From IMG/VR virus record IMGVR_UViG_3300008114_000015: a stretch of DNA of 64,000 bases; one strand, written 5' to 3'. A program made the translations under genes and the position numbers. The notes beneath the pieces were generated by a model. It was not told the origin of the DNA, made no database searches, and saw only the letters and a list, made by a program, of their open reading frames with translations. Position 1 is the first letter of the stretch. Each line of letters opens with the position of its first letter. The DNA is from an uncultured virus (IMG/VR IMGVR_UViG_3300008114_000015) (lineage: Duplodnaviria > Heunggongvirae > Uroviricota > Caudoviricetes). Below are positions 1-64,000 of the stretch, in pieces.

Positions 1-474
1 GCAGCCAGTTATCCAGGTGCGGTACGTCCCTTTGTTAACAAAACAAACGTTGTTGACATTATTGACGCAGCTCACCCAAATTCATTACAAGAAGAAGTTG
101 TTGCTATTGAGAGCACAATTGGTTTAAACCCAGCGCTTTCAACAGCCCCTTCTCCATCAGGAACTTTTTCAGCAACAGCGACTCAATACACCACTCTTGT
201 ACAAAGATTGGCAAATATTGAAACCGGTATTGTCGCGGATGTGCATACGCAGTATGTTAGAAAAACAGGTAACGAAACAATCGTTAACGGAACTTCTACC
301 AACGTAGCATTAGTTATTAGAGGGGCGGCCAGTCAAAGCGCAAATCTATTGGAATGGCGTAACTCGTCTAATACTTTGTTAGCAAGCGTTTCGGCAAGCG
401 GCGTATTGTCGGTCCCATCTGTATCAGCGCCAGAAACAGACCACGCTTTACTTCTTGGCATTTTAGGGTCGTAA
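1..474 (+). CDS. Virion structural/minor tail protein, 5'-truncated (frame open from base 1)
   Basis: Frame 1 is open from position 1 (AASYPGAVRPF...) into the listed 208-474 ORF; Ser/Thr/Ala-rich; precedes the baseplate-like gene. Confidence 0.55.
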   Translation, partial: AASYPGAVRPFVNKTNVVDIIDAAHPNSLQEEVVAIESTIGLNPALSTAPSPSGTFSATATQYTTLVQRLANIETGIVADVHTQYVRKTGNETIVNGTSTNVALVIRGAASQSANLLEWRNSSNTLLASVSASGVLSVPSVSAPETDHALLLGILGS

Positions 475-477
475 TAA

Positions 478-2718
478 ATGGCACGCTATGGCGTTGATTA
501 CTACGGTTTAGTTGCGTACGGATCAGACTCAACTTCTTTTGTTGAGTTTGACGCATCCCCGTTTACAGCGACGCCTATCGGCTATCAAAAAATTCGTCTT
601 GAATGGACCTCTCCTTCTGGAGACTGGTCAAGAATTCGTTTAGTCCGTAACACCTATGGATTCCCTTTGTCTGTGGATGATGGTGCTGTGGTTTACGATG
701 AACCTAAAAGCTTTGACGTAGGTGTATACGATGACACTGGTCAAATTCCGGACGAAATTGGTTTAAAACCAGGAATTGCTTATCACTACAGTCTTTTTGT
801 TTTTGATACTCAAAACGAAGTTTGGGTAAAAGCCGGTAACGCTTTTGCAATTTCTATTAAAGACTACGGAACTTTTGATTATCTATACAACGCCATACCT
901 GGAATTTACAGAACAAATAACTTAAAGGTTATTACAGATACTGGGGCAAATGAAGACCTCGAAGACTTTTTAAGAATTTTTGCTGTTGCTTTAGACTTGT
1001 ACAAGACTAACGCAGACCTTGTTCGTCAAACATACGATACCTCAGTAGCGTACGCCCCAATCATTCCTGTAATGATGCAACAATTTGGTTTGGCTTTTGA
1101 GCCAGAACTTGGATTACAACAGTCACGTATTCTTTTGCGTAACGTTGCTTATATTGACAAATCAAAAGGTAGTTTAGAGGGTATTGAAAATTTTATTAAA
1201 GCTTTTACTGGATACGATCAAATAACTACACCAAGCAAAAACATCATGCTTGATTACAATGATTCTTCTTTTGAAGAGTCTGTTGGTCGTTGGGCATCAA
1301 TTGCTAGAGCAACTCTTGATAGAGTTAACAATGCAGTAGTTGCTCCGTACGTAGAGTCTACATTACCTTCCCTTTTCCCAAACAAAGCTACTGGTGCTCT
1401 AAGAGTTACCTGTGGTTCTGGTGGTGACGCAGAGTTTGCTTGCGGACTTAGCGCACCTAAAACACGTGGCATACCTGTAAAAGAAGGTTTTGTTTATACG
1501 TTCTCTATTTACTCAAGAGCAGCCTCAACAACAAGAGGCATTTACTTAGATATACGTTGGTTTAATCTATACGGACAAGAACTGTCTCGTGCTGGCGAAA
1601 CTAACTGGACAAATTCAGCCGGTGGTTGGACTCGTGGTTCAGTGACCGACACGGCGCCCGTTGATTGCTTTTTTATGGTTCCAACAATTCGAATTCAAGG
1701 ATCTGCAACTAGTGAAGTTCATTACTTTGACGCAGCTCAAGTAGAAGAAAGCTCAATTGGCGTTACAGATTTTGAAGAGGCTAGAGGAATTAACATTACT
1801 TTAAAAGCCACAAGAGTCAACGAACTTGAAAACCCTGGGTTTGACACAACAATAACTCCTTGGGTTGTTACCGGCGCAACTGGGACTAGAACAAATACAA
1901 TTAAAGATACGGATAGAAATAGCGCGTATTCTTTAGCATTAACTTCTACGACAAATGACGTAGTTGAAGTTTCTTATAACAGATTTATGCCTGTGTCTTC
2001 AGGATTTTGGTACAGCGCAAGTGGTTACATAAGAACAGGTTTTACAGGAGATAGAGCAGAAGATCGTTTAGGTAACTGGGTTATTTCTTGGTATGACTCT
2101 AACCAAACTCTTATTTCTACAAGCACTGATTCCGCTAAAAACTTAACCGAGTTCTATAATGTAACTGAGTACTACAGAACTCAAGGTATTTTGACGGTAT
2201 ATACATCAGAAACAACAAGTCTCGTTGCTGGTCAAGACGTTCGTCTTTTAGACTTTGATGATCCTTCTTTGGATGGAGAATATGAAGTTCAATTTGTTTC
2301 TGGAAGGTTCTTTCAAGTGGTTGCAGCGGGACCTGACATTGATTTAACGGAAGTTAATCCAGGAACATATGTTCAAGATTTAAAACTTGATTTTGTTAGA
2401 AACTCATATTCTGCGCTTTCCCCAACAAACGCGGCTTACGCCAAAATTAAATTTGTTTGGGATAACCCTCTTAACGGACAAATTATCCATTTAGACAGTT
2501 GTATGTTTGAGCGCTCAACAATTGCAAAACCATATTTTGATGGAAGCACAGGATTCAGCTCAACTTCAGACCTTGTGTGGGAGAGTAGCCCCTACGAGTC
2601 TAGATCTCACTACTACAAGAACAGAGTTGCTACTCAACTACGCTTAATTGCTCAATTACCTAACTACCTAGTTCACGGAACTCCTTTCGTAATTAGGCTG
2701 GCTCAACCCGAGGAGTAG
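478..2718 (+). CDS. Tail/baseplate protein (P2 gpI-like segment plus carbohydrate-binding-like domains)
   Basis: 746 aa; KSKGSLEGIENFIKAFTG resembles the phage tail protein I motif; repeated DSSFEESVGRW / NPGFDTTITPW and YFDAAQVE / YFDGS CBM-like repeats. Confidence 0.65.
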   Translation: MARYGVDYYGLVAYGSDSTSFVEFDASPFTATPIGYQKIRLEWTSPSGDWSRIRLVRNTYGFPLSVDDGAVVYDEPKSFDVGVYDDTGQIPDEIGLKPGIAYHYSLFVFDTQNEVWVKAGNAFAISIKDYGTFDYLYNAIPGIYRTNNLKVITDTGANEDLEDFLRIFAVALDLYKTNADLVRQTYDTSVAYAPIIPVMMQQFGLAFEPELGLQQSRILLRNVAYIDKSKGSLEGIENFIKAFTGYDQITTPSKNIMLDYNDSSFEESVGRWASIARATLDRVNNAVVAPYVESTLPSLFPNKATGALRVTCGSGGDAEFACGLSAPKTRGIPVKEGFVYTFSIYSRAASTTRGIYLDIRWFNLYGQELSRAGETNWTNSAGGWTRGSVTDTAPVDCFFMVPTIRIQGSATSEVHYFDAAQVEESSIGVTDFEEARGINITLKATRVNELENPGFDTTITPWVVTGATGTRTNTIKDTDRNSAYSLALTSTTNDVVEVSYNRFMPVSSGFWYSASGYIRTGFTGDRAEDRLGNWVISWYDSNQTLISTSTDSAKNLTEFYNVTEYYRTQGILTVYTSETTSLVAGQDVRLLDFDDPSLDGEYEVQFVSGRFFQVVAAGPDIDLTEVNPGTYVQDLKLDFVRNSYSALSPTNAAYAKIKFVWDNPLNGQIIHLDSCMFERSTIAKPYFDGSTGFSSTSDLVWESSPYESRSHYYKNRVATQLRLIAQLPNYLVHGTPFVIRLAQPEE

Positions 2719-2765
2719 ACGCCGGTTAAAAAGTCTGTGTAGTATCCACCGCCTAGGAGGATCAC

Positions 2766-3323
2766 ATGGGATCATTTTTAATAGTTGCTGGAAACAAAGA
2801 AACTACACGGGTAAACGTAGAAGCCCTTTTAGAAGACTATTTTCGAGGCAATGGCAAGGACTTCAGATTAGTTCTTCCGTTTTACGATAGACCAAGTCAG
2901 GGTCAGATATGGGCTCATCAATTAGCCCATGACTTAGGGATACCTAGCTTGGTGGTTGCTCCAGAGAACGCTTTGTTGATTGGACTCAATACGTCCGATT
3001 TGCACCATTCGTCGGATCCAATACAGGCTACGGTAGAACTGGCTGGAACCGCTGAAAACGGCTCTGTAGCCTTTTTGCTTTGGACTGAGGAAGACTCGAA
3101 CACGGTCGCACTACAAACAGCCCTTAAAACGGCTTCTGTGCCCTGCTACGACCTTTGCCTAGGTTTGGTAGAGATATCGGCTGGGAATGCCATTACACCG
3201 TCTCTAAACGCCCCAGAAGCCCCAAAGGTGGTTATTGAGGAAGACGACCTAGCCTCTCGCATTGCGGTCAAGGTTGCTGATATCGTCCTCGCCCAGTTAA
3301 GGGACTCAGGGGTCATTAAGTGA
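2766..3323 (+). CDS. Hypothetical protein
   Basis: 185 aa ORF with strong AGGAGG RBS. Confidence 0.7.
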   Translation: MGSFLIVAGNKETTRVNVEALLEDYFRGNGKDFRLVLPFYDRPSQGQIWAHQLAHDLGIPSLVVAPENALLIGLNTSDLHHSSDPIQATVELAGTAENGSVAFLLWTEEDSNTVALQTALKTASVPCYDLCLGLVEISAGNAITPSLNAPEAPKVVIEEDDLASRIAVKVADIVLAQLRDSGVIK

Positions 3324-4243
3324 AAGACATTTCAGCCAAGGCATACGGCTTTTTGGTAGCCATCTACCAGCATGGGTTAAATATCTCAGCTGAGTCCATG
3401 ATGGATCACTTTGGCGTTGGACGTAGAGCAGCGCTAAGCGGTTTGAAAGAGTTGCGTGAAAACAACTACATAAAAACAAACCTGCTTAGAGTTGAAAACC
3501 GAATTGTGACAGCGTCTAAACTAACCAAAAAAGCAGAGCGGTCTATGTTTGGGATTCCACGTTTTGTGGAGTCACATAATGCGACTGCTATTACACGGAA
3601 TAGGCTAATAAAGCAGAATAATAAATATTCTACTGTTATAAGTAATAAACATTCTTTGGCGGAGCCAAAGGAAGAGTTCAAGACTATGGAAATCGAGGTG
3701 AGCGATATGGGATGGGGAGGATTATTTGATTCGACGTCCGATCCGACCGCCGAACTTAAGGAAGAGCTGGTTAAGGACCAGAAAGTTAAAAAGGCTGAGT
3801 CAAAGGCGGCCAGCGATAAAAGAAAATCTGACCAGACTAAGGCTAGGCGAGAGCTTCAAGGTGAACGCAAGACTTTTAGAGAGCGTAACCTGATGGAAGA
3901 TTGGCGAGTGGTTGACGTTTGTTATGAGTTTGCTGATCGCATCGACCAGCACTTCCATATCGAACCTTGGAAAGTAAATCAAAGCCAGTTCTCTGGGGCA
4001 CTTGCTGGATTACGTAGTCGTCTTGGCACTAACGGCGAACTAGAAGTTGCTGTTATGGATATATTCTTTCGCCAGATAAACATAAAAGATTACAAAGACG
4101 CTGAGGTTCTTTGGAGACTTTACATAAGTCGGTTTGCATCCTTGATTGGTGAGGTTAAGATGTCCCAAGTTACTGAGGAGACTCAGAAGGTTGCAGAGGA
4201 ATCAATGGCTAGAGCGATGAGGGAGTTCGGAAACATTGTTTAA
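3320..4243 (+). CDS. Putative replication initiator (N-terminal winged HTH)
   Basis: N-terminal HTH-like segment (GVGRRAALSGLKELRENNYI); directly upstream of a DnaC-like ATPase. Confidence 0.5.
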   Translation: MKDISAKAYGFLVAIYQHGLNISAESMMDHFGVGRRAALSGLKELRENNYIKTNLLRVENRIVTASKLTKKAERSMFGIPRFVESHNATAITRNRLIKQNNKYSTVISNKHSLAEPKEEFKTMEIEVSDMGWGGLFDSTSDPTAELKEELVKDQKVKKAESKAASDKRKSDQTKARRELQGERKTFRERNLMEDWRVVDVCYEFADRIDQHFHIEPWKVNQSQFSGALAGLRSRLGTNGELEVAVMDIFFRQINIKDYKDAEVLWRLYISRFASLIGEVKMSQVTEETQKVAEESMARAMREFGNIV

Positions 4244-4919
4244 CGTAAACGATTTAAAACTTCGTAGAAATACTTGGATTAGGTCTGCAGGTTTGCCGTC
4301 TCATTTAATTGGTTGGGAATTATCTGATTGTTTGGAAGTTTCGGAAAACACTTTAAGCATTGTAAAAGGCTGGCTTCATAAGGTTCAGTCAGGAAAAATT
4401 ATTGATGCTATTGGAGAAAGAACTTGCGGTAAGGGTTTAGCGTTTTACGGAAGTCCAGGTAACGGCAAAACAACTTTAGCAGCTTCAATTATTCAAGAGG
4501 CTATGCGTACTTTCTCACAAGACGTTTTTTCTTTAAACGACGCACGCCCCTGCTACTTTATAACTTACGCATCTTTGGTAGATCTAAAGGGTTTAACCAT
4601 GGAAGAGTACGTAGATGAATCTACTCAAAACCTTTTTGCAGGCATTATGGGAGAGCACAAAGATGAGTACCGAAATATAAAGATTTTGGTTTTAGATGAT
4701 GTTGGGCGTGAGCATCCAAGTGGAAGCGGATGGAATAAGAATTTATTGCATCACGTATTGAGAAGCCGTTTTAACAGAGGGCTTCCTACCATCGTAACTT
4801 CTAATATTTTGCAAGAAAAGTGGCCTGAATGGTACGGTGAAGCCACAGGTAGCTTTACCCATGAAGCATTTGCCAATATTGAACTAAAATCGGAGAAGGG
4901 AGACCTCAGACGAATATGA
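4236..4919 (+). CDS. DnaC/IstB-like AAA+ helicase loader
   Basis: Walker A GSPGNGKT, Walker B ILVLDDVGRE, RFNRGLPTIVTSN motif. Confidence 0.85.
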   Translation: MFNVNDLKLRRNTWIRSAGLPSHLIGWELSDCLEVSENTLSIVKGWLHKVQSGKIIDAIGERTCGKGLAFYGSPGNGKTTLAASIIQEAMRTFSQDVFSLNDARPCYFITYASLVDLKGLTMEEYVDESTQNLFAGIMGEHKDEYRNIKILVLDDVGREHPSGSGWNKNLLHHVLRSRFNRGLPTIVTSNILQEKWPEWYGEATGSFTHEAFANIELKSEKGDLRRI

Positions 4920-5224
4920 TGGAGTCATCAGTGGAGCAGAGCCGACTTATACAGATCTTCTTAAGTCCTGCTGCCAGCCCCGGTCCTTGCATCTTTGAAG
5001 TTAGCAGTAATAACGGAAAGTTGTACTGCACCTGTCCAGGTTTTAACGGACGGTCAACTTGCAAGCACACTCGATTTGTAAAAGCTCGTATTGAGTCAAA
5101 TGGTGGAACTTATCCGTTAGAGATACTAAAGTCCGCCACCCCTACAGACGCAAAGGTAGCCGAGTCTTCTCCAGAAGCATTTAGAGACTTTGTAATTCGT
5201 TTTGCAAAGATAGAAGTTTTTTAA
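4916..5224 (+). CDS. SWIM zinc-finger protein
   Basis: CTCPGF...CKH signature. Confidence 0.75.
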   Translation: MMESSVEQSRLIQIFLSPAASPGPCIFEVSSNNGKLYCTCPGFNGRSTCKHTRFVKARIESNGGTYPLEILKSATPTDAKVAESSPEAFRDFVIRFAKIEVF

Positions 5225-5635
5225 ATGCAGTTTGGGGATATCAGTAACGATATACCTAAGCGTGTAATTGTTACTACTAACGTTTTTGTTTTGCTGGAGT
5301 ATGAAAAACTTCCACGCAAATATAAATTATTTAAACAGACGCGCAAAAAAGTTTCTTTTAAAAAAGAAGTCTTAAGCAAGTTGTACTTGTGGGGAATGCA
5401 AGTTCCTTACACGATAGAACTAGCCTCATTTGACTTGTCACAAGAAGAACTGCAAAAATTGTTTGATACGTTAGATGAGTACGGAACCAATCCTTTCAGG
5501 TATTGCGTTGCTTACACATCTGTGGAAGATTTGGTTAGCCAACTTCCGTATAGACCGGAACTTTTGGGTGTCATAGACATGCCAAGCCGTCTGTTACGGT
5601 ACGGGCACTGGGGAATGGATATAACGAGGTTATGA
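5225..5635 (+). CDS. Hypothetical protein
   Basis: 136 aa ORF translationally coupled within the replication operon. Confidence 0.65.
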   Translation: MQFGDISNDIPKRVIVTTNVFVLLEYEKLPRKYKLFKQTRKKVSFKKEVLSKLYLWGMQVPYTIELASFDLSQEELQKLFDTLDEYGTNPFRYCVAYTSVEDLVSQLPYRPELLGVIDMPSRLLRYGHWGMDITRL

Positions 5636-6876
5636 ATAACGAAAAACGTTTATTAAGTAAGGCGATTGAAAGTCGTGACCTTGTACCTTTATTTGATCGT
5701 CAGGTTAATCAATCTTGGTTTTCAGATGAGAACGATAAAAAGATTTGGGTGTTTTTAAGAGAACACCACAGCAGATATGGCGAATGCCCCAGCCTAGAAG
5801 TTGTTAAAGAAAATTACCCTTCTTTTGAACTTGCTCCAGTAACTGATTCTATTGATTACATTCTTGATTCGTTAGTTTCTTCGCGTCGCAGAATAACTAC
5901 TGCCAATATTCTTAGAGACGCTATCGAGAAGTTAGATAGGGAAAACGACCACGAAGCTGCTGTTAGAGTTCTTGAAGCCGGTATTGTCCAAATGGACGAT
6001 CAAGGTTTTTCTAAAAGCAACGACGTAGATATTACGCAAGAGCCGGAACTAGATAGACGTTGGGAACGGTATCAACGCCGTAAAGAAATACCAGACGGTT
6101 TGCTTGGGCTACCTACAGGTTTTCCTACTATTGATAAAGTAACTAACGGTCTTCAACCAGAACAATTGATTGTTATTACCGCTACCCCTAAAACAGGTAA
6201 ATCAACTGTTGCTATGCAAATTGCCATTAACATCCACGTAAACTCGGATGTAACGCCTATGTTCTATTCGTTTGAGATGAGTAACAGAGAGCAAGAAGAT
6301 CGTTACGATGCAATGAGAGCAAGAGTTTCACACCAGCGTTTAATCACAGGAACACTTACACCTGACGAAGAACTTAGATATTCTCGCCTAGTTATTGAAC
6401 GAATGAGAGAAGACAAAAACAAGTTTTGGTTGGTTGATCAATCTTCAGGAGCCACTCTTTCTCAGGTAGCTGCAAAACTACAAACACATCAACCTGGAAT
6501 TCTTTTTATTGACGGTATGTATTTGATGATTGATGAGCAGACTGGAGAATCTAACACCCCACAAGCTTTAACTAACTTAACTCGTGGATTTAAAAGATTG
6601 GCGCAGAAGTACAGTCTTCCTATTGTTATAACTACTCAGTCTCTTGATTGGAAGAAAGGCAAAGGCGGGCGACTAACCGCTAACTCTATTGGTTACTCAT
6701 CATCTTTCTATCAAGATGCAGACGTTATTTTCGGTCTAGAAAAACCTGAAGATAGTGTTGATGAAACTCGCATTCTTTCCATTCTTGCCAGCCGTAATTC
6801 TGGTCCAGGATCTACATTCCTTGCTTGGGGTTGGGACTCTGGAACATTTCGTGAGATGTCAGGTGAAGACCTATGA
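5632..6876 (+). CDS. dnaB: DnaB-like replicative helicase
   Basis: GLPTGFPTID, ATPKTGKS Walker A, SFEMS, FIDGMYLM, QDADVI motifs. Confidence 0.9.
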   Translation: MNNEKRLLSKAIESRDLVPLFDRQVNQSWFSDENDKKIWVFLREHHSRYGECPSLEVVKENYPSFELAPVTDSIDYILDSLVSSRRRITTANILRDAIEKLDRENDHEAAVRVLEAGIVQMDDQGFSKSNDVDITQEPELDRRWERYQRRKEIPDGLLGLPTGFPTIDKVTNGLQPEQLIVITATPKTGKSTVAMQIAINIHVNSDVTPMFYSFEMSNREQEDRYDAMRARVSHQRLITGTLTPDEELRYSRLVIERMREDKNKFWLVDQSSGATLSQVAAKLQTHQPGILFIDGMYLMIDEQTGESNTPQALTNLTRGFKRLAQKYSLPIVITTQSLDWKKGKGGRLTANSIGYSSSFYQDADVIFGLEKPEDSVDETRILSILASRNSGPGSTFLAWGWDSGTFREMSGEDL

Positions 6877-7802
6877 CACCAGAAGAGATGGAAGATTTTT
6901 TACATGGTCTTGGTATTGAGACATACGGCGCTCGCGGTTCTGAAGTAAAAGCGCTTTGCCCTGGGCATTTAGATAGAACAGGAAAGCCCGATAACAATCC
7001 CTCTTGGTCTATTAATTCTGATACCGGAGCACACAATTGTTTTTCTTGTGGTTTTCGAGGAAGCCTTCAGTATTTAGTTTCTTACATGAATGGCATTCCT
7101 ATGGAAGAAGCTGGAGAGTGGGTAAAGACAACCACTAGCGATCTTGCTAAACGTTTAGAGCGTGCCCTAGCTCCTAAGAAAGTTGTTGAGAAACCAGAGA
7201 TTGATATAACAGAAGCAAACTTGGCTGCTTACACCACTCCACCAAAGGAGATATTACTTAGTCGTGGAATAACAACAGACTCCGCAATTAAGTATGGAGT
7301 TTTGTACGATTACAGAAAAGACTTATGGATTATTCCAATACGAGATGTTTTTGGAAAATTATTGGGATGGCAAGAAAAAAGTGTTAGGGGAAGATTTTTT
7401 AGAAATTACCCAGCAGGCATGCAAAAGAGTAAATCTTTATTTGGGTATCACCAATACACAGGTGGAACCATGGTTGTTGTTGAGTCGCCGTTAGATGTAT
7501 TAAGGCTAGATTCTGTTGGGGTGTCGGGTGGCGTAGCAACTTTTGGAACCTCAGTTTCCATGGACCAACTTGCGCTTATTAAGGGAGCTAATCGAGTGAT
7601 TCTTGCTATGGATAATGATGAGGCTGGCAAAGCAACCTCATTAGACCTGGTCAATAAAGCGCGAGACCTGTGGATGGAGTTTTGGCTTTTTGACTATTCT
7701 CACGTAGACGTGAAAGATATAGGCGCTATGAGCAAGAACGAGATCCTCCAGGGTCTTGATCGAGCAAAACATTGTTTATACGGAGATAGGAGCTTAGCGT
7801 GA
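6873..7802 (+). CDS. dnaG: DNA primase (Zn finger + TOPRIM)
   Basis: CPGH...HNCFSC zinc finger; VVESPLD and MDNDEAG TOPRIM motifs. Confidence 0.9.
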   Translation: MTPEEMEDFLHGLGIETYGARGSEVKALCPGHLDRTGKPDNNPSWSINSDTGAHNCFSCGFRGSLQYLVSYMNGIPMEEAGEWVKTTTSDLAKRLERALAPKKVVEKPEIDITEANLAAYTTPPKEILLSRGITTDSAIKYGVLYDYRKDLWIIPIRDVFGKLLGWQEKSVRGRFFRNYPAGMQKSKSLFGYHQYTGGTMVVVESPLDVLRLDSVGVSGGVATFGTSVSMDQLALIKGANRVILAMDNDEAGKATSLDLVNKARDLWMEFWLFDYSHVDVKDIGAMSKNEILQGLDRAKHCLYGDRSLA

Positions 7803-8350
7803 TTATTGGAATATCTGGGTATGCCCGTAGCGGTAAAGATACGGTTGCTTCTTTTTTAGTAGAAGAGCATGGGTTTAAACGACTTGCGTTTGCAGATCCA
7901 ATTAAAGAGTTCACATTAAAAATTAACCCAATCATTGAAGGTCAACTTAGGTTACAAGATGTTGTTCAAATGTATGGTTGGGAAGTTGCTAAATCAAAAG
8001 AAGAAGTTCGTAGACTTCTACAAGAAACCGGCATGGCCGCTCGCATTATGTTTGGCGAAGACTTCTGGGTCGAGCAAGCATTTGCTGGAGCAGACCCATC
8101 AGAAGATTATGTTATTTCTGATGTTAGGTTTCCAAACGAAGCTGATTACATACGAGATTTAGCCGGTGCTGTTTGGCGCATTAATCGTTGGGGGGTTGCT
8201 CCAATAAATAAACATGCATCTGAAGTTGCAATGGATATGTACCCGTTTGATTACGTTATTGATAACGATGGTCCGTTAAGCAAACTTCAGTTTATGGCTA
8301 AAAAAGGAATAAACTCCTACCTATACAACGGTGCTAACGTCAATCGATGA
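7799..8350 (+). CDS. Deoxynucleoside monophosphate kinase
   Basis: IIGISGYARSGKDT P-loop, FADPIK, ISDVRFPNE, HASE motifs. Confidence 0.9.
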   Translation: MIIGISGYARSGKDTVASFLVEEHGFKRLAFADPIKEFTLKINPIIEGQLRLQDVVQMYGWEVAKSKEEVRRLLQETGMAARIMFGEDFWVEQAFAGADPSEDYVISDVRFPNEADYIRDLAGAVWRINRWGVAPINKHASEVAMDMYPFDYVIDNDGPLSKLQFMAKKGINSYLYNGANVNR

Positions 8351-9939
8351 CATTTACGGGGACGCTTTTACCTTATCAACCTGAGGCGGTTGAGAAAATG
8401 ACTGACCGCCATAAGGTTCTTGTTGCCTATGATCTTGGGCTAGGTAAAACCGTTCTTACTATTGCAGCGGTAGAACAATTGATGGATTCAGGAGAAATAA
8501 CTGAACCTGGGATGGTCATTTGTTTATCCAGCCTTAAATATCAATGGGCTAATCAAATAGAAAAATTTACTAACGGTACGTCTAAAGCATTAGTCATAGA
8601 CGGTACCCCAAAGAAACGTCAGGAACAGTACGAATCAGCGTATAACTGGCGTGAAACAAAAGTAGATTATGTAATCATGAACTATGAGCAGGTAGTAAAC
8701 GATTGGGCATTTGTAAAAAAATTGCCTAGAGGATTTATTGTCTGTGACGAAGCCACCGCTATCAAATCATTTAGATCAAAAAGATCTAAAGCCGTTAAAC
8801 GAATGTCTAACGCGCCCTTTAAGTTTGCTCTAACTGGTACCCCTATAGAGAACGGAAAACCAGAAGAGTTATTTAGCATCATGCAGTTTGTAGACGATTC
8901 CGTTCTAGGAAGGTTTGACATCTTTGACTCAGCATTTATTGTTCGTAATAATTGGGGTGGAGTTCAGCGTTATCGTAATTTGCCTACTCTTCATGAGCGT
9001 CTTAAGGAAGCAAGTGTTAGAAAGTCACAAAAAGATCCAGACGTTGCGCCTCACCTACCAGATTCCATACATAATGAACCAATTCTCATCTCGCTCGATA
9101 GAAGAGGAGCCAAGCTTTACGAAAAGATAAAAAGCGATTTACTAGATGACTTAGAAGAAGCAACTGCTTTATTTGGTAAAAACTTTAATATCTTTGCTCA
9201 TTACGGGATGCAAGGGTCTTCTGGAAATACTGCTGAAAATGAGTGGCGCGGAAAGATTATGGCTAAAGTTGGGGCATTGAAGATGCTTTGTTCACACCCA
9301 GATTTACTTCGCACTAGTGCCACTAAGTTTTTAACTTCTTCGGGAGAAGGTTCTTCTTACGCTAATAACCTGGTAGAAGGCGGTTATTTAGATGGAGTTG
9401 ATACCTCTCCTAAACTAAAACTATTAATCCAGTACGCCAAAGACTTTTTGGAACAGGACAGCGAAAACAAATTAGTTGTTTTTGCCACGTATGTAGACAT
9501 GGTAGATAAAATATCTGAGGCGCTTTCAGAATACGGAGTAAAAACTTACACAGGTAAACTAGATGCTAAAACCAAGGAGGACAACAAAATTGCTTTCAAC
9601 ACTGATCCTGGTATTCGTGTCCTTGTGTCTTCAGACGCTGGTGGTTATGGCGTTGATTTACCGGCTGCTAACCTCCTCATCAATTACGACTTGCCATGGT
9701 CATCCGGAGGGGCTACACAACGCAACGGCAGAATCATGCGTGCATCATCAAAATGGCCGAGCATAGTTATTCAAGATCTTTTGGTAGACGGCTCAATCGA
9801 AGTTAGACAACACGACATGCTTCAGCATAAGAATGCTGTAGCAAGCGCAGTAATCGATGGAGAGGGCATAAATGAGGCTGGAGGCATAGATTTCACACTT
9901 AGTAGCTTGAATAAGTTCCTTTTGAGCAACTATGTGTAA
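8347..9939 (+). CDS. SNF2-family helicase
   Basis: LGLGKT, DEAT, LTGTPIEN, GGYGVDL, QRNGRIMR motifs. Confidence 0.9.
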   Translation: MTFTGTLLPYQPEAVEKMTDRHKVLVAYDLGLGKTVLTIAAVEQLMDSGEITEPGMVICLSSLKYQWANQIEKFTNGTSKALVIDGTPKKRQEQYESAYNWRETKVDYVIMNYEQVVNDWAFVKKLPRGFIVCDEATAIKSFRSKRSKAVKRMSNAPFKFALTGTPIENGKPEELFSIMQFVDDSVLGRFDIFDSAFIVRNNWGGVQRYRNLPTLHERLKEASVRKSQKDPDVAPHLPDSIHNEPILISLDRRGAKLYEKIKSDLLDDLEEATALFGKNFNIFAHYGMQGSSGNTAENEWRGKIMAKVGALKMLCSHPDLLRTSATKFLTSSGEGSSYANNLVEGGYLDGVDTSPKLKLLIQYAKDFLEQDSENKLVVFATYVDMVDKISEALSEYGVKTYTGKLDAKTKEDNKIAFNTDPGIRVLVSSDAGGYGVDLPAANLLINYDLPWSSGGATQRNGRIMRASSKWPSIVIQDLLVDGSIEVRQHDMLQHKNAVASAVIDGEGINEAGGIDFTLSSLNKFLLSNYV

Positions 9940-9951
9940 TACAATTAAGGC

Positions 9952-10101
9952 ATGCCAAACGCACCTAAGACCCCAACGCGTACTATCCGCGTAGCCGATG
10001 ACCTGTGGGTCTCAGTCCAAAAAAAGGCCGCCCTTGAAGGCGTAACTGTCACAAGCGTGATTATTAAGGCTCTTGAAGCCTACATAGACAAAAAGGACTA
10101 A
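9952..10101 (+). CDS. Ribbon-helix-helix DNA-binding protein (49 aa, below ORF-track cutoff)
   Basis: My translation MPNAPKTPTRTIRVADDLWVSVQKKAALEGVTVTSVIIKALEAYIDKKD fits the Arc/CopG RHH pattern. Confidence 0.75.
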   Translation: MPNAPKTPTRTIRVADDLWVSVQKKAALEGVTVTSVIIKALEAYIDKKD

Positions 10102-10183
10102 TCGGACATATACAAACCCTATTGGATTTGTCGGTAGGGTCTGTTAGGTTATACCCTCTAACCACTTAACGAGAGGGATCTCA

Positions 10184-10576
10184 ATGACACTAGACAAGAA
10201 ACAACTGACCAATGAAGCTAAGCAATACAAGTCGCTTAAGGATGAAATAAAGTTCTTAACAGAACGACTTGGTGAAGTTAAAGAACGACTTAATGACGCC
10301 GTAAAAGAACTCGGCGAAGTCGATGGTCGCGGTCACATCACACTAGAGCTGGATGATGACATTAAAGTCGTAAATCAACGCAAAGTATCCAAAGTTTTGG
10401 ATAACGACACAGCAATGAAGATCCTTACAGATAAAAATCTTCTTGATGACTGTGCCCCATTAGTTCGTCAAGTTGATCAAGATGCTGTTATGGCAGCTGT
10501 GTATAAAGGTCAACTAACTGAAGACGAAGTTGATTCAATGTTCCCCGCAAAGGTTACCTACGCACTGATCGTATGA
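10184..10576 (+). CDS. Hypothetical phage protein (coiled-coil N-terminus)
   Basis: 130 aa ORF with GAGAGGG RBS. Confidence 0.7.
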   Translation: MTLDKKQLTNEAKQYKSLKDEIKFLTERLGEVKERLNDAVKELGEVDGRGHITLELDDDIKVVNQRKVSKVLDNDTAMKILTDKNLLDDCAPLVRQVDQDAVMAAVYKGQLTEDEVDSMFPAKVTYALIV

Positions 10577-11028
10577 GTGAAGATTTAATTGCGGAAACTT
10601 TTGGAGACCTTTACTACCCAGGTAGTAAAAGAAAACGCAGAGAACCAAAAGTAGAAGAGCCGGTAGACACCTCGTGGGATAAACACCCACGACCTACTGT
10701 GCTTCCCAATGGCAAAGAAATAGATTTGTTCACAATTGGTGCGTTAGCAATAGCCTTAGGGCGACCTGTAATAACAATCAAATTGTGGATGAAAGAGGGT
10801 CACCTGCCAACCTCTCCGTATCGATTACCGACGAAAGTCGACAAGAACGGTAAGGATCGGCAAGGAAGACGCCTCTACAGCAGGTCGATGATTGAATCAG
10901 CAATCGAGGTATTTACTAAGTTTGGCGTTTTGCACGTGAAGCGTATAGACTGGGAGAAGTACCGAAAGGTTACTGAAGAAATCGCCAAGGCGTGGGAGAA
11001 ATCTCGTGCCGAGGAAACTGCAAACTGA
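10573..11028 (+). CDS. MerR-like HTH DNA-binding protein
   Basis: FTIGALAIALGRPVITIKLWMKEGHLP...GRRLYS. Confidence 0.7.
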   Translation: MSEDLIAETFGDLYYPGSKRKRREPKVEEPVDTSWDKHPRPTVLPNGKEIDLFTIGALAIALGRPVITIKLWMKEGHLPTSPYRLPTKVDKNGKDRQGRRLYSRSMIESAIEVFTKFGVLHVKRIDWEKYRKVTEEIAKAWEKSRAEETAN

Positions 11029-11052
11029 TGAAACAACTGACAAAGGAGAAAA

Positions 11053-11724
11053 ATGGGTATAAACCCAACAGCACCGGATGTTTCGACATACGGTCAAGCA
11101 ATTGACGAAGCTTCATTAATTGAGGCTCGTCCAACTAACGCAACATCTACCGCCGTTCAAGGCGGATGGGAAGCAGCAGAGAAACTTGTTACAACAACTC
11201 TTAAAGAGTTTCCTGTTGAGTACAAGCACTCAAACACTTTCCAACTAATCAAGTTCATTGATCTCAGTGGACCATTTGCTAGCTATCGCCAGCATTTCCT
11301 AAAGGATAAAGAGGGTCGCAAGTCCTATGTATGGGACGGAGTCGGCGCTTACGATCCATTGGAAACCATCCTAAAAAGCAAGCCAGAAATTAAGCGTGCT
11401 TTTTCTATTGTCAATCTGTCCGCTAAGCCATTCCAACGACAGATGATTATTGCAAGTCCAAGACTTTACAAAACGTTGCATGCTGCAGAGTTTTCGCCAC
11501 AGGGTCCTTTAACAAAGAACTACTGGGCGTTAAGTCGCACGGGAGAGAAGCAACAAACTGTCTACAACTTGATGGCAGTCAAGGCTCGTGATCTTCAAGA
11601 AGATTGGGGTCTGAGTGTTGAGGAAGTCGAAGCTGCAATCGCAGGGTTCCAGCCGTTCACTATCGCCGATATCCGTCAGGATAATTTCGCTGCGCTAGAA
11701 GAACTCGCAAAGAGCCTGCTCTAA
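11053..11724 (+). CDS. Putative single-stranded DNA-binding protein (gp32-like)
   Basis: LIKFID...SYRQHF and LSRTGEKQQTVY patterns; acidic tail; immediately upstream of the polymerase. Confidence 0.5.
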   Translation: MGINPTAPDVSTYGQAIDEASLIEARPTNATSTAVQGGWEAAEKLVTTTLKEFPVEYKHSNTFQLIKFIDLSGPFASYRQHFLKDKEGRKSYVWDGVGAYDPLETILKSKPEIKRAFSIVNLSAKPFQRQMIIASPRLYKTLHAAEFSPQGPLTKNYWALSRTGEKQQTVYNLMAVKARDLQEDWGLSVEEVEAAIAGFQPFTIADIRQDNFAALEELAKSLL

Positions 11725-11735
11725 ACAAATAGATG

Positions 11736-11772
11736 TCTGAAGGCGCTAGACGATCCCCCTAGCGCTTTCAGA
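11736..11772 (+). terminator. Stem-loop between the SSB-like gene and the polymerase
   Basis: TCTGAAGGCGCTAG...CTAGCGCTTTCAGA inverted repeat; no clear U-tract. Confidence 0.45.
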
Positions 11773-11788
11773 CCTTAGGGGACACTAA

Positions 11789-13744
11789 ATGAATATAATT
11801 ACATCTCAAGAACAATTACAGGAGATGGTGGAGTATTACCTTGGACAAGATGCCCTGGCCTTTGATGTTGAGACGGTCGGAGATCGTAGAGGCGACACTC
11901 CTGTTAATGAAGTACTTTGGATCTCTTTTGCTACTCATGGTCGGTGCGACGTTATTCCTATGGGTCATCCAAATGGTGAATTACTTGATGTAATTTACCC
12001 TTTAACGGGTCAAGGAGAGAAGCGAGTACAAGCAGGATTACAGGCAAGACCAAGCGATTATTCTCGTGACGCAAAAAAATCTACCAAAGTTTTTTCTGAT
12101 CCACCTAAACAACTTTTTCCATCAGAGGTGTTTGCAGCGTTAAAGCCTCTATTGTTTGATAATAGTAAATTAACTATAGGTCACAATTTAGTGTTTGATC
12201 TTACTTCTGTGGCTAAATATTACGGGGGAGAAATACCTCCCGGTCCTTACTTTGACACAATGATTGCTTCATTTCTTTACGACAATAGAAATAAAAATAA
12301 GTGCAGTCTTGCTGAGTGCTTAAAACGCGAATTAGGTTTTCATATGGAGAAGGGCGTAGGCGCTGAGGTTGAACGTTACTCTTTTACAGAAGTAGCAAAG
12401 TATGCGTATTTAGACGCCAAATACACATTTCTATTGTGGAAGGTTGTTGCACCTAAATTAAAAGAAAGTAATGTAGAAAACATAATGGCTTTGGAAATGG
12501 ATGTTCTTGCCGTTCTGTGTGACATGAAGTTAACCGGAGCACCTATAGATAGATCAGCGTTAGAAGAACTTGATACCTCTCTAACGGAAGATATTGAGAA
12601 AGCCAAAGCAGAAATCTTTAAAGTTGCCGGCAGACAATTTAACATTAATTCAAACGCTGAAAAGCAAACTTTGCTTTACAGTCCAGTATCCCAAGGTGGT
12701 AGAGGACTTAAGCAAACTTTGTTAACAAGTACAGGTAACGCATCTGTTTCATCAGAGGCACTAGAGGAGTACCGAGACAAGGACCCTTTAGTTACTGCAC
12801 TGCTAACTTATGCTGACTTAAACAAGTTGCATAGTACTTATGTTGTTCCCTACTTAGGGGGAAATGTCACAAGAACAACTGGAGGTAAGTCCAAAGTTGA
12901 ATACAAACAAAGTTTGCTCATTAACAATAGAATCCACTGTAACTTCATACAGCATGGAGCTGAAACCGGACGGTTCTCGAGTCGAGACCCAAACCTCCAA
13001 AACGTTCCGGCTCCGCATACCGCTCACGGAAAAGCCATTAGAAACCTTTTCCAAGCACCAACTGGTTACAAATTCATTGTTGCGGATTACTCACAAATCG
13101 AGCCTAGGGTCATCGCATCACTATCCAAAGACCCAATCATGCTCGAAAATTACAAATCCGGAGGAGATATTTACACTGCTGTAGGAAACGAGATGGGCGT
13201 TGATCGTAAGGCAGGTAAAGTTTTAGTTCTTGCTATGTCTTATGGTGTTGGTCCAGAAAAAATCTCTAGGCAAATTGGTTGTACTAAACAAGAAGCCAGA
13301 GATTTATTAGATAGGTTTTCCGATCGTTTCCCTTCAATTAACAGGTACAGAACCAAGGTATTGGTTTCTACTAAAAAACTTGGTGACAAAGATAAACCAG
13401 TTCCATATGTAACAACTGTTCTAGGTCGTCGTAGATATCTTCCTGAAATGAACTCATCAGATAAGGGAGAGCGAGCTGGAGCAGAGCGTCAGGCGTTCAA
13501 CACTAAAATCCAAGGAACGGCTGCAGACGTAATAAAAATGGCTATGGTTCGAGCACACAAGCTCCTACCCACAGGGTCTAAACTTATACTTACAGTTCAC
13601 GATGAACTTGTGACTTTAGCCCCGGATAACCTGGTCGAACAGTCTGTAGAAGCAATCAGAACCGCTATGGAGGGCATAAATATGCTAGATGTTCCATTGG
13701 TAGCAGACATAACTGTAGTTGAGCGCTGGGGTGACGCTAAATAA
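11789..13744 (+). CDS. polA: Family A DNA polymerase with 3'-5' exonuclease
   Basis: FDVET, GHNLVFD, TGRFSSRDPNLQN, ADYSQIEPR, IQGTAADVIK, VHDEL motifs. Confidence 0.95.
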   Translation: MNIITSQEQLQEMVEYYLGQDALAFDVETVGDRRGDTPVNEVLWISFATHGRCDVIPMGHPNGELLDVIYPLTGQGEKRVQAGLQARPSDYSRDAKKSTKVFSDPPKQLFPSEVFAALKPLLFDNSKLTIGHNLVFDLTSVAKYYGGEIPPGPYFDTMIASFLYDNRNKNKCSLAECLKRELGFHMEKGVGAEVERYSFTEVAKYAYLDAKYTFLLWKVVAPKLKESNVENIMALEMDVLAVLCDMKLTGAPIDRSALEELDTSLTEDIEKAKAEIFKVAGRQFNINSNAEKQTLLYSPVSQGGRGLKQTLLTSTGNASVSSEALEEYRDKDPLVTALLTYADLNKLHSTYVVPYLGGNVTRTTGGKSKVEYKQSLLINNRIHCNFIQHGAETGRFSSRDPNLQNVPAPHTAHGKAIRNLFQAPTGYKFIVADYSQIEPRVIASLSKDPIMLENYKSGGDIYTAVGNEMGVDRKAGKVLVLAMSYGVGPEKISRQIGCTKQEARDLLDRFSDRFPSINRYRTKVLVSTKKLGDKDKPVPYVTTVLGRRRYLPEMNSSDKGERAGAERQAFNTKIQGTAADVIKMAMVRAHKLLPTGSKLILTVHDELVTLAPDNLVEQSVEAIRTAMEGINMLDVPLVADITVVERWGDAK

Positions 13745-14184
13745 TGTGGCGCAAAAAGAAACGCAAAAAACAAGATACCTTTGTAACCGAAATCCCTATG
13801 ACCACCTTAGCCAGGTGGTATTTCTATGACGCCGGGTTGGATGAACCTAACAAAATGGCTTCTGTGGTGGGGATGGTCCCAGACAGCATAGAGGGCAGTG
13901 AGATGGAAGAAGAAGCCAGCGATCTGAGGATTTCTAGGGTTTTGCCTCTTATCCCCTATATAGAGACCATGACAGAGATAAACGCTAGAAGCTTTGCAGA
14001 ACTTCAATTTGATCATTATTTTGAGACCCATCAGTTAGACCCTAAACAATTGACTGATGAAAAAGACGTTGTAGAAGAACTTTATAGGCAAGTCAGTTAC
14101 TCGGCTTTACTGTCGGCTTTTGCGGCTGCGCTAGAGTTAGGTATCATTAGCACCGATACCGTTAAAGGAGACATTCGCACATGA
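13744..14184 (+). CDS. Hypothetical protein
   Basis: 146 aa ORF coupled to polA. Confidence 0.6.
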   Translation: MWRKKKRKKQDTFVTEIPMTTLARWYFYDAGLDEPNKMASVVGMVPDSIEGSEMEEEASDLRISRVLPLIPYIETMTEINARSFAELQFDHYFETHQLDPKQLTDEKDVVEELYRQVSYSALLSAFAAALELGIISTDTVKGDIRT

Positions 14185-14540
14185 GTAGTTGGTGGGCTAA
14201 TAAATTAGGGACTCCGCAACCCCAAGCAAGACCAGCAAACCTTCCACCAATGCCTCCTTCTCAACAGCCAATGACTATGGCTCCACCAGCAAGACCGGCT
14301 CAACCAAATCTTCCGCAAAGTGCTGTACAAATTTCAGCGTGTCCAGAATGTCGCAGTAAAAATTATGGAAGCTTTGAGGGAGCTCGCGCTCGATGTTATG
14401 ACTGTGGTTATCCGTTAAAACAAAGTGGTAGCGGTCTTGGAAAAGGAATAAGTGTCCCAAATGCCGGTCCCACACAGGCCGCACTACAAATAGAAACAGG
14501 GGGTTGGAACCCCCAAGGGATTATTGGTAAACTGGGGTAA
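14181..14540 (+). CDS. Hypothetical Zn-ribbon protein
   Basis: CPEC...CYDCG; Pro-rich N-terminus. Confidence 0.6.
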   Translation: MSSWWANKLGTPQPQARPANLPPMPPSQQPMTMAPPARPAQPNLPQSAVQISACPECRSKNYGSFEGARARCYDCGYPLKQSGSGLGKGISVPNAGPTQAALQIETGGWNPQGIIGKLG

Positions 14541-15613
14541 TGAAATCTATGGCGCTAAATACGGACCTCTTAAAAGTAGTAGCAAAGTTAAACAAAAAGT
14601 TTGGTGATGACACTATTGTCATTGGATCAGACATACGCGACTTATCAGAAAGATTTACTAGCGGATCATTAGCGCTAGATGTTGCTTTAGGCGGAGGATG
14701 GCCCGCCAATCAATGGCATGAAATTATTGGAGAAGAGTCCAATGGTAAAACTGCTATTGCTTTCAAAACTATTGCGGCTAATCAAAAACGCGATCCTGAA
14801 TTTACAACAGTTTGGGTAGCAGCTGAGCAATGGGTTCCATCGTACGCAGAACTATGTGGCGTTGATGTGTCAAGAATTTTTGTCATCGAATCTAACATCA
14901 TGGAAGAAGTTTATGAAGCGGTTATTCAAATTGTTGAAAGCAAATCTATCGATTGCGTTGTTATCGACTCCCTTCCTGCTCTTGTACCTAGTGCAGAAAA
15001 TGAAAAAGAAATGGAAGAGTTCACAGTAGGTCGTGGAGCAATCATGACTAATAAGTTCTTTCGTAAAGTAGGTAAGGCATCAAAGAGAAGCCTTGTTGAA
15101 TCAGAAAGACCGTTTATTGGAATTATGATTAATCAATGGCGTGACAAAGTTGGAGTTATGTACGGAGATCCTCGCACTACTCCAGGAGGCAAAGGTAAGA
15201 ACTACAGTTACTTTACTCGAGTAGAGATTAAACGTGATGAGTGGATTGAAGTAGGAACTGGTGACGCTAAGCGTCGAGTTGGTCAGACAATCAAGGCTAG
15301 AACTTTGAAAAACAAGTCTGCCCCGCCATCTCAGACCGCTTATATGGATTTTTACTTTGCAGAAGGAGGATCTGTCAGTCCTGGGTCCTATGATTTTGCT
15401 AAAGAAATTGTTGCTTTAGGTATTCTAAATGGCGTAATTAAACGAGCAGGGGCTTATTACCGCTATGCCGAAAGGCAGTGGCAAGGCTCAGATGCTATGG
15501 TTGCCTCCATTAAAGAAGAGATCGACCTAAAAGAAACACTGGAGAAGGACGTTCTTGAAACCGTCAGAGCGAGCTCGAAGTACGTTGTCGAGCCGGAAGA
15601 CAATGCGGAGTAA
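14540..15613 (+). CDS. recA: RecA recombinase
   Basis: SGSLALDVALGGG, GEESNGKT, VVIDSLPAL, INQWRDKVGVMYGDPRTTPGG. Confidence 0.95.
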   Translation: MKSMALNTDLLKVVAKLNKKFGDDTIVIGSDIRDLSERFTSGSLALDVALGGGWPANQWHEIIGEESNGKTAIAFKTIAANQKRDPEFTTVWVAAEQWVPSYAELCGVDVSRIFVIESNIMEEVYEAVIQIVESKSIDCVVIDSLPALVPSAENEKEMEEFTVGRGAIMTNKFFRKVGKASKRSLVESERPFIGIMINQWRDKVGVMYGDPRTTPGGKGKNYSYFTRVEIKRDEWIEVGTGDAKRRVGQTIKARTLKNKSAPPSQTAYMDFYFAEGGSVSPGSYDFAKEIVALGILNGVIKRAGAYYRYAERQWQGSDAMVASIKEEIDLKETLEKDVLETVRASSKYVVEPEDNAE

Positions 15614-15941
15614 AGGACAAAAGGAGTCAAGGAAGCACGAGGAACGACTTGCAAAGAAGATCGGTGGAAAGCGTAATGCTGGAAGCGGAGCATTCTGGAG
15701 TCGTAAAGGCGATGTTAGATCCAAAGATTTGCTCGTAGAGCATAAGTGGACTGGCAAAGCCTCCGTATCCATCAAGGCTGCGGTTCTTGAAAAGATTGTC
15801 ACAGAAGCAATTCTGGACGGTCGAATGCCTGTCCTTGGCTTTCATCTTAACGGTGAAAACTATGTCATGCTGACCGAAGACGACTTTTTAGAGCTGCGCC
15901 AATACTTATTGGAGTGCTCTTGTACGAAGACGAAGGCGTAG
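15603..15941 (+). CDS. PD-(D/E)XK nuclease, Holliday-junction-resolvase-like
   Basis: HEERLAK...SGA...KGDV...LVEHK; likely ATG at 15603. Confidence 0.7.
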   Translation: MRSKGQKESRKHEERLAKKIGGKRNAGSGAFWSRKGDVRSKDLLVEHKWTGKASVSIKAAVLEKIVTEAILDGRMPVLGFHLNGENYVMLTEDDFLELRQYLLECSCTKTKA

Positions 15942-16240
15942 AAAAGTGGCGATACCAAGCCAAGTGTCGCGGCATGTGCTCAAGTCCCGAGACTGATTAC
16001 TGGTTTCCCCCTAGAGATAAAACTAAATATAAGCCTATTGCCGATAAAGCCAAGGCGGTTTGCTTTGGCAAGGATGGTAAGGCAGAATGTCCTGTGCGAA
16101 TAGAGTGCTTACTGTATTCGGACCAAAACGATGAACAACACGGCATATGGGGCGGTCTTAGCCACAGAGAGCGTAATGCTCTTAAGCGTAAGGCGACCAA
16201 GAACGGGAAGACACTCGAAGAATGGGTAAAGAAAAAGTAA
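15914..16240 (+). CDS. whiB: WhiB-family transcription factor
   Basis: W..QAKC, WFP, AKAVC...CPVRIECL, GIWGGLS..ER. Confidence 0.9.
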   Translation: MLLYEDEGVEKWRYQAKCRGMCSSPETDYWFPPRDKTKYKPIADKAKAVCFGKDGKAECPVRIECLLYSDQNDEQHGIWGGLSHRERNALKRKATKNGKTLEEWVKKK

Positions 16241-17079
16241 GACCATCAGGTGCGTTAAAAGCATTTTTGGCGACGGATAAAAGCAGTCGAGTAATTGGTC
16301 ACGTAGACAGATACTTACTTAGCAGACCTCCTTCAAATAGATCTTCATTAGTTATACATCCGTCTGAGATGGCATCCGCTTCTTGGTGTCACAGAGCTCA
16401 ATACTTTTGGTTAAAAGGTGAAAAGCCAAAGCACGAACCAGTTGGACTTCGCAGAGCATTGATATTTGCTCAAGGTCACAGTATTCACAAAACTTGGCAA
16501 AACTGGTTTCATGAGATGGGCAAATTAAAAGGAAAATGGTTTTGCACCGTATGTAAAAAAGAATATTTTGGTTTACCTTCTGACCACCCAGGTAAATGCA
16601 AGTACAACGTTGTTTACGAAGAAGTTCCTTTAAGTTTTGATCCGTTAAGGATTTCCGGTCACGCAGATGGATGGCTTGTCGAATTTGGTGACCCTCTTCT
16701 GTTAGAAGTTAAATCTATTGGAGAAGGCAGTATTCGTTGGTATGCACCAGAGATTGGCATGAACAATCCTGACTTTAAAAGCATGTGGGATGCTGTTAAG
16801 GCCCCGTTTCACGAGCATATCCAACAAGCTCAGATTTACATGAAGCTTATGGAATTAATGGGTCTACCTAATGCCCCTAAAGAAGCCTTGATTCTTTATG
16901 AAGCCAAAGGTTTGCACGAGGTAAAAGAGTTTGTAATTGCAAAAAGCGATTTTGGGGTGGCTGAGCTATTTGATCACGCTGCTCAAATCATTTCAGCAGT
17001 TGACGGGGGAGTACCCCCTACATGTAATATTAACGGCGTAGCCGGCTGTAACAAATGTAGCAATTACACGGAGGAGTAA
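16222..17079 (+). CDS. Cas4/RecB-like PD-(D/E)XK exonuclease
   Basis: IHPSE..WCHR, GHSIH, GHADG, LEVKS, QAQIYM and terminal Cys cluster. Confidence 0.8.
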   Translation: MGKEKVRPSGALKAFLATDKSSRVIGHVDRYLLSRPPSNRSSLVIHPSEMASASWCHRAQYFWLKGEKPKHEPVGLRRALIFAQGHSIHKTWQNWFHEMGKLKGKWFCTVCKKEYFGLPSDHPGKCKYNVVYEEVPLSFDPLRISGHADGWLVEFGDPLLLEVKSIGEGSIRWYAPEIGMNNPDFKSMWDAVKAPFHEHIQQAQIYMKLMELMGLPNAPKEALILYEAKGLHEVKEFVIAKSDFGVAELFDHAAQIISAVDGGVPPTCNINGVAGCNKCSNYTEE

Positions 17080-17081
17080 AC

Positions 17082-17573
17082 ATGGGAGAACTAGCAATCA
17101 ATGTTGGATCTAGCGAATCTATTATTGATGTATTAAAGAACCAAGGTCTCAACTTCTCCACACGTATGGAAATTGCAATACCTTCCGTGCCTACAGATAT
17201 AACTGAGTTAGACGACGAAGGTCTGATGAATCTATTTGCTGAACTAACTGCCTATGCCAATTTCCTATCTGCCCAATATTCTTGTGCTTTAATTGATGAA
17301 AAAAATGCAGAACAATCGCTTGATTTTCTTGAAAGTAAAAGATTTATTGCAGCTCATGAAAATAATAAAAAAGAAACCATAACGCTAACAAAGGCTCGAC
17401 TATCCGCAGACCCAGAGATAATCGAAATGAGAGAGGCGGTGTCAGCTAAATACGCCTACAAAAAACTAATTGAAGTTATGGTTAACAACATAGATAGAAA
17501 CACTCAATTAGTAAGTCGTGAGTTAACTAGACGCACATCTTCTTTTAATAAGAGTACAAGGATGTTCCCTTGA
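17082..17573 (+). CDS. Hypothetical helical protein (possibly UvsY-like recombination mediator)
   Basis: Helical, ends VSRELTRR; lies in the recombination module; function is a guess. Confidence 0.4.
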   Translation: MGELAINVGSSESIIDVLKNQGLNFSTRMEIAIPSVPTDITELDDEGLMNLFAELTAYANFLSAQYSCALIDEKNAEQSLDFLESKRFIAAHENNKKETITLTKARLSADPEIIEMREAVSAKYAYKKLIEVMVNNIDRNTQLVSRELTRRTSSFNKSTRMFP

Positions 17574-18139
17574 GACTAAAGTCTTTTGGACCCGGATACA
17601 CACACGGTTCTGATCTTTATATAGGCATTGATCAGTCCTATAGCGGATTTGCTATGACTGCTTTTGCTGAAGACGGCTCTTACAAAACCACAGTTGCTAG
17701 GTTTGAAACTCGTGGCCCTGAGCGCTTAAACGAAATTGAAAACCACATAATTGAAACCCTAAACGAGTCTATGGCAAATGCCGTAGTAAAAGATGTAGCC
17801 ATAGAAGGTTATGCATTTGGATCTCAAATGGCTAACATGTTAGGTGAACTTGGCGGAGTAGTTAAACTTACTTTGTATAAACTCAAAGGACTAGAGGCTG
17901 GAAAATACCCATTAATAGTCCCACCCACCAGCCTTAAGAAATACGTAACCGGTAAAGGACAAGGCACTTCAAAGAGCCAAATCCTCCTTAACGTATACAA
18001 GAAATGGGGCGCAGAGTTTACAGATGATAATGCTGCTGATTCATATGGTTTAGCACATATTGTTTCTGGAAAGGCTAAACTAAGCTACGAAAAAGAAGTT
18101 TACGATAAGCTGAACTCAGCAGAATATAGAGAGCGATAA
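17570..18139 (+). CDS. ruvC: RuvC-like resolvase
   Basis: IGIDQSYS, AIEGYAF, PPTSLKKYVTGKG, DDNAADSY. Confidence 0.85.
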   Translation: MRLKSFGPGYTHGSDLYIGIDQSYSGFAMTAFAEDGSYKTTVARFETRGPERLNEIENHIIETLNESMANAVVKDVAIEGYAFGSQMANMLGELGGVVKLTLYKLKGLEAGKYPLIVPPTSLKKYVTGKGQGTSKSQILLNVYKKWGAEFTDDNAADSYGLAHIVSGKAKLSYEKEVYDKLNSAEYRER

Positions 18140-18312
18140 TGCCAACTTACGAATATGTATGCGATAACTGCGGTGATCGCACTACCTTTATGCGAGGGTT
18201 TGACGAACCTGAGCAAGAATATTCATGCGAGTTGTGTAAAAGTACTTTAACTAGGATTTGGACAGCGCCCGGATTACATTTTAAAGGTGGCGGTTGGGGA
18301 GGACAAGGATGA
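18139..18312 (+). CDS. FmdB-like zinc-ribbon protein (57 aa, not in ORF track)
   Basis: MPTYEYVCDNCG...CELC...RIWTAPGLHFKGGGWGG. Confidence 0.8.
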   Translation: MPTYEYVCDNCGDRTTFMRGFDEPEQEYSCELCKSTLTRIWTAPGLHFKGGGWGGQG

Positions 18313-18551
18313 GCAAGACTCAGGATAAAAGAGCACAGCGCAAAGCAGAACAACAAGAGTTCATCAGAGCTAGGCGTATTCAACAGCTTTACTTATTTGA
18401 ACAGGCACTAGAAGCGGGCGTTCGGATTTACGAGACTAATAAAGAGAAACTGTCCGAGTCAGAGATTGAGGCAATCGAAAAGCAACTAGAGGAAAATAGA
18501 GCCCTAGTAGAGAAGTTAAAAAGTGAAATCGATTCGCCAACTAAAGCCTGA
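18309..18551 (+). CDS. Hypothetical coiled-coil protein
   Basis: ATGA overlap with the previous gene. Confidence 0.55.
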   Translation: MSKTQDKRAQRKAEQQEFIRARRIQQLYLFEQALEAGVRIYETNKEKLSESEIEAIEKQLEENRALVEKLKSEIDSPTKA

Positions 18552-18732
18552 TTACTCAGGATCTTTGGACTATCAAGACCAGGTCCTTCATGAATGCCCT
18601 GTATGCGAGTCAAATATATGGAATATCAAGGCTTGTTTTGAAGACTATGAGATATCCACGTATTTCCTAGACATGGAGTGTGCTTCTTGTGGCACTTTTG
18701 CCAAGGCTCCAACCCCTTTAGACAAACCCTAG
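18523..18732 (+). CDS. Small Zn-finger protein
   Basis: CPVC...CASCG. Confidence 0.55.
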   Translation: MKSIRQLKPDYSGSLDYQDQVLHECPVCESNIWNIKACFEDYEISTYFLDMECASCGTFAKAPTPLDKP

Positions 18733-18811
18733 GTTTAGCGTTACACCCTAATAAAGACCCCTCATAATTTACGTTAGGGAGACCCACTAAACGTACTCAG
18801 AGGTTCACAAC

Positions 18812-19084
18812 ATGTCTACAGAAGAACAGATCTTACGTGTAAGCGCAGGATCAAACCCACAATCCGTTGCCTCAGCAATTGCACACAGCGTGTATGAAAC
18901 ACGTGGATGCAAGATCAGAGCTGTAGGAGCCGGAGCAGTCAATCAAGCTGTAAAAGCCATTGCTATTGCTCGCGGTTACACCGCTCCACGAGGCATCGAT
19001 CTAGTATGCGTTCCAGGTTTTGCCAGCATCGAAAGCCATGATGGTCAGATTTCGGCCATCGTATTCGAAGTAAAAACCACGTAG
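18812..19084 (+). CDS. spoVS: SpoVS-family (Alba-like) protein
   Basis: LRVSAGSNPQSVASAIA...RAVGAGAVNQAVKAIAIARGY..P.GIDLVCVPGF. Confidence 0.9.
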   Translation: MSTEEQILRVSAGSNPQSVASAIAHSVYETRGCKIRAVGAGAVNQAVKAIAIARGYTAPRGIDLVCVPGFASIESHDGQISAIVFEVKTT

Positions 19085-19129
19085 TACTGGTACATTTTAA
19101 TTTCAACCCTTTGGCCAAAAGAGGTAACT

Positions 19130-19453
19130 ATGGAAGAATCAAGCAAGAGCAAGTTTGAAACTATGGGCACCAGCGCAGCTCGCGGATTCCGCAACGCTTC
19201 CGCTGAAGGCACCGGAAAAGCAAAACTTGTAAAGAAGAAGGGCGCACAAGCTGCGGACCCTTACAAGCAGGCAAAGCCTGCACGAACAAATAAAAAGGCA
19301 ACTGGTAAAGCTACTTATGGCGGAATCAAAGTTTCAATGCCTTCATATGCAGCACCGGAAGCCGGAATGACCCAAGCAAATGGTCGCTTGTTCTCGGCTG
19401 CTGTTCGTCGCACTGCCCCAAACTTTAAAGAGGGCATCAGCAGTCAATCCTAG
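19130..19453 (+). CDS. Basic hypothetical protein
   Basis: Lys/Ala-rich 107 aa ORF with GAGG RBS. Confidence 0.6.
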   Translation: MEESSKSKFETMGTSAARGFRNASAEGTGKAKLVKKKGAQAADPYKQAKPARTNKKATGKATYGGIKVSMPSYAAPEAGMTQANGRLFSAAVRRTAPNFKEGISSQS

Positions 19454-19470
19454 TAATACCTAGGCGGTTA

Positions 19471-19502
19471 GCCCCCCACCGTAAGGGGGGCATTCTATTT
19501 TG
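19471..19502 (+). terminator. Intrinsic terminator
   Basis: GCCCCCC-loop-GGGGGGC followed by ATTCTATTTT. Confidence 0.65.
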
Positions 19503-19536
19503 CACCCAATTACACGGCTGTGATTTAATACGTGCA

Positions 19537-19770
19537 ATGGAGATAACACCTACGCCAACTCCCATTGCTATTAACAGCAAGGGTTTTTGTTCTATGGGTC
19601 AATGGTTGGCAAACAAAGACGATCAATTACAACAAGAAATTATTGATCTATTATCAGAATCCGCGTCAACAGCAAGTTTGCATAGGTTTTTAATAGCAAA
19701 GTTTGATGATCTTGACGTAGGATTAACCACTTTTAAATCTCACAGAAATAAATGGTGCTCATGTCAATAA
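19537..19770 (+). CDS. Hypothetical protein
   Basis: 77 aa, ends HRNKWCSC; coupled to the phosphoesterase. Confidence 0.55.
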   Translation: MEITPTPTPIAINSKGFCSMGQWLANKDDQLQQEIIDLLSESASTASLHRFLIAKFDDLDVGLTTFKSHRNKWCSCQ

Positions 19771-20924
19771 AAGATGAGTTTTCTAAGTTTATAAACGCTG
19801 GTCAAGAAGGGTCAGACTCGGTAACAAAGGACATCCCAGAAGCTTGGCGTCCTAGATCAGAAATTGGCACAGATGGCGGTTTTGTAATCTCAACCCCAAG
19901 ACCAGACGGAACAACCCCAGGTGCTGAAGAAATATTAAGAGAAGCAAATTTAAACCCGGAAGAGTGGGCAGTAATATCGCATAGAAGGTCTAGATGGCAA
20001 AGGTACGATGGAGAATGGTTAGAATCATTTAGAGTTAATGTAGTTCCAGTAACATCCAGTAGTTCAAACGATTATGACAAAGAAGCTTTAATTGAAAAAC
20101 TTTCAACGTGGGTTCCACAAAATGTACAAAGTTTTAAAGGTGATTTGACCGCAATCTACAGTATTAGCGATACACAATATGGAAAAGACGACACTCCAGC
20201 AATCATAGATAGAGTTCTTGGATCAATAAACTCAACAGTTGAGCACCATAAGAGAATTGCAGCTCAATATGGAATCAATCAAGTTGTTCTTTCCCAACTT
20301 GGAGACTGCGTTGAAGGTATGACAAGCCAAAAGGGTAAAGTCATGGGGCGTCACGACATAGGTGTTTCAGAACAAGTACGAGTTGGTCGCAGAGTCCTTT
20401 TGTCACAGATTAAGGCTTTTGCCCAGTTAGCGGATAAAATTATTGTCCCTGTTGTTCCTGGAAACCACGATGAAGTGCAGCGCTTTTTAGTCGGTAGACC
20501 GGAAGATTCATGGCAAATTGAAGTAGTCGCTGCTGTAGCAGACGCTTGTGCAGAAAACGAATACTTAAAAGATAAAGTTGAATTTAGATTTCCAGCTAAA
20601 GATGACAGCACATTGGCAATAAAGGTGAGCGGTGTTCTTTACGGAATGGCTCATGGTCATCAAGCAAAAGACATGATTAAGTGGTGGCAAGGTCAAGCCC
20701 TTGGTCGTTGTTCAGTTGCTCAGGCAGATATTTTAAATGTTGGTCATTTCCATCACTATTACACAAGAAGCGTTGGTCCTAGATTGTTTGTTCAAAACCC
20801 AACCATGGACAATGGATCCGCTTGGTTCAGGGATAAGAGCGGTTTAGAGAGCGCCCCCGGCATAGTTTCCATGGTGGTGGGCGATGGTTTTGATCCACGC
20901 AGAGAGTTAACTGTGATTGCTTAG
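19761..20924 (+). CDS. Calcineurin-like metallophosphoesterase (Mre11/SbcD-like)
   Basis: SDTQYG, LGDCVEG, PGNHDE, AHGH, GHFHH metal-binding motifs. Confidence 0.85.
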   Translation: MSIKDEFSKFINAGQEGSDSVTKDIPEAWRPRSEIGTDGGFVISTPRPDGTTPGAEEILREANLNPEEWAVISHRRSRWQRYDGEWLESFRVNVVPVTSSSSNDYDKEALIEKLSTWVPQNVQSFKGDLTAIYSISDTQYGKDDTPAIIDRVLGSINSTVEHHKRIAAQYGINQVVLSQLGDCVEGMTSQKGKVMGRHDIGVSEQVRVGRRVLLSQIKAFAQLADKIIVPVVPGNHDEVQRFLVGRPEDSWQIEVVAAVADACAENEYLKDKVEFRFPAKDDSTLAIKVSGVLYGMAHGHQAKDMIKWWQGQALGRCSVAQADILNVGHFHHYYTRSVGPRLFVQNPTMDNGSAWFRDKSGLESAPGIVSMVVGDGFDPRRELTVIA

Positions 20925-20947
20925 GCTCCCTAACTTACAATTAGAGA

Positions 20948-21487
20948 ATGCCTAGTCCACATCAAAACGTCCAATCACTTGGCGCAGGTGGCATGTATGC
21001 CACTAATACAACCTATGGTGGTGGTGGCGTACCCGTCGCTCGTTCTGAAATGGACTTTTTGCGAATGGGTGTTGGTCGTGAACCTCAGGCCGAATATCCG
21101 AATGGTTATTTAGGAACAATTCGTAGCCGTCGAGATGATCGCGGTAGATCTTCCAGCACTTCCGATAAGGTTTTAGATGGCGTAAAGAATCGCGTTGGTC
21201 AGCGTTCTTATCAACGTGGTGTTCACCGTGGTGAGCGTATTGATCCATCAGACTATTATTACCCATCCGGGCTTGAAGCGGATCGTGGAATTAAACGTCA
21301 AATGAAAAGCGTAATGGTCAATGGAGTAAGAATGGCGCCCCGCAATGCGGATGTAGCCAAGTTAGCCCCAGCTCCACACTTACCAAACGACGGAAAAGCC
21401 GGTCCTTCGGTACGTAGTGATTCCCCATACACAATGAATCAAAAGCGCATTAGTCAATTGTCTAACATGCGTCCAGGTTGGAAATAA
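20948..21487 (+). CDS. Hypothetical protein
   Basis: 179 aa Arg/Gly-rich ORF. Confidence 0.6.
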   Translation: MPSPHQNVQSLGAGGMYATNTTYGGGGVPVARSEMDFLRMGVGREPQAEYPNGYLGTIRSRRDDRGRSSSTSDKVLDGVKNRVGQRSYQRGVHRGERIDPSDYYYPSGLEADRGIKRQMKSVMVNGVRMAPRNADVAKLAPAPHLPNDGKAGPSVRSDSPYTMNQKRISQLSNMRPGWK

Positions 21488-21488
21488 C

Positions 21489-21839
21489 ATGGCAGGAAAA
21501 TATCAAGACGGAGTTTACGCACGTAAACCTTGGGTAGCCCCAACAGAGGCGGCGTACCCTCCACAGGCATACATTGGTCCTTTTGCATCCAACATGGAAC
21601 GCTTGGTAAGTCAGTCTTTAGCGGCTTACACCATGACTTCTGAAGAATTACAACAACATGTTCGACCAAACCTGCCACAAATCGAACTTTTCCCAGATAG
21701 ATACGGGTATGTACAAGAAGAACTTGGTATTGAAGATATCATTGAACTTAGTGGTCGCCCGAGACAACGAAACGATTTCTCGGGAGAACCTACAACTCAA
21801 GAGTCTACAAGTCGCAACACTTTAGGAAAGGGCGTTTAA
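21489..21839 (+). CDS. Hypothetical protein
   Basis: 116 aa ORF in operon. Confidence 0.55.
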   Translation: MAGKYQDGVYARKPWVAPTEAAYPPQAYIGPFASNMERLVSQSLAAYTMTSEELQQHVRPNLPQIELFPDRYGYVQEELGIEDIIELSGRPRQRNDFSGEPTTQESTSRNTLGKGV

Positions 21840-21840
21840 G

Positions 21841-22014
21841 ATGGGTCGTAATAACAAAGACTTTAAGTCCTGCCCAGAATGTTATGGTCGTGGATATCTT
21901 GGTTGGGTATCACAAGATAAAAGTGATTATTCAATGGAGACTTGCCCAACTTGCCAAGGTAAAAACGCTAAGCCTTTAGAAGATCAAATCGAAGACTCAT
22001 TTGAGGGGAAATAA
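21841..22014 (+). CDS. Small CxxCxGxG zinc-finger protein (57 aa, not in ORF track)
   Basis: MGRNNKDFKSCPECYGRG...CPTCQGK. Confidence 0.6.
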   Translation: MGRNNKDFKSCPECYGRGYLGWVSQDKSDYSMETCPTCQGKNAKPLEDQIEDSFEGK

Positions 22015-23395
22015 TGAATCCAAATCAAGACCAGTTCCCTAAAAGTTTAATGGGTTTTAAAAACCGAGGAATTGAACTTCCTGAAACTGTAGATTCGTTT
22101 TCATCCTCAGCGTTAGCTGGGCATAAGAAAACAAAATTTTCACAAAACGTAACGGTTATTGAGCCTAGAAATGGTGCTTTTACCGCTTTAACCCCAGAAC
22201 ATTACAACCAGGTAAGCACTGATCTAGTTAACATGCGTAAGTCAGGAGCAGCGGCTGCTTATGGAGCTTCAGTTGCAGACGCTCGTAGAAACAGTTCTTT
22301 TAGAGATGAACTGTCCAAAAAAGACAAAAAAACCATAAAGATAAAGAGCTGATAATGAAAGATCCAGGACTTTTAACCGATAGCACCGGCGAGGGAATGG
22401 CCGGAACTGTTGATACATCCCTAGAAACGCAACAAGATTTGAAGAAAACCTATTACAATGGGTCAAAGCCGTGTATCGAGTGCGGTATCGCTATGAACCC
22501 TGTAGAGGTTTTGCATTCGAGCGGAATGTGCCCAAACTGCACACGCCGTAACCACGCAAAACTAGTGAAAGGACGGATGGCATGACCGTTCGTAAAGCAC
22601 GTTCAGAAAACGCATCCCTTCTTGAGGGAGCAACAGACGGAAAGTACCGCAAGCGCCGTCCAAACACAGAAGTCTCCGCAGGTATGGGAGATCAAATTGT
22701 TGTTAAGAACCGCTCCGGTTTACACCCATACATGAATTATGGATTTGTTAATTCAGAAGAATCAGCAAAGGTAAACCCAGCAGGTAATTAATGAAACCCG
22801 CAAAAGGTCAATTTAAAGATGCTCCATGGCCAACACCTATTGGCATGGGAGCACTTGCATCACCAGATGACTTTATTGCGGCTAAAGAAAGACAATTAGC
22901 GCATCAGCGCGAAGAAGAAGTTTTTGATAAAGGCGGAATGGCCGCTGTTAATAAACTGAGAGGTAAATAGTCATGGCAGATGAGAAAGACTCAGCAGACG
23001 TAGCAGCGGATAAATACGAAGCCGGTCGCAAGCAACGCCGAGAAGTAGGCGCAGCCATTTCACGTGAGCATGAGCTACCTGGCGGAAAAAACAACCCAAT
23101 CCACAGCCGTGTTCCTGGCGCAGATAGCGATAACCCATTGCATCAGCAAATGGCAAAGCATTCAGCAGATTTTATTGCAGCCGCTACTCGAGGAGATCGA
23201 GGAAAGGCTGAGGCTGCAAGAACTGCATTTCATGAGGTTCGTGCTCGTTCTCGCGGAGTCCCAAAAGGCATGGAAGCGCCATGTCCAAGCGGTGGATGCC
23301 GTCGTGCTAACACAGAGAACGTAACTTGTGAGACAACTGGTGGTTGCAAGCCTATTGGCGGTAACCCAGTGAACGTTCGACGCCCCCGGGATTAG
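22014..23395 (+). CDS. Run of small hypothetical genes (22014-22352, 22355-22585, 22582-22791, 22791-22970, 22973-23395)
   Basis: Contiguous or overlapping ORFs, several basic or Cys-containing. Confidence 0.55.
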
Positions 23396-23411
23396 GTGGT
23401 AGTCTTGGCGC

Positions 23412-23969
23412 ATGTCAACAACCGCCAAGCATTTAGACGAAGTACCAAAGGTCCTTGTATTAGCCTGTTTTAGTTGCAATACCATGGAAGAAATTTGGTA
23501 TGACGATAGATATCCAATCACTAAACCAGACGGATCTTTAGGTCACGATCAAAAAAACAATCCATTTTTGCCTTCAATAGTTGAACGTCACCCAGAAAGT
23601 AAATGCCCTAAAGGGTTGTTGTTTGATGTTCCAACAGCTATTTGGCAACATAAAGACTCAAGACAACAAATTGTTGATCAATTACGTAAGGGATCACCAG
23701 GTCTTGACGTATTTAAAACTAACTTTTACGACACTAAAGCCAATTTTTCAGCCGACGCATTAGAGTGTTATAGACAACATAACAGACCAAAAGGTCAATG
23801 CCCTGACTACAAGTCAGATAAAAAGATGTTAACTCCTGACACAGCCAAAGAAAGAATTGAGGCTGGATTAGATCCAAGCAAACTTCCTAAAGCTTATTTG
23901 TGTGATTTTTGCCCAGTTAAGTCATACAACATGAAGAAGCACAATGAAGAAAAAGGTTTGTATAACTAA
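23412..23969 (+). CDS. Cys-rich hypothetical protein
   Basis: CFSC, CYRQH...C, LCDFCPVK. Confidence 0.6.
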   Translation: MSTTAKHLDEVPKVLVLACFSCNTMEEIWYDDRYPITKPDGSLGHDQKNNPFLPSIVERHPESKCPKGLLFDVPTAIWQHKDSRQQIVDQLRKGSPGLDVFKTNFYDTKANFSADALECYRQHNRPKGQCPDYKSDKKMLTPDTAKERIEAGLDPSKLPKAYLCDFCPVKSYNMKKHNEEKGLYN

Positions 23970-24259
23970 TGGAAGAAATTGCAAAAATAGAAAGAGCAGA
24001 CACAGAGACTGCTTTTATCTTGGCAAAGCAATGGGACGGCAGTTGGTTGGTGATTACAGATATGTCCCAGGCTTTCACAATTGAACGAGAGTCCCAACGG
24101 CACGATGTAAAGACAGGTTGCCGTGAAATGTATGAGTTTTTAGCAGATGAGGATTTGGCTACCCACATAGTCAACAAACTTTCGTCCGCTAACAGGTCGG
24201 ATAGCCAGCGAACTAGTGAGGCTATACGGCATGCTTTGACGGAGCGAGAGATTCTGTAA
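23969..24259 (+). CDS. Hypothetical protein
   Basis: 96 aa coupled ORF. Confidence 0.55.
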   Translation: MEEIAKIERADTETAFILAKQWDGSWLVITDMSQAFTIERESQRHDVKTGCREMYEFLADEDLATHIVNKLSSANRSDSQRTSEAIRHALTEREIL

Positions 24260-24277
24260 CGACAGAGGGGACCCAAA

Positions 24278-24853
24278 TTGACCACATTAGTGGCAGTTCA
24301 AGGTAACGGCTGGACCGCAATAGGTTGCGATAGTCGTGCAACTGAAGACAACGGCATGGTCATGCAACTAGCAACACCAAAGGTTGTAGAGAACAACGGA
24401 TATTTAATTGCCGTAGCCGGAGCATCAAGAGGCGGTAACTTGGTCCAATTTGGTTGGAAACCACCAAAGCCAAAGTCAACTTTAACTTTACAGGCCCTAG
24501 ACACTTTTATGACCAAAAGGTTTATACCAGAACTAAGAAAGTTATTTATTGATTCTGGTTTTGATATGAAGGACGACGGGGACACAGCTAGCTTTGACTC
24601 TAATTTAATCGTTTCCATTCAAGGGGTTTTATATCCAATATTTGAGGATTACTCATGGGACAGAGAAGAAAGAAACATATACATAGCCGGTAGTGGTTCG
24701 TCCTATGCCCTTGGAGCTATGTGTGCTCAAGGTTATGAGAAATGTAGGACCCCCGAACAAGCAGAGAAGATGATCCGCAAGTCAATTGAGATTGCAAAAC
24801 AATGGGATGCTTTTACTGCCGGAGATATACACACCTATACCCAGCGTAAATAG
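24278..24853 (+). CDS. HslV/proteasome-beta-like Ntn-hydrolase protease
   Basis: N-terminal (M)TTLVAV, DSRAT, KV, AGSGSSYALGA, D.FTAG. Confidence 0.8.
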   Translation: MTTLVAVQGNGWTAIGCDSRATEDNGMVMQLATPKVVENNGYLIAVAGASRGGNLVQFGWKPPKPKSTLTLQALDTFMTKRFIPELRKLFIDSGFDMKDDGDTASFDSNLIVSIQGVLYPIFEDYSWDREERNIYIAGSGSSYALGAMCAQGYEKCRTPEQAEKMIRKSIEIAKQWDAFTAGDIHTYTQRK

Positions 24854-24867
24854 CATAAAATAAAGTC

Positions 24868-25800
24868 ATGGACTTTTACGAAGCGCTGGCCGCAAAAGCA
24901 ACACCAGTAAACATAGAGCCATCACAGACTTCGTATTTCAGCGCCCCGCAAGTAGGGTTAGATCCAAGATTATTTAGAAACAATAAGTTAATACCATCAG
25001 TTAGAAATGCGGTCTTGACCGTATTGTTTAACCACTTATCCTCCAAATACCAAAGCCCATACGATTGGACTTACGCATGGTTGGCGGGTTCCGGCGTATC
25101 GCACCAGTGGGCAGCTAAAAGATGGCCAGGAGATCTAGATTGCTTAGTTGGAGTTGACTACAACGGGTTCCGTCGCGCCAACACAAAATATTCGGGATTA
25201 AGCGACAAAGAGATTTCGCAGATGTTTAATGAGCACTTTCGTGAAGAATTGTGGCCGCAAACAACAGAGTTTTTAAATACTTTTGAACTTACATTCTATG
25301 TAAACGTACAGACAGATATAAAAAAGATCAAACCATATGCGGCTTATTCGTTAATTAATGATGATTGGGTAGTAGAGCCAACAGTTGTTCAAGCACCAAA
25401 CAGCGGAGATTGGGTATCTAAATCAGAGTCAGACAAAACCAGAGTTGCAGAGTTAATTGCAAGATATGCAGCAGCACTGCAACAAATACAAACGGCTACA
25501 AACCCAGCATCAAGATTAAACGCAGAGCGAGCACTTAAACTGGCTGTTGATCAAGGAGCTGCTTTGTACGATGAGATTCATGAAGGTCGCAAATATGCGT
25601 TTAGTGAGTCTGGGGAAGGCTATTTAGATTTTGCTAACTTCAGGTGGCAGGCTGGTAAAGAGTCTGGAATTGTTCAGGCGCTTGCCAAAATGAAAGAAAT
25701 ATCAGATATGTCCGCTAAAGAGTTTTCAGCAGCCACGTATGGTATAGAGTTACCTTCAGTTTCAACCCTTATTAGGAGAGCAGCTACCTACAAGCAGTAG
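24868..25800 (+). CDS. Pol-beta-superfamily nucleotidyltransferase
   Basis: LAGSGVSHQW...GDLDCLVGVD, ELTFYV. Confidence 0.7.
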   Translation: MDFYEALAAKATPVNIEPSQTSYFSAPQVGLDPRLFRNNKLIPSVRNAVLTVLFNHLSSKYQSPYDWTYAWLAGSGVSHQWAAKRWPGDLDCLVGVDYNGFRRANTKYSGLSDKEISQMFNEHFREELWPQTTEFLNTFELTFYVNVQTDIKKIKPYAAYSLINDDWVVEPTVVQAPNSGDWVSKSESDKTRVAELIARYAAALQQIQTATNPASRLNAERALKLAVDQGAALYDEIHEGRKYAFSESGEGYLDFANFRWQAGKESGIVQALAKMKEISDMSAKEFSAATYGIELPSVSTLIRRAATYKQ

Positions 25801-25824
25801 CAGAGAGTCGACGGAGCATAAACT

Positions 25825-26277
25825 GTGGCGGTTTTGATGTATATAGATGGCGTGCTTTCCAACAAAGGAGTAGCCATAAAAGACGGGTTAGCCTTGTATC
25901 GAACCCTAAAAGAAAAGATGGCTGTAATCCTTTTATGTGAGGATAAAGAAAAAGCAGACCGCTGGTTAAGAGAAAACAAGATTCTGCAAGTAGACAACAT
26001 AGTTGATCAAAAACTTCCCGGAGCCTTAGATGATGTGCTTTTTAGACAAGCAGAGTGGTGTAGATCCCAGGGTCCAGTAGATTATGTAGTTACTTCAGAT
26101 GTAGACCTGAGTAAAAAACTATTAGAGTTCGGTTTTAGGGTATTGCTGTTTTTAGACCCTGTATACCTAGACCATAAGTTCCGACCAGATACCAGAACCG
26201 GTATGAAAAGCTGGTCAGATATAAAGGCAGAGTTAGATAAACAACAGGATCTGTATTTGGAGGATCCTCGTAAATGA
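25825..26277 (+). CDS. HAD-like protein
   Basis: LMYIDGVL degenerate HAD motif I; ADRWLREN. Confidence 0.5.
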   Translation: MAVLMYIDGVLSNKGVAIKDGLALYRTLKEKMAVILLCEDKEKADRWLRENKILQVDNIVDQKLPGALDDVLFRQAEWCRSQGPVDYVVTSDVDLSKKLLEFGFRVLLFLDPVYLDHKFRPDTRTGMKSWSDIKAELDKQQDLYLEDPRK

Positions 26278-27740
26278 GACTTTTTTACCTAGGGGCTGAG
26301 GTCCCTAGTAATCGGCTACTGCTTGGATCAGCCGGAGCTACGGCAGTTGGGTTTAGCTATTGGAGAGCCAGCAAACGCGGATTGCCTAAAACTAAAACAT
26401 ACCTGTTAGCTAACTATTTTCCTGAGGATATGGCAATTCTGGTTCACCCCGGCATACCAAAGACTCAAGAGTTAGAACGAGTAGCCCTTGAAGAGTTTGC
26501 GGCAGACTATGAAGAGTTCATAATGAACAACATAGACCGAATTACCTACTTCACAGAGATAGCGCACCATCAAGTTGGACCTGACTTTATACGAGATCAA
26601 CGAGATACCGTCTGGGGCGAGGTTCCACCAGCCAAGTTCTTGCCGGTCTGGAGGACCGAAAGCGGGCAGTCTGGGCTTGAGGAACTGGCAGAACGGTATT
26701 TGGATATATCCATACCAGGCGAAGCCATAGACGAGTCTGTATGGCTTTCTAGGACCGCCAGAGGGCTTAAGAACAAGCACGAGACCAGACTCCATGCAAT
26801 GGGGACCATTCGACCAGATAACCTGCGTCAGGTGCCCGTAGAGACCGCCAGCACCATGTCTTGGCTGTCACCTATGACTAGAGGTGAGACCATTGTTTGG
26901 GACGGTACAAGATTGGTCCGGTATCCAAAAAGCATGAAAGAACAGGCCAGGCCTCGTCATAAAGCAATTTATGAAAAGGCGAATTTAAGCTTCGAAAAGA
27001 TCGTAGCGGATGATTCTGAAGAACTATGCAAGTTAGCGGTTTGGTCGTTTGACCAACTAGAAACGAGGTTGAGTATGACCAAAGATCCGAACATATACGA
27101 TAGTTTCGAGGATCCAGCTGGTGAAGACTTTGCGGAAAACCTACCCGCAATATCGGATAGGTCAGGGGTTGAGATGCGGAAACTTGAACCGCGAAATCCA
27201 GAGGAAATGACCAATCTTCCAGTGTTTGGTTTTGGTGTTAAGACCATTATTGAGAAGGATGATTCAGGTAACGATGTACTTAAAGATGTACCAGTTATGC
27301 AAACCAGAGATAGTAGTTTGCGACAGTGCGATACATGCTTTGTAGCATCAAATTGTCCAGCATTTAAACCTCAAAATACCTGCGCCTTTAAGCTTCCAGT
27401 AGAGGTTAAGACTAAAGAACAACTTAAGAGTTTGATCAATGCAATCATTGAAATGCAGGGTCAAAGGGTAGCTTTTATGCGATTTGCAGAGGAAATGAAC
27501 GGCGGATACGCTGACCCCAATGTATCGCAAGAGATCGATAGGTTATTCAAACTTATCAAAACAACTAAGGAATTGGATGACTCAAGAGAGTTCATTCGGA
27601 TGACTGTAGAGCGCCAAGGATCTGCCGGAGTTCTATCCCAAATTTTTGGGGAGAAGGCTCAAGTTCTTAAAGAGTTACCTAATGAAGGACTCAATGAGGA
27701 CCAGACAACTCAGATAATTAAGGGCGCAATCGAAGAGTAA
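26274..27740 (+). CDS. TGT/DpdA-like TIM-barrel domain fused to a Cys-rich C-terminal domain
   Basis: FLPVW, RLHAMG...VPVETASTMSW resembles the TGT-like H.LG...P..S.DS.SW motif; CDTC...CPAF...C in the C-terminus. Confidence 0.5.
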   Translation: MRLFYLGAEVPSNRLLLGSAGATAVGFSYWRASKRGLPKTKTYLLANYFPEDMAILVHPGIPKTQELERVALEEFAADYEEFIMNNIDRITYFTEIAHHQVGPDFIRDQRDTVWGEVPPAKFLPVWRTESGQSGLEELAERYLDISIPGEAIDESVWLSRTARGLKNKHETRLHAMGTIRPDNLRQVPVETASTMSWLSPMTRGETIVWDGTRLVRYPKSMKEQARPRHKAIYEKANLSFEKIVADDSEELCKLAVWSFDQLETRLSMTKDPNIYDSFEDPAGEDFAENLPAISDRSGVEMRKLEPRNPEEMTNLPVFGFGVKTIIEKDDSGNDVLKDVPVMQTRDSSLRQCDTCFVASNCPAFKPQNTCAFKLPVEVKTKEQLKSLINAIIEMQGQRVAFMRFAEEMNGGYADPNVSQEIDRLFKLIKTTKELDDSREFIRMTVERQGSAGVLSQIFGEKAQVLKELPNEGLNEDQTTQIIKGAIEE

Positions 27741-27869
27741 ACATATCGTATATGTTCTATTTCTAGAGCATGAAACGATACAAGCATAAAACGGTTTCGA
27801 AGACTTGCTGAACTAAGGCAGGTCGATAAGTAGAATAACAAGTTCACCATTAGGGGAAAGGATTTATAT

Positions 27870-29903
27870 ATGTCATTAAGTTTTCGACTAGCGGACGAGT
27901 TCGTGTCCACCTACAAGGAGAAGCAGGTCCCTTGGGGCTATAAAGATGCAGCCGGAAACTCAGTAGGAGAGATCACATTCCTACGAACTTACTCAAGACT
28001 CAAAGAGGACGGGACAAAGGAAACTTGGGTAGACGTTTGTGAGCGAGTAATCAATGGCATGTATTCATTACAAAAAGACCACTGCAAATCCAACCGACTC
28101 CCATGGAATGATGCACGAGCTCAGGCATCAGCCAAAGAAGCCTTTGATCGCCTGTTTCATTTGAAGTGGACTCCACCCGGACGTGGGTTGTGGGTTATGG
28201 GAACCCCACTGGTAAACGAGCAAAAAAACTCTGCAGCTTTGCAGAACTGTGCATTCGTTTCAACCACATCAATGACTAAAATAGACCCCGCAAGACCATT
28301 CGCATTTCTAATGGAAGCATCGATGCTTGGCGTTGGAGTTGGTTTTGACGATAAAGGCGCAGACAAAGAATTCCAAATCTACGAACCACAGGAAGGAGAC
28401 ACTCATGTCGTCCCAGACACCAGAGAAGGATGGGTTGATTCCGTCACACTCCTCATCAATTCCTACCTCCGACCAGATCAGAAGGCTCCACTATTTGATT
28501 ACAAAGAGGTCCGCCCAGCAGGTACGCCAATCAAAACTTTTGGGGGAACAGCGGCCGGGCACGAGCCGTTAGAAAAACTTCACAACCATATTCGTAAACT
28601 GTTTACGGGTAGGGCTGGAGAGAAGTTAACTCGCACTGATATAGCCGATCTTGGAAACCTAATCGGGGTTTGTGTTGTAAGCGGCAACGTACGTCGTTCT
28701 GCTGAGCTTTTAATTGGTAGAGCGGATGACGAGAACTTCCTTAACCTAAAGAACGCTGAAGTATTTCCGGAGCGCAACTCCTATGATCCTAAGAATCCAG
28801 GCTGGGCATGGATGAGCAATAACTCCATTGACGCAACCGTTGGTATGGACTTAAACAAGATCGTAGATGGTATTGCGTTAAACGGTGAGCCAGGTGTTGT
28901 ATGGATGGACATGAGCCGTAAGTATGGGCGTATCAAAGATGGTGTTAATAACAAAGACTGGCGTGTAGCTGGGTATAACCCATGTGCTGAACAGAGCCTT
29001 GAGTCATATGAAATGTGCACACTTGTAGAAACTTATTTAAATCGTCATGACAGCCTTGAAGATTTCAAGCGCACACTTAAGTTTGCGTATTTATATGCCA
29101 AGACTGTAACCCTGTTGCCTACCCACTGGGAAGAAACCAATGCAATCATGCAACGCAATCGCCGTATTGGAACATCTATTTCAGGCGTAGCTAACTTTGC
29201 AGATACCAAAGGCATGCCGGCATTACGTGAATGGATGGATGCAGGATATGAAGTCGTAAAGCAATACGACGTTACATATTCAGAGTGGCTATGTACCCGT
29301 GAGTCAATCAAGATGACAACAGTTAAGCCATCAGGAACAGTTTCAATACTTGCAGGTGAATCACCAGGAGTTCACTGGACACCAGGAGGTGAATACTTCC
29401 TCCGCGCTATTAGATTTAGCAATGAAGATCCGATGTTGCCGTTATTTAAGATGGCTAACTATCGGGTAGAGAAGGCATCAGAATCACCAAAGACAACCTC
29501 TGTGGTGTTCTTCCCTATTAAATCTAATGCTAAACGCTCGGAGAAAGACGTATCAATTTATGAAAAGATGCACCTTGCTTCGACCGCTCAATACTATTGG
29601 TCCGACAATTCTGTTTCAGTGACAGTATCCTTTAACAAAGATACGGAGAAGTCAGCTGTAGGTACAGCGCTTCACATGTTCGACGGACAGCTCAAAACCG
29701 TTTCCTTCTTACCGATGGGGAACGAGACCTATCCGCAGATGCCGTACACCCAGATTACTGAAAAAGAATATGAAGATGCAACGATGAAATTATTCCCCAT
29801 AGATTTCAGCGGAGTATACGCAGGACTTGCAGCCGATGCGATTGGTGAGGCATACTGCACAACTGATGCATGTGAGATCAAATTAATTAAGGAGAATCAA
29901 TGA
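27870..29903 (+). CDS. nrdJ: Class II (adenosylcobalamin-dependent) ribonucleotide reductase, monomeric RTPR type
   Basis: RTYSR, PPGRGLW, LQNCAF, GNVRRSAE, NPCAEQ, TTVKPSGT, C-terminal CTTDAC. Confidence 0.95.
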   Translation: MSLSFRLADEFVSTYKEKQVPWGYKDAAGNSVGEITFLRTYSRLKEDGTKETWVDVCERVINGMYSLQKDHCKSNRLPWNDARAQASAKEAFDRLFHLKWTPPGRGLWVMGTPLVNEQKNSAALQNCAFVSTTSMTKIDPARPFAFLMEASMLGVGVGFDDKGADKEFQIYEPQEGDTHVVPDTREGWVDSVTLLINSYLRPDQKAPLFDYKEVRPAGTPIKTFGGTAAGHEPLEKLHNHIRKLFTGRAGEKLTRTDIADLGNLIGVCVVSGNVRRSAELLIGRADDENFLNLKNAEVFPERNSYDPKNPGWAWMSNNSIDATVGMDLNKIVDGIALNGEPGVVWMDMSRKYGRIKDGVNNKDWRVAGYNPCAEQSLESYEMCTLVETYLNRHDSLEDFKRTLKFAYLYAKTVTLLPTHWEETNAIMQRNRRIGTSISGVANFADTKGMPALREWMDAGYEVVKQYDVTYSEWLCTRESIKMTTVKPSGTVSILAGESPGVHWTPGGEYFLRAIRFSNEDPMLPLFKMANYRVEKASESPKTTSVVFFPIKSNAKRSEKDVSIYEKMHLASTAQYYWSDNSVSVTVSFNKDTEKSAVGTALHMFDGQLKTVSFLPMGNETYPQMPYTQITEKEYEDATMKLFPIDFSGVYAGLAADAIGEAYCTTDACEIKLIKENQ

Positions 29904-30148
29904 GCACTACGGTATATACAAAACCAGATTGCCCACAATGCGATGCAACTAAAAAGTATTTAAACAAATACGGTATTGAATTTAATACTGTTGACATAAC
30001 TGAAAACAAAGATGCTTATGATCTAGTAGTTTCTATGGGGTATAAATACACTCCGGTTGTGGTCAGCAATAACAATCATTGGTCTGGATTTAGACCAGAT
30101 AAAATTGCTTCATTAAGAACAGTGAAACCGGAGAGTAATGCGCTTTAG
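29900..30148 (+). CDS. nrdH: NrdH-like glutaredoxin
   Basis: VYTKPDCPQC...TPVV...WSGFRPDKI. Confidence 0.9.
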   Translation: MSTTVYTKPDCPQCDATKKYLNKYGIEFNTVDITENKDAYDLVVSMGYKYTPVVVSNNNHWSGFRPDKIASLRTVKPESNAL

Positions 30149-30398
30149 TGGCACCCCTTCATGTTTAGGACTTGACACTGAATTGTTCTTTCCTGATGAA
30201 GGAATGCATTATCAACAGTTGGGTCATGTGAAGAGAATATGTAAAAACTGCCCAGTTCAAGATGAATGTTTTAAATACGCAATAGAGAATAAAGTTCAAG
30301 GAATATGGGCGGGCACTACGACAGATCAAAGAGATGAGTACAGAAGAAAGCACAGAATTATAGGTAAAGAAGTACTGCCAGAAATATTGTCGTACTAA
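30138..30398 (+). CDS. whiB: Second WhiB-family transcription factor
   Basis: C...DTELFFP, ICKNCPVQDEC, GIWAGTT..QR. Confidence 0.9.
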   Translation: MRFSGTPSCLGLDTELFFPDEGMHYQQLGHVKRICKNCPVQDECFKYAIENKVQGIWAGTTTDQRDEYRRKHRIIGKEVLPEILSY

Positions 30399-30400
30399 AG

Positions 30401-30452
30401 AAAAGCCCCCAGCATGTCGGTCACAGCCGATGCTTAATGCTGGGGGTTATTC
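30401..30452. terminator. Bidirectional terminator between convergent operons
   Basis: AAAAGCCCCCAGCAT...ATGCTGGGGGTTATT. Confidence 0.75.
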
Positions 30453-30455
30453 TAT

Positions 30456-31351
30456 TTAGGCGTCGACTTTAAAAGTAAACTCGCCATGAAATGTTGCAGG
30501 CTTGCCCTTTGAATCGGTAGTTGTACCAGCAATCATCTTTACGCTTTTCTTGGTGGTCCATTTCTGAGCCATAGCTTTAGCGTGACGCTTAGCTGCTGAA
30601 GGGTTTTTCCAAGCAGAATAGTCTGACTGACCAATTACATCTGTAAAAGATGCTTCGTACTGATCACGTTCATCATAACAACGAACGTGGCACAGCCAAC
30701 CGCCACCTTTTTCAAAGTTGTTTGTAAGCGAAACTTTAAAGACTTTAATCTTTTTCTTCGCCATTTGTTTCCTCCATATCTTGTAGGACTACAGGCACAT
30801 GATACACACCAAGGTCTTCCTTAGCAAAGCGCTGAACTAATTCAGCATGACCTTTGTATGCACGTTCAATAGTTTGATAACGCTTTGACTCTACGATTTC
30901 CCCGTCAGCATTCCATACGTATGAAACAAACGGTGATGGCTTAGAGTTTGGTTTCCAGTTCTTAGAACTGAATTGATTCTTTTGCAACCAATCGTATTCC
31001 GGCATATCAACTCCGGTCCACTTGGTTAATACTCGATAATCTTTTACAAACACATCCTTCTTGAATGCATATGGACTACCGAATTCTTCGCTCCATTCCT
31101 TTAAAGTGCAAGGCTGTGAGTTACGATCGTAAAAAGCATAGTCCCATTTAGAACTCATGATCCTCCTCAAAGAAACACTTTAGTGTGCGTGGATCACGGG
31201 GCGTAATCTTGTCGCACTCGTAGCATTGCTCCCAAGGTATTAACTTGTAGTTTTGATCTAAATACTCATCCACAGCTTTTAAGCCGTGCTTTCCATACAT
31301 GTCTTTTACTTGAGACTTAAGCATTTGCATTAAATCTTGTTTCAACGTCAA
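30456..31351 (-). CDS. Three hypothetical genes (30456-30764, 30745-31170, 31148-31351)
   Basis: Overlapping minus-strand ORFs with GGAGG/GAGGAGG-type RBS; exact starts uncertain. Confidence 0.55.
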
Positions 31352-31856
31352 CCAACCTATCTATTATCCATTGAACAACCGGTACTGCTACCGCATTGCC
31401 CATTTGTTTATATCGTTGTGAATCAGACTGTGATGCAGTCCAGTTATCGGGAAACCCTTGTAGGCGCTCACATTCTAACGGAGTTAAACGTCGCACCATT
31501 GCAGGAGTTGCAACCGCATTACCACCAACGGTATCTATTGTGTACATAGGATCAGTAGAATCACCAAATCCTTTGCCTTGTGGTCCAGCAGTATCACTGC
31601 GACCGATGATTGTTCCCTGGATAGGGAATGCCATCATAGGAGTGTTATTACCACCCGTTCCCATCTTTGCCGGCAACGTATTAATCACATCTCCCTGTAC
31701 TCGTACTTCACCAAAGGTACCAGTGTAGAAGATAAGCACCGTTGATCGTGTATCGCCATTGTTATCGAATGCGTTCAATGTAGGAGTAACCTCCGCATCA
31801 ACCCAAGTTTCATAATCTTCCACGTCCTTTGCACGCCTACTCTTTATGAACCACAT
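31317..31856 (-). CDS. C5 cytosine methyltransferase C-terminal polypeptide (TRDs + motifs IX, X)
   Basis: VRRLTPLECERLQGFPD and RYKQMGNAVAVPV; three T-L/I TRD-like units; TAATG coupling to the upstream part. Confidence 0.85.
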   Translation of the reverse strand: MWFIKSRRAKDVEDYETWVDAEVTPTLNAFDNNGDTRSTVLIFYTGTFGEVRVQGDVINTLPAKMGTGGNNTPMMAFPIQGTIIGRSDTAGPQGKGFGDSTDPMYTIDTVGGNAVATPAMVRRLTPLECERLQGFPDNWTASQSDSQRYKQMGNAVAVPVVQWIIDRLVDVETRFNANA

Positions 31857-32334
31857 TAGTCATGTTCTCCAAAGCTGAGTGAAGCAAGGGAGGAAGTTGT
31901 TTTCCCTTTTTGGTTGATCGCCTCAGAATACCCTCGCATGCCTTCGATGAGAGCAAGTACTTCTGCAGGTGCTCGCCCGTTGTCTCCAAGACATCCGACA
32001 ATGAAGATACGACGTCTTCTTTGGGCGACTCCAAAGTATTGAGCGTCAAGAATCCTGTATGCGACCCCATACCCGCGCTCAACCAACGCTTGGATGACGG
32101 TTCCCATATCTCTTCCGTCGTTAGATGACAGAAGACCGGGGACGTTTTCGAGGACGAACCATTTCGCTTTCGTTTCGTCGAGGATGCGACAGATTTCCCA
32201 GAAGAGTCCGCTTCTACCTCCAGCAAGACCTGCTCGCTTACCAGCAACGCTGAGGTCTTGACACGGGAAGCCTCCGACAATAATTCCGTCAGAACCTTCG
32301 AATCCGAGTTCTCTAAGTTGATCGCCTGTGACAT
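31837..32334 (-). CDS. Alternative-frame MTase subunit (M.EcoHK31I beta-like), nested in the MTase gene
   Basis: SSLSDVLE...KYLLSSKACEGILRR..KKGKQLP in a different frame; true start uncertain. Confidence 0.6.
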   Translation of the reverse strand: MSQAINLENSDSKVLTELLSEASRVKTSALLVSEQVLLEVEADSSGKSVASSTKRKRNGSSSKTSPVFCHLTTEEIWEPSSKRWLSAGMGSHTGFLTLNTLESPKEDVVSSLSDVLETTGEHLQKYLLSSKACEGILRRSTKKGKQLPPLLHSALENMTNVVHKE

Positions 32335-32491
32335 CTTTTACATCCTCCAATAATGTTGTGTTAGGAAATTGTTGTTGCAGTACACCACGTGCATGCTTAT
32401 CAATCTCTACAGATGCAACAACAGGTACACCCGCACGTTCTAATGCAAGATCGAAACCTCCGACCCCGGCGAATAACGACACCGCTTTCAT
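31856..32491 (-). CDS. C5 cytosine methyltransferase N-terminal polypeptide (motifs I-VIII)
   Basis: SLFAGVGG, GGFPCQDLS, ENVPG, AQRRRRIF. Confidence 0.92.
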   Translation of the reverse strand: MKAVSLFAGVGGFDLALERAGVPVVASVEIDKHARGVLQQQFPNTTLLEDVKDVTGDQLRELGFEGSDGIIVGGFPCQDLSVAGKRAGLAGGRSGLFWEICRILDETKAKWFVLENVPGLLSSNDGRDMGTVIQALVERGYGVAYRILDAQYFGVAQRRRRIFIVGCLGDNGRAPAEVLALIEGMRGYSEAINQKGKTTSSLASLSFGEHD

Positions 32492-32742
32492 TCTTGTTCC
32501 TTGTCCTCAAGCATGTTCAATGCAGTCTCTGCATCCTTAAGAAACTTAACAATCTCAGTGATATCACTTTCAGATAGTGGGCGTGGTTGCGTGAGCAACG
32601 CCACACGAGCTGCAATGATATTTGCACCAACAAAACCCTTAACAGTTAATGTTGCTTTGTTTCCATCGGGATCAGTAAAGGTGCCGTTCAACAGCGCCTT
32701 TACAATAATTGCATCGCCTACAGATATATCATCAGTGCTCAT
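32488..32742 (-). CDS. Hypothetical protein
   Basis: 84 aa coupled ORF. Confidence 0.55.
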   Translation of the reverse strand: MSTDDISVGDAIIVKALLNGTFTDPDGNKATLTVKGFVGANIIAARVALLTQPRPLSESDITEIVKFLKDAETALNMLEDKEQE

Positions 32743-32846
32743 TCATGCTCCTTCATATGGCGGGCGAGGGTTTGGTGGGCAAAGATGCCCGACCTCACCT
32801 CCAATTCTTTACCGCAGGTAGGACAGACTACTTGTCTGCCCGTCAT
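32739..32846 (-). CDS. 35-aa C2H2-type zinc-finger mini-protein (not in ORF track)
   Basis: MTGRQVVCPTCGKELEVRSGIFAHQTLARHMKEHE; ATGA overlaps at both ends. Confidence 0.65.
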   Translation of the reverse strand: MTGRQVVCPTCGKELEVRSGIFAHQTLARHMKEHE

Positions 32847-33115
32847 TTCAACAACTCCGCGTCTTCATCCATATCGACTAACTTGCGAAGTTCTTGAATC
32901 TTGTCCTCAGCCTCAGACCTAAATGCTCTGTGCCATCCCATATCGTTGGATGCCAAAGTGCCATCTACCCATAGAACGATCGCCTTGTCTACGTGCTCAC
33001 GCTTTCCGCCTAAATCAGTGATGATCTTGAGGATTGCGTGGAACGCTTCGTTTTCCTTAGCCTTGGCTTCGTTGTACTTACCTTGGTGATAATCGAGTTC
33101 CCATTTGAGACTCAT
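32843..33115 (-). CDS. Hypothetical protein, first gene of the MTase operon
   Basis: 90 aa; GAAAGG RBS; downstream of the conserved promoter at ~33153-33190. Confidence 0.65.
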   Translation of the reverse strand: MSLKWELDYHQGKYNEAKAKENEAFHAILKIITDLGGKREHVDKAIVLWVDGTLASNDMGWHRAFRSEAEDKIQELRKLVDMDEDAELLK

Positions 33116-33152
33116 TTGATACCTTTCGTTGAGTTCTTGCCCTTACTTTCTA

Positions 33153-33207
33153 ATCATTACGTATATGCCGTCTTAGGGGTAGTAGGTTTGCTGTGACTTG
33201 ACTCACA
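33153..33207 (-). promoter_or_regulatory. Conserved early promoter + CRP-like box (copy 1)
   Basis: TGTGActtgacTCACA 33192-33207; minus strand CAAACCTAC-TACCCC-17nt-AATGAT. Confidence 0.75.
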
Positions 33208-33532
33208 GAAAAATCGGCCCCAAATAGATTGGCTTATACATGCAGAGAGAGAGGATATAGAGAGGGACTGACATCTCTTTGCCCTGCCAGCCATTGGGTA
33301 GCAATTAGCTTGCAGTGATATCGGATAGTTTCAGCCGATCGAGGCTGTAAAGCTGGCTGCACAGCCGGGGAGGCCATGACCGGTCAATGCAGTAGCCTAA
33401 TCGACTAGTCGATTTGTCGACATTTAATGTCGGCTATCTCTCTTATCTCTCTTTTTGGCTTCTCTCTTCTCTCTCTGCTCTCTCTGCCAATAGCTATCTC
33501 TCTTATTCATGCTCTCTTCTTCGAAGATCGCT

Positions 33533-33548
33533 TGTTTCACGTGAAACT
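33533..33548. promoter_or_regulatory. parS: parS (ParB/Spo0J-binding) site
   Basis: TGTTTCACGTGAAACT: 15/16 to TGTTTCACGTGAAACA, perfect 14-bp core GTTTCACGTGAAAC, intergenic. Confidence 0.8.
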
Positions 33549-33587
33549 AGCTGGAATAGGCGGCCTGGCCGAGCTTCTCTCTCACTG

Positions 33588-33603
33588 TGTGAGCAATATC
33601 ACA
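33588..33603. promoter_or_regulatory. Perfect CRP-like box
   Basis: TGTGAgcaataTCACA. Confidence 0.65.
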
Positions 33604-33630
33604 GCAAAGCTACTTGACTTTTCGGCCGCA

Positions 33631-33672
33631 CCCTATCCCGAAGGGATGAGGGGTGGGAGGGTCAACACAAAC
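33631..33672 (+). repeat. G-run/CAACACAAAC element copy 1
   Basis: CCCT ATCCC GAA GGGAT GA GGGG T GGG A GGG T CAACACAAAC. Confidence 0.85.
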
Positions 33673-33794
33673 ATTTGGCTTTTGGGAGTAGGCATTTCCC
33701 TTTTAAAAAGAAGAAAGCCGCGCTGACCTGAAACAACGCGGCTTCTCCGTGCTCGACCCTAGGTGGAAGGGTAGTACCTAGGGGAGCAACTCTA

Positions 33795-34064
33795 TTATTC
33801 TTGCAGTGATTCTACGAATGGGTGCAAGTGATGCTGATCTACTATCGCCCGTGCCGGCGCTGTAGTGCGGCCCTTATACGTAATTGGATCCGGTAGCTCT
33901 ATCTCCCGGTCGTAGTCTTCATCCAGGTACGCATCGATTGCAGCTTTGCATGGATCGACCATCGTTAACGGTACCGGCGGATAATGATTGCCGGTTAAGT
34001 GATGGGCCAGGCCTTGATCCAGGTGAATTTGGCCGGCTAAGTCTAACGCTGTTGTGTATCCCAT
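33795..34064 (-). CDS. Hypothetical phage early protein
   Basis: 89 aa, HLTGNHYPPVP...C..AI...HHL motif. Confidence 0.7.
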   Translation of the reverse strand: MGYTTALDLAGQIHLDQGLAHHLTGNHYPPVPLTMVDPCKAAIDAYLDEDYDREIELPDPITYKGRTTAPARAIVDQHHLHPFVESLQE

Positions 34065-34072
34065 ATTGATCC

Positions 34073-34774
34073 CTATCTCTTAGTAATGCTGAACGTTATA
34101 TTGTTAGTGCCCTTGACGCAAATCTTGCATGCAATGCAGGCGCCTTCCAGGGGAATTTGCTTGCGTTGCTCGGGACACTTTGCAGATCTCTCGCCTAGCG
34201 CCAGGAGCATATCCTTGGCTTGATCGAAAGTATCGTGTAATCCTGCCAGTAACACGCCTTCACGCTGTAGGCGTTGAGCGCTTTCGAGATTCTCTTTATC
34301 AGTGGAGAAGTATAAAGTGAGATTCTCTAGGTTCCGGAGCATATAAGCTGCAGACTCTACACGTGTGTAGACCCAGAAGCGAACGTCCGGATGGTTCATG
34401 ATCACATGCTTCCATGCGAATGCATAATCTGAGGAGAAGAAGTCCCCGTCCCAGTGAATGCGAAATTCTTTAGGCGCGGACCACTTGTCACATTCCGCCT
34501 TGAATTCCACAATCATCTCATCGAGTAGACTCTCCATCGTGTCATGATCTGCATCTTTAAGCATCTCCCAATTGTGCATAAGGTTAGTACGCACTGTTGG
34601 ATAGATTTTCTCCAGCTTGCCGGCATAACATATGCGAGCGCAAATTGAAGTCTGCGCCGGGCAGCTGTACTCTCTCCCCGCGGGTAAACCGAAAGAATTA
34701 GCAATTCTTGCAGTCTTCCCATTAGGAGTAAGACTATTAGCCACTTTACGATCTTTGGACCGTTTAAGTTTCAT
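34073..34774 (-). CDS. Gp88-like Fe-S/radical-SAM-like phage protein
   Basis: FGLPAG..YSCP...C...CYA, FRIHWDGDFF, FWVYTR, C-terminal CP...C..C..C. Confidence 0.7.
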   Translation of the reverse strand: MKLKRSKDRKVANSLTPNGKTARIANSFGLPAGREYSCPAQTSICARICYAGKLEKIYPTVRTNLMHNWEMLKDADHDTMESLLDEMIVEFKAECDKWSAPKEFRIHWDGDFFSSDYAFAWKHVIMNHPDVRFWVYTRVESAAYMLRNLENLTLYFSTDKENLESAQRLQREGVLLAGLHDTFDQAKDMLLALGERSAKCPEQRKQIPLEGACIACKICVKGTNNITFSITKR

Positions 34775-34796
34775 GAGACCCCTCTCTTCATTGCTT

Positions 34797-34851
34797 AAGG
34801 TATATGACTCTCCCTCTACGTGTAAGTAGGTTTGCAGTGATCTATCTCACA
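34797..34851 (-). promoter_or_regulatory. Conserved early promoter + CRP-like box (copy 2)
   Basis: AGTGAtctatcTCACA 34836-34851; CAAACCTAC-TTACAC-17nt-TACCTT. Confidence 0.75.
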
Positions 34852-34880
34852 CCAGGCCGAGCCCGCAGCTTATATATATT

Positions 34881-34909
34881 CCCTATGGGGTGGGTGGGCC
34901 GACACAAAC
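34881..34909 (+). repeat. G-run/CAACACAAAC element copy 2
   Basis: CCCT AT GGGG T GGG T GGG C CGACACAAAC. Confidence 0.85.
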
Positions 34910-34961
34910 AACGCGAGCCCCGAGCCGCCGCGAAGCTGGCCCGGGGTGCGTTGTCTCTGAG

Positions 34962-35414
34962 TTAGCTCTGTTCCTCCCAATCTGAGCTTTGTAGATTCCA
35001 GTCATCTACATTGACTTCTGATCCCCAAGCGCTCGCATCTATCGTGATCGAGTCGTGGATCAGTGAATCTGAATCGAAGCTGTCGAGCTCTTTCAGCGGC
35101 ACCTCAGCTGTAATGAACACTTCGATCGTAGCTGTGATGCTGATCGTAGCTGTAGGGTTGACGCCCAGAATCTCTTCGAGCTTACTTAGTACTTCATCTT
35201 TATCTGTATTCGAGTGATACCAGCTTTCACTGGTCATCTCCGAAGTGATAGCTCCAATCTTAGCTTGAGCTGTATCCAGCTCCCGGCGATTGAGCTTAGC
35301 TGTCTCGAGCTTCCACTCGAGGTCTGTAGCTTTATGGATGACGAAGCTTTCGGCCCCGTCATTGATATCCCGCAACGTTACTAGCTGATGCGGATTGTAT
35401 GTCTCAGCTGTCAT
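34962..35414 (-). CDS. Acidic hypothetical protein (AGCT-saturated coding sequence)
   Basis: 150 aa Asp/Glu-rich ORF; GGAAGG RBS; ATGA overlap. Confidence 0.7.
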   Translation of the reverse strand: MTAETYNPHQLVTLRDINDGAESFVIHKATDLEWKLETAKLNRRELDTAQAKIGAITSEMTSESWYHSNTDKDEVLSKLEEILGVNPTATISITATIEVFITAEVPLKELDSFDSDSLIHDSITIDASAWGSEVNVDDWNLQSSDWEEQS

Positions 35415-35665
35415 GCATTCACCTTCCTTGCTGACTTGAGCATTGCATTGAGTTCCGCCTTAATTCGACGGGCATTGTCTCCTCTCCATGACTGGAGATT
35501 AGCCAGTGCATAGGAGACTATTGATTCTGCTGAATCCTCGAAGTACCGGTCTTGCATGGTATCGAGTGACATCATGGGAGTGACATATGCTTCTGCATAT
35601 GGATACCAAGACTTACCCCGGCATTCCCAATCTATCTCCAGCGCTATCTCTCTCAGAGTACGCAT
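35411..35665 (-). CDS. Hypothetical phage early protein
   Basis: 84 aa, DSAESIVSYALANLQSWRG..ARRIKAEL. Confidence 0.7.
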   Translation of the reverse strand: MRTLREIALEIDWECRGKSWYPYAEAYVTPMMSLDTMQDRYFEDSAESIVSYALANLQSWRGDNARRIKAELNAMLKSARKVNA

Positions 35666-35708
35666 TCTCTATCCCTTCACTTAGTTACTATCTGTAACCA
35701 GTGACTGA

Positions 35709-35763
35709 ACCATAGGTCCATCTCTCTTTTAGCGTAAGTAGGTCTGTAGTGATTTACATCACA
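35709..35763 (-). promoter_or_regulatory. Conserved early promoter + CRP-like box (copy 3)
   Basis: AGTGAtttacaTCACA 35748-35763; CAGACCTAC-TTACGC-17nt-TATGGT. Confidence 0.75.
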
Positions 35764-35806
35764 TGACTGCAGCTCTCTTCAGCAGCTGAATGAATATATG
35801 AATATT

Positions 35807-35844
35807 CCCTAGTATATAAATGGGGAGGGCGGGCCAACACAAAC
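35807..35844 (+). repeat. G-run/CAACACAAAC element copy 3
   Basis: CCCTA gtatataaa T GGGG A GGG C GGG C CAACACAAAC. Confidence 0.85.
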
Positions 35845-36086
35845 ATTAGGCATTCGGGAAATAAGATTTGGCGCCCTAAAAAAACGATGCCCGGCCGGGG
35901 CAGCGGCCGAGCTCGTTTGGATCCTAGCGGGGCATAGCTTGGATCATCAGCAGCCTTAGCTGCTACATCTGTTGCACTTGCAGTAAGGACCTTGCATTCC
36001 AGAATCCTTCTCTGCTTCGCACTCGCTCATACAGCATGGGCAATAGTTCTCATGCTGTATGTGCGAGCAACATACGTGCAAAGTTC

Positions 36087-36695
36087 TCACGCGTTGGCTT
36101 TCTCTGCCTCTTCACGTTCAGCACGGAGTTTGGCATAGTATGCCTGGTCCGCATCATCCCATTCTTTAGCAGTTTTGAGCGCTTGCGCTAACTCATCAGC
36201 GGGAGCAAGTGGGTCAATATTAATCTGACGTCCTTGCATTGTTGCTGGCTCTAAATCATAGTGCCAGTAAGAATACGGTTGGGAGTTGGTCCAGATAATC
36301 TCAGACTCGGAGCGAAACATGCGACCGTTGTGGATTTCAAACTTCCATAACGCGCCGTCCTCACCTCGCCATTCAATGTATGAACCATCCTTGGTAAAGG
36401 GAGCCATAACCGCCAAAAATAAATCTTCTTGACCAGTTTTGCTATTGTAGTAAGCAAGTTTGAACCCGCCGTCTACTTTTTCAGTCTCGAATCCGAGTTG
36501 ATTGAAGACACTCTCTACAGTCTCCGCGGTTTCGATATCAGTATCATTCATCCAGGAGAACCACTTCTCGCCATTGGATGAGCCACCACGCTTAATAGCA
36601 TGGTATTTAGTTGGCATCTCTCTAATAGTTGCAAGAGATTCAGGAGATTCAGTTATCTCCCACTCTGCATCTACTAGGTCAATGTAATAACCCAT
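36087..36695 (-). CDS. Hypothetical phage early protein
   Basis: 202 aa; GSYIEWRGEDGALW motif; AAGGGG RBS. Confidence 0.7.
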   Translation of the reverse strand: MGYYIDLVDAEWEITESPESLATIREMPTKYHAIKRGGSSNGEKWFSWMNDTDIETAETVESVFNQLGFETEKVDGGFKLAYYNSKTGQEDLFLAVMAPFTKDGSYIEWRGEDGALWKFEIHNGRMFRSESEIIWTNSQPYSYWHYDLEPATMQGRQINIDPLAPADELAQALKTAKEWDDADQAYYAKLRAEREEAEKANA

Positions 36696-36734
36696 AACCC
36701 CTTCTTTCTCTAGTCGCCCTGACTAGGTAGGTGA

Positions 36735-36800
36735 ACCTTCTCATGTATATCTCTTTCGTGGTAGTAGGTTTGTAAAGTTTCTCTTGTGATTTGAATCACA
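36735..36800 (-). promoter_or_regulatory. Conserved early promoter + CRP-like box (copy 4)
   Basis: TGTGAtttgaaTCACA 36785-36800 (11 bp further upstream than in most copies); CAAACCTAC-TACCAC-17nt-GAAGGT. Confidence 0.75.
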
Positions 36801-36817
36801 GCTGAATAACAACAACT

Positions 36818-36848
36818 CCCTTAACGGGGCGGGTGGGCCAACACAAAC
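36818..36848 (+). repeat. G-run/CAACACAAAC element copy 4
   Basis: CCCT TAAC GGGG C GGG T GGG C CAACACAAAC. Confidence 0.85.
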
Positions 36849-36990
36849 TTTCCCCCGCGGCCGGCGGCCTCAGCTGTGGAATAGGTAGGCACGCAGCTAC
36901 ATCTCCCCGAGAAGTGTGGCGGATCATGAATGCGCTTGGCGGGAGCAAGAAAGGAAATAAACCGCTTTGACGCACCTACCTCGAAATCTA

Positions 36991-37221
36991 CTATGGCAAG
37001 GCTAATCCGGAGATGAACCCGCCACCATTACCCTCCTCATCAGCATAGATCTGAATCTGACCTTTCTGCCCATCCTTGAACCGGACAGTAAATGTAGGGA
37101 ATGGATACATTCCAAACTCATCCTCTACCATCCCGTCATAACTAAGAATCGTGGCGCCCACTAAATCGCCATAATACTTAGAGTAAAACTTTTGAGACTC
37201 AGGACTCACAATCGTGTCCAT
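36991..37221 (-). CDS. Hypothetical protein
   Basis: Likely ATG at 37221 with GAGGTGG RBS; DEEGNGGGF motif. Confidence 0.65.
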   Translation of the reverse strand: MDTIVSPESQKFYSKYYGDLVGATILSYDGMVEDEFGMYPFPTFTVRFKDGQKGQIQIYADEEGNGGGFISGLALP

Positions 37222-37300
37222 ATGCCACCTCATTCGCATCATTCTCATCAAGAAGGTTGAACACCCTCTCGCACTCTACACATGTCGCCATTAGCATCAT
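37199..37300 (-). CDS. 33-aa Cys/His mini-protein (not in ORF track)
   Basis: MMLMATCVECERVFNLLDENDANEVAYGHDCES with AAGGGGCAG RBS. Confidence 0.6.
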   Translation of the reverse strand: MMLMATCVECERVFNLLDENDANEVAYGHDCES

Positions 37301-37337
37301 GTCTGCCCCTTCCGTTAGGTATCTCCTAACTAGACCC

Positions 37338-37392
37338 AATCTAATGCCTAGCACTAGTTAGCACAATAGGCTTTGTAGTGATCCACATCACA
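37338..37392 (-). promoter_or_regulatory. Conserved early promoter + CRP-like box (copy 5)
   Basis: AGTGAtccacaTCACA 37377-37392; CAAAGCCTA-TTGTGC-17nt-TAGATT. Confidence 0.75.
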
Positions 37393-37404
37393 CGAGCTCT
37401 CTTT

Positions 37405-37454
37405 CCCTATCCCTTTAGGGATCAGGCTCAGGGTGGGTGGGAGCCAACACAAAC
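37405..37454 (+). repeat. G-run/CAACACAAAC element copy 5
   Basis: CCCT ATCCCT TT AGGGAT caggctc A GGG T GGG T GGG AGC CAACACAAAC. Confidence 0.85.
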
Positions 37455-37524
37455 AAGTGGCTTCGGGTTTGGCGTTCCCTAAAAAACGAGCGCCCCCTTT
37501 CGGGGGCAACTCGCTTGGGGCAAC

Positions 37525-38010
37525 CTACCAACTTGCTTGGTAGATAACTTGCCAATCATCACCTAAGGCGAGCGCCTTATCTATGATGTCAATGGTTTCC
37601 ATCAGGTCGTTGTAATACCACTCATCTTTCTCGGTTGAGCCGAAGAAGAAACCAGCCGTTGGCTGAAGTGGGTCATCACTCACCAGAGTAGTGCCAATCT
37701 TTTGTTGCTCGGCTTTCATGTTCTCCATGATGAACTGAGCAAGGTCTTGACCGCTACCAACAGGTTGCTTGATAACTACATTGTCCTCATTATTCGGAAC
37801 TGCGTTCTCTCGGTTTGCGAGAGCATTATTACAATCCGAACGGAGTTTTAGAAGTTGCTCACGAGATACAAAAATCTCTTGGCACTCATCTAATCCATTA
37901 GCGCACTCACGAACGAACCAACCATGAACAGCGTTAGCCTTGCGCCAATAACCCAACTCTTGATACTCGCTATTTGTAGAGCGAGCGCCTAGATACATGT
38001 CCAACCCCAT
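37525..38010 (-). CDS. Conserved phage protein (YWRKAN.VH.WF type)
   Basis: MGLDMYL...GYWRKANAVHGWF...GFFFGST...YQASW. Confidence 0.75.
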   Translation of the reverse strand: MGLDMYLGARSTNSEYQELGYWRKANAVHGWFVRECANGLDECQEIFVSREQLLKLRSDCNNALANRENAVPNNEDNVVIKQPVGSGQDLAQFIMENMKAEQQKIGTTLVSDDPLQPTAGFFFGSTEKDEWYYNDLMETIDIIDKALALGDDWQVIYQASW

Positions 38011-38387
38011 TAGAGATACCTTCCGATTTCCTTCATGGTGCTTGCTGATACATACTCATCTTCGCTCATGCCTAAGATACGAACAGCATTAGCGATTTCA
38101 TCAACCTCATGGCTACCCAACTCGCTTTCTAAATCGCCAAGTCGTGGTTCATCAGGTATGCGTGTTCCGTTTGGAACTTTGTAAGAAATAGATACTGAGT
38201 TTCGCCATGTGGAATAACTAACATCATCTATTTCTAGTGGTAGTTTGCCAACCGCTTCTGCCCATGATTTTTTATCTTGCTCGTATTTATCACGAACGAT
38301 TTGGTTGCGTGCTGATACCTCTCGGTTTTCTGCTACTCTGCGTTCCAGACCAGCGATTACCAGATTTACAGGCACTTTTACTTTCAT
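38010..38387 (-). CDS. Hypothetical protein
   Basis: 125 aa; AAGGGGCAG RBS; TAATG coupling to the next gene. Confidence 0.7.
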   Translation of the reverse strand: MKVKVPVNLVIAGLERRVAENREVSARNQIVRDKYEQDKKSWAEAVGKLPLEIDDVSYSTWRNSVSISYKVPNGTRIPDEPRLGDLESELGSHEVDEIANAVRILGMSEDEYVSASTMKEIGRYL

Positions 38388-38425
38388 TACTGCCCCTTCC
38401 GTTGATGACCTTCACCAACACTCTT

Positions 38426-38480
38426 AGTTTTGCTTATCTCGTTAGTTAGCGTAAGTAGGTTTGATGTGATGTGCGCCACA
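38426..38480 (-). promoter_or_regulatory. Conserved early promoter + CRP-like box (copy 6)
   Basis: TGTGAtgtgcgCCACA 38465-38480; CAAACCTAC-TTACGC-17nt-AAAACT. Confidence 0.7.
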
Positions 38481-38498
38481 CGAACTCTCTCAACAACT

Positions 38499-38547
38499 CC
38501 CTTACGAAGTAAGTCAGAGACTAGGGTGGGCGGGTCTCAACACAAAC
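38499..38547 (+). repeat. G-run/CAACACAAAC element copy 6
   Basis: CCCT TAC GAA GTA AGTC AGA GACT A GGG T GGG C GGG TCT CAACACAAAC. Confidence 0.85.
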
Positions 38548-38617
38548 ATTTGCGCGAGCTGCGGCCGGCGCGATCCACCGAACCCCCCACCCTTGCGAGT
38601 GGGGGTCGGCGTGAGTT

Positions 38618-39082
38618 CTAGGAAATGACCAGTTCCCTATTCTCCGTAAGGGTTTCGACAACCTTCGGATGAAGTTCCGCACGCATGCTTGCGAAATCCA
38701 TTGGCATACCCGAGGCAAGAACCCGAGAGAGCAACTTAGCGAGAGAGTAATCAGGATTTAGACTCTGCGCTGTGAATAGTGAAGCGTGGGCGAGGTCGTT
38801 ATCCCCTGCTTCAGAGTAGAAGGCGGATAATACGGAGTAGAACGGAACTCGGTCGGCTTCCGCTACGAGTGGCAACAGGTCGGATACGAAACTAATCGCT
38901 CCTTGTGCCGTTAGAACATCAGGTAGTAATCCGAGAATATAATCCCGAACTTGTAGGTCGTTATTTACTGCGAACGCCACAACTTCAGCGAGGTCTGCTG
39001 ATAGTGGTGCGTTATTTACATGCTCCAGCATGAGAGCGTCTATCGCTTCTACTGCTGAGCCGTAAGTGATGACTTTGGTCAT
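38618..39082 (-). CDS. DUF4192-like helical protein
   Basis: NDLQVRDY and NPDYSLAKLL motifs resemble actinobacterial DUF4192. Confidence 0.5.
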   Translation of the reverse strand: MTKVITYGSAVEAIDALMLEHVNNAPLSADLAEVVAFAVNNDLQVRDYILGLLPDVLTAQGAISFVSDLLPLVAEADRVPFYSVLSAFYSEAGDNDLAHASLFTAQSLNPDYSLAKLLSRVLASGMPMDFASMRAELHPKVVETLTENRELVIS

Positions 39083-39130
39083 CTTTGCCCCTTCTTTCTT
39101 ATCGGCTACTTCTGTTTCACCGATAGGAGA

Positions 39131-39185
39131 ACCTTCTCACTTTCTCACAGTTAGCGGAATAGGCTTTGTTGTTATCTACATCACA
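39131..39185 (-). promoter_or_regulatory. Conserved early promoter + CRP-like box (copy 7)
   Basis: TGTTAtctacaTCACA 39170-39185; CAAAGCCTA-TTCCGC-17nt-GAAGGT. Confidence 0.7.
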
Positions 39186-39219
39186 TTCCTGGCCGAACAT
39201 CTGTTCGAGCTTCTCTCCC

Positions 39220-39270
39220 CCCTATTCCCTTTAGGGTTGAGTCAGGGTGGGTGGGCTGACCAACACAAAC
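39220..39270 (+). repeat. G-run/CAACACAAAC element copy 7
   Basis: CCCT ATT CCCT TT AGGG ttgagtc A GGG T GGG T GGG CTGAC CAACACAAAC. Confidence 0.85.
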
Positions 39271-39332
39271 ATTTCGCCGAGCAAGACGAAGCGCCCACCG
39301 ATTGGCAGGCGCTCCGCTGTTGTGGGGCAACT

Positions 39333-39878
39333 CTATTGTTTGAGCATTTCCCTAATGTTGTTCATGACATCTTCATCAGATAGCTGTTCGCCGTCCGTGT
39401 TGATCCATTCCATGATTTGGTCAATCATCTCGCCGTCTGTCATTTCCCCTCCTCGAAGAAGCACTCGGTGATTGTTCCCCAGCAGTATCCATCGCCAACC
39501 CAGTTGATGTGAGTGGCTAGGTAATAGATACCTATGACTAATGATGTCCAGAATAAGACCCGAACAAGTGTTCGAATTCGATAGTAAGTAGGACTACGCA
39601 TCACGAAGTCCGTTTTCCTCAAAGATTGTGGCACTCACGCCGTAATCAAAGAGATTGGTTGCGCCCGCCATGCTTGAGATGTGGGAGATGGTGTTGAGCA
39701 TTGAGGAAGCAAGGTCTTTATCTACACCTAGTCGCACTAGGTCGTTGATTGCCTCGGATACCAGCCACTCGCTGAATGATGTGATGTGATTGCGAAAGAA
39801 CGGGAAGTCCTCGTCGCTGAGGTTTGCGCTTGAGGTGATTAACATCATGCGCTTTGCGTTTTCTGCTGTGATTGCCAT
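39333..39878 (-). CDS. Three small genes: 39594-39878, 39440-39601 (one TM segment), 39333-39443
   Basis: Overlapping ORFs; AAGGGGCAAC RBS before ATG 39878; GAGGAGGGG before ATG 39443. Confidence 0.6.
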
Positions 39879-39920
39879 TTGTTGCCCCTTTACCAACACT
39901 CGGTCGGTGTTGATGGTTGA

Positions 39921-40019
39921 ACTATGGCAGACACGCTGAGTTAGCGGAAGTAGGTTTGTAATAATGTGGCGCATCTCACAAAGCTGACCCCCCCAGGGTT
40001 AAATGTGGCCAAAATCACA
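39921..40019 (-). promoter_or_regulatory. Conserved early promoter (copy 8) + two CRP-like boxes
   Basis: CAAACCTAC-TTCCGC-17nt-CATAGT; TGTGGcgcatcTCACA 39965-39980 and TGTGGccaaaaTCACA 40004-40019. Confidence 0.7.
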
Positions 40020-40487
40020 AAGGGGGGCCAGGTCTCAAATGTAGGTAACACCTCAATTTGTCACACAGTAGCCTAGGGAGTAGAGTCGGCCCCCATGCGA
40101 TACAAGCTTATGGAGTACGACTTCTTTGCGGAAGAGTGGAGTGGTCAATGTGGCGCTTGTGGATTCTGGTTATATGCTCCGAATAAGGAAGCGTACAATG
40201 AGTCCCGCTGGATACATACGCATTCAGATCAATGCCTTGGAGGTTATTAATGAAAGAGCCGTTTATTGTTGAAAGAGATGACATTATTGGTGTTATCTGG
40301 CATCCGGATCTCGGAGAGTTACCTATCCTTGTTGGATCTCGTGATTTCTTCGAATACCTTGAAGAACAAGGCTATGAAGACACTATGGAAGCAGATGAAT
40401 TAATATTTGAGTTGCGTGACTACATCCGCACAGAATGCGAAAAGATTTAGACCAAATTCAGCCCCTTGCTGACTTACCCTATATGCC

Positions 40488-40709
40488 ATGTTCATGGTAT
40501 GGCTTATGGAGCAAGAAGACCGGGATGATGAAGTAGGCGATCTACAAAGACTCATCCATAGGGACTTTAATAACGGCTGTCTGCCTCCTCCTAAAAGCGT
40601 CAAGTCTGTGGTTGAGCATTTCATAAACCACCACCCAGAGCGCTTTATTGAGATACGTCAAAATCTCATAGCAGCTATTAAGGCATACGACGCCCCTTTA
40701 GATAAGTAA
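40488..40709 (+). CDS. YozE-like small helical protein
   Basis: F..WL.EQ.DRDD.VGDL...I..D pattern. Confidence 0.5.
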   Translation: MFMVWLMEQEDRDDEVGDLQRLIHRDFNNGCLPPPKSVKSVVEHFINHHPERFIEIRQNLIAAIKAYDAPLDK

Positions 40710-40718
40710 ACTTATTCC

Positions 40719-41809
40719 ATGCCTAAGAAATCTGACCGCGTAGATAATTCTGACTGGAAGAACTCTTCCCCTAAAACAGGCACAGGTGAAACCTGGCGTC
40801 AGTGGGCCATGGCCAATCCAAATCGCAAAGCAAATGCAAAGAAAGCTCTTGCTGAGACTGATCCTAATAGTCCAGATTTCGTAGCAACCACAACTAATAC
40901 TCGTTCCGGTACTAAGGCAAGAGATGCACAAGTTGGCAAATGGCAAAAGGCCCGTCCTGTAACAGGCAAGGGTGGAGCAAAGAGTGATGCTGAGAAAGAA
41001 AAGAAGCGTCAGAAGATGATCCAATGGGCACAATGGAATCCTAATAAGCGTTCTAACGCACAACGTGCATTAAAGAAGAGCAAGTAATGGAACCTAACAA
41101 GACTCAATTTGGCAAAGTAATCTCAATGGCAGATTACAAAGCAAAGAAAGAAGAACAGACTCAACCCGGCGAGCGCATGTGGGGACCACAACATGCAGGA
41201 GTTGTGAAGAAGTATGAAAAAGAAGATTAAAGATCCTGCACTAGGACGCACACGTGAAGAACGTGCATTTGGTGAAGGTGTACGTACAGGGTCGTCTCGG
41301 GCGAAAGAGTTCTATGGAACACGTTCTATTCAAGGCGGAATCTATGGCGGTGTACGTCCATCATTCGGTCGCTATCAAGTCTCTGAACAAGCTACAGATA
41401 TGTTGGGACGATAATGCCTAGACAGAAAAAAGTTTCCATGTACAAAGGGCGCACCTTAAGTCAAATGGCTACTGGAAAGCAAGACCATTCCGCAAAAAAG
41501 GCTTTGACGTCTAGGGCTGTAAAAATGAACTATCATCCAGATGCAGCTTCTGAAATATTAAAACATATGTCAGAAAACAAGGTTGCTAAGGTTGATCCGA
41601 AGGTTGCTGACAAGATTGACCAAGATTGGGCCCAACGACAACTTAATACTCCGGGATCTCAACAGTTTAGAGGGTTGATGGAAGAGGCCCCTAATAACGC
41701 TCCCGTGTACGGTAGCAAAGAAAACAGAATTCGTAGATCAATGGAAAACAATCCTAAGTTAGACTTAAAACCCGCTGAAGCGGATATAGACAGGGACAGG
41801 TATATCTAA
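40719..41809 (+). CDS. Run of small basic hypothetical genes (40719-41087, 41087-41230, 41214-41414, 41414-41809)
   Basis: Coupled Lys/Arg-rich ORFs. Confidence 0.55.
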
Positions 41810-42087
41810 TGGCTACTAAAACTGCTGCATGGACCCGCAAAGAAGGAAAAAATCAAAAAGGCGGTCTAAATGAAAAAGGACGTAAGTCTTATGAACGTGC
41901 AAATCCGGGAAGCGATCTTAAGCCACCCGTCAAGCGCGAACAAGCAAAGAAAAGCCCTAAGTCAGCTGCTAGACGCAAATCTTTTTGCGCCCGTATGGAA
42001 GGCATGAAGAAGCAGAATACATCTGCCAAAACTGCTCGTGATCCAAACAGTCGCATTAATAAATCACTTCGCGCCTGGGATTGCTAA
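41809..42087 (+). CDS. Conserved basic phage protein (DUF6321-like)
   Basis: AWTRKEGKN.KGGLNEKGR...RRKSFCARM...SRINKSLRAWDC. Confidence 0.7.
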   Translation: MATKTAAWTRKEGKNQKGGLNEKGRKSYERANPGSDLKPPVKREQAKKSPKSAARRKSFCARMEGMKKQNTSAKTARDPNSRINKSLRAWDC

Positions 42088-42368
42088 TGTGTGAACATGT
42101 CTACAAAGACATGGGTGTTGACACCTGTCCCCTATGTGGAAAATATACTCATAGGATAGACTGGGACTTACAGCACAAGCTCATGAGAGAGTGGAAAGAA
42201 GCGAACCCAAACGCTAAATATGAAGGGTGGTGGAGCATATGAGTTCTGGCTCATTTAAGAAACATCATGGCTTCAATAAAACCCAAATTAAAGATGGCTG
42301 GATTGTTCGCTTGCGTAAAGATGGAACTATTAAAGCAAGATTAGAACCATATCCAAGGGTGAAGAGAA

Positions 42369-42662
42369 ATGGCTGAAACTAAAAAGTTTGGTCCTTATAA
42401 AGGATCTAAAGCTAATGGCGGTCGTCCTATTTACGTCTATAAGAAGAAAGTAGACGGCAAGTGGGTTACTACCTCTAAGAATAAAGCACGTGCAGATTAC
42501 GAGTCTAAAAACGGCAAAATTGGCGACAAGAACAAAACTGTTGACCACAAAGACAATAACCACAATAATGACTCTAAAGGTAATTTAAGAGTGCTATCTA
42601 GAAGCAAGAACACTGCCAAAGAGAACAAACGCCGTGCAGGAAAGAAGGAGAACGAGAAGTGA
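42369..42662 (+). CDS. HNH-like endonuclease
   Basis: VDHKDNNHNNDSKGNLRVLSRSKN. Confidence 0.7.
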   Translation: MAETKKFGPYKGSKANGGRPIYVYKKKVDGKWVTTSKNKARADYESKNGKIGDKNKTVDHKDNNHNNDSKGNLRVLSRSKNTAKENKRRAGKKENEK

Positions 42663-42798
42663 GCGATACAGCATCTCGTATCTGTGATCAATGTGCTCAA
42701 GGACCTGCTCCTTTTAAACACTTACCTGTTGATAAAAAAGAAGTTAGTTGGCTATGCTTTGAATGCGAAACCAAACGACTAGAGGTTAGGAGCGAGTA

Positions 42799-43172
42799 AT
42801 GAAACCAGCAAAAGGTCAGTTTGACGATCACAGTTGCCCAGGTTGCCCTGATACAAAAGACTTTGATAATGTAATCAGTCAGGGAGGATTGTTCTCTGGT
42901 TGGGCTAAAGCAGCTAAAGAGCACGCTATAGCCTCACACAAGTTTGATTTAGCAGCCGATAACTACTTAAAGAACAGGTAATCATGATAACTACTGTTGA
43001 TCGAAAGTTAACAGCAGAAGATAGATGTGATAAGTGCAGTGCTGCAGCAAAAGTTGTAGCTACATTTTTAAATGGTGAATTAATGTTTTGCGGTCATCAC
43101 GCAAAAGAATTTAAAACTTCTTTGTTTAATACATCAATGGAAGTTTACGATCCAGATAACGTTTTAATTTAG
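42799..43172 (+). CDS. Two small Cys-containing proteins (42799-42981, 42984-43172)
   Basis: HSCPGC; DRCDKCSA...LMFCGHH. Confidence 0.55.
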
Positions 43173-43187
43173 TAAACTGATTGGCAT

Positions 43188-45725
43188 ATGCCAATACTGC
43201 GTACATTCGCAGCACTATCTGGTTTAATAAATAAACTTTACTTCGTTGCAGGTTTCTGCCTTATTTATGTTCTTCTTGTGATTTCCCCTGCTTACGCTGA
43301 AGGGGAAGCGTCAACAACCACATCAGAAACAAGCCAGCAGACCACACAAAATCCAGAGCCATCTACTTCTCCGACTCCAGAGCCTTCAACCTCTCCAGCA
43401 CCGGTCGAAGCATCACCTTCACCAACACAAAGTCCAGAGCCAACCCCAACCCCAAACCAAACAGAAACCACAGCGCCTGCTCCATCACCTACTCCTTCCA
43501 CAGAGTCTTCGAGCGAAGCGACTCCAACTCCGACTCCAACTGCAGAACCTTCTGCTGCAACTTCGGACCCTCAATCTTCCAATACGACATATTCCACTGA
43601 GGCGCCTCCATCCCCCCAACCAACAACTTCTTCTGCATCCGATCCAAGTCCGACTGCTGCGCCTGAACCTTCGCCTTCGACCAGCGCAACTCCTCTTCCA
43701 ACATCAGAATCCGCTCCATCTTCTGAACCGAGTCCAAGTTCAACACCGACTCCAGAGCCTTCACCTTCCGTAACAACGGCTCCCGAGTCTGGATCCAACC
43801 AACAATCCACCCAGACAGAAACGCAAACAAGTACAACAACATCTCCCACACAGACTCCAGCATTAACTACCTCCACACCTGAACCAGCGCCAGTTGTTAC
43901 TGAAACAGTAACTCCAGGCGGAGACGACATGTCTTATAGAATTCCACTTACAACCACTGTCGTGTTTAACGGAGTGACGTATGCAGATGTATATGCTACA
44001 ACCAATTCAGTAATCACCTTCGGTAATCCTGATGGAACTTATTGGACTTATCCAAACACTCCGTCTATCTCTATTGAGTCTAAAGACTGGTGGGCACTTC
44101 CTAATCACATGCCAGATACGCACTTCATCATTAGAACTAGCGATGGCGGATTTCAAGTAGATGGCGCATATCGTCCTTATGGAGTTATGACCGGTGACAC
44201 CACCACGATTGTTATTACTGGACAGATCCTTACAGATGGAACTGTCTCTTACACATACTCTGTAGATGGACCTTTAGCTGGTAACGAGCGCACCGGAGCG
44301 CGACTACAAGACGGATCTATTGTTACTCTTGAACAAGCTGGCGTTACTCAAGTTACGGCTCCTATTGAGTTAACTCCTGAACCAGTTGTAGAACCTACTC
44401 CACCACCTGCTCCAGAACCAACTCCAACGCCAGAGCCTACTCCTCAACCTGAGCCAACTCCCACTCCTCAGCCAACTCCTGAGCCTTCACCTGCCCCAAC
44501 ACCTGAGCCCACTCCGACTCCCACGCCCGAACCACAGCCCACACCAGAACCAACACCAGCACCGCAGCCAGAACCAACCCCAACACCAACCCCAGAACCA
44601 ACTCCGACACCTGAACCTACTCCTCAGCCTCAACCTCAGCCGACTCCAACGCCTGAGCCAACTCCCGCACCGCAACCAGAGCCAACACCACAGCCGCAAC
44701 CACAGCCAGAACCACAACCCGAACCTTCACCTGTAACTCCTACAAATCCGTCAGTCGACCCTGCGCCAACCAATCCAACTCCTGAGCCCGCTCCTCAGCC
44801 TCAGCCTGAGCCAAGCGCTCCATCAGAACCTGCACCTGTGGATCCTCCATCATTGCCTGAATCGCCTGTTGAACCGCCGGTCGAACCTCTTCCTGAAAAC
44901 CCTTCTGAAGAAACGGAATCTCCTCAAGAGCCTGTTGAAGAACCTGCTCAAGAGGATTCACAAAACTCGGAAGAAGAATCCCAGGACGTTCCTGCAGATG
45001 ACACTCCTTCAGACACTCCAGTCGAGCCAGAGAGTCCTCAAGATCCTGACGAAGCTTCCACAGATCAACCGACAGACTCATCTACTGATTCACCCACAGA
45101 AGAAGAGCAACAGCCCACAGAAGAGACGTCACAACCCACAGAGAACGAAGGAACTGACGAAAGCGACGAGTCTTCGGCTGAACCCCCTTTTGAAGAATCA
45201 GAACAGCAACAACCAGACACACAAGAGCCACAAAATCAGTTGGAAGAATCATCCCCAGATAATACACCTAAAGAAGAATTGGTTAGCCAACTACTTGAAC
45301 AATCTGACGGAGAACCAGTTACTGCAGAAGCAATAGCGGAAGCAGGTTTGTCATATGAAGATCTTCCACCAGAGACCCCTGTTGAGGTTAGGACTGATGA
45401 AGAAGGAAATGCAGTTATTATTACTGCAGAGGTTGCTGCTGCACTAGTTTTGCTTGATAACCCGGCAGAACTACTCGGTGAACTATTTTCGGATCCCGGA
45501 CAGGTATTAACTGCGCTATCTAACATAGGCGCAGATATGACTGAAGCAGAACGTGAAGAGTCTGAGAAAGTCATTGTTGCATCGGTAATAGTTGGTCAAA
45601 TTGCTGTTCAAGCAGCCGCATCGGCCGCTCTAGCAGCCACACAATCTTCTACCGGTAACACCGGTGGATCTGGGGGCGGAGCGCCTACAGGAGACGCAAA
45701 AGCAGTTAGGAGAAGGAAACCATGA
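43188..45725 (+). CDS. Secreted/membrane-anchored Pro-rich repeat protein
   Basis: Signal-like N-terminus ending PAYA-E, long PEPT/PQP repeats flanking a beta-rich domain, acidic linker, hydrophobic C-terminal segment and RRRKP. Confidence 0.75.
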   Translation: MPILRTFAALSGLINKLYFVAGFCLIYVLLVISPAYAEGEASTTTSETSQQTTQNPEPSTSPTPEPSTSPAPVEASPSPTQSPEPTPTPNQTETTAPAPSPTPSTESSSEATPTPTPTAEPSAATSDPQSSNTTYSTEAPPSPQPTTSSASDPSPTAAPEPSPSTSATPLPTSESAPSSEPSPSSTPTPEPSPSVTTAPESGSNQQSTQTETQTSTTTSPTQTPALTTSTPEPAPVVTETVTPGGDDMSYRIPLTTTVVFNGVTYADVYATTNSVITFGNPDGTYWTYPNTPSISIESKDWWALPNHMPDTHFIIRTSDGGFQVDGAYRPYGVMTGDTTTIVITGQILTDGTVSYTYSVDGPLAGNERTGARLQDGSIVTLEQAGVTQVTAPIELTPEPVVEPTPPPAPEPTPTPEPTPQPEPTPTPQPTPEPSPAPTPEPTPTPTPEPQPTPEPTPAPQPEPTPTPTPEPTPTPEPTPQPQPQPTPTPEPTPAPQPEPTPQPQPQPEPQPEPSPVTPTNPSVDPAPTNPTPEPAPQPQPEPSAPSEPAPVDPPSLPESPVEPPVEPLPENPSEETESPQEPVEEPAQEDSQNSEEESQDVPADDTPSDTPVEPESPQDPDEASTDQPTDSSTDSPTEEEQQPTEETSQPTENEGTDESDESSAEPPFEESEQQQPDTQEPQNQLEESSPDNTPKEELVSQLLEQSDGEPVTAEAIAEAGLSYEDLPPETPVEVRTDEEGNAVIITAEVAAALVLLDNPAELLGELFSDPGQVLTALSNIGADMTEAEREESEKVIVASVIVGQIAVQAAASAALAATQSSTGNTGGSGGGAPTGDAKAVRRRKP
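44380..44900 (+). repeat. Coding (PEPTPT/PQP)n tandem repeats
   Basis: Degenerate CCN-rich repeats. Confidence 0.8.
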
Positions 45726-45892
45726 AGATATTAAGAGACTTTGTCGAGCAGTTATGGACCCTATTAGGTATGTTTGTAGCCTGGGTGGTCCTCGACGGAA
45801 GTGCTAGAACGGTTGTTGGATACGCAATTATCGCTACGACCTTAGCATGGGCGGTGACTTACCCACTTCGCAACCCCAAGGACGAGGAATGA
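45722..45892 (+). CDS. Small two-TM membrane protein (holin-like; not in ORF track)
   Basis: MKILRDFVEQLWTLLGMFVAWVVLDGSARTVVGYAIIATTLAWAVTYPLRNPKDEE. Confidence 0.6.
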   Translation: MKILRDFVEQLWTLLGMFVAWVVLDGSARTVVGYAIIATTLAWAVTYPLRNPKDEE

Positions 45893-46077
45893 AAAAACTA
45901 CTACTAGCAGGACTACTGCTTCTAACTGGATGTGGATACGACGGTCACTACCGTTACCCATGTCAAGACCCAGTTAATTGGGAAAAAGCAGAATGTAAAC
46001 CACCTGTTTGTACAGCAAGTGGTACCTGTCCTGTAGACTTAGTGCCTAACTTTGAAGAAGGAACATCAAATGGCTAA
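45889..46077 (+). CDS. Small lipoprotein
   Basis: MKKLLLAGLLLLTG-C lipobox. Confidence 0.7.
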   Translation: MKKLLLAGLLLLTGCGYDGHYRYPCQDPVNWEKAECKPPVCTASGTCPVDLVPNFEEGTSNG

Positions 46078-46480
46078 AGAACGACTAACACCGCAAGAAC
46101 TAGACGCCAGATTAAAGTTTATTCTTGGTATTACTTTAGGTTCAATTTTATTTTTTACCGCAATCGGTATTCTTTATGGTCTTTTATTTGTAACCCAACC
46201 TATTGGGGCACAGTCAGAAAATGACAAAATGTTCTTTAACGTACTTGGTAGCGTAGCTACATTCATTACCGGAACTCTTGCCGGTCTTCTAATTGGACAG
46301 TCTGGCGCTAAAGATATTATGGCCGCACAATTAGCAAACAAAGAGATGGACGCTAAAAACACACAAGCGGACAAAAAACTTGAAGCAGAGATTGATGCCA
46401 CAGCTGCACGTCTAGCAGCAAAGCCTGATGGTCAAATGCCAGAAGAGCAACCAGTTGATTTAGATTGGGATAAAGATTAA
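46070..46480 (+). CDS. Two-TM membrane protein (lysis module)
   Basis: Two hydrophobic helices; upstream of the endolysin. Confidence 0.65.
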   Translation: MAKERLTPQELDARLKFILGITLGSILFFTAIGILYGLLFVTQPIGAQSENDKMFFNVLGSVATFITGTLAGLLIGQSGAKDIMAAQLANKEMDAKNTQADKKLEAEIDATAARLAAKPDGQMPEEQPVDLDWDKD

Positions 46481-47058
46481 TGGCAGAACAGGGAACAGCA
46501 GCTCGTCTTATTGAAGTTGCTAAAGGTGAAATAGGAACTATCGAAGGTCCTAAAGACAACGAGACTAAATACGGCGCTTACACAAAAGCAAATTTCCAAC
46601 CTTGGTGCGGAAGTTTCGTTATGTGGTGCGCTAACGAAGCCGGAGTAAAAGTTCCTAATACTGTTTACACCCCTGGCGGTGCGGCAGCATTTAAGAAAAA
46701 GGGCGCATGGATTGACGGAGATGTGGCCGATCCAGAGCCAGGAGATATCGCCTATTTTGATTTCCCAGCAGATGGGGTCGATAGAATTTCTCACGTAGGA
46801 ATTGTTATCAAAGATAACGAAGACGGAACTGTTTGGTGCATTGAAGGCAATACTTCATCTAAAAAGTCTGGTAGCCAACGAAATGGCGGAGAAGTTTGCA
46901 AACAACTTCGTGCCTACAAAAAGAACAAAGCCGGAGTTCAAATCTCTATCGTAGGTTTTGGACGTCCTAAGTTTAAAGGGGCAGGCGCCTCATCAGCCAG
47001 CGCTCCAACCAGTCAAGTAGAAACATGCCCTACTTGCGGTCAAACAATTAAAAAATAG
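46480..47058 (+). CDS. CHAP-domain endolysin
   Basis: PWCGSFVMW, PGDIAYF, SHVGIV, IEGNT. Confidence 0.9.
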   Translation: MAEQGTAARLIEVAKGEIGTIEGPKDNETKYGAYTKANFQPWCGSFVMWCANEAGVKVPNTVYTPGGAAAFKKKGAWIDGDVADPEPGDIAYFDFPADGVDRISHVGIVIKDNEDGTVWCIEGNTSSKKSGSQRNGGEVCKQLRAYKKNKAGVQISIVGFGRPKFKGAGASSASAPTSQVETCPTCGQTIKK

Positions 47059-47112
47059 TTATAATAATCACGAGTCGCCAACCGGGACTCATTAACTAAT
47101 CATGTCTAAGGA

Positions 47113-47628
47113 GTGATTATTATGGCATCAGGCTACCCAAATTCTTGGGAACCACATAAGCACAAGCAATGGGATAAGTACGAATACTCGAAACTCCCAA
47201 CAACTACAGTAAAACCTCAAACCCTTGCTGATTTACTCAGCGCTCAATTCTTCTTAGGGTTTCAAGATCAAATCAATCGTTGGAACACGTTGACCTCATA
47301 TAAGACAACGACCTTTCCACCCTACAACCTAATCAAAGTGGATGATGACCATTACACAGTGGAAATCGCCCTGGCTGGGTACAAGAAAGAAGACATTGAA
47401 GTAACTGTAGAAAAAGACCTGCTCATCGTTAAAAGCGTTGAAAAAGAAGAGGACAAAGGCGAAGAGGTTCTTCATCAAGGAATCGCCAAGCGTCTATGGA
47501 CTCAAAGGTTCGTGCTTGGGGAGTGGATGGAAGTTAAAGAGGCTACCCTTAAAGACGGGCTATTGACCATCAAGGTGGAACGTGAAGTTCCCGAAGAGGA
47601 AAAGCCCAAAGTAATCAAGGTCAAGTAA
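47113..47628 (+). CDS. Small heat-shock protein Hsp20/IbpA-like
   Basis: FPPYNLIK, EIALAGY, LHQGIAKR, ATLKDGLLTI...PEEEKPK. Confidence 0.92.
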   Translation: MIIMASGYPNSWEPHKHKQWDKYEYSKLPTTTVKPQTLADLLSAQFFLGFQDQINRWNTLTSYKTTTFPPYNLIKVDDDHYTVEIALAGYKKEDIEVTVEKDLLIVKSVEKEEDKGEEVLHQGIAKRLWTQRFVLGEWMEVKEATLKDGLLTIKVEREVPEEEKPKVIKVK

Positions 47629-47633
47629 GACCT

Positions 47634-47660
47634 CGACCTGAGCATGTCGTTAAACTGCTC
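47634..47660 (+). ncRNA. Compact H-type pseudoknot in the Hsp20 3' UTR
   Basis: S1 CGAC/GUCG, S2 GAGCA/UGCUC, loops 2/1/6 nt. Confidence 0.5.
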
Positions 47661-47692
47661 ACCACTTTTATCAGGTTTATCCCATCTCAATA

Positions 47693-48217
47693 TTGGATAA
47701 TAACAACATGGCTAAACTTAAAGGCTCCTTTGGAGTAAAAGTAGCAAGCGGTAGTGCCGCTGGATTTTCTAATATCCCAGGAGCATCTAGTTACACGGTG
47801 ACTCTTGGAAAACAATTTGCTAAGAAATTTAAAGAAGGCGTTGGAACTGTAAAACCTAAGCCAGGCAAAACAAAGGCTGAAGATCCAGGTACACAAGAAA
47901 CCGATGGAACTCCTACAAAGCCTAAAAAACAAAAGGCCCGTAACGCCACTACAGCAGATGTAGAAAAAGCCGTTGCTGGAGGATTCATTACTCCAGAAGA
48001 GGCTACTGGCGGTGAGTGGGGCAAAGACATGGGATTAAGCACAACCTACTCAAAGAAGTATGCGGCTAATGCTGCAGCTAACGATGGCAAAGCAAAAGGT
48101 AAAAAGTTCACAGGTCCTAAAGGTTCTGAGGGTAGGGAAACCGCTGCAATCTGGGATACCCCATCAGCAGGACAACAATTTAATCCTCCTCCTGTAGATT
48201 TGACGGACTACAAATGA
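47693..48217 (+). CDS. Basic hypothetical protein
   Basis: Lys/Gly-rich ORF. Confidence 0.55.
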   Translation: MDNNNMAKLKGSFGVKVASGSAAGFSNIPGASSYTVTLGKQFAKKFKEGVGTVKPKPGKTKAEDPGTQETDGTPTKPKKQKARNATTADVEKAVAGGFITPEEATGGEWGKDMGLSTTYSKKYAANAAANDGKAKGKKFTGPKGSEGRETAAIWDTPSAGQQFNPPPVDLTDYK

Positions 48218-48525
48218 GAGACAGAGAATTTAGAGACGCGCTTACTCGAGCTTCCGGAGCAGTAAAAGGCATGGAGACAGAGGCTAAGCAATGGGATCGA
48301 TTTACTCCGTGAGTAAAAAGGCTGAGTTTAAATCCTCGTCCCAACACAAACCTATAACAATCAAAGACTCTAGGTTTGGGATTAGGAAGTTTTACCAGAA
48401 TAAGCAGGATGAATCGACCATTTTCTCCTATGCTAATCCAGGTAGAACTAACTGGACTTATAGATAACAATCCTTAGAGGAGCATTCTGGGCTATCCTTG
48501 GAGATAGCAAAGTGAAAGGAAGAAC

Positions 48526-48861
48526 GTGCCAGCCTATAATTTAAAGCGAATGACGAGCCCTACTCAATTGAGTACGTCAGCAACCAGCGTATACACGGTT
48601 GGATCAGGCATTACCGCAGTGGTAAAACAGGTTCTAGCCACTAACTGCACTGCCTCATCATCTACTTTCTCCTTGCACCTTGTCCCAAACGGAGGAACAA
48701 CAACCACTTCAAATCAAATTTTTTGTTTAATTCCAGTTCCAGCATACTCAACACTTGCTATTGATTTAGCCCAAGTTATGACAGCAGGAGATCAACTCTT
48801 TGCTCTTGCTGGAACTTCTTCAACAATTAATCTGACAGTAAGCGGATATGAGGCTTCCTAA
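48526..48861 (+). CDS. Small virion-type beta-sandwich protein
   Basis: SVYTVGSG.TAVVKQV...N...; Ser/Thr-rich. Confidence 0.55.
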   Translation: MPAYNLKRMTSPTQLSTSATSVYTVGSGITAVVKQVLATNCTASSSTFSLHLVPNGGTTTTSNQIFCLIPVPAYSTLAIDLAQVMTAGDQLFALAGTSSTINLTVSGYEAS

Positions 48862-49004
48862 TGTCGAGGGAATCAATTAGAGTAATTGGTGCTCAAGTAA
48901 TCTCCGATACTGCCGGTAGCAAGGATCGAGAAATTTTTATTTCAACCTCGACACCCCCAAGCGGATCTGGTAAAAACGGAGATATCTGGCTGAAATATTC
49001 GTAA
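48861..49004 (+). CDS. Small tail-fibre-associated peptide (not in ORF track)
   Basis: ISTSTPPSGSGKNGDIWLKY motif common in tail fibres. Confidence 0.55.
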   Translation: MSRESIRVIGAQVISDTAGSKDREIFISTSTPPSGSGKNGDIWLKYS

Positions 49005-49007
49005 GCC

Positions 49008-50525
49008 ATGGCGTTATACGTAAAAGTTGACGGCACTTGGCGTACCGTAACAGCTGATCAAGCTAATGATTGCGGTCAAGTCAAGATAGGCAATACTTGG
49101 CGTACCGTCACTAACTCTTACGTAAAAATAGGAAACACATGGCGTACTGTGTGCGAACCAGTGCCAACACCTACGCCAACGCCTACGCCAACTCCAGTTG
49201 CACCAACACCAACACCAACTCCAACTCCAGTATTTACTCCAACTCCAACACCTGTAGCACCAACTCCAACTCCAACTCCAACTCCAACTCCTACACCAAC
49301 TCCTACTCCTACTCCTACACCAACTCCAGTTGGCTGTTCTACAGCGTCTGGTCCTTGCGATGGATCATGTTGCCCTTACGGATCAGGAACCGAAGCTTGT
49401 ACAACAGGCACTGGCGCGGCTGGAACTCGAACATATTGCATTACTCCACAAGGATGTCCAAACATCTATGGAGACTGTATTGCAAATACTGTAACACCTA
49501 CACCAACTCCTACTCCTACACCAACTCCAACTCCAACACCTACGCCAGTCGCACCGACTGCACAGTGGAAGTGTACTGAGAGCTATCAATGCGGTGGTGT
49601 AGGTAACTGTTCTTACACAACTCCAGGATTCCAAGACAACGCGTCAGGAACTGGTTACTCACGTCAATGTATCTTTACATCTGGTGATTTCCCTGCTTGC
49701 CAGTCTACAAACTGCTCACCTACACCAACGCCTGTTGCTCCTACACCAACGCCAACTCCTACACCTACACCAACCCCAACACCTACCCCAACTCCTACAC
49801 CAACTTTGGACTGCTCAACTTGCGTTTATGGAACTACAGAGCCTTCATGTCCAGCAGGTCAAAGCGGATACCGACTACGTTGTATCACTAACGTAGGATG
49901 CCCTGACTACGACATTGTTAATACTTGTACATCAACGCCTACACCTACACCTACACCTACACCTGTGGCTCCAACACCTACACCTACCCCAACTCCAGTA
50001 CGTTACGTAGATCCTTACTACGGCGTTGGAGTCCCTTGCGTACAGGGAGATACTCCAGTACTAACACTCCAAGACGGAGTTATTACGTGGGTAGCATCTC
50101 GTGATGTTCAGATTGGCGACACGCTAGTTGTACCTAAGTTCACAGAACTAGATGAAAATCTACCTGATTGGAACTTGTACGAGTGGAACACCTCAACCTT
50201 GACTATGGAATCTTATGCAACTGCAAAGGTTATAAACAAGGTTCAGTCTGTCCACCAGAAGGTTGCCTACTTCAACTCTGATGTAGCTAACAAGTTCTCT
50301 GAGTTCCACCCAATCCTTGCACTACGAGATGGCGTTTACGAGTTCTTCACAGTTGCTTCACTTATTCCGGGAGACACCCTGTTCCTAGCAGACGGAGAGT
50401 CCGCTTTGGTTCCTGTGGTTATCGAATCAATCAATTGGGTCAATGGCGTAACAGATGCTTACAACTTTAGCGTTGAAAACATCGACCTAGTTGTAGCGGG
50501 TCGTTATGTCACACACAACAAGTAA
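49008..50525 (+). CDS. Fibre-like protein: (PT)n repeats, Cys-rich modules, C-terminal Hint domain
   Basis: Three (Y/Q)VK(V/I)(D/G)(G/N)TWRTV repeats, PT tracts, Hint from CVQGDTPV (nt 50037) to THNK-stop. Confidence 0.8.
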   Translation: MALYVKVDGTWRTVTADQANDCGQVKIGNTWRTVTNSYVKIGNTWRTVCEPVPTPTPTPTPTPVAPTPTPTPTPVFTPTPTPVAPTPTPTPTPTPTPTPTPTPTPTPVGCSTASGPCDGSCCPYGSGTEACTTGTGAAGTRTYCITPQGCPNIYGDCIANTVTPTPTPTPTPTPTPTPTPVAPTAQWKCTESYQCGGVGNCSYTTPGFQDNASGTGYSRQCIFTSGDFPACQSTNCSPTPTPVAPTPTPTPTPTPTPTPTPTPTPTLDCSTCVYGTTEPSCPAGQSGYRLRCITNVGCPDYDIVNTCTSTPTPTPTPTPVAPTPTPTPTPVRYVDPYYGVGVPCVQGDTPVLTLQDGVITWVASRDVQIGDTLVVPKFTELDENLPDWNLYEWNTSTLTMESYATAKVINKVQSVHQKVAYFNSDVANKFSEFHPILALRDGVYEFFTVASLIPGDTLFLADGESALVPVVIESINWVNGVTDAYNFSVENIDLVVAGRYVTHNK

Positions 50526-51126
50526 TCTCTACTCTTCGGTTGAGGTCATCGCTCCCTGTATACATTTATACAGTGATGTGTGGCCTCAATCGACTGAGTT
50601 TATTAAAGATTTAGAAGAGAAGACATTAACCACCGATCTACGTTGGGGATCAGGCACTTTAAATACTGATAAAGGTCCTTTAGTAGACACTAAATACCGA
50701 GATGTTCAACTCATCGGTCTTCCAAACTTTGAGCTTCCAGAAGATGCGTCTGACCCTATAAAAAGAGTTCACTCGCTATACAACGAGATTACAGCGGCCC
50801 TTTCCCCATTAATCTCTGAGTACTGTGATCACTATCGAATATCTTTAGATCATACCCAAGAGGGAGTGCAACTACTAAAGTATGGGATAGGTCAGTTCTT
50901 TACTCCGCACATAGACGACTCTCCCCGTAGACCTAGAAGAGTTTCCTACTCGTACTACGTGAATGATGATTACGAGGGTGGAGAAATAGTATTTACTAAC
51001 TTTGATGTGGCGGTTAAACCAAAAGCGCATCAACTTTTAGTGTTTCCGTCTAACTACGCCTACAGGCATGAGGTTCAGCCGGTAACCGCAGGAACTCGTT
51101 ATGCTATGGTGCAGTGGTGGAACTAG
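50506..51126 (+). CDS. 2OG-Fe(II) oxygenase (prolyl-4-hydroxylase-like)
   Basis: FTPHID, YVNDDYEGGE, YRHEV.PV..GTRY. Confidence 0.9.
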   Translation: MSHTTSNLYSSVEVIAPCIHLYSDVWPQSTEFIKDLEEKTLTTDLRWGSGTLNTDKGPLVDTKYRDVQLIGLPNFELPEDASDPIKRVHSLYNEITAALSPLISEYCDHYRISLDHTQEGVQLLKYGIGQFFTPHIDDSPRRPRRVSYSYYVNDDYEGGEIVFTNFDVAVKPKAHQLLVFPSNYAYRHEVQPVTAGTRYAMVQWWN

Positions 51127-51851
51127 ATAAGAAAAATATATATTTTGTTGCTGCTAGATGGGAAAATGTAGGAAATCCTCCTGAGGTAGCTGCTAAATCT
51201 TTGCCGGCCTGGTACAAAGACACAAATAGGTATCATGAGGATGGGAATAGCACATTTAGAAACTGTGTTCCATTTTTTGATGCCATGACTTCTGGGTATA
51301 TCTTTAAAACCCCGTGTGATGTTATGTTTGATATTGCTGATAATCGTATAGTGGCAAAGATAGAAGACCCTAACTTTCAAGACTTTATTGGGCTAAGAGA
51401 CCCGTTGCCAAACTTCCATCATCCTGAAGGCTATTACGAAGATCATTTTTCATTCTTACCGGAGTGGGGAGTTGAGTTAGAGCCTGGCTTTAGCGCTCTT
51501 TACACTACCCCCTTTAATAGGTTTGACTTGCCGTTTCTGGTCACTTCTGGGGTGATAGACAATGACAAAATGAATACCCCTGGAATGATTCCGTTTTTTA
51601 TTCGTAAAGGCTTTTCTGGTCTAGTGCCTAAGGGAACCCCTTACGTTCAGGTATTGCCGTTTCGAAGAGAAGACTGGAACGCCACCCCTATCTACGGTAA
51701 CGAGGCTCAAATTGGAAGAAACCTCAAAAGAGCGATTAAATTTAGGTCTGTAAAAAGCGACTTCTATAGAGACAATCTTTGGGAGCGTAAAAAGTACAGG
51801 ATTGAAAATAGTGTAAAATTAGAGACAACTGAAGGAGAAACAGATGTCTGA
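51114..51851 (+). CDS. Hypothetical protein typical of phage oxygenase clusters
   Basis: CVPFFDAMTSGY...GVIDND...KGTPYVQVLPFRRE. Confidence 0.6.
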   Translation: MVELDKKNIYFVAARWENVGNPPEVAAKSLPAWYKDTNRYHEDGNSTFRNCVPFFDAMTSGYIFKTPCDVMFDIADNRIVAKIEDPNFQDFIGLRDPLPNFHHPEGYYEDHFSFLPEWGVELEPGFSALYTTPFNRFDLPFLVTSGVIDNDKMNTPGMIPFFIRKGFSGLVPKGTPYVQVLPFRREDWNATPIYGNEAQIGRNLKRAIKFRSVKSDFYRDNLWERKKYRIENSVKLETTEGETDV

Positions 51852-52062
51852 GGAACAACGGTCGGTAAAGCCGTGGGATTTAGTTAACCCCAATGTAATG
51901 CACGTATCTGACGAGGTAAAAAAGTCTCGTATGGATATATGCCTTGGCTGTGAGCACTTAATTAAGTTCACAAAGCAATGCAAAAAGTGTGGGTGCCTTA
52001 TGCATCTAAAAACAAAATTAGCACCGGCATCATGTCCGGTAGGAAAATGGGGAGCTGTCTAA
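51844..52062 (+). CDS. Small Cys-rich protein
   Basis: RMDICLGC...QCKKCGC...K....CPVGKW. Confidence 0.65.
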   Translation: MSEEQRSVKPWDLVNPNVMHVSDEVKKSRMDICLGCEHLIKFTKQCKKCGCLMHLKTKLAPASCPVGKWGAV

Positions 52063-52673
52063 TGGCATTAAATTTTGTTGCTCCAGGAATCGTTATATTT
52101 GAAAACGTTCTTCCAGAAGGTGAAACTCTCATGCAAGACCTTGAGTACACCGTAGAGTCTGGTATTTTAACTTGGGCATCTGCTCAGGTAGCTGATGCAA
52201 AAAACGATGGATCAGAGAACAAGTACATTAGAGATACTTTTAGTTTAGGTGCGCCTATGCCTCCTAAAGACTCCCCTGCTCCAGACCCAGAAACCACATC
52301 TTCTCGTTTCTTAATGGAGTACGGTTTGGGATGTACTTTTAGAGATGCTTTTCATGACCCTCTAACAGAGTACTTAAACTTTTTTGGCGTAGATATTAGA
52401 AGTTATGACTCCTATCAAATCCTTAAGTACGGAGTTGGACAAAAGTTTGATCGTCATATGGACGATCATTGGCGCTTCCCACGTCGCGTATCATTAACGT
52501 ATTACGCAAATGATGCTTATGAGGGTGGCGAAATTGAGTTTGATCAGTTTGATATTAAAATCAAACCTGAGAAGGGAAATCTTCTCCTCTTCCCTTCTAC
52601 CTATGTTTATTCACACAAGGTGTACCCAGTAACTTCTGGTACAAGATATGCGGTGGTTCAATGGATGCGATAG
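52062..52673 (+). CDS. 2OG-Fe(II) oxygenase (prolyl-4-hydroxylase-like)
   Basis: FDRHMD, YANDAYEGGE, YSHKV.PV.SGTRY; ATG at 52062. Confidence 0.9.
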   Translation: MALNFVAPGIVIFENVLPEGETLMQDLEYTVESGILTWASAQVADAKNDGSENKYIRDTFSLGAPMPPKDSPAPDPETTSSRFLMEYGLGCTFRDAFHDPLTEYLNFFGVDIRSYDSYQILKYGVGQKFDRHMDDHWRFPRRVSLTYYANDAYEGGEIEFDQFDIKIKPEKGNLLLFPSTYVYSHKVYPVTSGTRYAVVQWMR

Positions 52674-53245
52674 TAAGACCAGCCCCTCAAATACTAAGAA
52701 ATGTATTTCCTGATCCGGAATTTGCTAAGTTTAGGGACACAATGCTGCGTGTTGATACCAGCGTGCAAAACCACCCAGACTTTGGAAGATACGCCCTAAG
52801 TCACTACGACTCTCCAATCCTTAGCGAGTACGCTGAAAGAAGCGTTCCTTTAGCTCGGCAGACATTTAACAGCGAAACATTGCTACATACCTACACTTTG
52901 TTTTGCAGATATGAAGGCGCTGGAGCAAAACTTTGGAAGCATAAAGATAACAATGCTTGCACTTACACAATTGATATGTGCGTTTACTACGATACTAACT
53001 GGGGTCTTTTTGTAGAAGACGTTGAATACTTTACTGAGCCAAATGAGGCTGTTGCTTATTATGGAAACGATCAAGAGCATTGGCGTGGTCCATTTCCCGA
53101 CCCAGAAAAGAACTTTGTTGGCGTAGTGTTCTTTCATTATGCTGAGCCAGATCATTGGTACTTTACTAAAGGACCTGATTATTTAAAGGTTGTTACTGGG
53201 GAGTGGTCTGAAGCTCAATGGGCTAAGTCCACAGCAAATCAATGA
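52661..53245 (+). CDS. 2OG-Fe(II) oxygenase-like protein
   Basis: LWKHKD..AC, YYG...EHWR, VFFHY. Confidence 0.75.
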   Translation: MDAIVRPAPQILRNVFPDPEFAKFRDTMLRVDTSVQNHPDFGRYALSHYDSPILSEYAERSVPLARQTFNSETLLHTYTLFCRYEGAGAKLWKHKDNNACTYTIDMCVYYDTNWGLFVEDVEYFTEPNEAVAYYGNDQEHWRGPFPDPEKNFVGVVFFHYAEPDHWYFTKGPDYLKVVTGEWSEAQWAKSTANQ

Positions 53246-54198
53246 AGACAGCACTCGTTATGGGTGCTGGCGGATTTATTGGAAGCCACCTAGTAAAGAG
53301 TTTAAAAGAAGAAGGATTTTGGGTTAGAGGAGCAGACCTTCATTACCCAGAACACTGGAGCACTTTTGCTGATGATTTTATTATTGGTGATCTAAGGTCT
53401 CAAGAACAAGTTGATAAAGTAATTGATAAAACTTTTGATGAGGTCTATCAACTAGCTGCTGATATGGGCGGTATTGGGTACATTAGTGCTAATAACGACG
53501 CTTCTATACTATCTAACTCTGCGCTTATAAATATCAATGTTTTAAAAAGAGCAGAGCAAAAAGGCATAAAAAGTATTTTCTTTTCTTCATCAGCTTGCGT
53601 ATACCCAGAGCACAATCAACTTAATCTAGATGACTTTACTTGCCAAGAACTTACAGCATACCCCGCAAACCCTGATACTGAATACGGTTGGGAAAAATTA
53701 TTTAGCGAGCGCTTGTATCTTTCCTATAATAAAGATTATGGCATGAAAAACAAAGTTGGCAGATACCACAATGTATTTGGTCCTTACGGAACTTGGCGTG
53801 GAGGCAAAGAAAAAGCTCCCGCAGCTATTTGTAGAAAAGTAGCGGAAGCAACTGAGTCTATTGAAGTATGGGGGGATGGAGAGCAACTACGCTCATTCTT
53901 ATACATAGATGAATGCATTAAGTTTACGAAAGAGTTTTACAGAGAAAAAGATTATCTACACCCTATAAACATAGGATCCACAGAAACTGTTTCTATTAAC
54001 ACTTTGGTGGATATTGTTTGCGATATTGCTGGAAAAAACTTATCTAAAGTTCACATAGAGGGTCCAACTGGCGTTAGGGCTAGAACCTCAGACAATGAAC
54101 TTATTAAGTTTATTTTAGGTGAGGCTCCTAAAGAGGATTTAAGAGGTGGCTTAGAGGAGACCTACAGGTGGATATCAAGCCTAGTAAAGACCGGATAG
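53242..54198 (+). CDS. NAD-dependent epimerase, GDP-mannose 3,5-epimerase-like
   Basis: GAGGFIGSH, QLAADMGGIGYI, SSSACVYP, YGWEK, GGKEKAPAAICRKV. Confidence 0.85.
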   Translation: MKTALVMGAGGFIGSHLVKSLKEEGFWVRGADLHYPEHWSTFADDFIIGDLRSQEQVDKVIDKTFDEVYQLAADMGGIGYISANNDASILSNSALININVLKRAEQKGIKSIFFSSSACVYPEHNQLNLDDFTCQELTAYPANPDTEYGWEKLFSERLYLSYNKDYGMKNKVGRYHNVFGPYGTWRGGKEKAPAAICRKVAEATESIEVWGDGEQLRSFLYIDECIKFTKEFYREKDYLHPINIGSTETVSINTLVDIVCDIAGKNLSKVHIEGPTGVRARTSDNELIKFILGEAPKEDLRGGLEETYRWISSLVKTG

Positions 54199-55241
54199 TA
54201 TTTAAACTGCATAACCCTTGCGGTCTTTTTAACCAAGTAACTTGTATAGAAAATGCTGTAGCACTTTCTCATTTTTTAAAAAAAGACCTTTTAATTCATC
54301 ATATCTTTAACAAGCCTTGGAGTTCTGATATTGAAAAGGGTATTGGCATTTACTCGGCAAATCGTTGGTACAACAAAAGAAAGTTTGTAAATAACGACTT
54401 AACCCCAAGAATCACAGATTTAATAGATGTACATCCGTATGGAGAAGTTGAATACCTTGATAAAGAGTTGAATATAGAAGCAAATGTCTTTACTCAGTAT
54501 TTTTATAATTTTTCTGACAATGCTTTTAATGAAGATAAGTTTTGCGCTGGTAAAAGAAAGTTTATGCCTGAATTTATAGATCACTATAGTTTTAAATGGA
54601 CTCTTGGTTGGTACTCTGTATTTTTTATGAACCGAACTCCGGAGGTAGAAAAAGCCCTTTCTTTAACAAAGTTTAAGCCGGAGTATCAACAGTTTGCCAA
54701 AATGATTGCTGACAGCTTAGGAGACTTTGTAGGCGCTCATATAAGAAGAACAGACCATAGATTTGATTACGCTACTGAAGAACAGGTTATGGAAGGCATA
54801 GCTACCTTAACACCCGGGTATCCAGTAGTGGTGGCTACAGATGACCCGTGGAGCAAAACTGTGCTAAACACCGGAGCATTGGTATTAGAGAACTACATAG
54901 AAAAAGAATTTTCTAAAGAGTTTCAAGAATTAAAATTTACAGACGAAGTAACTTTAGGATTAATATCTAACCTAGTAATGTGCCATGCAAAAGACTTTAT
55001 AGGTACTCAAGGAAGTACGTTTACAGGTTATATACAACGACATGTAGGGGGAAACATGAGGTTGTTTGGAGAGATGCCATATGAGCAAACTGGTCCATAC
55101 ACATGGAACGGGTATAAGTTTCCTGAGCTTAGATCAGCAGAAGAAAACAAAAAGATGAACTACACATCTGTTTTGCATGAGTGGGACGTCCACTGGTGGC
55201 GGGAATGGCCCGAATCTAAACTATTCCCAGAACTTGTCTAG
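54168..55241 (+). CDS. O-fucosyltransferase-like (GT-B, GDP-sugar) glycosyltransferase
   Basis: GLFNQ, GAHIRRTD, VATDD, FIGTQGSTFTGYI. Confidence 0.8.
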   Translation: MDIKPSKDRIVFKLHNPCGLFNQVTCIENAVALSHFLKKDLLIHHIFNKPWSSDIEKGIGIYSANRWYNKRKFVNNDLTPRITDLIDVHPYGEVEYLDKELNIEANVFTQYFYNFSDNAFNEDKFCAGKRKFMPEFIDHYSFKWTLGWYSVFFMNRTPEVEKALSLTKFKPEYQQFAKMIADSLGDFVGAHIRRTDHRFDYATEEQVMEGIATLTPGYPVVVATDDPWSKTVLNTGALVLENYIEKEFSKEFQELKFTDEVTLGLISNLVMCHAKDFIGTQGSTFTGYIQRHVGGNMRLFGEMPYEQTGPYTWNGYKFPELRSAEENKKMNYTSVLHEWDVHWWREWPESKLFPELV

Positions 55242-55961
55242 TTTTCCAGAATTATCTAGATATCCAACTTCCCAACCTGGTTGAGGACGCTTGCACCAGA
55301 ATGTGGTGTGAACATACCTAGTACCGCTTGTTATTGGTCTAATTCCGTGTGGATTCATAATGTGACCGCTAAACATTACAAGCATTCCTGGCTTTGGTTT
55401 AATCTCAAAGTTATTGTGATAAGGAAAATATAATTCCCCACCCTCAAAGTCATCATTCATGTAAATCATGCCAGTGTAGTTTTTTGTAGTGCAATGTCGT
55501 CTGTACAAAGCCTCTTCGTCTGCCGTAAAGAAGGAAGAATCAAAATCTGCTGGAAGTTTGGATCGATCAAAGTCTGGGTCTATGTAGTCAATATGAGGAC
55601 CTTGATGAAAAGGCGGATACCAACGAACCGCTTCCCAACTCTCTAGTTGAAAAGAGTCTTGCGTTACATTAAAGAAATCAGCCACCTGTTCTTTAGCGGA
55701 CTTCATGATTGGGTAAGCCCTCTTAAAAAGCTCTGGATGGCTTCTAGTGTTGTAGAGACTGTTGAACTCTACCTTTCGGTTATCCCACTGCTTGGACACC
55801 AGCTCATAGTCTCTGCCGTCTGGGAAAGCCTCTCTTTTAGCGTTATTGAAGGCCCAAAGATTCTTTTCTGTTACGTAGTCTATAAACCAATCGCACTCTT
55901 CCTTAGGGACAAAATCCTCAATAATCCTAAGGTGAGGAGAGTCATAAGTAGTAACTTTCAT
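55221..55961 (-). CDS. 2OG-Fe(II) oxygenase (prolyl-4-hydroxylase-like)
   Basis: GPHID, YMNDDFEGGE, HGIRPITSGTRY. Confidence 0.85.
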   Translation of the reverse strand: MKVTTYDSPHLRIIEDFVPKEECDWFIDYVTEKNLWAFNNAKREAFPDGRDYELVSKQWDNRKVEFNSLYNTRSHPELFKRAYPIMKSAKEQVADFFNVTQDSFQLESWEAVRWYPPFHQGPHIDYIDPDFDRSKLPADFDSSFFTADEEALYRRHCTTKNYTGMIYMNDDFEGGELYFPYHNNFEIKPKPGMLVMFSGHIMNPHGIRPITSGTRYVHTTFWCKRPQPGWEVGYLDNSGKLDKFWE

Positions 55962-56063
55962 GCTCAAAAGTATACCAGCATGCAAAGACAAAGACCAAAG
56001 GCTCTTGGACAATAGTAAGGCGCCCCGATCAGGCGCTATACCACTCTAGAGAAAAGGTAAATA

Positions 56064-56597
56064 ATGGCAAGAGATACTGGATACCCTCAGGTCTCGGGCG
56101 GAAATATCGCCGTAGACTTTGTATGGGGTAACTTCCCAATGCAGCCAGATGATGACCGTACTGGTACTGCAACTCAAATTAGCACCGGAGACGTTGCGTA
56201 TGACAAAGGCTGGGGCGCAACAACCCTAGTTAACAGCGCAGCTCTAACCAAGACTGCTATCAGCAAGACACTTAACAATGGTATTTCCCAGAGCGTTGAG
56301 AACAACCACAGCGTTGCTCTAAACAACTGGAACAAGTACCCAGATTACGATGCAGTTGCTCCATACTTGGATACAACTGATCAAGCCGCTGTTCCTAACG
56401 TAGTTGGTCTAAGCGAGTCTGCAGCTAATACTGCTCTCGTTGCAGCTGGCTTTGTAAAGGGCGCTGTAACAACTACAGCAGATGGCGCAACCGCAGAAAA
56501 CGATGGTCTAGTAAAGACTCAGACCCCTGCTGCTGCGGCAGTAAAGAACCTTGGAGATGCAGTAGCGCTCGTCAAGTACGCTTACGTAGCTCCGTAA
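56064..56597 (+). CDS. Protein with C-terminal PASTA-like domain
   Basis: VPNVVGLSESAANTAL.AAGF...V..Q.P...GDAV.L. Confidence 0.7.
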   Translation: MARDTGYPQVSGGNIAVDFVWGNFPMQPDDDRTGTATQISTGDVAYDKGWGATTLVNSAALTKTAISKTLNNGISQSVENNHSVALNNWNKYPDYDAVAPYLDTTDQAAVPNVVGLSESAANTALVAAGFVKGAVTTTADGATAENDGLVKTQTPAAAAVKNLGDAVALVKYAYVAP

Positions 56598-56611
56598 TAA
56601 AACTAAATAGC

Positions 56612-56647
56612 GCAAAGGCCGGTGGAGTTAAACTCCCCGGCCTTTGG
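56612..56647. terminator. Bidirectional terminator
   Basis: CAAAGGCCGG...CCGGCCTTTG between convergent genes. Confidence 0.7.
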
Positions 56648-56657
56648 CATTTGTAAG

Positions 56658-57191
56658 TTAGATAGTTGGGAACAGTGCGTAAAACTGTTCGAATCGTTCT
56701 CCGTTGTTGCTTCCCGGATAAACTTTCCAGGAAGACCAATCAACGCCCCCGCCAGTCATAAAGAAGGCGATTTTGGCATTGGTAACAGGATCAAATAGTT
56801 CCTTGTTAGTTTCTAGGTTGAACTTGACACGTCGGTCTTCTCCTAAACCTCCCAGCATATTAATCTGAAAGATTCCGTAAGAGTTGTCTCCGGTACTTAA
56901 GTCCCCGTTGTGGGCACGTGGTCTACCGTTAGACTCCTTCATGGCAACAGCCCAAGCGGTCCTGAGGGCCTTTCCCTCAAACCCGACCGCTGCAAGAAGC
57001 TCTTTAAGATCTGCCTCAGTTAACACCTTGGCATTCTCAAACTTCTCTAAAGGGTTCACCACTACAACCTCTTGAACTACTTCTTGTTTTGGACCATCGT
57101 CCGCAACAGCGTGTGGGATGGTCCCAAGCGCAAAGCCGTAGATCAAAAGTATCGCAGCCTTCTCCCGCTTTACTTTTCTGATATTAAGCAT
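56658..57191 (-). CDS. Secreted lysozyme-like/lytic transglycosylase
   Basis: Signal-like N-terminus; KESNG, SYGIFQIN, DPVTNA, DWSSW. Confidence 0.8.
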   Translation of the reverse strand: MLNIRKVKREKAAILLIYGFALGTIPHAVADDGPKQEVVQEVVVVNPLEKFENAKVLTEADLKELLAAVGFEGKALRTAWAVAMKESNGRPRAHNGDLSTGDNSYGIFQINMLGGLGEDRRVKFNLETNKELFDPVTNAKIAFFMTGGGVDWSSWKVYPGSNNGERFEQFYALFPTI

Positions 57192-57418
57192 TACTGCTCC
57201 TCTCAGTGGCGAAAAGCCACCATCACTGGTGGCTCATCAGGTTTAACCATACCACATGCGTTACAACCCAAGTCAAAACGAACTAAATATTATTTTTACG
57301 CGTATATATGTAGACAAATCGGACATATTTACAGTATAAATAACTAATCAATCTTTTATATATGTGACAATAGTCGCAGAATAATACGGTGCCTCAAGAT
57401 AACGATAGGGATTTATAC

Positions 57419-57679
57419 ATGTCACTTTTAGATTGGTCCGGAGTTGCAGCCTCCCTCACAGCAACAGCAGTAGTGTTCATAGCTTTTGGCAGATGGGTGA
57501 TTAAAGCATACTTAGAAGAGCTAAAGCCAAACGGCGGAGAAAGTCTTTCAGATAAGATCAAACTAGAAATCCTGCCCATGCTCACCGAAATAAAGGCAGA
57601 TTTAGCCGAGATGAAGGGTCGTCTCGATCAGCACCTTACCGAAGGTGATAAGCCCAAGACCCGCAAGCGTTCGAAGTAG
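57419..57679 (+). CDS. Single-TM membrane protein
   Basis: TM then ELKPNGGESLSD motif typical of actinophage lysis-associated proteins. Confidence 0.6.
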   Translation: MSLLDWSGVAASLTATAVVFIAFGRWVIKAYLEELKPNGGESLSDKIKLEILPMLTEIKADLAEMKGRLDQHLTEGDKPKTRKRSK

Positions 57680-57721
57680 TACACTAGTGGGACGGGCGTT
57701 GCCCGCTACACAAGGAGAACT

Positions 57722-57991
57722 ATGAATAAAGCGATGATTGAATCGTATGCTCGTAACTTGCTTGGTCAAGTTATCGGAGCTGTTGTAATCGTAAGCCAAA
57801 CTAGCGGAATTGCTAGTCCATTGGAATTTGGATCTGCGGAGTGGTTGCTTGTAGCAAACGCTTTGTGGTCATCTCTTGTTCCTACTGCACTTCGTTGGTT
57901 CAATAAGAAAGATCCAGCGTTTGGTCGAGTTGCTACATCTCTCGCTTCTGAGGTAACTAAGAAGTTAGAAGCAAAGGCAAAGAAGAAGTAA
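57722..57991 (+). CDS. Holin-like membrane protein
   Basis: SYAR...two TM...LRWFNKKDPAFG. Confidence 0.6.
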   Translation: MNKAMIESYARNLLGQVIGAVVIVSQTSGIASPLEFGSAEWLLVANALWSSLVPTALRWFNKKDPAFGRVATSLASEVTKKLEAKAKKK

Positions 57992-57992
57992 C

Positions 57993-58446
57993 ATGAAATG
58001 TTTTAACTGTCCAGACTCAGCACTTTATGTTGTAGCAGATCCAGGAGTAAGTCCTGTCTATTACTGCCATAAGTGTCTTCCCGCCTTTCTAAGACCACGT
58101 GCTGAGGCTGGGCAGTTAAACATCCCAACACAAACAACGCCAAAGAAAAAGAAAAAGGCGGCCGACGCACCATCAGAGACAACTGATGAGAGTAACGAGG
58201 ATTGATGCGCCTCAGGCGCACCCTGTTCCAAAGCAGGTATTAGAACCTCAGGGTCCATTCCCTAGAGAGTTATTTAATGAAAAACCTATTGTTGATGATT
58301 ACGTGCCAGAATCATCAGAAGACGGATCTAATTTTCCAGTAGGGGCAACAGCGCAGAATAACTACACAGCGCCAAGAATTATGATCTGCAAAGTATGTGA
58401 CGCTAGGGTTCTTGAGAATAAGACCGGGGATCACGTCTGTGAGTAA
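57993..58446 (+). CDS. Two small Zn-binding hypothetical proteins (57993-58205, 58186-58446)
   Basis: CFNC...CHKC; CKVC...HVC. Confidence 0.5.
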
Positions 58447-58448
58447 TC

Positions 58449-58904
58449 GTGGCTAAATTTAACGACAATTATTACCAACGCACCAGGCAGTCTAGGGCGG
58501 ACCTTGAGAATAAAAAACTCAACCTTTCTTTACGTGGTCGTGAGAAAGTATTTGACGATTGGCAGATTGTTAATACGCAAGAACCTGAAAAAGAACGAGA
58601 GACTGAGCCAGCCTTTAAGGTAATGAATGCCCCCACCACTAATCCAGACAGACCGCGAGCGCTAAAGATTGCGTATAGCGCAGAAGCTCAAAAGCTTGTA
58701 GTCAAGTTCAGAGGCAAAAAAGGCGCTGAAAACAACGGACCTTGGATTGAGTACTATGACATTCCTGTAGAGTTCTGGAACGATTTGAAAGCATCTAACT
58801 CAACTGGGTTATACTTGCGCTATAGCGGACTGGACGATCAGCCTTGGGGTTACTTTAACCCCGCGGAGATGCCGGCAGAGACAAGGGTTATGTTTAACGA
58901 TTGA
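58449..58904 (+). CDS. KTSC-domain protein
   Basis: IAYS....LVVKF...YYDIP...W..L..S.S.G.Y. Confidence 0.65.
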   Translation: MAKFNDNYYQRTRQSRADLENKKLNLSLRGREKVFDDWQIVNTQEPEKERETEPAFKVMNAPTTNPDRPRALKIAYSAEAQKLVVKFRGKKGAENNGPWIEYYDIPVEFWNDLKASNSTGLYLRYSGLDDQPWGYFNPAEMPAETRVMFND

Positions 58905-59432
58905 TGAAAACTTACGGACCACTATACGTTGGAACTCTTAGGTATCCTCATAAAAATCTTTTGCCTATTGTTGAGGTAGGAACTACCCAAGAGACTGAAA
59001 TCCCTTTTAGAAAGGGCAAGTGCCTTGTGTTTAGGGCACCTTTTACAACTAAAAGCTTTTATTTAGGAATCCTGTTTAAAACGGTTGTTGACCCTCACCT
59101 TTTGACAGATGAGGATATTGACCTAATCATGATGAACGCTATGAAAGGCAGAACTGCCTGGACACCAAAGGACGGTTTATATGATGAAACTTTTTAAAAA
59201 GAAAGAGCCGTTGACTAAACCCTTTGATGAAAGAATCGTAAAAAGGGTAAAAAAGATTCCCACCGGAGAACTTATCCTTTGGGTGGACCAGGCTATGTAC
59301 GACCTTGGTCGCTGCCTTACTCAATTTGAAAAAGGTCGGGATACCAAAATCCTTAAAGAAGCCTTGACTGGGGCCGAGGCTATCCATGCCGTGGTGGACG
59401 AACTGCACACCCGCATGACCAAGATTTCTTAA
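58901..59432 (+). CDS. Two hypothetical genes upstream of terminase (58901-59197, 59181-59432)
   Basis: Overlapping ORFs. Confidence 0.5.
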
Positions 59433-59483
59433 TTGCTCTATAATTTACCTACCTCACTTCCTTCTCCCCGTGTGGCAGCACTC

Positions 59484-59516
59484 AGCCTTGGTTAAAAGCC
59501 AAGGCTTTGTGTTTTA
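59484..59516 (+). terminator. Stem-loop with T-rich tail
   Basis: AGCCTTGG ttaaaag CCAAGGCT TTGTGTTTT. Confidence 0.55.
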
Positions 59517-59534
59517 TTCTAGACTTAGGTAAGT

Positions 59535-61115
59535 ATGAGTGATATTGAATTTGTAGAAGAAGACGAGATCCTTGTCGAGGAAGAAGAAGACGATCTACCG
59601 CCAGAAGAAGATGACGGTTTAGATGAGTTATCGAGAGCCTTTGTAGACAAGCTTATCGAAAAGACTATGACCTTTATGGAGGCATTAGTCGGACATGACC
59701 TGCACCCATATCAAAAACCTTTGGCTCGAAGAATTATTGAGTCCGTACTTATTAATGATGGCGAAGAAGTAACAGCGCTTGCAGCTCGTCAATCAGGTAA
59801 ATCAGAAACAATTGCAAATACTGTAGTGACATTAATGGTTTTACTACCTCGACTAGCGCGTATGTACCCAGATCTTCTTGGTAAGTTTAAAGATGGAATT
59901 TGGATAGGAATGTTTGCTCCAGTTGAAGGTCAGGTTGAAACTCTATTTGGTAGATCAGTAAATCGTCTTACTAGTGAGCGTGCAATAGAGATTCTTGGTG
60001 ATCCAGAAATTGATGACAGCCTTGGTAAAGTTCCAGGTGTAACACGACAAATACGCTTAAAGAACTCTGGGTCAAGTCTAACCATGATGACTGCAAACCC
60101 TAGGGCAAAGATTGAGTCTAAGTCTTTCCACCTTGTAGTTATTGATGAGTGCCAAGAGGCTGATGACTTTGTGGTTTCAAAATCTATTTCCCCTATGTTG
60201 GCATACTACTCAGGAACAATGGTTAAGACCGGCACCCCTACTACAAGCAAAAATAACTTTTATAAAAGCATACAATTGAACAAGAGACGTCAGACTAGTC
60301 GCGGAGCAAAACAAAACCATTTTGAGTGGGACTGGAAAGAAGTCTCTAAAGTAAACCTTAATTACGGCAAATTCATTAAACGTGAAATGCTTAGGATTGG
60401 CGAAGACTCAGATGAATTTCAAATGTCTTACAACTGTAAGTGGTTGTTGGAGAGAGGCATGTTCGTCACATCCCAAGTCATGGATGAATTGGGAGACACT
60501 TCGCAAGAAGTTGTTAAAGCTTGGCACAGAACGCCTGTGGTGGTGGGAGTTGACCCGGCACGGAAGATGGACTCAACGGTCGTCACGGTGGTATGGGTCG
60601 ACTGGGACAGGCCGGACGAATTCGGATACTTCGACCACAGAGTCTTAAACTGGTTAGAAATCCAAGGAGACGATTGGGAAGACCAGTATTTTCAAATAGT
60701 TAACTTTTTATCTAACTACGATGTACTAGCAGTTGGAGTTGACGCAAATGGTGTCGGAGATGCTGTTGCTCAACGTTTAAAACTACTATTACCAAGAGCA
60801 GAAGTTCATTCAGTTGGCAGTAGCCAGCAAGAACAATCTAAACGTTGGAAACACTTAAAGGCGTTAATTGATAGGCGAATGGTTGGTTGGCCAGCCCACG
60901 CTAAGACAAGACGTCTTAGATCTTGGAAGCGTTTTTACCAACAAATGACGGACTTAGAGACAAAGTTTCAAGGTCCTAACTTTTTGGCACATGCCCCAGA
61001 AGAAGCCCATGCCCATGATGATTATGCAGATAGCCTAGCCATTGCCTGTGCCTTAACTATGGATTTAACCATGCCCCAAGTAGAAATGTCCTCATCCCCA
61101 TTTTATGGCAGATAG
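59535..61115 (+). CDS. terL: Terminase large subunit
   Basis: LHPYQ, ARQSGKS, VIDECQ, GVDPAR, DANGVGD, HDDYADSLA. Confidence 0.92.
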   Translation: MSDIEFVEEDEILVEEEEDDLPPEEDDGLDELSRAFVDKLIEKTMTFMEALVGHDLHPYQKPLARRIIESVLINDGEEVTALAARQSGKSETIANTVVTLMVLLPRLARMYPDLLGKFKDGIWIGMFAPVEGQVETLFGRSVNRLTSERAIEILGDPEIDDSLGKVPGVTRQIRLKNSGSSLTMMTANPRAKIESKSFHLVVIDECQEADDFVVSKSISPMLAYYSGTMVKTGTPTTSKNNFYKSIQLNKRRQTSRGAKQNHFEWDWKEVSKVNLNYGKFIKREMLRIGEDSDEFQMSYNCKWLLERGMFVTSQVMDELGDTSQEVVKAWHRTPVVVGVDPARKMDSTVVTVVWVDWDRPDEFGYFDHRVLNWLEIQGDDWEDQYFQIVNFLSNYDVLAVGVDANGVGDAVAQRLKLLLPRAEVHSVGSSQQEQSKRWKHLKALIDRRMVGWPAHAKTRRLRSWKRFYQQMTDLETKFQGPNFLAHAPEEAHAHDDYADSLAIACALTMDLTMPQVEMSSSPFYGR

Positions 61116-61195
61116 TCCCGACTTTACTATGAGATTTCTCTGGTACTGATGGATACTTTTACCTGAGGCCCTCAACCTTCAATAAGGAGTCATAT

Positions 61196-61594
61196 ATGAC
61201 AATCGCACCATCACCTAAGTTCCCAGAACGTCCTGGCAACGTCTACGACCGTAAAATGGCGGGCGCACTACCAGGTCAACGCGGACCACTTCGTTTCGAA
61301 GAAGGTGTCGCAACTGACACAGATGTTCCAGCACAATTTGCTACGGGAGCAGAGCAGGGATATAAGCCTGCAGCAGGTCGCCCTAACCGCAATGCCCCAG
61401 TTCACACAAAGACCGCAGAAGAGACAATGCGTGAGCGTGCTCACGTAGGTTCAGCTGCATGGGTTTCAGCACCAGATCATCTTGGAGAATTCTCTACAGG
61501 TGCTTTTGCTGACCATGGCAAGAACGACTTCGAGCGTGTTTTCCGTGATGGCGGACATCAGGAAAAACAAAATCCTGCGGTAGTAAACGACTAA
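61196..61594 (+). CDS. Hypothetical protein (head module)
   Basis: 132 aa with AAGGAG RBS. Confidence 0.65.
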   Translation: MTIAPSPKFPERPGNVYDRKMAGALPGQRGPLRFEEGVATDTDVPAQFATGAEQGYKPAAGRPNRNAPVHTKTAEETMRERAHVGSAAWVSAPDHLGEFSTGAFADHGKNDFERVFRDGGHQEKQNPAVVND

Positions 61595-61677
61595 CAATTT
61601 AAGGAGTCCTGCCTCGTATTAAATAGGTTATTTGCTTAGCATTAACCCGGGGCAGGACAACTTATTAAGGGATAGCT

Positions 61678-61989
61678 ATGGCGCTAATTTCAGGTAAATC
61701 AGTTCAACAGGGTCCTAAGCAGATTCCTGCTAATCCTCGTCTTTATAATTTGATTGTTACTCAGGCTAAAAGTAAGTTTCCAAAATATCCCTCTCCAGCA
61801 TCTGCTCACTGGGTACATTCTCAGTACTCAATGAAGGGCGGAAAGTACGTCAACTCAAAGAAGGACATAGATCCTAGGATGAGAGACTACGTGGAGGAAA
61901 AGAAAGATAAAGAAAAAAAGAAGGTTATGAAGAAAGTGACCAAGCCAGTTGGTCGCGGTCTTATCAAAGGCGAAGGCGTCAAAAAGTAG
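61678..61989 (+). CDS. Basic hypothetical protein
   Basis: PANPRLY...AKSKF..YPS..S.W...Y...GG.Y. Confidence 0.6.
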   Translation: MALISGKSVQQGPKQIPANPRLYNLIVTQAKSKFPKYPSPASAHWVHSQYSMKGGKYVNSKKDIDPRMRDYVEEKKDKEKKKVMKKVTKPVGRGLIKGEGVKK

Positions 61990-62029
61990 TTTTTGCTACG
62001 ATTGCGCCCTATCAGTTTAGGAGTGCTAA

Positions 62030-63745
62030 GTGAGTTCGATTGACTTTTCACCACCCAGTTATAGGGCGGCGTCTAGCGATCTTACTATCTCCATTTCTCC
62101 GCTAGGTTTAGTAGAACTAGCAGATGAAGAATTTGAAGTACATGGTCCGCGACTAAATCGCTATTCGATGAACTGGGCAATGTACCTAGGTCATCACTAT
62201 TCTTATCGCCGACAGACCGGCGAATCTCAGATAGCGTTAAACTACTATCGTGCGTTTTCAGATTTTATTATCAACTTTACTTTCGGTAAAGGAGTCCAAT
62301 TCCGCTCCCCGAAGGAAACTGAGGCAATTGTCCCAGACCTTCTTGAGAGGGTATGGGAGGTTGACAACAATAAAGCAACAGTTCTTTGGGAAATTGGTCA
62401 GCAAGGTACGGTCTCTGGTGACTGCTTCATCAAGGTCGCCTATGAAGAAGAATATAAAGATCCTGCTGGTAGGGTCCATCCCGGCCGCGTTCGTATCCTT
62501 CCCCTTAACTCATCTTTCTGCTTCCCAGAGTTTCATCCTCATGACCGTGAACGCCTTATTCGTTTTAAGCTTAAGTACCGCTTCTGGGGAACGTCTTTGG
62601 AAGGAACTCGTCAAGTATTTACATATACAGAAATTCTTACGGACGATGTTATTGAAGAGTACATTAACGATGAACTTATTGATTCTCGTCCTAATCCGCT
62701 TGGCACTATTCCTGTTGTACATATTCCGAACGTTCGCATCAGTGGCTCTCCTTGGGGTCTATCTGATTGCAACGACATTATTAGCATTAACAGGACTTAT
62801 AACGAAACTGCTACTGATGTGGCTGACATTATCAATTATCACGCTGCGCCGGTTACAGTTATCATTGGAGCAAAAGCTTCGCAGCTCGAAAAAGGTGCAA
62901 ATAAAGTCTGGGGCGGACTACCTAAAGATGCCCGTGTTGAAAATTTGGAAGGTGGGGCGCAAGGACTAAAGGGTGCCATGGAATACATGGCAATGCTCAA
63001 GAAGTCAATGCACGAAATGATTGGTGTGCCAGAAACGGCACTTGGTCAAGCTCAACCTATTTCAAACACCTCTGGTGTTGCTCTTTCTATTCAATTCCAG
63101 CCTTTGATGAACCGCTATCATCAAAAGATTATTCAATACGCAAATGGTCTTGAGCGAGTAAATGAACTTATTCTTCTAAACCTAGCAATTAAAGAGCCTG
63201 AAACCTTTACCTGGAACCCTACAACTAGCACCCCACTAAAGCCGGGTCAGTTGCCTCAATTAGATCCAAATGACGATATTACCTACAGATCTATTGTTCA
63301 TTTCCCTCAGCCTTTGCCACTAGATAAGTTGATTGCTCTTAACGAAATTCAAACCAAGATGTCATTAGGACTTGAGTCTAAAGAAGGCGCTTTACGTGCT
63401 CTTGGAGAAGAGTTCCCAGCAGAGAAGATTCAAGAAATCAGACAAGAACTTATTGATGATGCTAAGGCAGATGGCGCCCTACAGATGGTTAAGAACTCCA
63501 TCGCACAAGAAATTATGAGTCTTACAGGAATGATGCCAGGTCCAGACGGCCAGGCAGGTCAACCAATCATGAGTCCAGAGAATGGCGTCCCAATGGGAGG
63601 TCAGCCAAATACGGCTACCCCTTACTTAGATGAAGCCTCTCAGATGACCATGAACGCAGAGGCGAACCTAAGAAACCGCCTAGTAACCGAAGCTTATGGC
63701 ACACAACTCCCACAGAGGCGTGTACCAGAAGAGTACGAAAAATAA
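62030..63745 (+). CDS. Portal protein
   Basis: 571 aa after terL; NYYRAFSD...FGKG, G.VSGD.F, NPLGTIPVVHIPN, WGLSD, SGVAL (SPP1 gp6-like). Confidence 0.88.
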   Translation: MSSIDFSPPSYRAASSDLTISISPLGLVELADEEFEVHGPRLNRYSMNWAMYLGHHYSYRRQTGESQIALNYYRAFSDFIINFTFGKGVQFRSPKETEAIVPDLLERVWEVDNNKATVLWEIGQQGTVSGDCFIKVAYEEEYKDPAGRVHPGRVRILPLNSSFCFPEFHPHDRERLIRFKLKYRFWGTSLEGTRQVFTYTEILTDDVIEEYINDELIDSRPNPLGTIPVVHIPNVRISGSPWGLSDCNDIISINRTYNETATDVADIINYHAAPVTVIIGAKASQLEKGANKVWGGLPKDARVENLEGGAQGLKGAMEYMAMLKKSMHEMIGVPETALGQAQPISNTSGVALSIQFQPLMNRYHQKIIQYANGLERVNELILLNLAIKEPETFTWNPTTSTPLKPGQLPQLDPNDDITYRSIVHFPQPLPLDKLIALNEIQTKMSLGLESKEGALRALGEEFPAEKIQEIRQELIDDAKADGALQMVKNSIAQEIMSLTGMMPGPDGQAGQPIMSPENGVPMGGQPNTATPYLDEASQMTMNAEANLRNRLVTEAYGTQLPQRRVPEEYEK

Positions 63746-63857
63746 CCAGTTTAGGCTGATTATTTTCGCACTTAATAGAAAAATTAATACTGCAAAACGT
63801 TAGGTCATACGTGCTCTCATATCGGATAACGACCCCTAGGATGTAAAGGAATCAAGC

Positions 63858-64000
63858 ATGTCAGAAGTCGCAGAAAATGCTGCAGAGGCTTTCGCAGCCG
63901 AAGCAGGAACTGTTCCAGTTGTAAATGTGTCGGGCGTTGACGCGCCTACTGTTACAACATCTTCAGTTAACTCAAAGTTTTATACTGAAGAAGATCTAGC
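63858..64000 (+). CDS. Probable scaffold protein, 3'-truncated
   Basis: AAAGGA RBS + ATG; ...KFYTEEDL; follows the portal. Confidence 0.5.
   Translation, partial: MSEVAENAAEAFAAEAGTVPVVNVSGVDAPTVTTSSVNSKFYTEEDL

Follow-up and report, generated by a model that had tools for sequence, protein, structure and literature searches.

Early-gene cassettes and the element at their junctions

The window analysed here, a 64-kb stretch of DNA, belongs to the genome (about 96 kb) of an uncultured, WhiB-encoding actinophage from freshwater. This genome carries two WhiB genes, and whiB is used as an actinophage marker (PMC6802176). It also encodes a UvsX-like recombinase, one HNH endonuclease (gene at 42369-42662) and, in an 845-aa open reading frame (ORF), a low-complexity Pro/Thr/Glu protein. 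Among the ORFs scanned, many small ones of which lack annotation, no member of the nickase, HUH or tyrosine-recombinase families was found, and the scan revealed no phage RNA polymerase. The early genes form an array of tandem cassettes on the minus strand, and the G-rich strand of the repeat described below is therefore their template, as an earlier sequence-only reading had stated.

That reading had described a seven-site repeat family in a single orientation, which is borne out: GGGNGGGNGGG occurs seven times in the window, always on the plus strand, whereas shuffles average 0.16 occurrences and never give more than 2. Within 1-5 nt of each run follows the decamer CAACACAAAC, or CGACACAAAC in copy 2, and the plus-strand consensus of the seven sites is GGGNGGGNGGG followed by C(A/G)ACACAAAC. 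The exact decamer is found nine times in the window, where 0.15 occurrences are expected, and CCCT is present at the start positions given in that reading. The repeat unit, however, exceeds this description: it also takes in a GC hairpin upstream, a GAGAG tract downstream and, optionally, an AGGG..GCC..CCC..GCC module (Table 1).

Read in gene sense, a junction begins with the stop codon, a GC-rich RNA hairpin, a few A/U, the decamer GTTTGTGTYG and the C-tract CCCNCCCNCCC, and continues with a small hairpin and an AGGGA/GAGAG purine tract, after which come the next cassette's operator, promoter and G-rich ribosome site. The core sits after terminators and about 100-200 nt before the next start. 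The element lies between cassettes, as had been proposed, and does so at 7/7 internal junctions; the end of the array's last unit lacks it and no element was found in other intergenic regions of the 96-kb genome, leaving exactly one per internal junction. The promoter/operator blocks of the cassettes, read from the sequence, are putative. Upstream of the array's first such block (39947..39980) there is no decamer, C-tract or GAGAG, which identifies the element as a feature of junctions and not as part of a promoter. Searches of the window with the Rfam 15 covariance models, among them 6C, CRISPR repeats and the twister, pistol and hatchet ribozymes, gave no match at gathering score, and at E up to 5 over 33400-40100 the sole hit was a weak ctRNA, on a terminator. 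The junction sequence is an undescribed, highly conserved element at every boundary between neighbouring early-gene cassettes. Its seven sites form the invariant core of a composite module, locked in orientation, that separates tandem, independently regulated cassettes. Its role is most likely the separate control of these cassettes.

Table 1. Coordinates of the junction elements and associated features in the window.
Feature	Position	Strand	Details
GGGNGGGNGGG starts	33651, 34888, 35823, 36827, 37431, 38524, 39245	+	
First putative promoter/operator of array	39947..39980	-	TGTGAGATGCGCCACA..ACAAACCTACTT
GC hairpin region upstream of copy 7	39273..39322	-	without T-run
Copy 7 core	39226..39270	-	decamer 39261-39270, C-tract 39245-39255, AGGGA 39226-39231, GAGAG 39213-39217; stem GTCAG/CTGAC around C-tract; CCC-UAAA-GGG hairpin
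Putative promoter/operator 3' of copy 7	39158..39185	-	TGTGA-N6-palindrome 39170-39185 overlaps -35-like GTGATG, 17 nt, TATTCC
Copy 6 core	38498..38547	-	decamer 38538-38547, C-tract 38524-38534, AGGGA 38498-38503, GAGAG 38487-38491; stem GAGAC/GUCUC around C-tract; CUUAC-UUC-GUAAG hairpin
Terminator hairpin and T-run upstream of copy 5	37491..37508	-	module 37455-37484
Copy 5 core	37410..37454	-	decamer 37445-37454, C-tract 37431-37441, AGGGA 37410-37415, GAGAG 37397-37401; stem GGCUC/GAGCC around C-tract; AUCCC-UAAA-GGGAU hairpin
Copy 4 core, short form	36817..36848	-	decamer 36839-36848, C-tract 36827-36837, CCCC-G..AAGGGA-G; without GAGAG
Terminator hairpin and T-run upstream of copy 3	35889..35912	-	module 35845-35881
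Copy 3 core, short form	35806..35844	-	decamer 35835-35844, C-tract 35823-35833, AGGGA 35806-35811, GAGAG 35773-35777
GC hairpin directly upstream of copy 2	34916..34937	-	decamer is the sole U-rich tail
Copy 2 core, short form	34880..34909	-	decamer variant GTTTGTGTCG 34900-34909, C-tract 34888-34898, AGGGA 34880-34885
Terminator hairpin and T-run upstream of copy 1	33714..33745	-	module AGGG..GCC..CCC..GCCAAAU at 33673-33708
Copy 1 core, position-specific 'T-type', array's last	33630..33672	-	decamer 33663-33672, C-tract 33651-33661; AUCCC-UUC-GGGAU hairpin, AGGGU
Equivalent putative promoter/operator blocks	38454-38480, 37365-37392, 36763-36800, 35737-35763, 34825-34851, 33555-33603	-	
Extra decamer CAACACAAAC without G-tract	48342..48351	+	
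Extra decamer without G-tract	58126-58135	+	
Decamer, reverse orientation	28668-28677		

Conservation and folding of the element

The same core is present in 115 IMG/VR stretches, with 140 distinct copies and 6-9 copies per genome; judged from these records, the element is found in a clade of uncultured freshwater actinophages. In the relatives it is confined to internal cassette junctions and nearly always points the same way as the genes, and relatives fetched by protein match, not by motif, carry 6-7 copies per array on the gene strand, with one exception. Within the core 21 nt are invariant.

The hairpins upstream of the core are selected at the RNA level: they contain 100 single G.U mismatches, compared with 24.4 in shuffles, and 23 A.C mismatches, compared with 21. 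In 109/138 copies the decamer follows the end of the hairpin at a distance of 0-8 nt; over all 138 the median is 5 nt. An intrinsic terminator consists of a GC-rich RNA hairpin with a U-tract immediately behind it. In 97/138 no T-run is present in the 70 nt upstream of the decamer, which is therefore the only U-rich tail of these copies. In 34/138 a T-run lies at least 15 nt upstream of the decamer (16 of these with the spacer module), and there the decamer is redundant as a tail, which speaks against its reading as a terminator tail. An arrangement of hairpin-TTTTT-GTTTGTGTTG also occurs at a terminator outside the array in two relatives.

Folding inside the element had been proposed as well. 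The hairpins quoted, ATCCC-GAA-GGGAT, TTAC-GAA-GTAA and CCCT-TT-AGGG, are present and were recovered when copies 1, 5, 6 and 7 were folded as DNA; these small hairpins are real, with strand-specific triloops, but AGTC-AGA-GACT is weaker than a 5-bp stem which flanks the G/C-tract in copies 5-7. Where the spacer is at least 3 nt, this stem pairs fully in 48/62 copies with 28 distinct arm sequences, whereas an arm-swap control averages 10.35 and never exceeds 19; the flanking stem thus covaries. About half of all copies lack a stem around the C-tract. In neither strand of the seven window copies does any fold beat shuffles in stability (z -1.39 to +1.03), a result against the terminator and insulator reading proposed below. 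A second perfect hairpin is found in 72/115 open-class copies, its loops being UUC (11 different stems), UAC (5) and UAAA (4), with their complements never on that strand; the G strand accordingly shows GAA/GTA triloops where the coding strand has UUC/UAC. Mismatches inside the element are again mostly G.U (31, compared with 14.9 in shuffles; A.C 18, compared with 14.1). The 'closed' copies (13/140) carry a perfect inverted second decamer and 10-11 nt terminal inverted repeats; 11/11 aligned are fully paired, leaving no room for covariation.

Three further candidates were rejected. An upstream open reading frame or leader peptide, which would have a conserved frame, start and stop, was discarded since spacer lengths shift the frame and no ribosome site is present; the frame xTG TTT GTG TTG has a median of 14 aa, compared with 10.5 and 19.5 in the other frames. 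Integron attC sites are imperfect inverted repeats that have the core-site consensus GTTRRRY and its inverse and act with an integron integrase; the decamer does not fit this consensus, only 13/140 copies have an inverted partner and the ORFs scanned include no tyrosine recombinase. In an N4-type promoter, the virion RNA polymerase that the phage encodes uses a hairpin of the template strand whose loop is three purines long; here the GAA/GTA triloop hairpins occur in 72/115 copies but no such polymerase was found.

A possible composite terminator and insulator

We tentatively favour, at less than even confidence, a reading in which the junction would act as a composite terminator and insulator on transcripts leaving the upstream cassette. 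The hairpin and the U/G-rich decamer would form a weak intrinsic terminator of the actinobacterial type, while the C3-N-C3-N-C3 tract would be kept exposed, either in the loop of the covarying stem or just 5' of a hairpin. The exposed tract could then handle leak-through by masking the next cassette's G-rich ribosome site on read-through RNA or, alternatively, by serving as a Rho entry site, and each cassette would be expressed only from its own operator-controlled promoter. As a by-product, the core may serve as a joint where cassettes reshuffle by recombination, because its 21 nt are identical at every junction.

This reading draws on the position of the element, the RNA-level hairpins upstream, the structure inside the element, the ribosome sites, the differing cassette orders and the precedents of 6C and the PeSLs described below. 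Several observations bear on the masking step. GGGG is present in the ribosome site of 12/22 first genes after an element and of 9/43 later cassette genes; with a strict pattern, AAGGGG precedes 3 minus-strand cassette starts in the window, compared with AAGGAG before 9 plus-strand genes. In read-through RNAs folded in silico (n=97), the ribosome site has a median paired fraction of 0.79, compared with 0.56 in a 45-nt leader and 0.59 in a C-to-A tract version (n=97), and pairing of the C-tract with the ribosome site is predicted in 37/97. No covariation was detected between C-tract type and ribosome-site type (17/28 vs 42/68, p = 1.0), so that the masking idea rests on thermodynamics common to any C-rich/G-rich pair. 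Rho utilisation sites are long, C-rich, G-poor and unstructured RNAs associated with Rho dependence, and typical entry sites are far longer than the 11-nt C-tract, which argues against the Rho step; the C-rich stretch here spans only about 11-25 nt and is followed by the G-rich purine tract. Other points also count against the composite terminator and insulator: the element lies 3' of terminator-like hairpins, the C-tract does not covary with the purine tract that follows (p = 0.10 and 0.38), a single natural copy has been inverted along with its upstream module, decamers outside the array lie mostly on the same DNA strand and in the opposite sense to local transcription, and a generic U-rich tail does not explain the invariance of the decamer at the nucleotide level.

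Repeated structured signals between early genes are known from lambda nut and T7 early RNase III sites, and the nut sites (boxA and boxB hairpin) lie downstream of promoters and upstream of terminators. Like nut, the element combines a conserved linear motif with a small hairpin of conserved loop and variable stem; unlike nut, it lacks anything resembling boxA, and neither an N-like nor a Q-like protein was identified here. Stoperators are 13-bp repressor sites of temperate phages. The stoperators of Cluster A mycobacteriophages (PMC9283540) and the SAS/ESAS of Cluster K are, like our element, short asymmetric sequences that recur many times between actinophage genes, all pointing the same way and shared by different gene families; SAS immediately precede start codons, and ESAS are inverted repeats of 17 bp (Pope et al., 2011, PMC3203893). 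The core described here differs in its position after terminators, its sequence, its folded part and the lack of a known repressor.

Alternative explanations

The decamer could instead be a DNA-level polar signal, a genome-wide strand-specific site for a phage or host protein such as a T5-type nickase, a Chi-like or translocase-orienting site, a site of helicase/primase loading or a transcription roadblock, which in the array would be joined to an extrudable hairpin displaying the C/G tract. G001, a complete genome nearly identical to this one, has 12 decamers on one strand (6/12 outside the array) and a single one on the opposite strand, and among 210 composition-matched permutations (mean count 0.30) the decamer ranks first with 6; two further open-class genomes have ratios of 9:1 and 1:10, with 0-2 for reversed-pattern controls. 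In 3/3 genomes a decamer outside the array directly adjoins a covarying GC hairpin that follows the major capsid gene. This over-representation on the same strand, beside hairpins, keeps such a signal a serious rival, albeit an unlikely one. The 21 invariant nt and the second decamers of the 13 closed copies are consistent with it, single-stranded DNA also tolerates G.T wobble, and the G strand displays GNA triloops, which are known stable DNA mini-hairpins. However, closed-class genomes show no decamer polarity, A/C-rich coding strands account for some of the strand bias, 4-5 of the 6 additional G001 decamers fall within genes and in differing reading frames, and no nickase, HUH or tyrosine-recombinase family is among the ORFs scanned. 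Decamer and C-tract are separated by a spacer of variable length (1-6 nt) and hairpins are inserted, and a folded strand therefore fits better than one rigid double-stranded site. In the nicked genomes of T5 and phiKMV-like phages, and with Chi/KOPS, a short motif likewise occurs many times on one DNA strand only; here, unlike in those, most copies cluster in a 6-kb array and are coupled to a C/G tract.

It is doubtful that recombination or selfish spread is the main nature of the element, with a decamer/C-tract core that lacks a function of its own, either a PeSL-like cassette under concerted evolution or a REP/MITE-like repeat colonising terminator-promoter gaps. Cassette order and content differ between relatives (order in the window versus L131/L132 and L134) with breakpoints at the elements; 70 pairs share a subtype despite unrelated flanks and 20 have both flanks homologous yet different subtypes; and the inverted copy, the terminal inverted repeats of the closed copies and the UvsX-like recombinase also speak for this reading. 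Yet every internal junction has one copy and only one, the other intergenic regions of the 96-kb genome have none, a single copy among those examined departs from the usual orientation, and neither a transposase nor a target-site duplication was seen. Moreover, between phages that share 30-75% identity in their cassette proteins the core is invariant and the flanks cannot be aligned, and the covarying stem with its fixed loops implies selection on a folded form. In T4-type phages, promoter-early stem-loop cassettes (PeSLs) drive shuffling (Arbiol et al., 2010, PMC2839356): short conserved units of a terminator stem-loop and an early promoter, repeated between small non-essential genes, act as joints for modular shuffling. 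Cassettes of this type flank small accessory genes and have gene-order breakpoints at the repeats. Our junctions likewise have a hairpin and an operator/promoter each, and order breakpoints at the elements. The conserved part of a PeSL is the sigma-70 promoter and stem-loop, whereas here the promoter and terminator stem vary between copies and the invariant decamer, C3NC3NC3 and GGGA/GAGAG are an extra part.

A further reading, which we consider distinctly improbable, is an insulator RNA whose anti-Shine-Dalgarno-like C3NC3NC3 would silence read-through translation, with possible trans action and capsid-mRNA pairing. The tract is proposed to be exposed by a variable scaffold and anchored by the invariant decamer; once processed, the RNA may act like a multi-copy 6C-type sRNA on host G-rich ribosome sites, and the abundant capsid mRNA, whose 3' end carries the complement of the decamer, could pair with all early junctions late in infection. 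If so, the core would be a new kind of phage insulator RNA.

There is also little probability that the cassette 3' ends release trans-acting RNAs of the 6C/RoxS/RsaE type, whose C-rich-loop hairpins would bind host or phage G-rich ribosome sites. The C-rich loops of the 6C sRNA of Actinobacteria bind such sites without a chaperone (Mai et al., 2019, PMC6486639), and the element resembles 6C and other C-rich-loop sRNAs in its single-stranded C-rich hairpin loops on covarying stems, its actinobacterial setting (two WhiB genes), its 6-9 copies per genome and its G-rich potential partners. Unlike 6C, it has no independent transcription unit, no promoter or terminator of its own being visible, half of the copies lack the closing stem, and its invariant decamer has no counterpart in 6C; with E values up to 5 allowed, neither sequence nor structure matched the Rfam 6C model. 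6C was not found in 41 genomes of the putative host family, a search of doubtful sensitivity since the control was detected in only 1/14 known genomes.

The sequence-only reading itself favoured a template-strand switch between G-quadruplex and hairpin acting as a polymerase roadblock, which is highly improbable. G3-N1-G3-N1-G3 is the strongest type of G4 core, with N never G on that strand, and the fourth run assigned to copies 1, 5 and 7 exists in these alone if loops of up to 12 nt are allowed (3/7), but in 1/7 with loops of up to 7 nt. Over all copies, the four-run motif is found in only 35/140 (loops up to 7 nt) or 51/140 (up to 12 nt) and absent in 105/140 and 89/140, respectively, and a canonical G-quadruplex is therefore not a conserved property. 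Moreover, the fourth run, where present, is one arm of a conserved hairpin, and the three runs are enclosed by the covarying stem in the 48 copies that pair fully. The same reading's fallback ideas were a C-rich Rho entry site, an RNA family and a recombination or nick site. Two of these, an RNA-level element on the C-rich coding strand and a recombination joint, agree more closely with the comparative data than a G4 roadblock does.

The element and its place in the early-gene array

In the window, the genes from 39,985 to 30,456 are minus-strand, and their cassettes are separated by seven copies of a conserved element, numbered such that copy 7 comes first in gene sense. The sequence-only reading had claimed a repeat family of a single orientation, and this is borne out: GGGNGGGNGGG runs occur seven times, on the plus strand only and between 33.6 and 39.3 kb, compared with 0.16 in shuffled sequences. 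CAACACAAAC (CGACACAAAC in copy 2) lies 1-5 nt past each run, the CCCT starts and small hairpins described in that reading are present, and copies 1, 5 and 7 do have the fourth G-run assigned to them. In gene sense, the element comprises a C-tract and a decamer, GTTTGTGTYG, exact matches to which number 9 in the window (0.15 expected).

The order of parts is common to every junction (see the table). At the first promoter of the array, the operator and -10 block are present and decamer, C-tract and GAGAG are all absent, as they also are from the end of the last unit; therefore, the element is a property of internal junctions and not of promoters or terminators as such. Two other interpretations of the core were rejected, namely a sigma-70-type promoter, the -10 being inconsistent and the spacing differing by more than 20 nt, and a leader peptide (MFVL..PP..), whose frame and stop are not conserved.

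Parts of a junction in gene sense, and positions of further features
Feature	Position	Detail
Junction part 1		stop codon of upstream gene
Junction part 2		GC-rich hairpin
Junction part 3		module T-run/AGGG/GCC/(AAAU..AUUU hairpin)/CCC/RAW/GCC/AAU, some copies only
Junction part 4		four A/T-rich bases
Junction part 5		GTTTGTGTYG (decamer)
Junction part 6		spacer, 1-6 nt
Junction part 7		CCCNCCCNCCC (C-tract)
Junction part 8		small hairpin
Junction part 9		(T)AGGGA(R)T
Junction part 10		short tandem repeat
Junction part 11		GAGAGAG
Junction part 12		TGTGA-N6-TCACA-type operator, overlapping a -35-like hexamer
Junction part 13		TAYTNN, -10-like hexamer, 16-17 nt after the -35-like hexamer
Junction part 14		AAGGGG ribosome site, then first gene of next cassette
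First promoter of array	39,947-39,980	
Leader after copy 1	33400-33560	minus strand
Short-form examples	36817-36837; 34880-34898	
Cassette-leading genes	39890; 39093; 38398; others	AAGGGG(C) ribosome site
Decamers outside array	48342-48351; 58126-58135; 28668-28677	
Inverted element	L134:4440-4570	in a relative
WhiB-like genes	15914-16240; 30138-30398	
SpoVS-like gene	18812-19084	
PHROG 'queuine tRNA-ribosyltransferase'-like gene	26274-27740	without Pfam match
Match to both ends of G001	41806-41919	about 114 bp
HNH endonuclease	42369-42662	
845-aa protein	43188-45725	no family match
Hsp20	47113-47628	
2OG-Fe(II) oxygenase genes, three	50506-52673 and 55221-56012	

The operators 3' of the element, just after GAGAG, differ between cassettes and phages (loci L012, L019, L023, L046, L066, L072, L090 and L105) and include TGTGA-N6-TCACA, CGTTATCAAATCGTTAT, GACACGCCG, CGAACA-N2-TGTTCG and ATGACCAGTCAT. 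Several match the DnaA-box consensus (TTATCCACA/TGTGGATAA), often in tandem. Copy 1 is followed by a leader of about 400 nt, in which a GA-rich stretch with GAGAGATAGC repeats and two palindromes, TCGACTAGTCGA and GTCGACATTTAATGTCGAC, is present; at this position, relatives carry TTGACA-type promoters and TGTCGACAAAGCGAT.

Distribution among relatives

The pattern of decamer and C-tract was found in 115 IMG/VR contig stretches, which together with the window provide 140 distinct copies. The open class, to which the window belongs, comprises 127 copies, 114 of them with GAGAG within 80-90 nt. The 13 copies of the closed class carry, past the C-tract, two or three hairpins as well as a perfect inverted decamer, and all 10 pairs of the decamer helix are kept in 11 aligned copies, none being variable. 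The N positions of the C-tract hold any base other than C (A, T or G), and core variants of at most two changes are hardly seen in the loci examined (one real variant). Relatives were also found independently of the motif, through the GP88-like cassette protein: where this protein is at least 73% identical, the relative has 6-7 element copies, and at 56-60% identity it has none, even when one mismatch is allowed. Distant GP88-bearing phages carry ordinary repeated terminator-promoter units in place of the element, e.g., TCCGTAAAAAAT-N-TATAAT; the arrays of three of them (L137, L135 and L139) are punctuated by conserved units of their own, namely a hairpin with TCCGTAAAAAAT-N-TATAAT, AAATGTCGGTGG-N-TATAAT and the conserved hairpin GCCCGCAA..GTGGGGGCC.

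No Rfam family matches the element, and the strings GTTTGTGTTG, CAACACAAAC, CCCACCCTCCC and GGGTGGGTGGGCC led, among the 20 matches listed of 384 papers with at least one of them, to primers, guides and c-MYC G4 work and to no phage. The finding is real and richer than first reported, and no prior description was found in these searches. Low-GC actinobacteria are very abundant in freshwater, yet gene regulation in their phages is almost unstudied. No other non-coding sequence of the clade is as conserved as this element, which stands at every boundary of shuffled small accessory genes with many operator types; an understanding of its working would show how accessory cassettes stay independently controlled yet exchangeable.

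Comparative evidence for structure and strand

Single copies fold no better than shuffled sequences, be it as RNA of the coding strand or as DNA of the G strand (z -1.39 to +1.03), and structural support must therefore rest on comparison and not on energy. Where the spacer measures at least 3 nt (62 copies), it can pair with the bases past the C-tract. This flanking stem is complete in 48 of the 62, with 28 different arm sequences, compared with a mean of 10.35 and a maximum of 19 fully paired after swapping arms between copies (pairs were counted by script, since one MAFFT alignment did not preserve both registers of the stem). When formed, the stem leaves the C-tract as a loop of 10-13 nt. 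A pseudoknot between the C-tract and downstream purines was rejected, its co-variation not being significant.

A second perfect hairpin of at least 4 bp is present in 72 of 115 open copies. Among 36 distinct hairpins of this kind, the loops include TTC (11, on at least eight different stems), TAC (5) and TAAA (4), and the complementary loops GAA, GTA and TTTA never occur on the coding strand; this one-sidedness indicates that one particular strand is under selection. Single mismatches, whose counts include related copies and are not independent, mark the upstream hairpins as RNA helices on the coding strand by their signature (G.U 100 vs. 24.4 in shuffled sequences, A.C 23 vs. 21), and lean more weakly to the same strand within the element (G.U 31 vs. 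14.9, A.C 18 vs. 14.1).

In the short-form subtype, the base following CCCC is the same as that following GGGA (A in 25/25, G in 23/24), a relation of identity and not of complementarity, and a tandem repeat of 3-4 nt beginning with this base comes next (GTTGTTG, ATTATTAT, GTATGTATG). In the T group, T is kept after GGGA or GGG in all 18 copies but that of L121. The whole regularity may reflect three lineages only.

A candidate terminator or insulator

The 70 nt upstream of the decamer form strong structures (median -31.75 kcal/mol), and in 109/138 copies 0-8 nt separate the decamer from the end of the last upstream helix. A T-run is absent from these 70 nt in 97/138 copies, in which the U/G-rich decamer is therefore the sole U-rich sequence past the hairpin; in a further 34/138 it lies at least 15 nt upstream of the decamer, with the spacer module in between for 16 of the 34. 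Outside the array, two relatives carry a bidirectional terminator, hairpin-TTTTT-GTTTGTGTTG, on the array strand and without a C-tract. Among metatranscriptome contigs, which cannot show transcript ends, the matches listed for runs X16 and X17 (one study) lie on array gene bodies, none of them bridging an element, and those of run X15, which is of doubtful kind, bridge copies 1, 3, 4 and 5. Tentatively, we favor a terminator or insulator that targets the coding-strand transcript where cassettes meet, a scheme of which we infer every mechanistic step. An understanding of the element would also provide actinobacterial genetics with a compact terminator/insulator part.

The ribosome site of the next cassette may also be involved. 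GGGG occurs in this site in 12/22 first genes after an element vs. 9/43 following genes. With a strict pattern, plus-strand genes of the window give 9 matches to AAGGAG and 1 to ARGGGG, and AAGGGG precedes three minus-strand cassette starts; most other phage genes have AAGGAG. When hypothetical read-through RNAs from decamer to start codon were folded in silico (n=97), the median paired fraction of the ribosome site was 0.79, vs. 0.56 for a 45-nt leader and 0.59 with the C-tract changed in silico, and the C-tract was its pairing partner in 37/97 folds. In these models, masking of the site is thermodynamically likely, and we take it no further than that. C-tract type and ribosome-site type do not co-vary.

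A possible polar signal at the DNA level

In G001, a complete related phage genome, the decamer occurs 12 times on the strand corresponding to the window's plus strand, with 6 of these beyond the array, and once on the opposite strand; the mean count for composition-matched permutations is 0.30, and among 210 the decamer takes first place. The strand ratio is 9:1 and 1:10 in two further open-class genomes (G043 and G047, respectively), and the strands are balanced in three genomes with closed copies. In 3/3 genomes, an outside-array decamer follows a covarying GC hairpin just past the major capsid gene, in the opposite sense to local transcription, and other such decamers lie within genes. A polar DNA signal, double- or single-stranded, would explain this genome-wide bias more simply than an RNA signal, but accounts less well for the variable spacer and the strand-specific loops, and we regard it as a rather doubtful alternative. 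Proof of such a role for the decamer would suggest that actinophages possess an unrecognised system for nicking, recombination or a packaging-related process.

Cassette shuffling and the remaining alternatives

With E denoting the element, the window and its relative L130 share the order [g39594, g39440] E [DUF4192] E [g38010, g37525] E [g36991] E [g36087] E [g35411, g34962] E [GP88, g33795] E. In L131/L132, g37525 lies ahead of DUF4192 and a g39594-like gene alongside g38010; in L134, g37525 and g36991 are joined and precede DUF4192, and one element has been inverted along with its AGGG..GCC..CCC..GCC module, the T-run terminator on one side and the GAGAGAG/promoter on the other being unchanged. 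A given subtype of the element does not go with particular neighboring genes: 70 same-subtype pairs lack a homologous flank, and in 20 pairs both flanks are homologous and the subtypes differ. Only the last element, ATCCC-TTC-GGGAT, is position-specific. Association of subtype with the upstream or the downstream gene gave a mixed result (8/97 vs. 1/108 at a similarity of at least 0.8, reversed to 6 vs. 17 at 0.5-0.8). The promoter-early stem-loop cassettes (PeSLs) of T4-type phages show the same shuffling behavior (PMC2839356).

Under the terminator/insulator reading, shuffling would be a consequence of the element's function; that the element is mainly a recombinational or selfish repeat, to which the rearrangements and the inverted copy would also be relevant, appears unlikely to us. 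Still less credit is given to an RNA acting in trans through the C-tract loop of the flanking stem; Rfam 6C, the actinobacterial sRNA with C-rich loops, was not detected in the putative host-family genomes searched, the control being weak. The G-quadruplex switch proposed from the sequence is highly improbable, since a fourth run, found in just 35/140 copies (51/140 with longer loops), is not a conserved feature.

Phage, host and genome

The window encodes a DnaB-type helicase, primase, PolA, UvsX-like recombinase, ribonucleotide reductase, large terminase and portal, and the nearest of the records compared, G001 (96,030 bp, 99.9% identical, circularly permuted), additionally encodes sheath, tube, baseplate and major capsid protein. 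Two WhiB-like genes identify the phage as an actinophage, whiB serving as such a marker for freshwater phages (PMC6802176). A HIP1/cyanophage origin was rejected, as GCGATCGC does not occur in the window and the WhiB genes indicate Actinobacteria. The metagenome runs containing the window sequence are mostly freshwater or lake. Streptomyces phage BRock, the closest cultured relative (terminase 54% identical), has no array, and CCCNCCCNCCC occurs in it once, as does the reversed control.

Among bacterial and archaeal genomes (596 Gb), the decamer and C-tract pattern gave 38 matches, 35 of which are chance occurrences in GC-rich DNA; the three with complete architecture, all on small MAG contigs (Nanopelagicaceae, two; Rhodoferax, one), provide a weak hint of the host. 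As partners of the element, a phage RNA polymerase, sigma factor, integrase and HUH nuclease were rejected, none being found among the ORFs scanned with PHROGs/Pfam in the window and the rest of G001. The N-terminus of the 845-aa protein is signal-like, and the protein contains very long low-complexity tracts of Pro/Thr/Ser/Glu. The 'direct terminal repeat' of G001, both ends of which match one segment of the window, may have arisen simply as an overlap in the assembly of a genome that is circularly permuted.

Follow-up and report, generated by a model that had tools for sequence, protein, structure and literature searches.

A minus-strand gene of 453 bp in an uncultured lake phage carries the tetranucleotide AGCT 20 times by direct count, that is, at 87% of the 23 places which any synonymous recoding of the gene could reach. 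This excess is genuine and lies far beyond chance, and it points to an undescribed DNA signal written over the protein code. The gene belongs to a stretch of 64,000 bases, called here the window, and to a complete genome of 96,030 bp that is near-identical to the window (G001); the stretch is present in 12 studies. The features of the region are collected in Table 1.

Table 1. Features around the AGCT-saturated gene (window coordinates).
Feature	Position	Strand	Remarks
AGCT-saturated gene	34962..35414	-	150-aa conserved acidic protein, no assigned family
Upstream gene, 84 aa, phrog_13953	35411..35665	-	4-base overlap with the start of the AGCT gene
Block A, nine upstream genes, 3255 coding bases	35411..40624	-	several 4-bp palindromes purged
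Upstream intergenic cassette	35666..36086	-	core 35822-35845, terminator-like hairpin 35912-35889; 5 AGCT
Downstream intergenic cassette	34775..34961	-	GC-rich hairpin, then repeated core, then second repeated word
GP88-family gene (PF17338)	34073..34774	-	downstream of the AGCT gene
C-5 cytosine DNA methyltransferase	31317..32491	-	two ORFs, 32491-31856 and 31856-31317, one base common
Densest 3-kb stretch of 4-bp palindromes genome-wide	33242..36241		contains the AGCT gene

The sites stand at positions 34964, 34985, 35078, 35086, 35106, 35130, 35148, 35179, 35222, 35250, 35262, 35268, 35278, 35293, 35298, 35308, 35328, 35345, 35383 and 35406. Since the whole window holds 196 AGCT, only 1.39 would be predicted for the gene at the window rate, close to the contrast of about 20 with about 2 that an earlier note on this DNA had put forward, and the runner-up 450-bp stretch in G001 has 6. 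The other ORFs use 160 of their 1687 attainable AGCT places (9.5%, at most 33% in any ORF), and in a scan of 106 ORFs for 16 palindromes (1688 tests) AGCT in this gene was the top result (P 2e-17). The gene's capacity for the word is admittedly high (23, where other ORFs have 13.3 +/- 4.7 per 150 aa) because Thr-Ala, Lys-Leu, Glu-Leu and Ser-Phe pairs abound in the protein. It could accordingly be thought that the sites are a by-product of amino-acid composition and codon preference, but none of four null models reached 20. Permutation of synonymous codons inside the gene gave a mean of 9.87 (sd 2.07, maximum 18) and shuffling of codon order a mean of 4.35, with 0 of 20,000 trials at 20 in both cases; codons redrawn from window usage gave 3.6 (sd 1.7, 0/3000), and those redrawn from the usage of the local minus-strand block 3.69 (0/5000). 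The excess thus persists when amino-acid sequence and codon usage are controlled for in each of these ways, as in the codon-preserving check that the note had proposed, and a by-product is refuted for AGCT and hardly conceivable as an account of the gene. It may suffice for TCGA and GATC, which were also said to be frequent. TCGA occurs 8 times (16 attainable) where 1.66 (window usage, 0/3000) or 3.0 (block usage, 6/5000) are expected, and GATC 5 times (12 attainable) where 0.98-1.5 are expected (2/3000 with window usage, 36/5000 with block usage). That part of the observation stands against window and block codon usage, but it disappears when the codons of the gene itself are permuted, with no significant excess for either TCGA (1553/20000) or GATC (2070/20000).

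The word appears to be selected as such. The choice of codon depends on the neighbouring codon. Lysine is AAG before leucine and AAA before alanine, glutamine is likewise CAG before leucine and CAA before alanine, and threonine is ACA in all seven Thr-Ala pairs; GCT and AGC each occur 22 times in the gene, 20 of each inside AGCT. The sites fall in codon phases 0, 1 and 2 (5, 6 and 9, respectively), which bears out the earlier remark on several codon contexts, and 9 of the 20 require silent choices at both outer letters. Only the exact 4-bp palindrome is shared: the flanking bases vary without an extended or asymmetric consensus, and palindromic flanks, judged by eye, are found at only about 4 of 20 sites, which is the chance level. 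Because AGCT is palindromic, as are only 16 of the 256 tetramers, and is placed in all three codon phases, the likeliest reader is a symmetric, site-specific protein of the restriction-modification type that recognises it in duplex DNA. The 20 sites have no periodicity (best power 4.55, random mean 5.08), the value in the helical band of 10-11 bp is reached by 43% of random sets, and no inverted repeats were found in 34700-35750. The array is confined sharply to the limits of the ORF, and this is so in two lineages. Among contigs two variant positions (35144 and 35226) lie inside the gene, neither touching AGCT, and they are too few to use; raw reads of one run gave no coverage.

Those two lineages are the window and the loci L010 and L011, whose homologues are 66% identical and keep 15-16 AGCT (16 of 22 attainable in L011). 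Silent divergence from the L010/L011 gene is near saturation (pS 0.60, and 0.78 for the upstream gene; dN/dS 0.21). By a manual count on the alignment with L011, 10 AGCT are common, 10 are found in the window only and 6 in L011 only, several of the differences resting on amino-acid replacements. AGCT saturation is thus maintained, with turnover of sites, in both lineages, which speaks for selection. The earlier idea of a second code laid over the ORF is hence supported by the null models and by these homologues alike. The expectation that homologues would share the density holds for the near relatives and fails for those 32-37% identical, from which AGCT is absent; the three distant homologues with DNA have an AGCT capacity of 8-13. 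No other palindrome reaches a comparable saturation in L006, L012, L013 or 18 representative loci of distant homologues. The best among the 18 is TCGA in the genome G002 (8 of 25 attainable, against 3.4 under an amino-acid-aware null, 30/2000), where the homologue is the densest TCGA cluster of the genome. Further homologues (P0003-P0024) are 50-73% identical; a scan of genome contigs found no further homologue DNA, and a search of a phage collection with 5 kb around the gene gave no match. Restriction-mediated deletion was rejected as the origin of a 23-aa deletion in the variant P0002, which, as read from the window DNA, ends at a 3-base CGA microhomology and not at AGCT or GATC.

AGCT is depleted in the phage as a whole, both in the window (196, against 298 +/- 14.5 expected) and in G001 (O/E 0.69, z -9.4). 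The depletion is extreme in block A, where AGCT takes 0 of 106 attainable places (P 2e-5), GGCC 0 of 80, GATC 2 of 74, GTAC 2 of 58, ACGT 2 of 52 and AATT 3 of 74. The upstream overlapping gene at the border of this block, which had been said to have no AGCT, indeed uses 0 of 11 attainable places and is without GATC and GGCC. No other 3 kb of the genome has as few palindromes as the stretch at about 36984-39983 within block A (70, mean 145 +/- 24). On the other side, the densest stretch has 255 palindromes (mean 145, sd 24) and is still the maximum when AGCT is left out (167 against 82, sd 17). When all sixteen 4-bp palindromes are counted together in G001, the poorest and the richest 3 kb adjoin, and the gene is in the richest, so that it marks the change from the most palindrome-poor to the most palindrome-rich DNA of the phage. 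In G002, too, the genome palindrome minimum stops just upstream of the family homologue. Moreover, palindromes are scarcer in the 3 kb upstream than in the 3 kb downstream at all 17 loci taken to represent the G002-like clade (35.5 and 56.9 per kb, GC being equal), which count as about one clade since synteny is common, with DUF932 upstream in 16 of 18. No connection of DUF932 with anti-restriction is drawn, as the term does not occur in the papers listed. The GP88-family gene agrees with its side of the border: downstream of the family gene, as here, it has 60 palindromes where 38.7 are expected, and its relative in G002, lying upstream, has 31 where 45.7 are expected.

The ORF encodes a genuine conserved phage protein, of putatively early timing, and sits among small genes between promoter- or terminator-like cassettes. 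The product is acidic as had been claimed (pI 4.21, 30 D+E, 10 K+R, net charge about -20). It matches no family in Pfam, PHROG, NCBIfam or PADLOC and no fold in the PDB at E<=0.001 (best Foldseek E 0.68, best VIA Z 4.6); its structure model has a pLDDT of 80 and a pTM of 0.46, and an N-terminal Cys4 ribbon is found in many relatives of the family. DNA mimics are diverse in fold, and the acidic product may be one despite the missing fold match. An overlapping antisense gene was considered and rejected, the window ORFs (68 and 56 aa) being unlike those of L009-L011 (111 and 73 aa). The upstream cassette probably bounds a two-gene operon running from 35665 to 34962. The downstream one has its core on the plus strand at 34887-34910, holds 2 AGCT and is conserved in L010 above silent codon positions. 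Intergenic cassettes within block A retain AGCT, GGCC and GATC at 11-33 per kb. No tRNA genes or known RNA families were found within the window.

We tentatively prefer to regard the gene as a double-stranded array of sites of the AluI type that is under positive selection, is connected with restriction-modification in the host and stands at the edge of an early region exposed to restriction. AGCT is the site of AluI and of M.AluI, and AluI comes from an actinobacterium. The link with restriction is drawn from the genome-wide depletion of AGCT together with its complete absence from nine upstream genes that are poor in other palindromes as well. The upstream genes would be DNA open to host restriction before protection is established, much as T5 has its first-step-transfer DNA; the acidic protein would contribute to that protection, and the AGCT array would work in cis to take up a host enzyme specific for AGCT, as a sink or landing pad placed where unprotected DNA begins. 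The restriction-modification enzyme as reader, the ordered entry or exposure of the DNA, the anti-restriction role of the protein and the effect of the array on the enzyme are all steps that we infer. The phage yielded neither an endonuclease nor a methyltransferase specific for AGCT. Because a cut within the array would break the genome, a sink must bind without cutting, or the sites must be protected; and since the genome has 284 other AGCT, 20 extra sites are a small share of the targets. The palindromes kept in the block A cassettes are not predicted by pure restriction avoidance, and an array that ends at the ORF limits fits an RNA- or gene-specific role better than a DNA-level cluster; both speak against the restriction-linked array. 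The 114-bp and 127-bp repeats at the assembly ends have the look of overlaps from assembly and are uninformative on the virion ends. A bolder form, which we consider improbable, is a restriction decoy: about 33 four-base sites (20 AGCT, 8 TCGA, 5 GATC) would overlie a gene for an acidic anti-restriction protein, where the unprotected part of the genome starts. The hosts are assumed to be freshwater actinobacteria of very small size, with maybe only tens of restriction-enzyme molecules per cell, and the array would tie these up, or bring them beside the nascent inhibitor, while the remaining DNA follows. If this were true, counter-defence would work through the sites themselves and not through site loss.

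Other readers of the word have to be weighed against the restriction-linked array. Unlikely, in our estimate, is a DNA-binding protein unrelated to restriction, for which the sites would form a phage element that stops injection or serves packaging, partition or replication. A strong nucleoprotein complex would then arise from many weak AGCT half-sites acting together, and mild avoidance of the word elsewhere would spare the protein from titration, so that the cluster and the genome-wide depletion are accounted for together. The surroundings are suitable, as the array is part of the 3 kb richest in palindromes and adjoins 680 bp of non-coding DNA, in which CT/GA tracts and repeated hairpin cassettes lie; for T5, too, the injection stop signal is described as a cis region of repeats and palindromes ending the site-poor first-step DNA (10.1101/866236), and the account of P1 oriL within repL gives a precedent for cis sites in coding sequence (PMC9948254). 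But four bases are very short for specific binding, there is neither a spacing rule nor helical phasing, the window has no DnaA-box cluster (5 matches against 6.8 expected), the replication and terminase genes are 20-30 kb distant, and no candidate binding protein was found. A methylation island is slightly less probable again: here AGCT would be targeted by the split m5C methyltransferase of the phage or by a host methyltransferase, as an epigenetic mark like the GATC clusters at P1 pac and oriC. M.AluI is likewise an m5C enzyme. In G001 the m5C methyltransferase lies 2.5 kb from the gene, and no such gene is present in G002, where the homologue is free of AGCT, but this contrast sets one genome against one. 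AGCT methylation in lake microbes is on record, reported as m4C in a Thaumarchaeota bin (PMC6329791). Against this, the target-recognition part of the methyltransferase matches no characterised enzyme, AGCT is still depleted in G001, which carries the enzyme, and such a mark has no known reader. Furthermore, CCGG is absent from G002 (0 against 133 expected) and at expectation in G001 (O/E 1.09), where GCGC has an O/E of 0.97. CCGG or GCGC would be, by this indirect reasoning, the more likely target, and the phage m5C methyltransferase is unlikely to be the reader of AGCT. Specificity could not be taken from names, only generic ones occurring among the 120 full-length relatives listed, or from structure, as PDB matches span the conserved C-terminal motifs only.

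More doubtful is a signal in RNA, by which AGCU would make the cistron a substrate or sponge for a sequence-specific endoribonuclease that times or limits one protein, comparable with T4 RegB acting on GGAG or with toxin RNases. The array has exactly the length of the ORF in two lineages and the co-transcribed upstream cistron has 0 of 11, the neighbouring early coding regions are without AGCT and the non-coding cassettes have it, and mRNA folding is somewhat above that of shuffles (z -2.78); metatranscriptome contigs span the genes and not the cassettes, a weak point in favour since DNA carry-over is possible. A palindrome, however, is not required of an RNA word (prior 1 in 16), the joint purging of at least six palindromes in the neighbour genes is the signature of double-strand DNA enzymes, and we know of no RNase of such specificity. 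A functionless mutational footprint, left by biased mismatch repair, by methyl-cytosine-driven change or by inheritance from a donor, is very improbable. The minus-strand block does differ from the remaining phage in codon usage and GC (0.475-0.487, against 0.41-0.45), and its early genes lie between repeated cassettes able to move modules. Nevertheless, 87% of the attainable maximum is far beyond any genome-wide bias, flanking genes of the same block hold 0-3 AGCT, and the word persists with turnover over near-saturated silent divergence. T:G-mismatch repair inside AGCT cannot set the outer letters, both of which are needed at 9 of 20 sites; site-creating repair in a donor genome, which the earlier note had suggested, is therefore unlikely, most sites being set by a silent outer A or T and kept in place in two lineages.

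Comparison with known systems gives partial likenesses. P1 pac is a cluster of seven Dam GATC sites inside pacA, and its cleavage is under methylation control. As there, where the action is in cis, dense 4-bp palindromes of the methylation or restriction type lie here over coding sequence. Unlike pac, the gene has 20 sites, reaches 87% of its coding maximum, has no terminase family match and lies away from the large terminase (59535-61115, on the opposite strand); AGCT is avoided in the remaining phage genome, and no AGCT methyltransferase was identified here. Ocr and ArdA are small and acidic and target Type I enzymes. They are treated as DNA-mimic anti-restriction proteins in the literature consulted (PMC9366191), and the present protein is similarly small and strongly acidic (pI 4.2) and stands among putative early genes; it differs in having no sequence family or fold match and in the Cys4 ribbon of many relatives. 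In T5, two-step injection is outlined as the entry of site-poor first-step-transfer DNA followed by an injection stop signal, and restriction sites are tolerated beyond the first-step DNA (Davison, 10.1101/866236). If block A enters first, as may be supposed, the phage would resemble T5 in having a site-poor early block and then a region exceptionally rich in repeats and palindromes. In contrast, the T5 signal as presented there is non-coding and lies around eight DnaA boxes, and the array is coding; of the 5 matches to the DnaA-box pattern in the 64 kb, a single one is within 400 bp. The terminal repeats of T5 measure 10 kb, a length with which the probable assembly overlaps here are not comparable, and relatives of A1, A2 and dmp were not found by Pfam or PHROGs, block A genes included.

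The lambda ori lies inside gene O. Similarly, P1 oriL is described as embedded in repL (PMC9948254), and in both, as in the present gene, a second DNA-level code is limited to one ORF, by which the sites and the gene stay linked in a mosaic genome. Those origins differ in consisting of 15-20-bp iterons or AT-rich regions, to which the basic product of the gene binds, whereas the word here is of 4 bp and the product is too acidic for DNA binding. Finally, phages are reported to avoid short palindromic restriction sites, most strongly in early-injected DNA (PMC4687349, PMC12455610). The present phage is like those described in avoiding AGCT and other 4-bp palindromes, above all in the nine upstream genes, and unlike them in a gene that pushes the avoided word near its coding maximum.

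What is new here is a gene at the junction of the palindrome-poorest and the palindrome-richest DNA of its phage; the literature search found no description of a gene that brings an avoided restriction site up to its coding maximum. That phages lose restriction sites from their genomes is established; an avoided site at the coding maximum, kept through long divergence, indicates that selection can also favour such sites locally. In addition, the step in palindrome density, which recurs across the family at this gene, offers a way of recognising from sequence alone where the exposed early region of an uncultured phage stops. Should the array act as a sink, as a stop signal or as an epigenetic mark where the restriction-exposed early DNA ends, it would add a cis element of a new type to the conflict between phage and host, and the gene would be a clear example of one sequence carrying two codes.

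The minus-strand ORF of 150 codons discussed here (the AGCT gene) contains 20 AGCT, while the window holds 196 in total (3.1 per kb), the expectation for the gene is 1.4 and the next densest 450-bp stretch of G001, a near-identical complete genome (96,030 bp; 96% of sampled words common to it and the window), has 6. The earlier note had counted about 20 against about 2 expected, which agrees well. The codon-preserving shuffle proposed there, a within-gene permutation of synonymous codons, gave a mean of 9.87 (sd 2.07, maximum 18) and reached 20 in 0/20000 trials. In addition, shuffling of codon order gave a mean of 4.35 (0/20000), and redrawing of codons gave 3.6 with the usage of the window (sd 1.7; 0/3000) and 3.69 with that of the GC-richer local minus-strand block (0/5000). 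The excess is beyond chance, protein sequence and codon usage under all null models run, and an artefact of composition can practically be dismissed.

The encoded protein permits at most 23 AGCT in any synonymous recoding, so 87% of this capacity is used; the remaining ORFs pooled take 160 of 1687 attainable places (9.5%), and the top single other ORF (at least 80 aa) takes 33%. A blind scan of 106 ORFs with 16 palindromes (1688 tests) ranks the AGCT gene with AGCT first (P 2e-17) and the same gene with TCGA second (8/16 attainable, P 5e-6). The sites occupy every codon phase (5, 6 and 9 sites), that is, several codon contexts as the earlier note had said, and show no 10-bp phasing. Codons are chosen according to what comes next: Lys is AAA and Gln is CAA if Ala follows, Lys is AAG and Gln is CAG if Leu follows, and Thr is ACA in 7/7 Thr-Ala pairs. 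Therefore, the selected unit is the junction-spanning word, not the codon, and the idea of a second code overlaid on the ORF is supported under all null models, beyond protein sequence and codon usage. TCGA and GATC, also reported as frequent, are enriched relative to phage codon usage but not when permutation preserves the codon usage of the gene itself, and consequently both words are treated as secondary.

Coordinates of the features discussed (window positions, except where the position column names G001)
Feature	Position	Strand
AGCT gene	34962-35414	minus
Minus-strand small-gene block, GC above the rest of the phage	30.4-40.6 kb	minus
Eight genes downstream of the AGCT gene	30456-34774	minus
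C-5 cytosine methyltransferase, two ORFs with one base in common	31317-32491	minus
680-bp non-coding region	33116-33794	
89-aa acidic gene, two genes downstream of the AGCT gene	33795-34064	minus
Cassette cores	33650-33673, 34887-34910, 35822-35845, 36826-36849	plus-strand positions
Palindrome-richest 3 kb of G001	about 33242-36241	
Palindrome-poorest 3 kb of G001	about 36984-39983	
GGAC/GACC/AGGA/CAGG clusters	G001, about 69967-70540	

The AGCT ORF is a real gene, judging from its relatives, a conserved alignment and dN/dS (0.21 against a 66%-identical homologue). The initial search gave 25 relatives at E<=0.001, an alignment of 24 sequences has a mean column identity of 68% with 35 invariant columns, and a profile search gave 131 clusters at 50% identity. 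At pI 4.21 the product is very acidic, as had been claimed, and is a candidate anti-restriction protein. Pfam, PHROG, NCBIfam and PADLOC assign it no family; its model (pLDDT 80, pTM 0.46) matches no solved fold (top Foldseek E 0.68, top VIA Z 4.6) and, in BFVD and the ESM Atlas, matches only uncharacterised phage proteins. An additional CxxC...CxxC ribbon stands at the N-terminus of many distant relatives, with sub-cut-off Pfam matches in 3 of 44 scanned. This zinc-ribbon-like start is seen in long forms of about 200-225 aa (P0152, P0153, P0160, P0173, P0197, P0201, P0227), joined to the remainder by a conserved 'TNER..ME' linker, which is retained in the family ORF of G002, a complete phage of 107.5 kb, where the ribbon is absent. 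One relative on a single contig, P0002, is identical to the AGCT-gene protein except for 23 missing residues (EVFITAEVPLKELDSFDSDSLIH), with a 3-base microhomology common to both end points. Among the matches listed, the stretch occurs in 20 runs of 12 studies, mostly lake or freshwater metagenomes, at least half of the sampled words being present in 16 of these runs; therefore, it is no assembly artefact.

The 66%-identical homologue lies on three metagenome contigs (L009-L011) in the same gene order: an 84-aa upstream gene, the AGCT gene, an intergenic cassette and GP88 (PF17338). Silent divergence between both lineages is near saturation (pS 0.60 in the AGCT gene, 0.78 in the upstream gene, 0.64 in GP88), and the homologue has 15-16 AGCT, or 16/22 attainable, as high in 0/5000 permutations. 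By manual count on the codon alignment, 10 sites are common, 10 window-only and 6 homologue-only, and several depend on amino-acid changes (QSS, CAA AGC TCA, versus QSA, CAA TCA GCT). Capacity is 23 in the AGCT gene versus 13.3 +/- 4.7 per 150 aa in other ORFs, and is lower in relatives (11-14 at about 50% identity, 8-13 in three distant homologues known at DNA level). The distant homologues L006, L012 and L013 (32-37% identical) have 0 AGCT, so that the density holds at 66% identity and not at 32-37%. From the retained count, site turnover and capacity trend, therefore, AGCT number is under selection in one sub-clade, at silent and replacement positions, and a mutational footprint is very improbable.

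Over the entire window, AGCT is scarcer than in dinucleotide shuffles (196 vs 298 +/- 14.5), and in G001 it is likewise depleted (O/E 0.69, z -9.4), with the strongest z of the sixteen 4-bp palindromes. The nine minus-strand genes upstream of the AGCT gene (3255 coding bases) use 0/106 attainable places for AGCT, 0/80 for GGCC, 2/74 for GATC, 2/58 for GTAC, 2/52 for ACGT and 3/74 for AATT, compared with 10%, 3%, 17.5%, 15%, 14% and 22% in plus-strand genes; no purging of CATG, GCGC, CCGG or TCGA was seen in them, nor any palindrome purging in genes downstream. The eight downstream genes show the opposite use: GATC 31% vs 17.5%, TGCA 33% vs 16% and CCGG 22.5% vs 8.6% in plus-strand genes. The acidic 89-aa gene among them is a second, weaker palindrome-rich gene, with GGCC at 4/10 and CCGG at 6/8 attainable places (0.77 expected by window codon usage, 0/10000; 138/10000 under within-gene permutation), a pattern that its preference for GC-rich codons, Pro CCG and Gly GGC, might explain.

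A boundary scan with all sixteen 4-bp palindromes, an a priori set, in 3-kb stretches gave 70 palindromes at the minimum of G001 (vs 145 +/- 24) and 255 at its maximum, which includes the AGCT gene and stays the maximum without AGCT. In G002 the poorest 3 kb stops just upstream of its 34%-identical homologue. With a second alignment, a search located 31 viral loci, from which 18 representatives were kept, 17 of them with both flanks; at 17/17, palindromes are scarcer in the 3 kb upstream than downstream (35.5 vs 56.9 per kb; Wilcoxon, 0.0003), with GC unchanged and the step at the family gene. DUF932 lies upstream in 16/18 (44/72 neighbour ORFs scanned), and because of this common synteny the loci are counted as one clade beside that of the window. 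GP88 is palindrome-rich downstream of the family gene (60 vs 38.7 expected) and palindrome-poor upstream of it (31 vs 45.7). In two clades, the family gene marks the end of a palindrome-poor region.

The early minus-strand block also carries a repeated intergenic cassette, whose 24-base core (4 copies vs 0 expected) adjoins a GC-rich terminator-like hairpin; as transcription proceeds, a second repeated word, ATCACTRCARACCTACTTAC, comes next. The cassette is conserved above silent codon positions in L010 and is similar to 'PeSL', the promoter-terminator cassettes in phages of T4 type, as presented in the available text of PMC2839356 and PMC4122927. In freshwater metatranscriptome X17, contigs cover the genes and leave the cassettes uncovered, which hints weakly at transcription, since carried-over DNA may account for the coverage. 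The 680-bp region, with long CT tracts opposite a GA tract, short inverted repeats and the genome's strongest AGAG/GAGA cluster, is possibly regulatory or origin-like. Elsewhere, the strongest GGAC/GACC/AGGA/CAGG clusters of G001 (25 GGAC in 450 bp) seem to belong to a gene with collagen-type Gly-X-Y repeats.

The signal consists of a DNA word whose selection crosses codon borders, a palindrome of restriction-modification type; AGCT is avoided elsewhere, does not occur in the early genes directly upstream and is concentrated in the AGCT gene. The best-supported explanation, held tentatively, is a double-strand DNA array linked to host restriction-modification. One observation speaks against restriction in a simple form: AGCT, GGCC and GATC are retained in the non-coding cassettes that separate the purged genes. 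A binding array with no restriction role is rather unlikely. A methylation island is unlikely as well. In the C-5 cytosine methyltransferase the break falls between motif VIII and the target-recognition part, fused relatives exist (399-470 aa, 62-65% identity), names and structures gave no target for the enzyme, and G002 has no such gene and, over its whole record (L022-L027), CCGG 0 vs 133 and CGCG 1 vs 86 expected, whereas G001 has CCGG and GCGC at expectation and AGCT depleted. From these two genomes we infer that the enzyme would protect CCGG or GCGC rather than AGCT. A signal at the RNA level is distinctly unlikely: the limits of the array are sharp at the ORF ends, as such a signal would have it, but AGCT is palindromic. 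The array starts at codons 2-3, and its final site falls within the stop codon. In the upstream gene, with a 4-base overlap, AGCT takes 0/11 attainable places, true to the earlier note, and the counterpart of that gene in L010 likewise has none.

In the literature searched, which took in subscription journals only in small part, no account of such saturation of a gene by a restriction-type word was found. The closest described arrangement is that of T5, where, in the available text of 10.1101/866236, the first-step DNA is poor in sites and runs up to a cis element rich in palindromes, and sites are tolerated in later DNA. The AGCT locus likewise has site-poor early DNA and then a palindrome-rich part, but the DnaA boxes defining the T5 element are absent, and a T5-like ordered entry is hypothetical here. 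Under the restriction-linked explanation, the AGCT gene would carry, at the edge of the exposed early DNA, an array of double-strand DNA sites linked to host restriction-modification, and a reader of AGCT may exist for which the array would be a sink, a stop signal or a mark.
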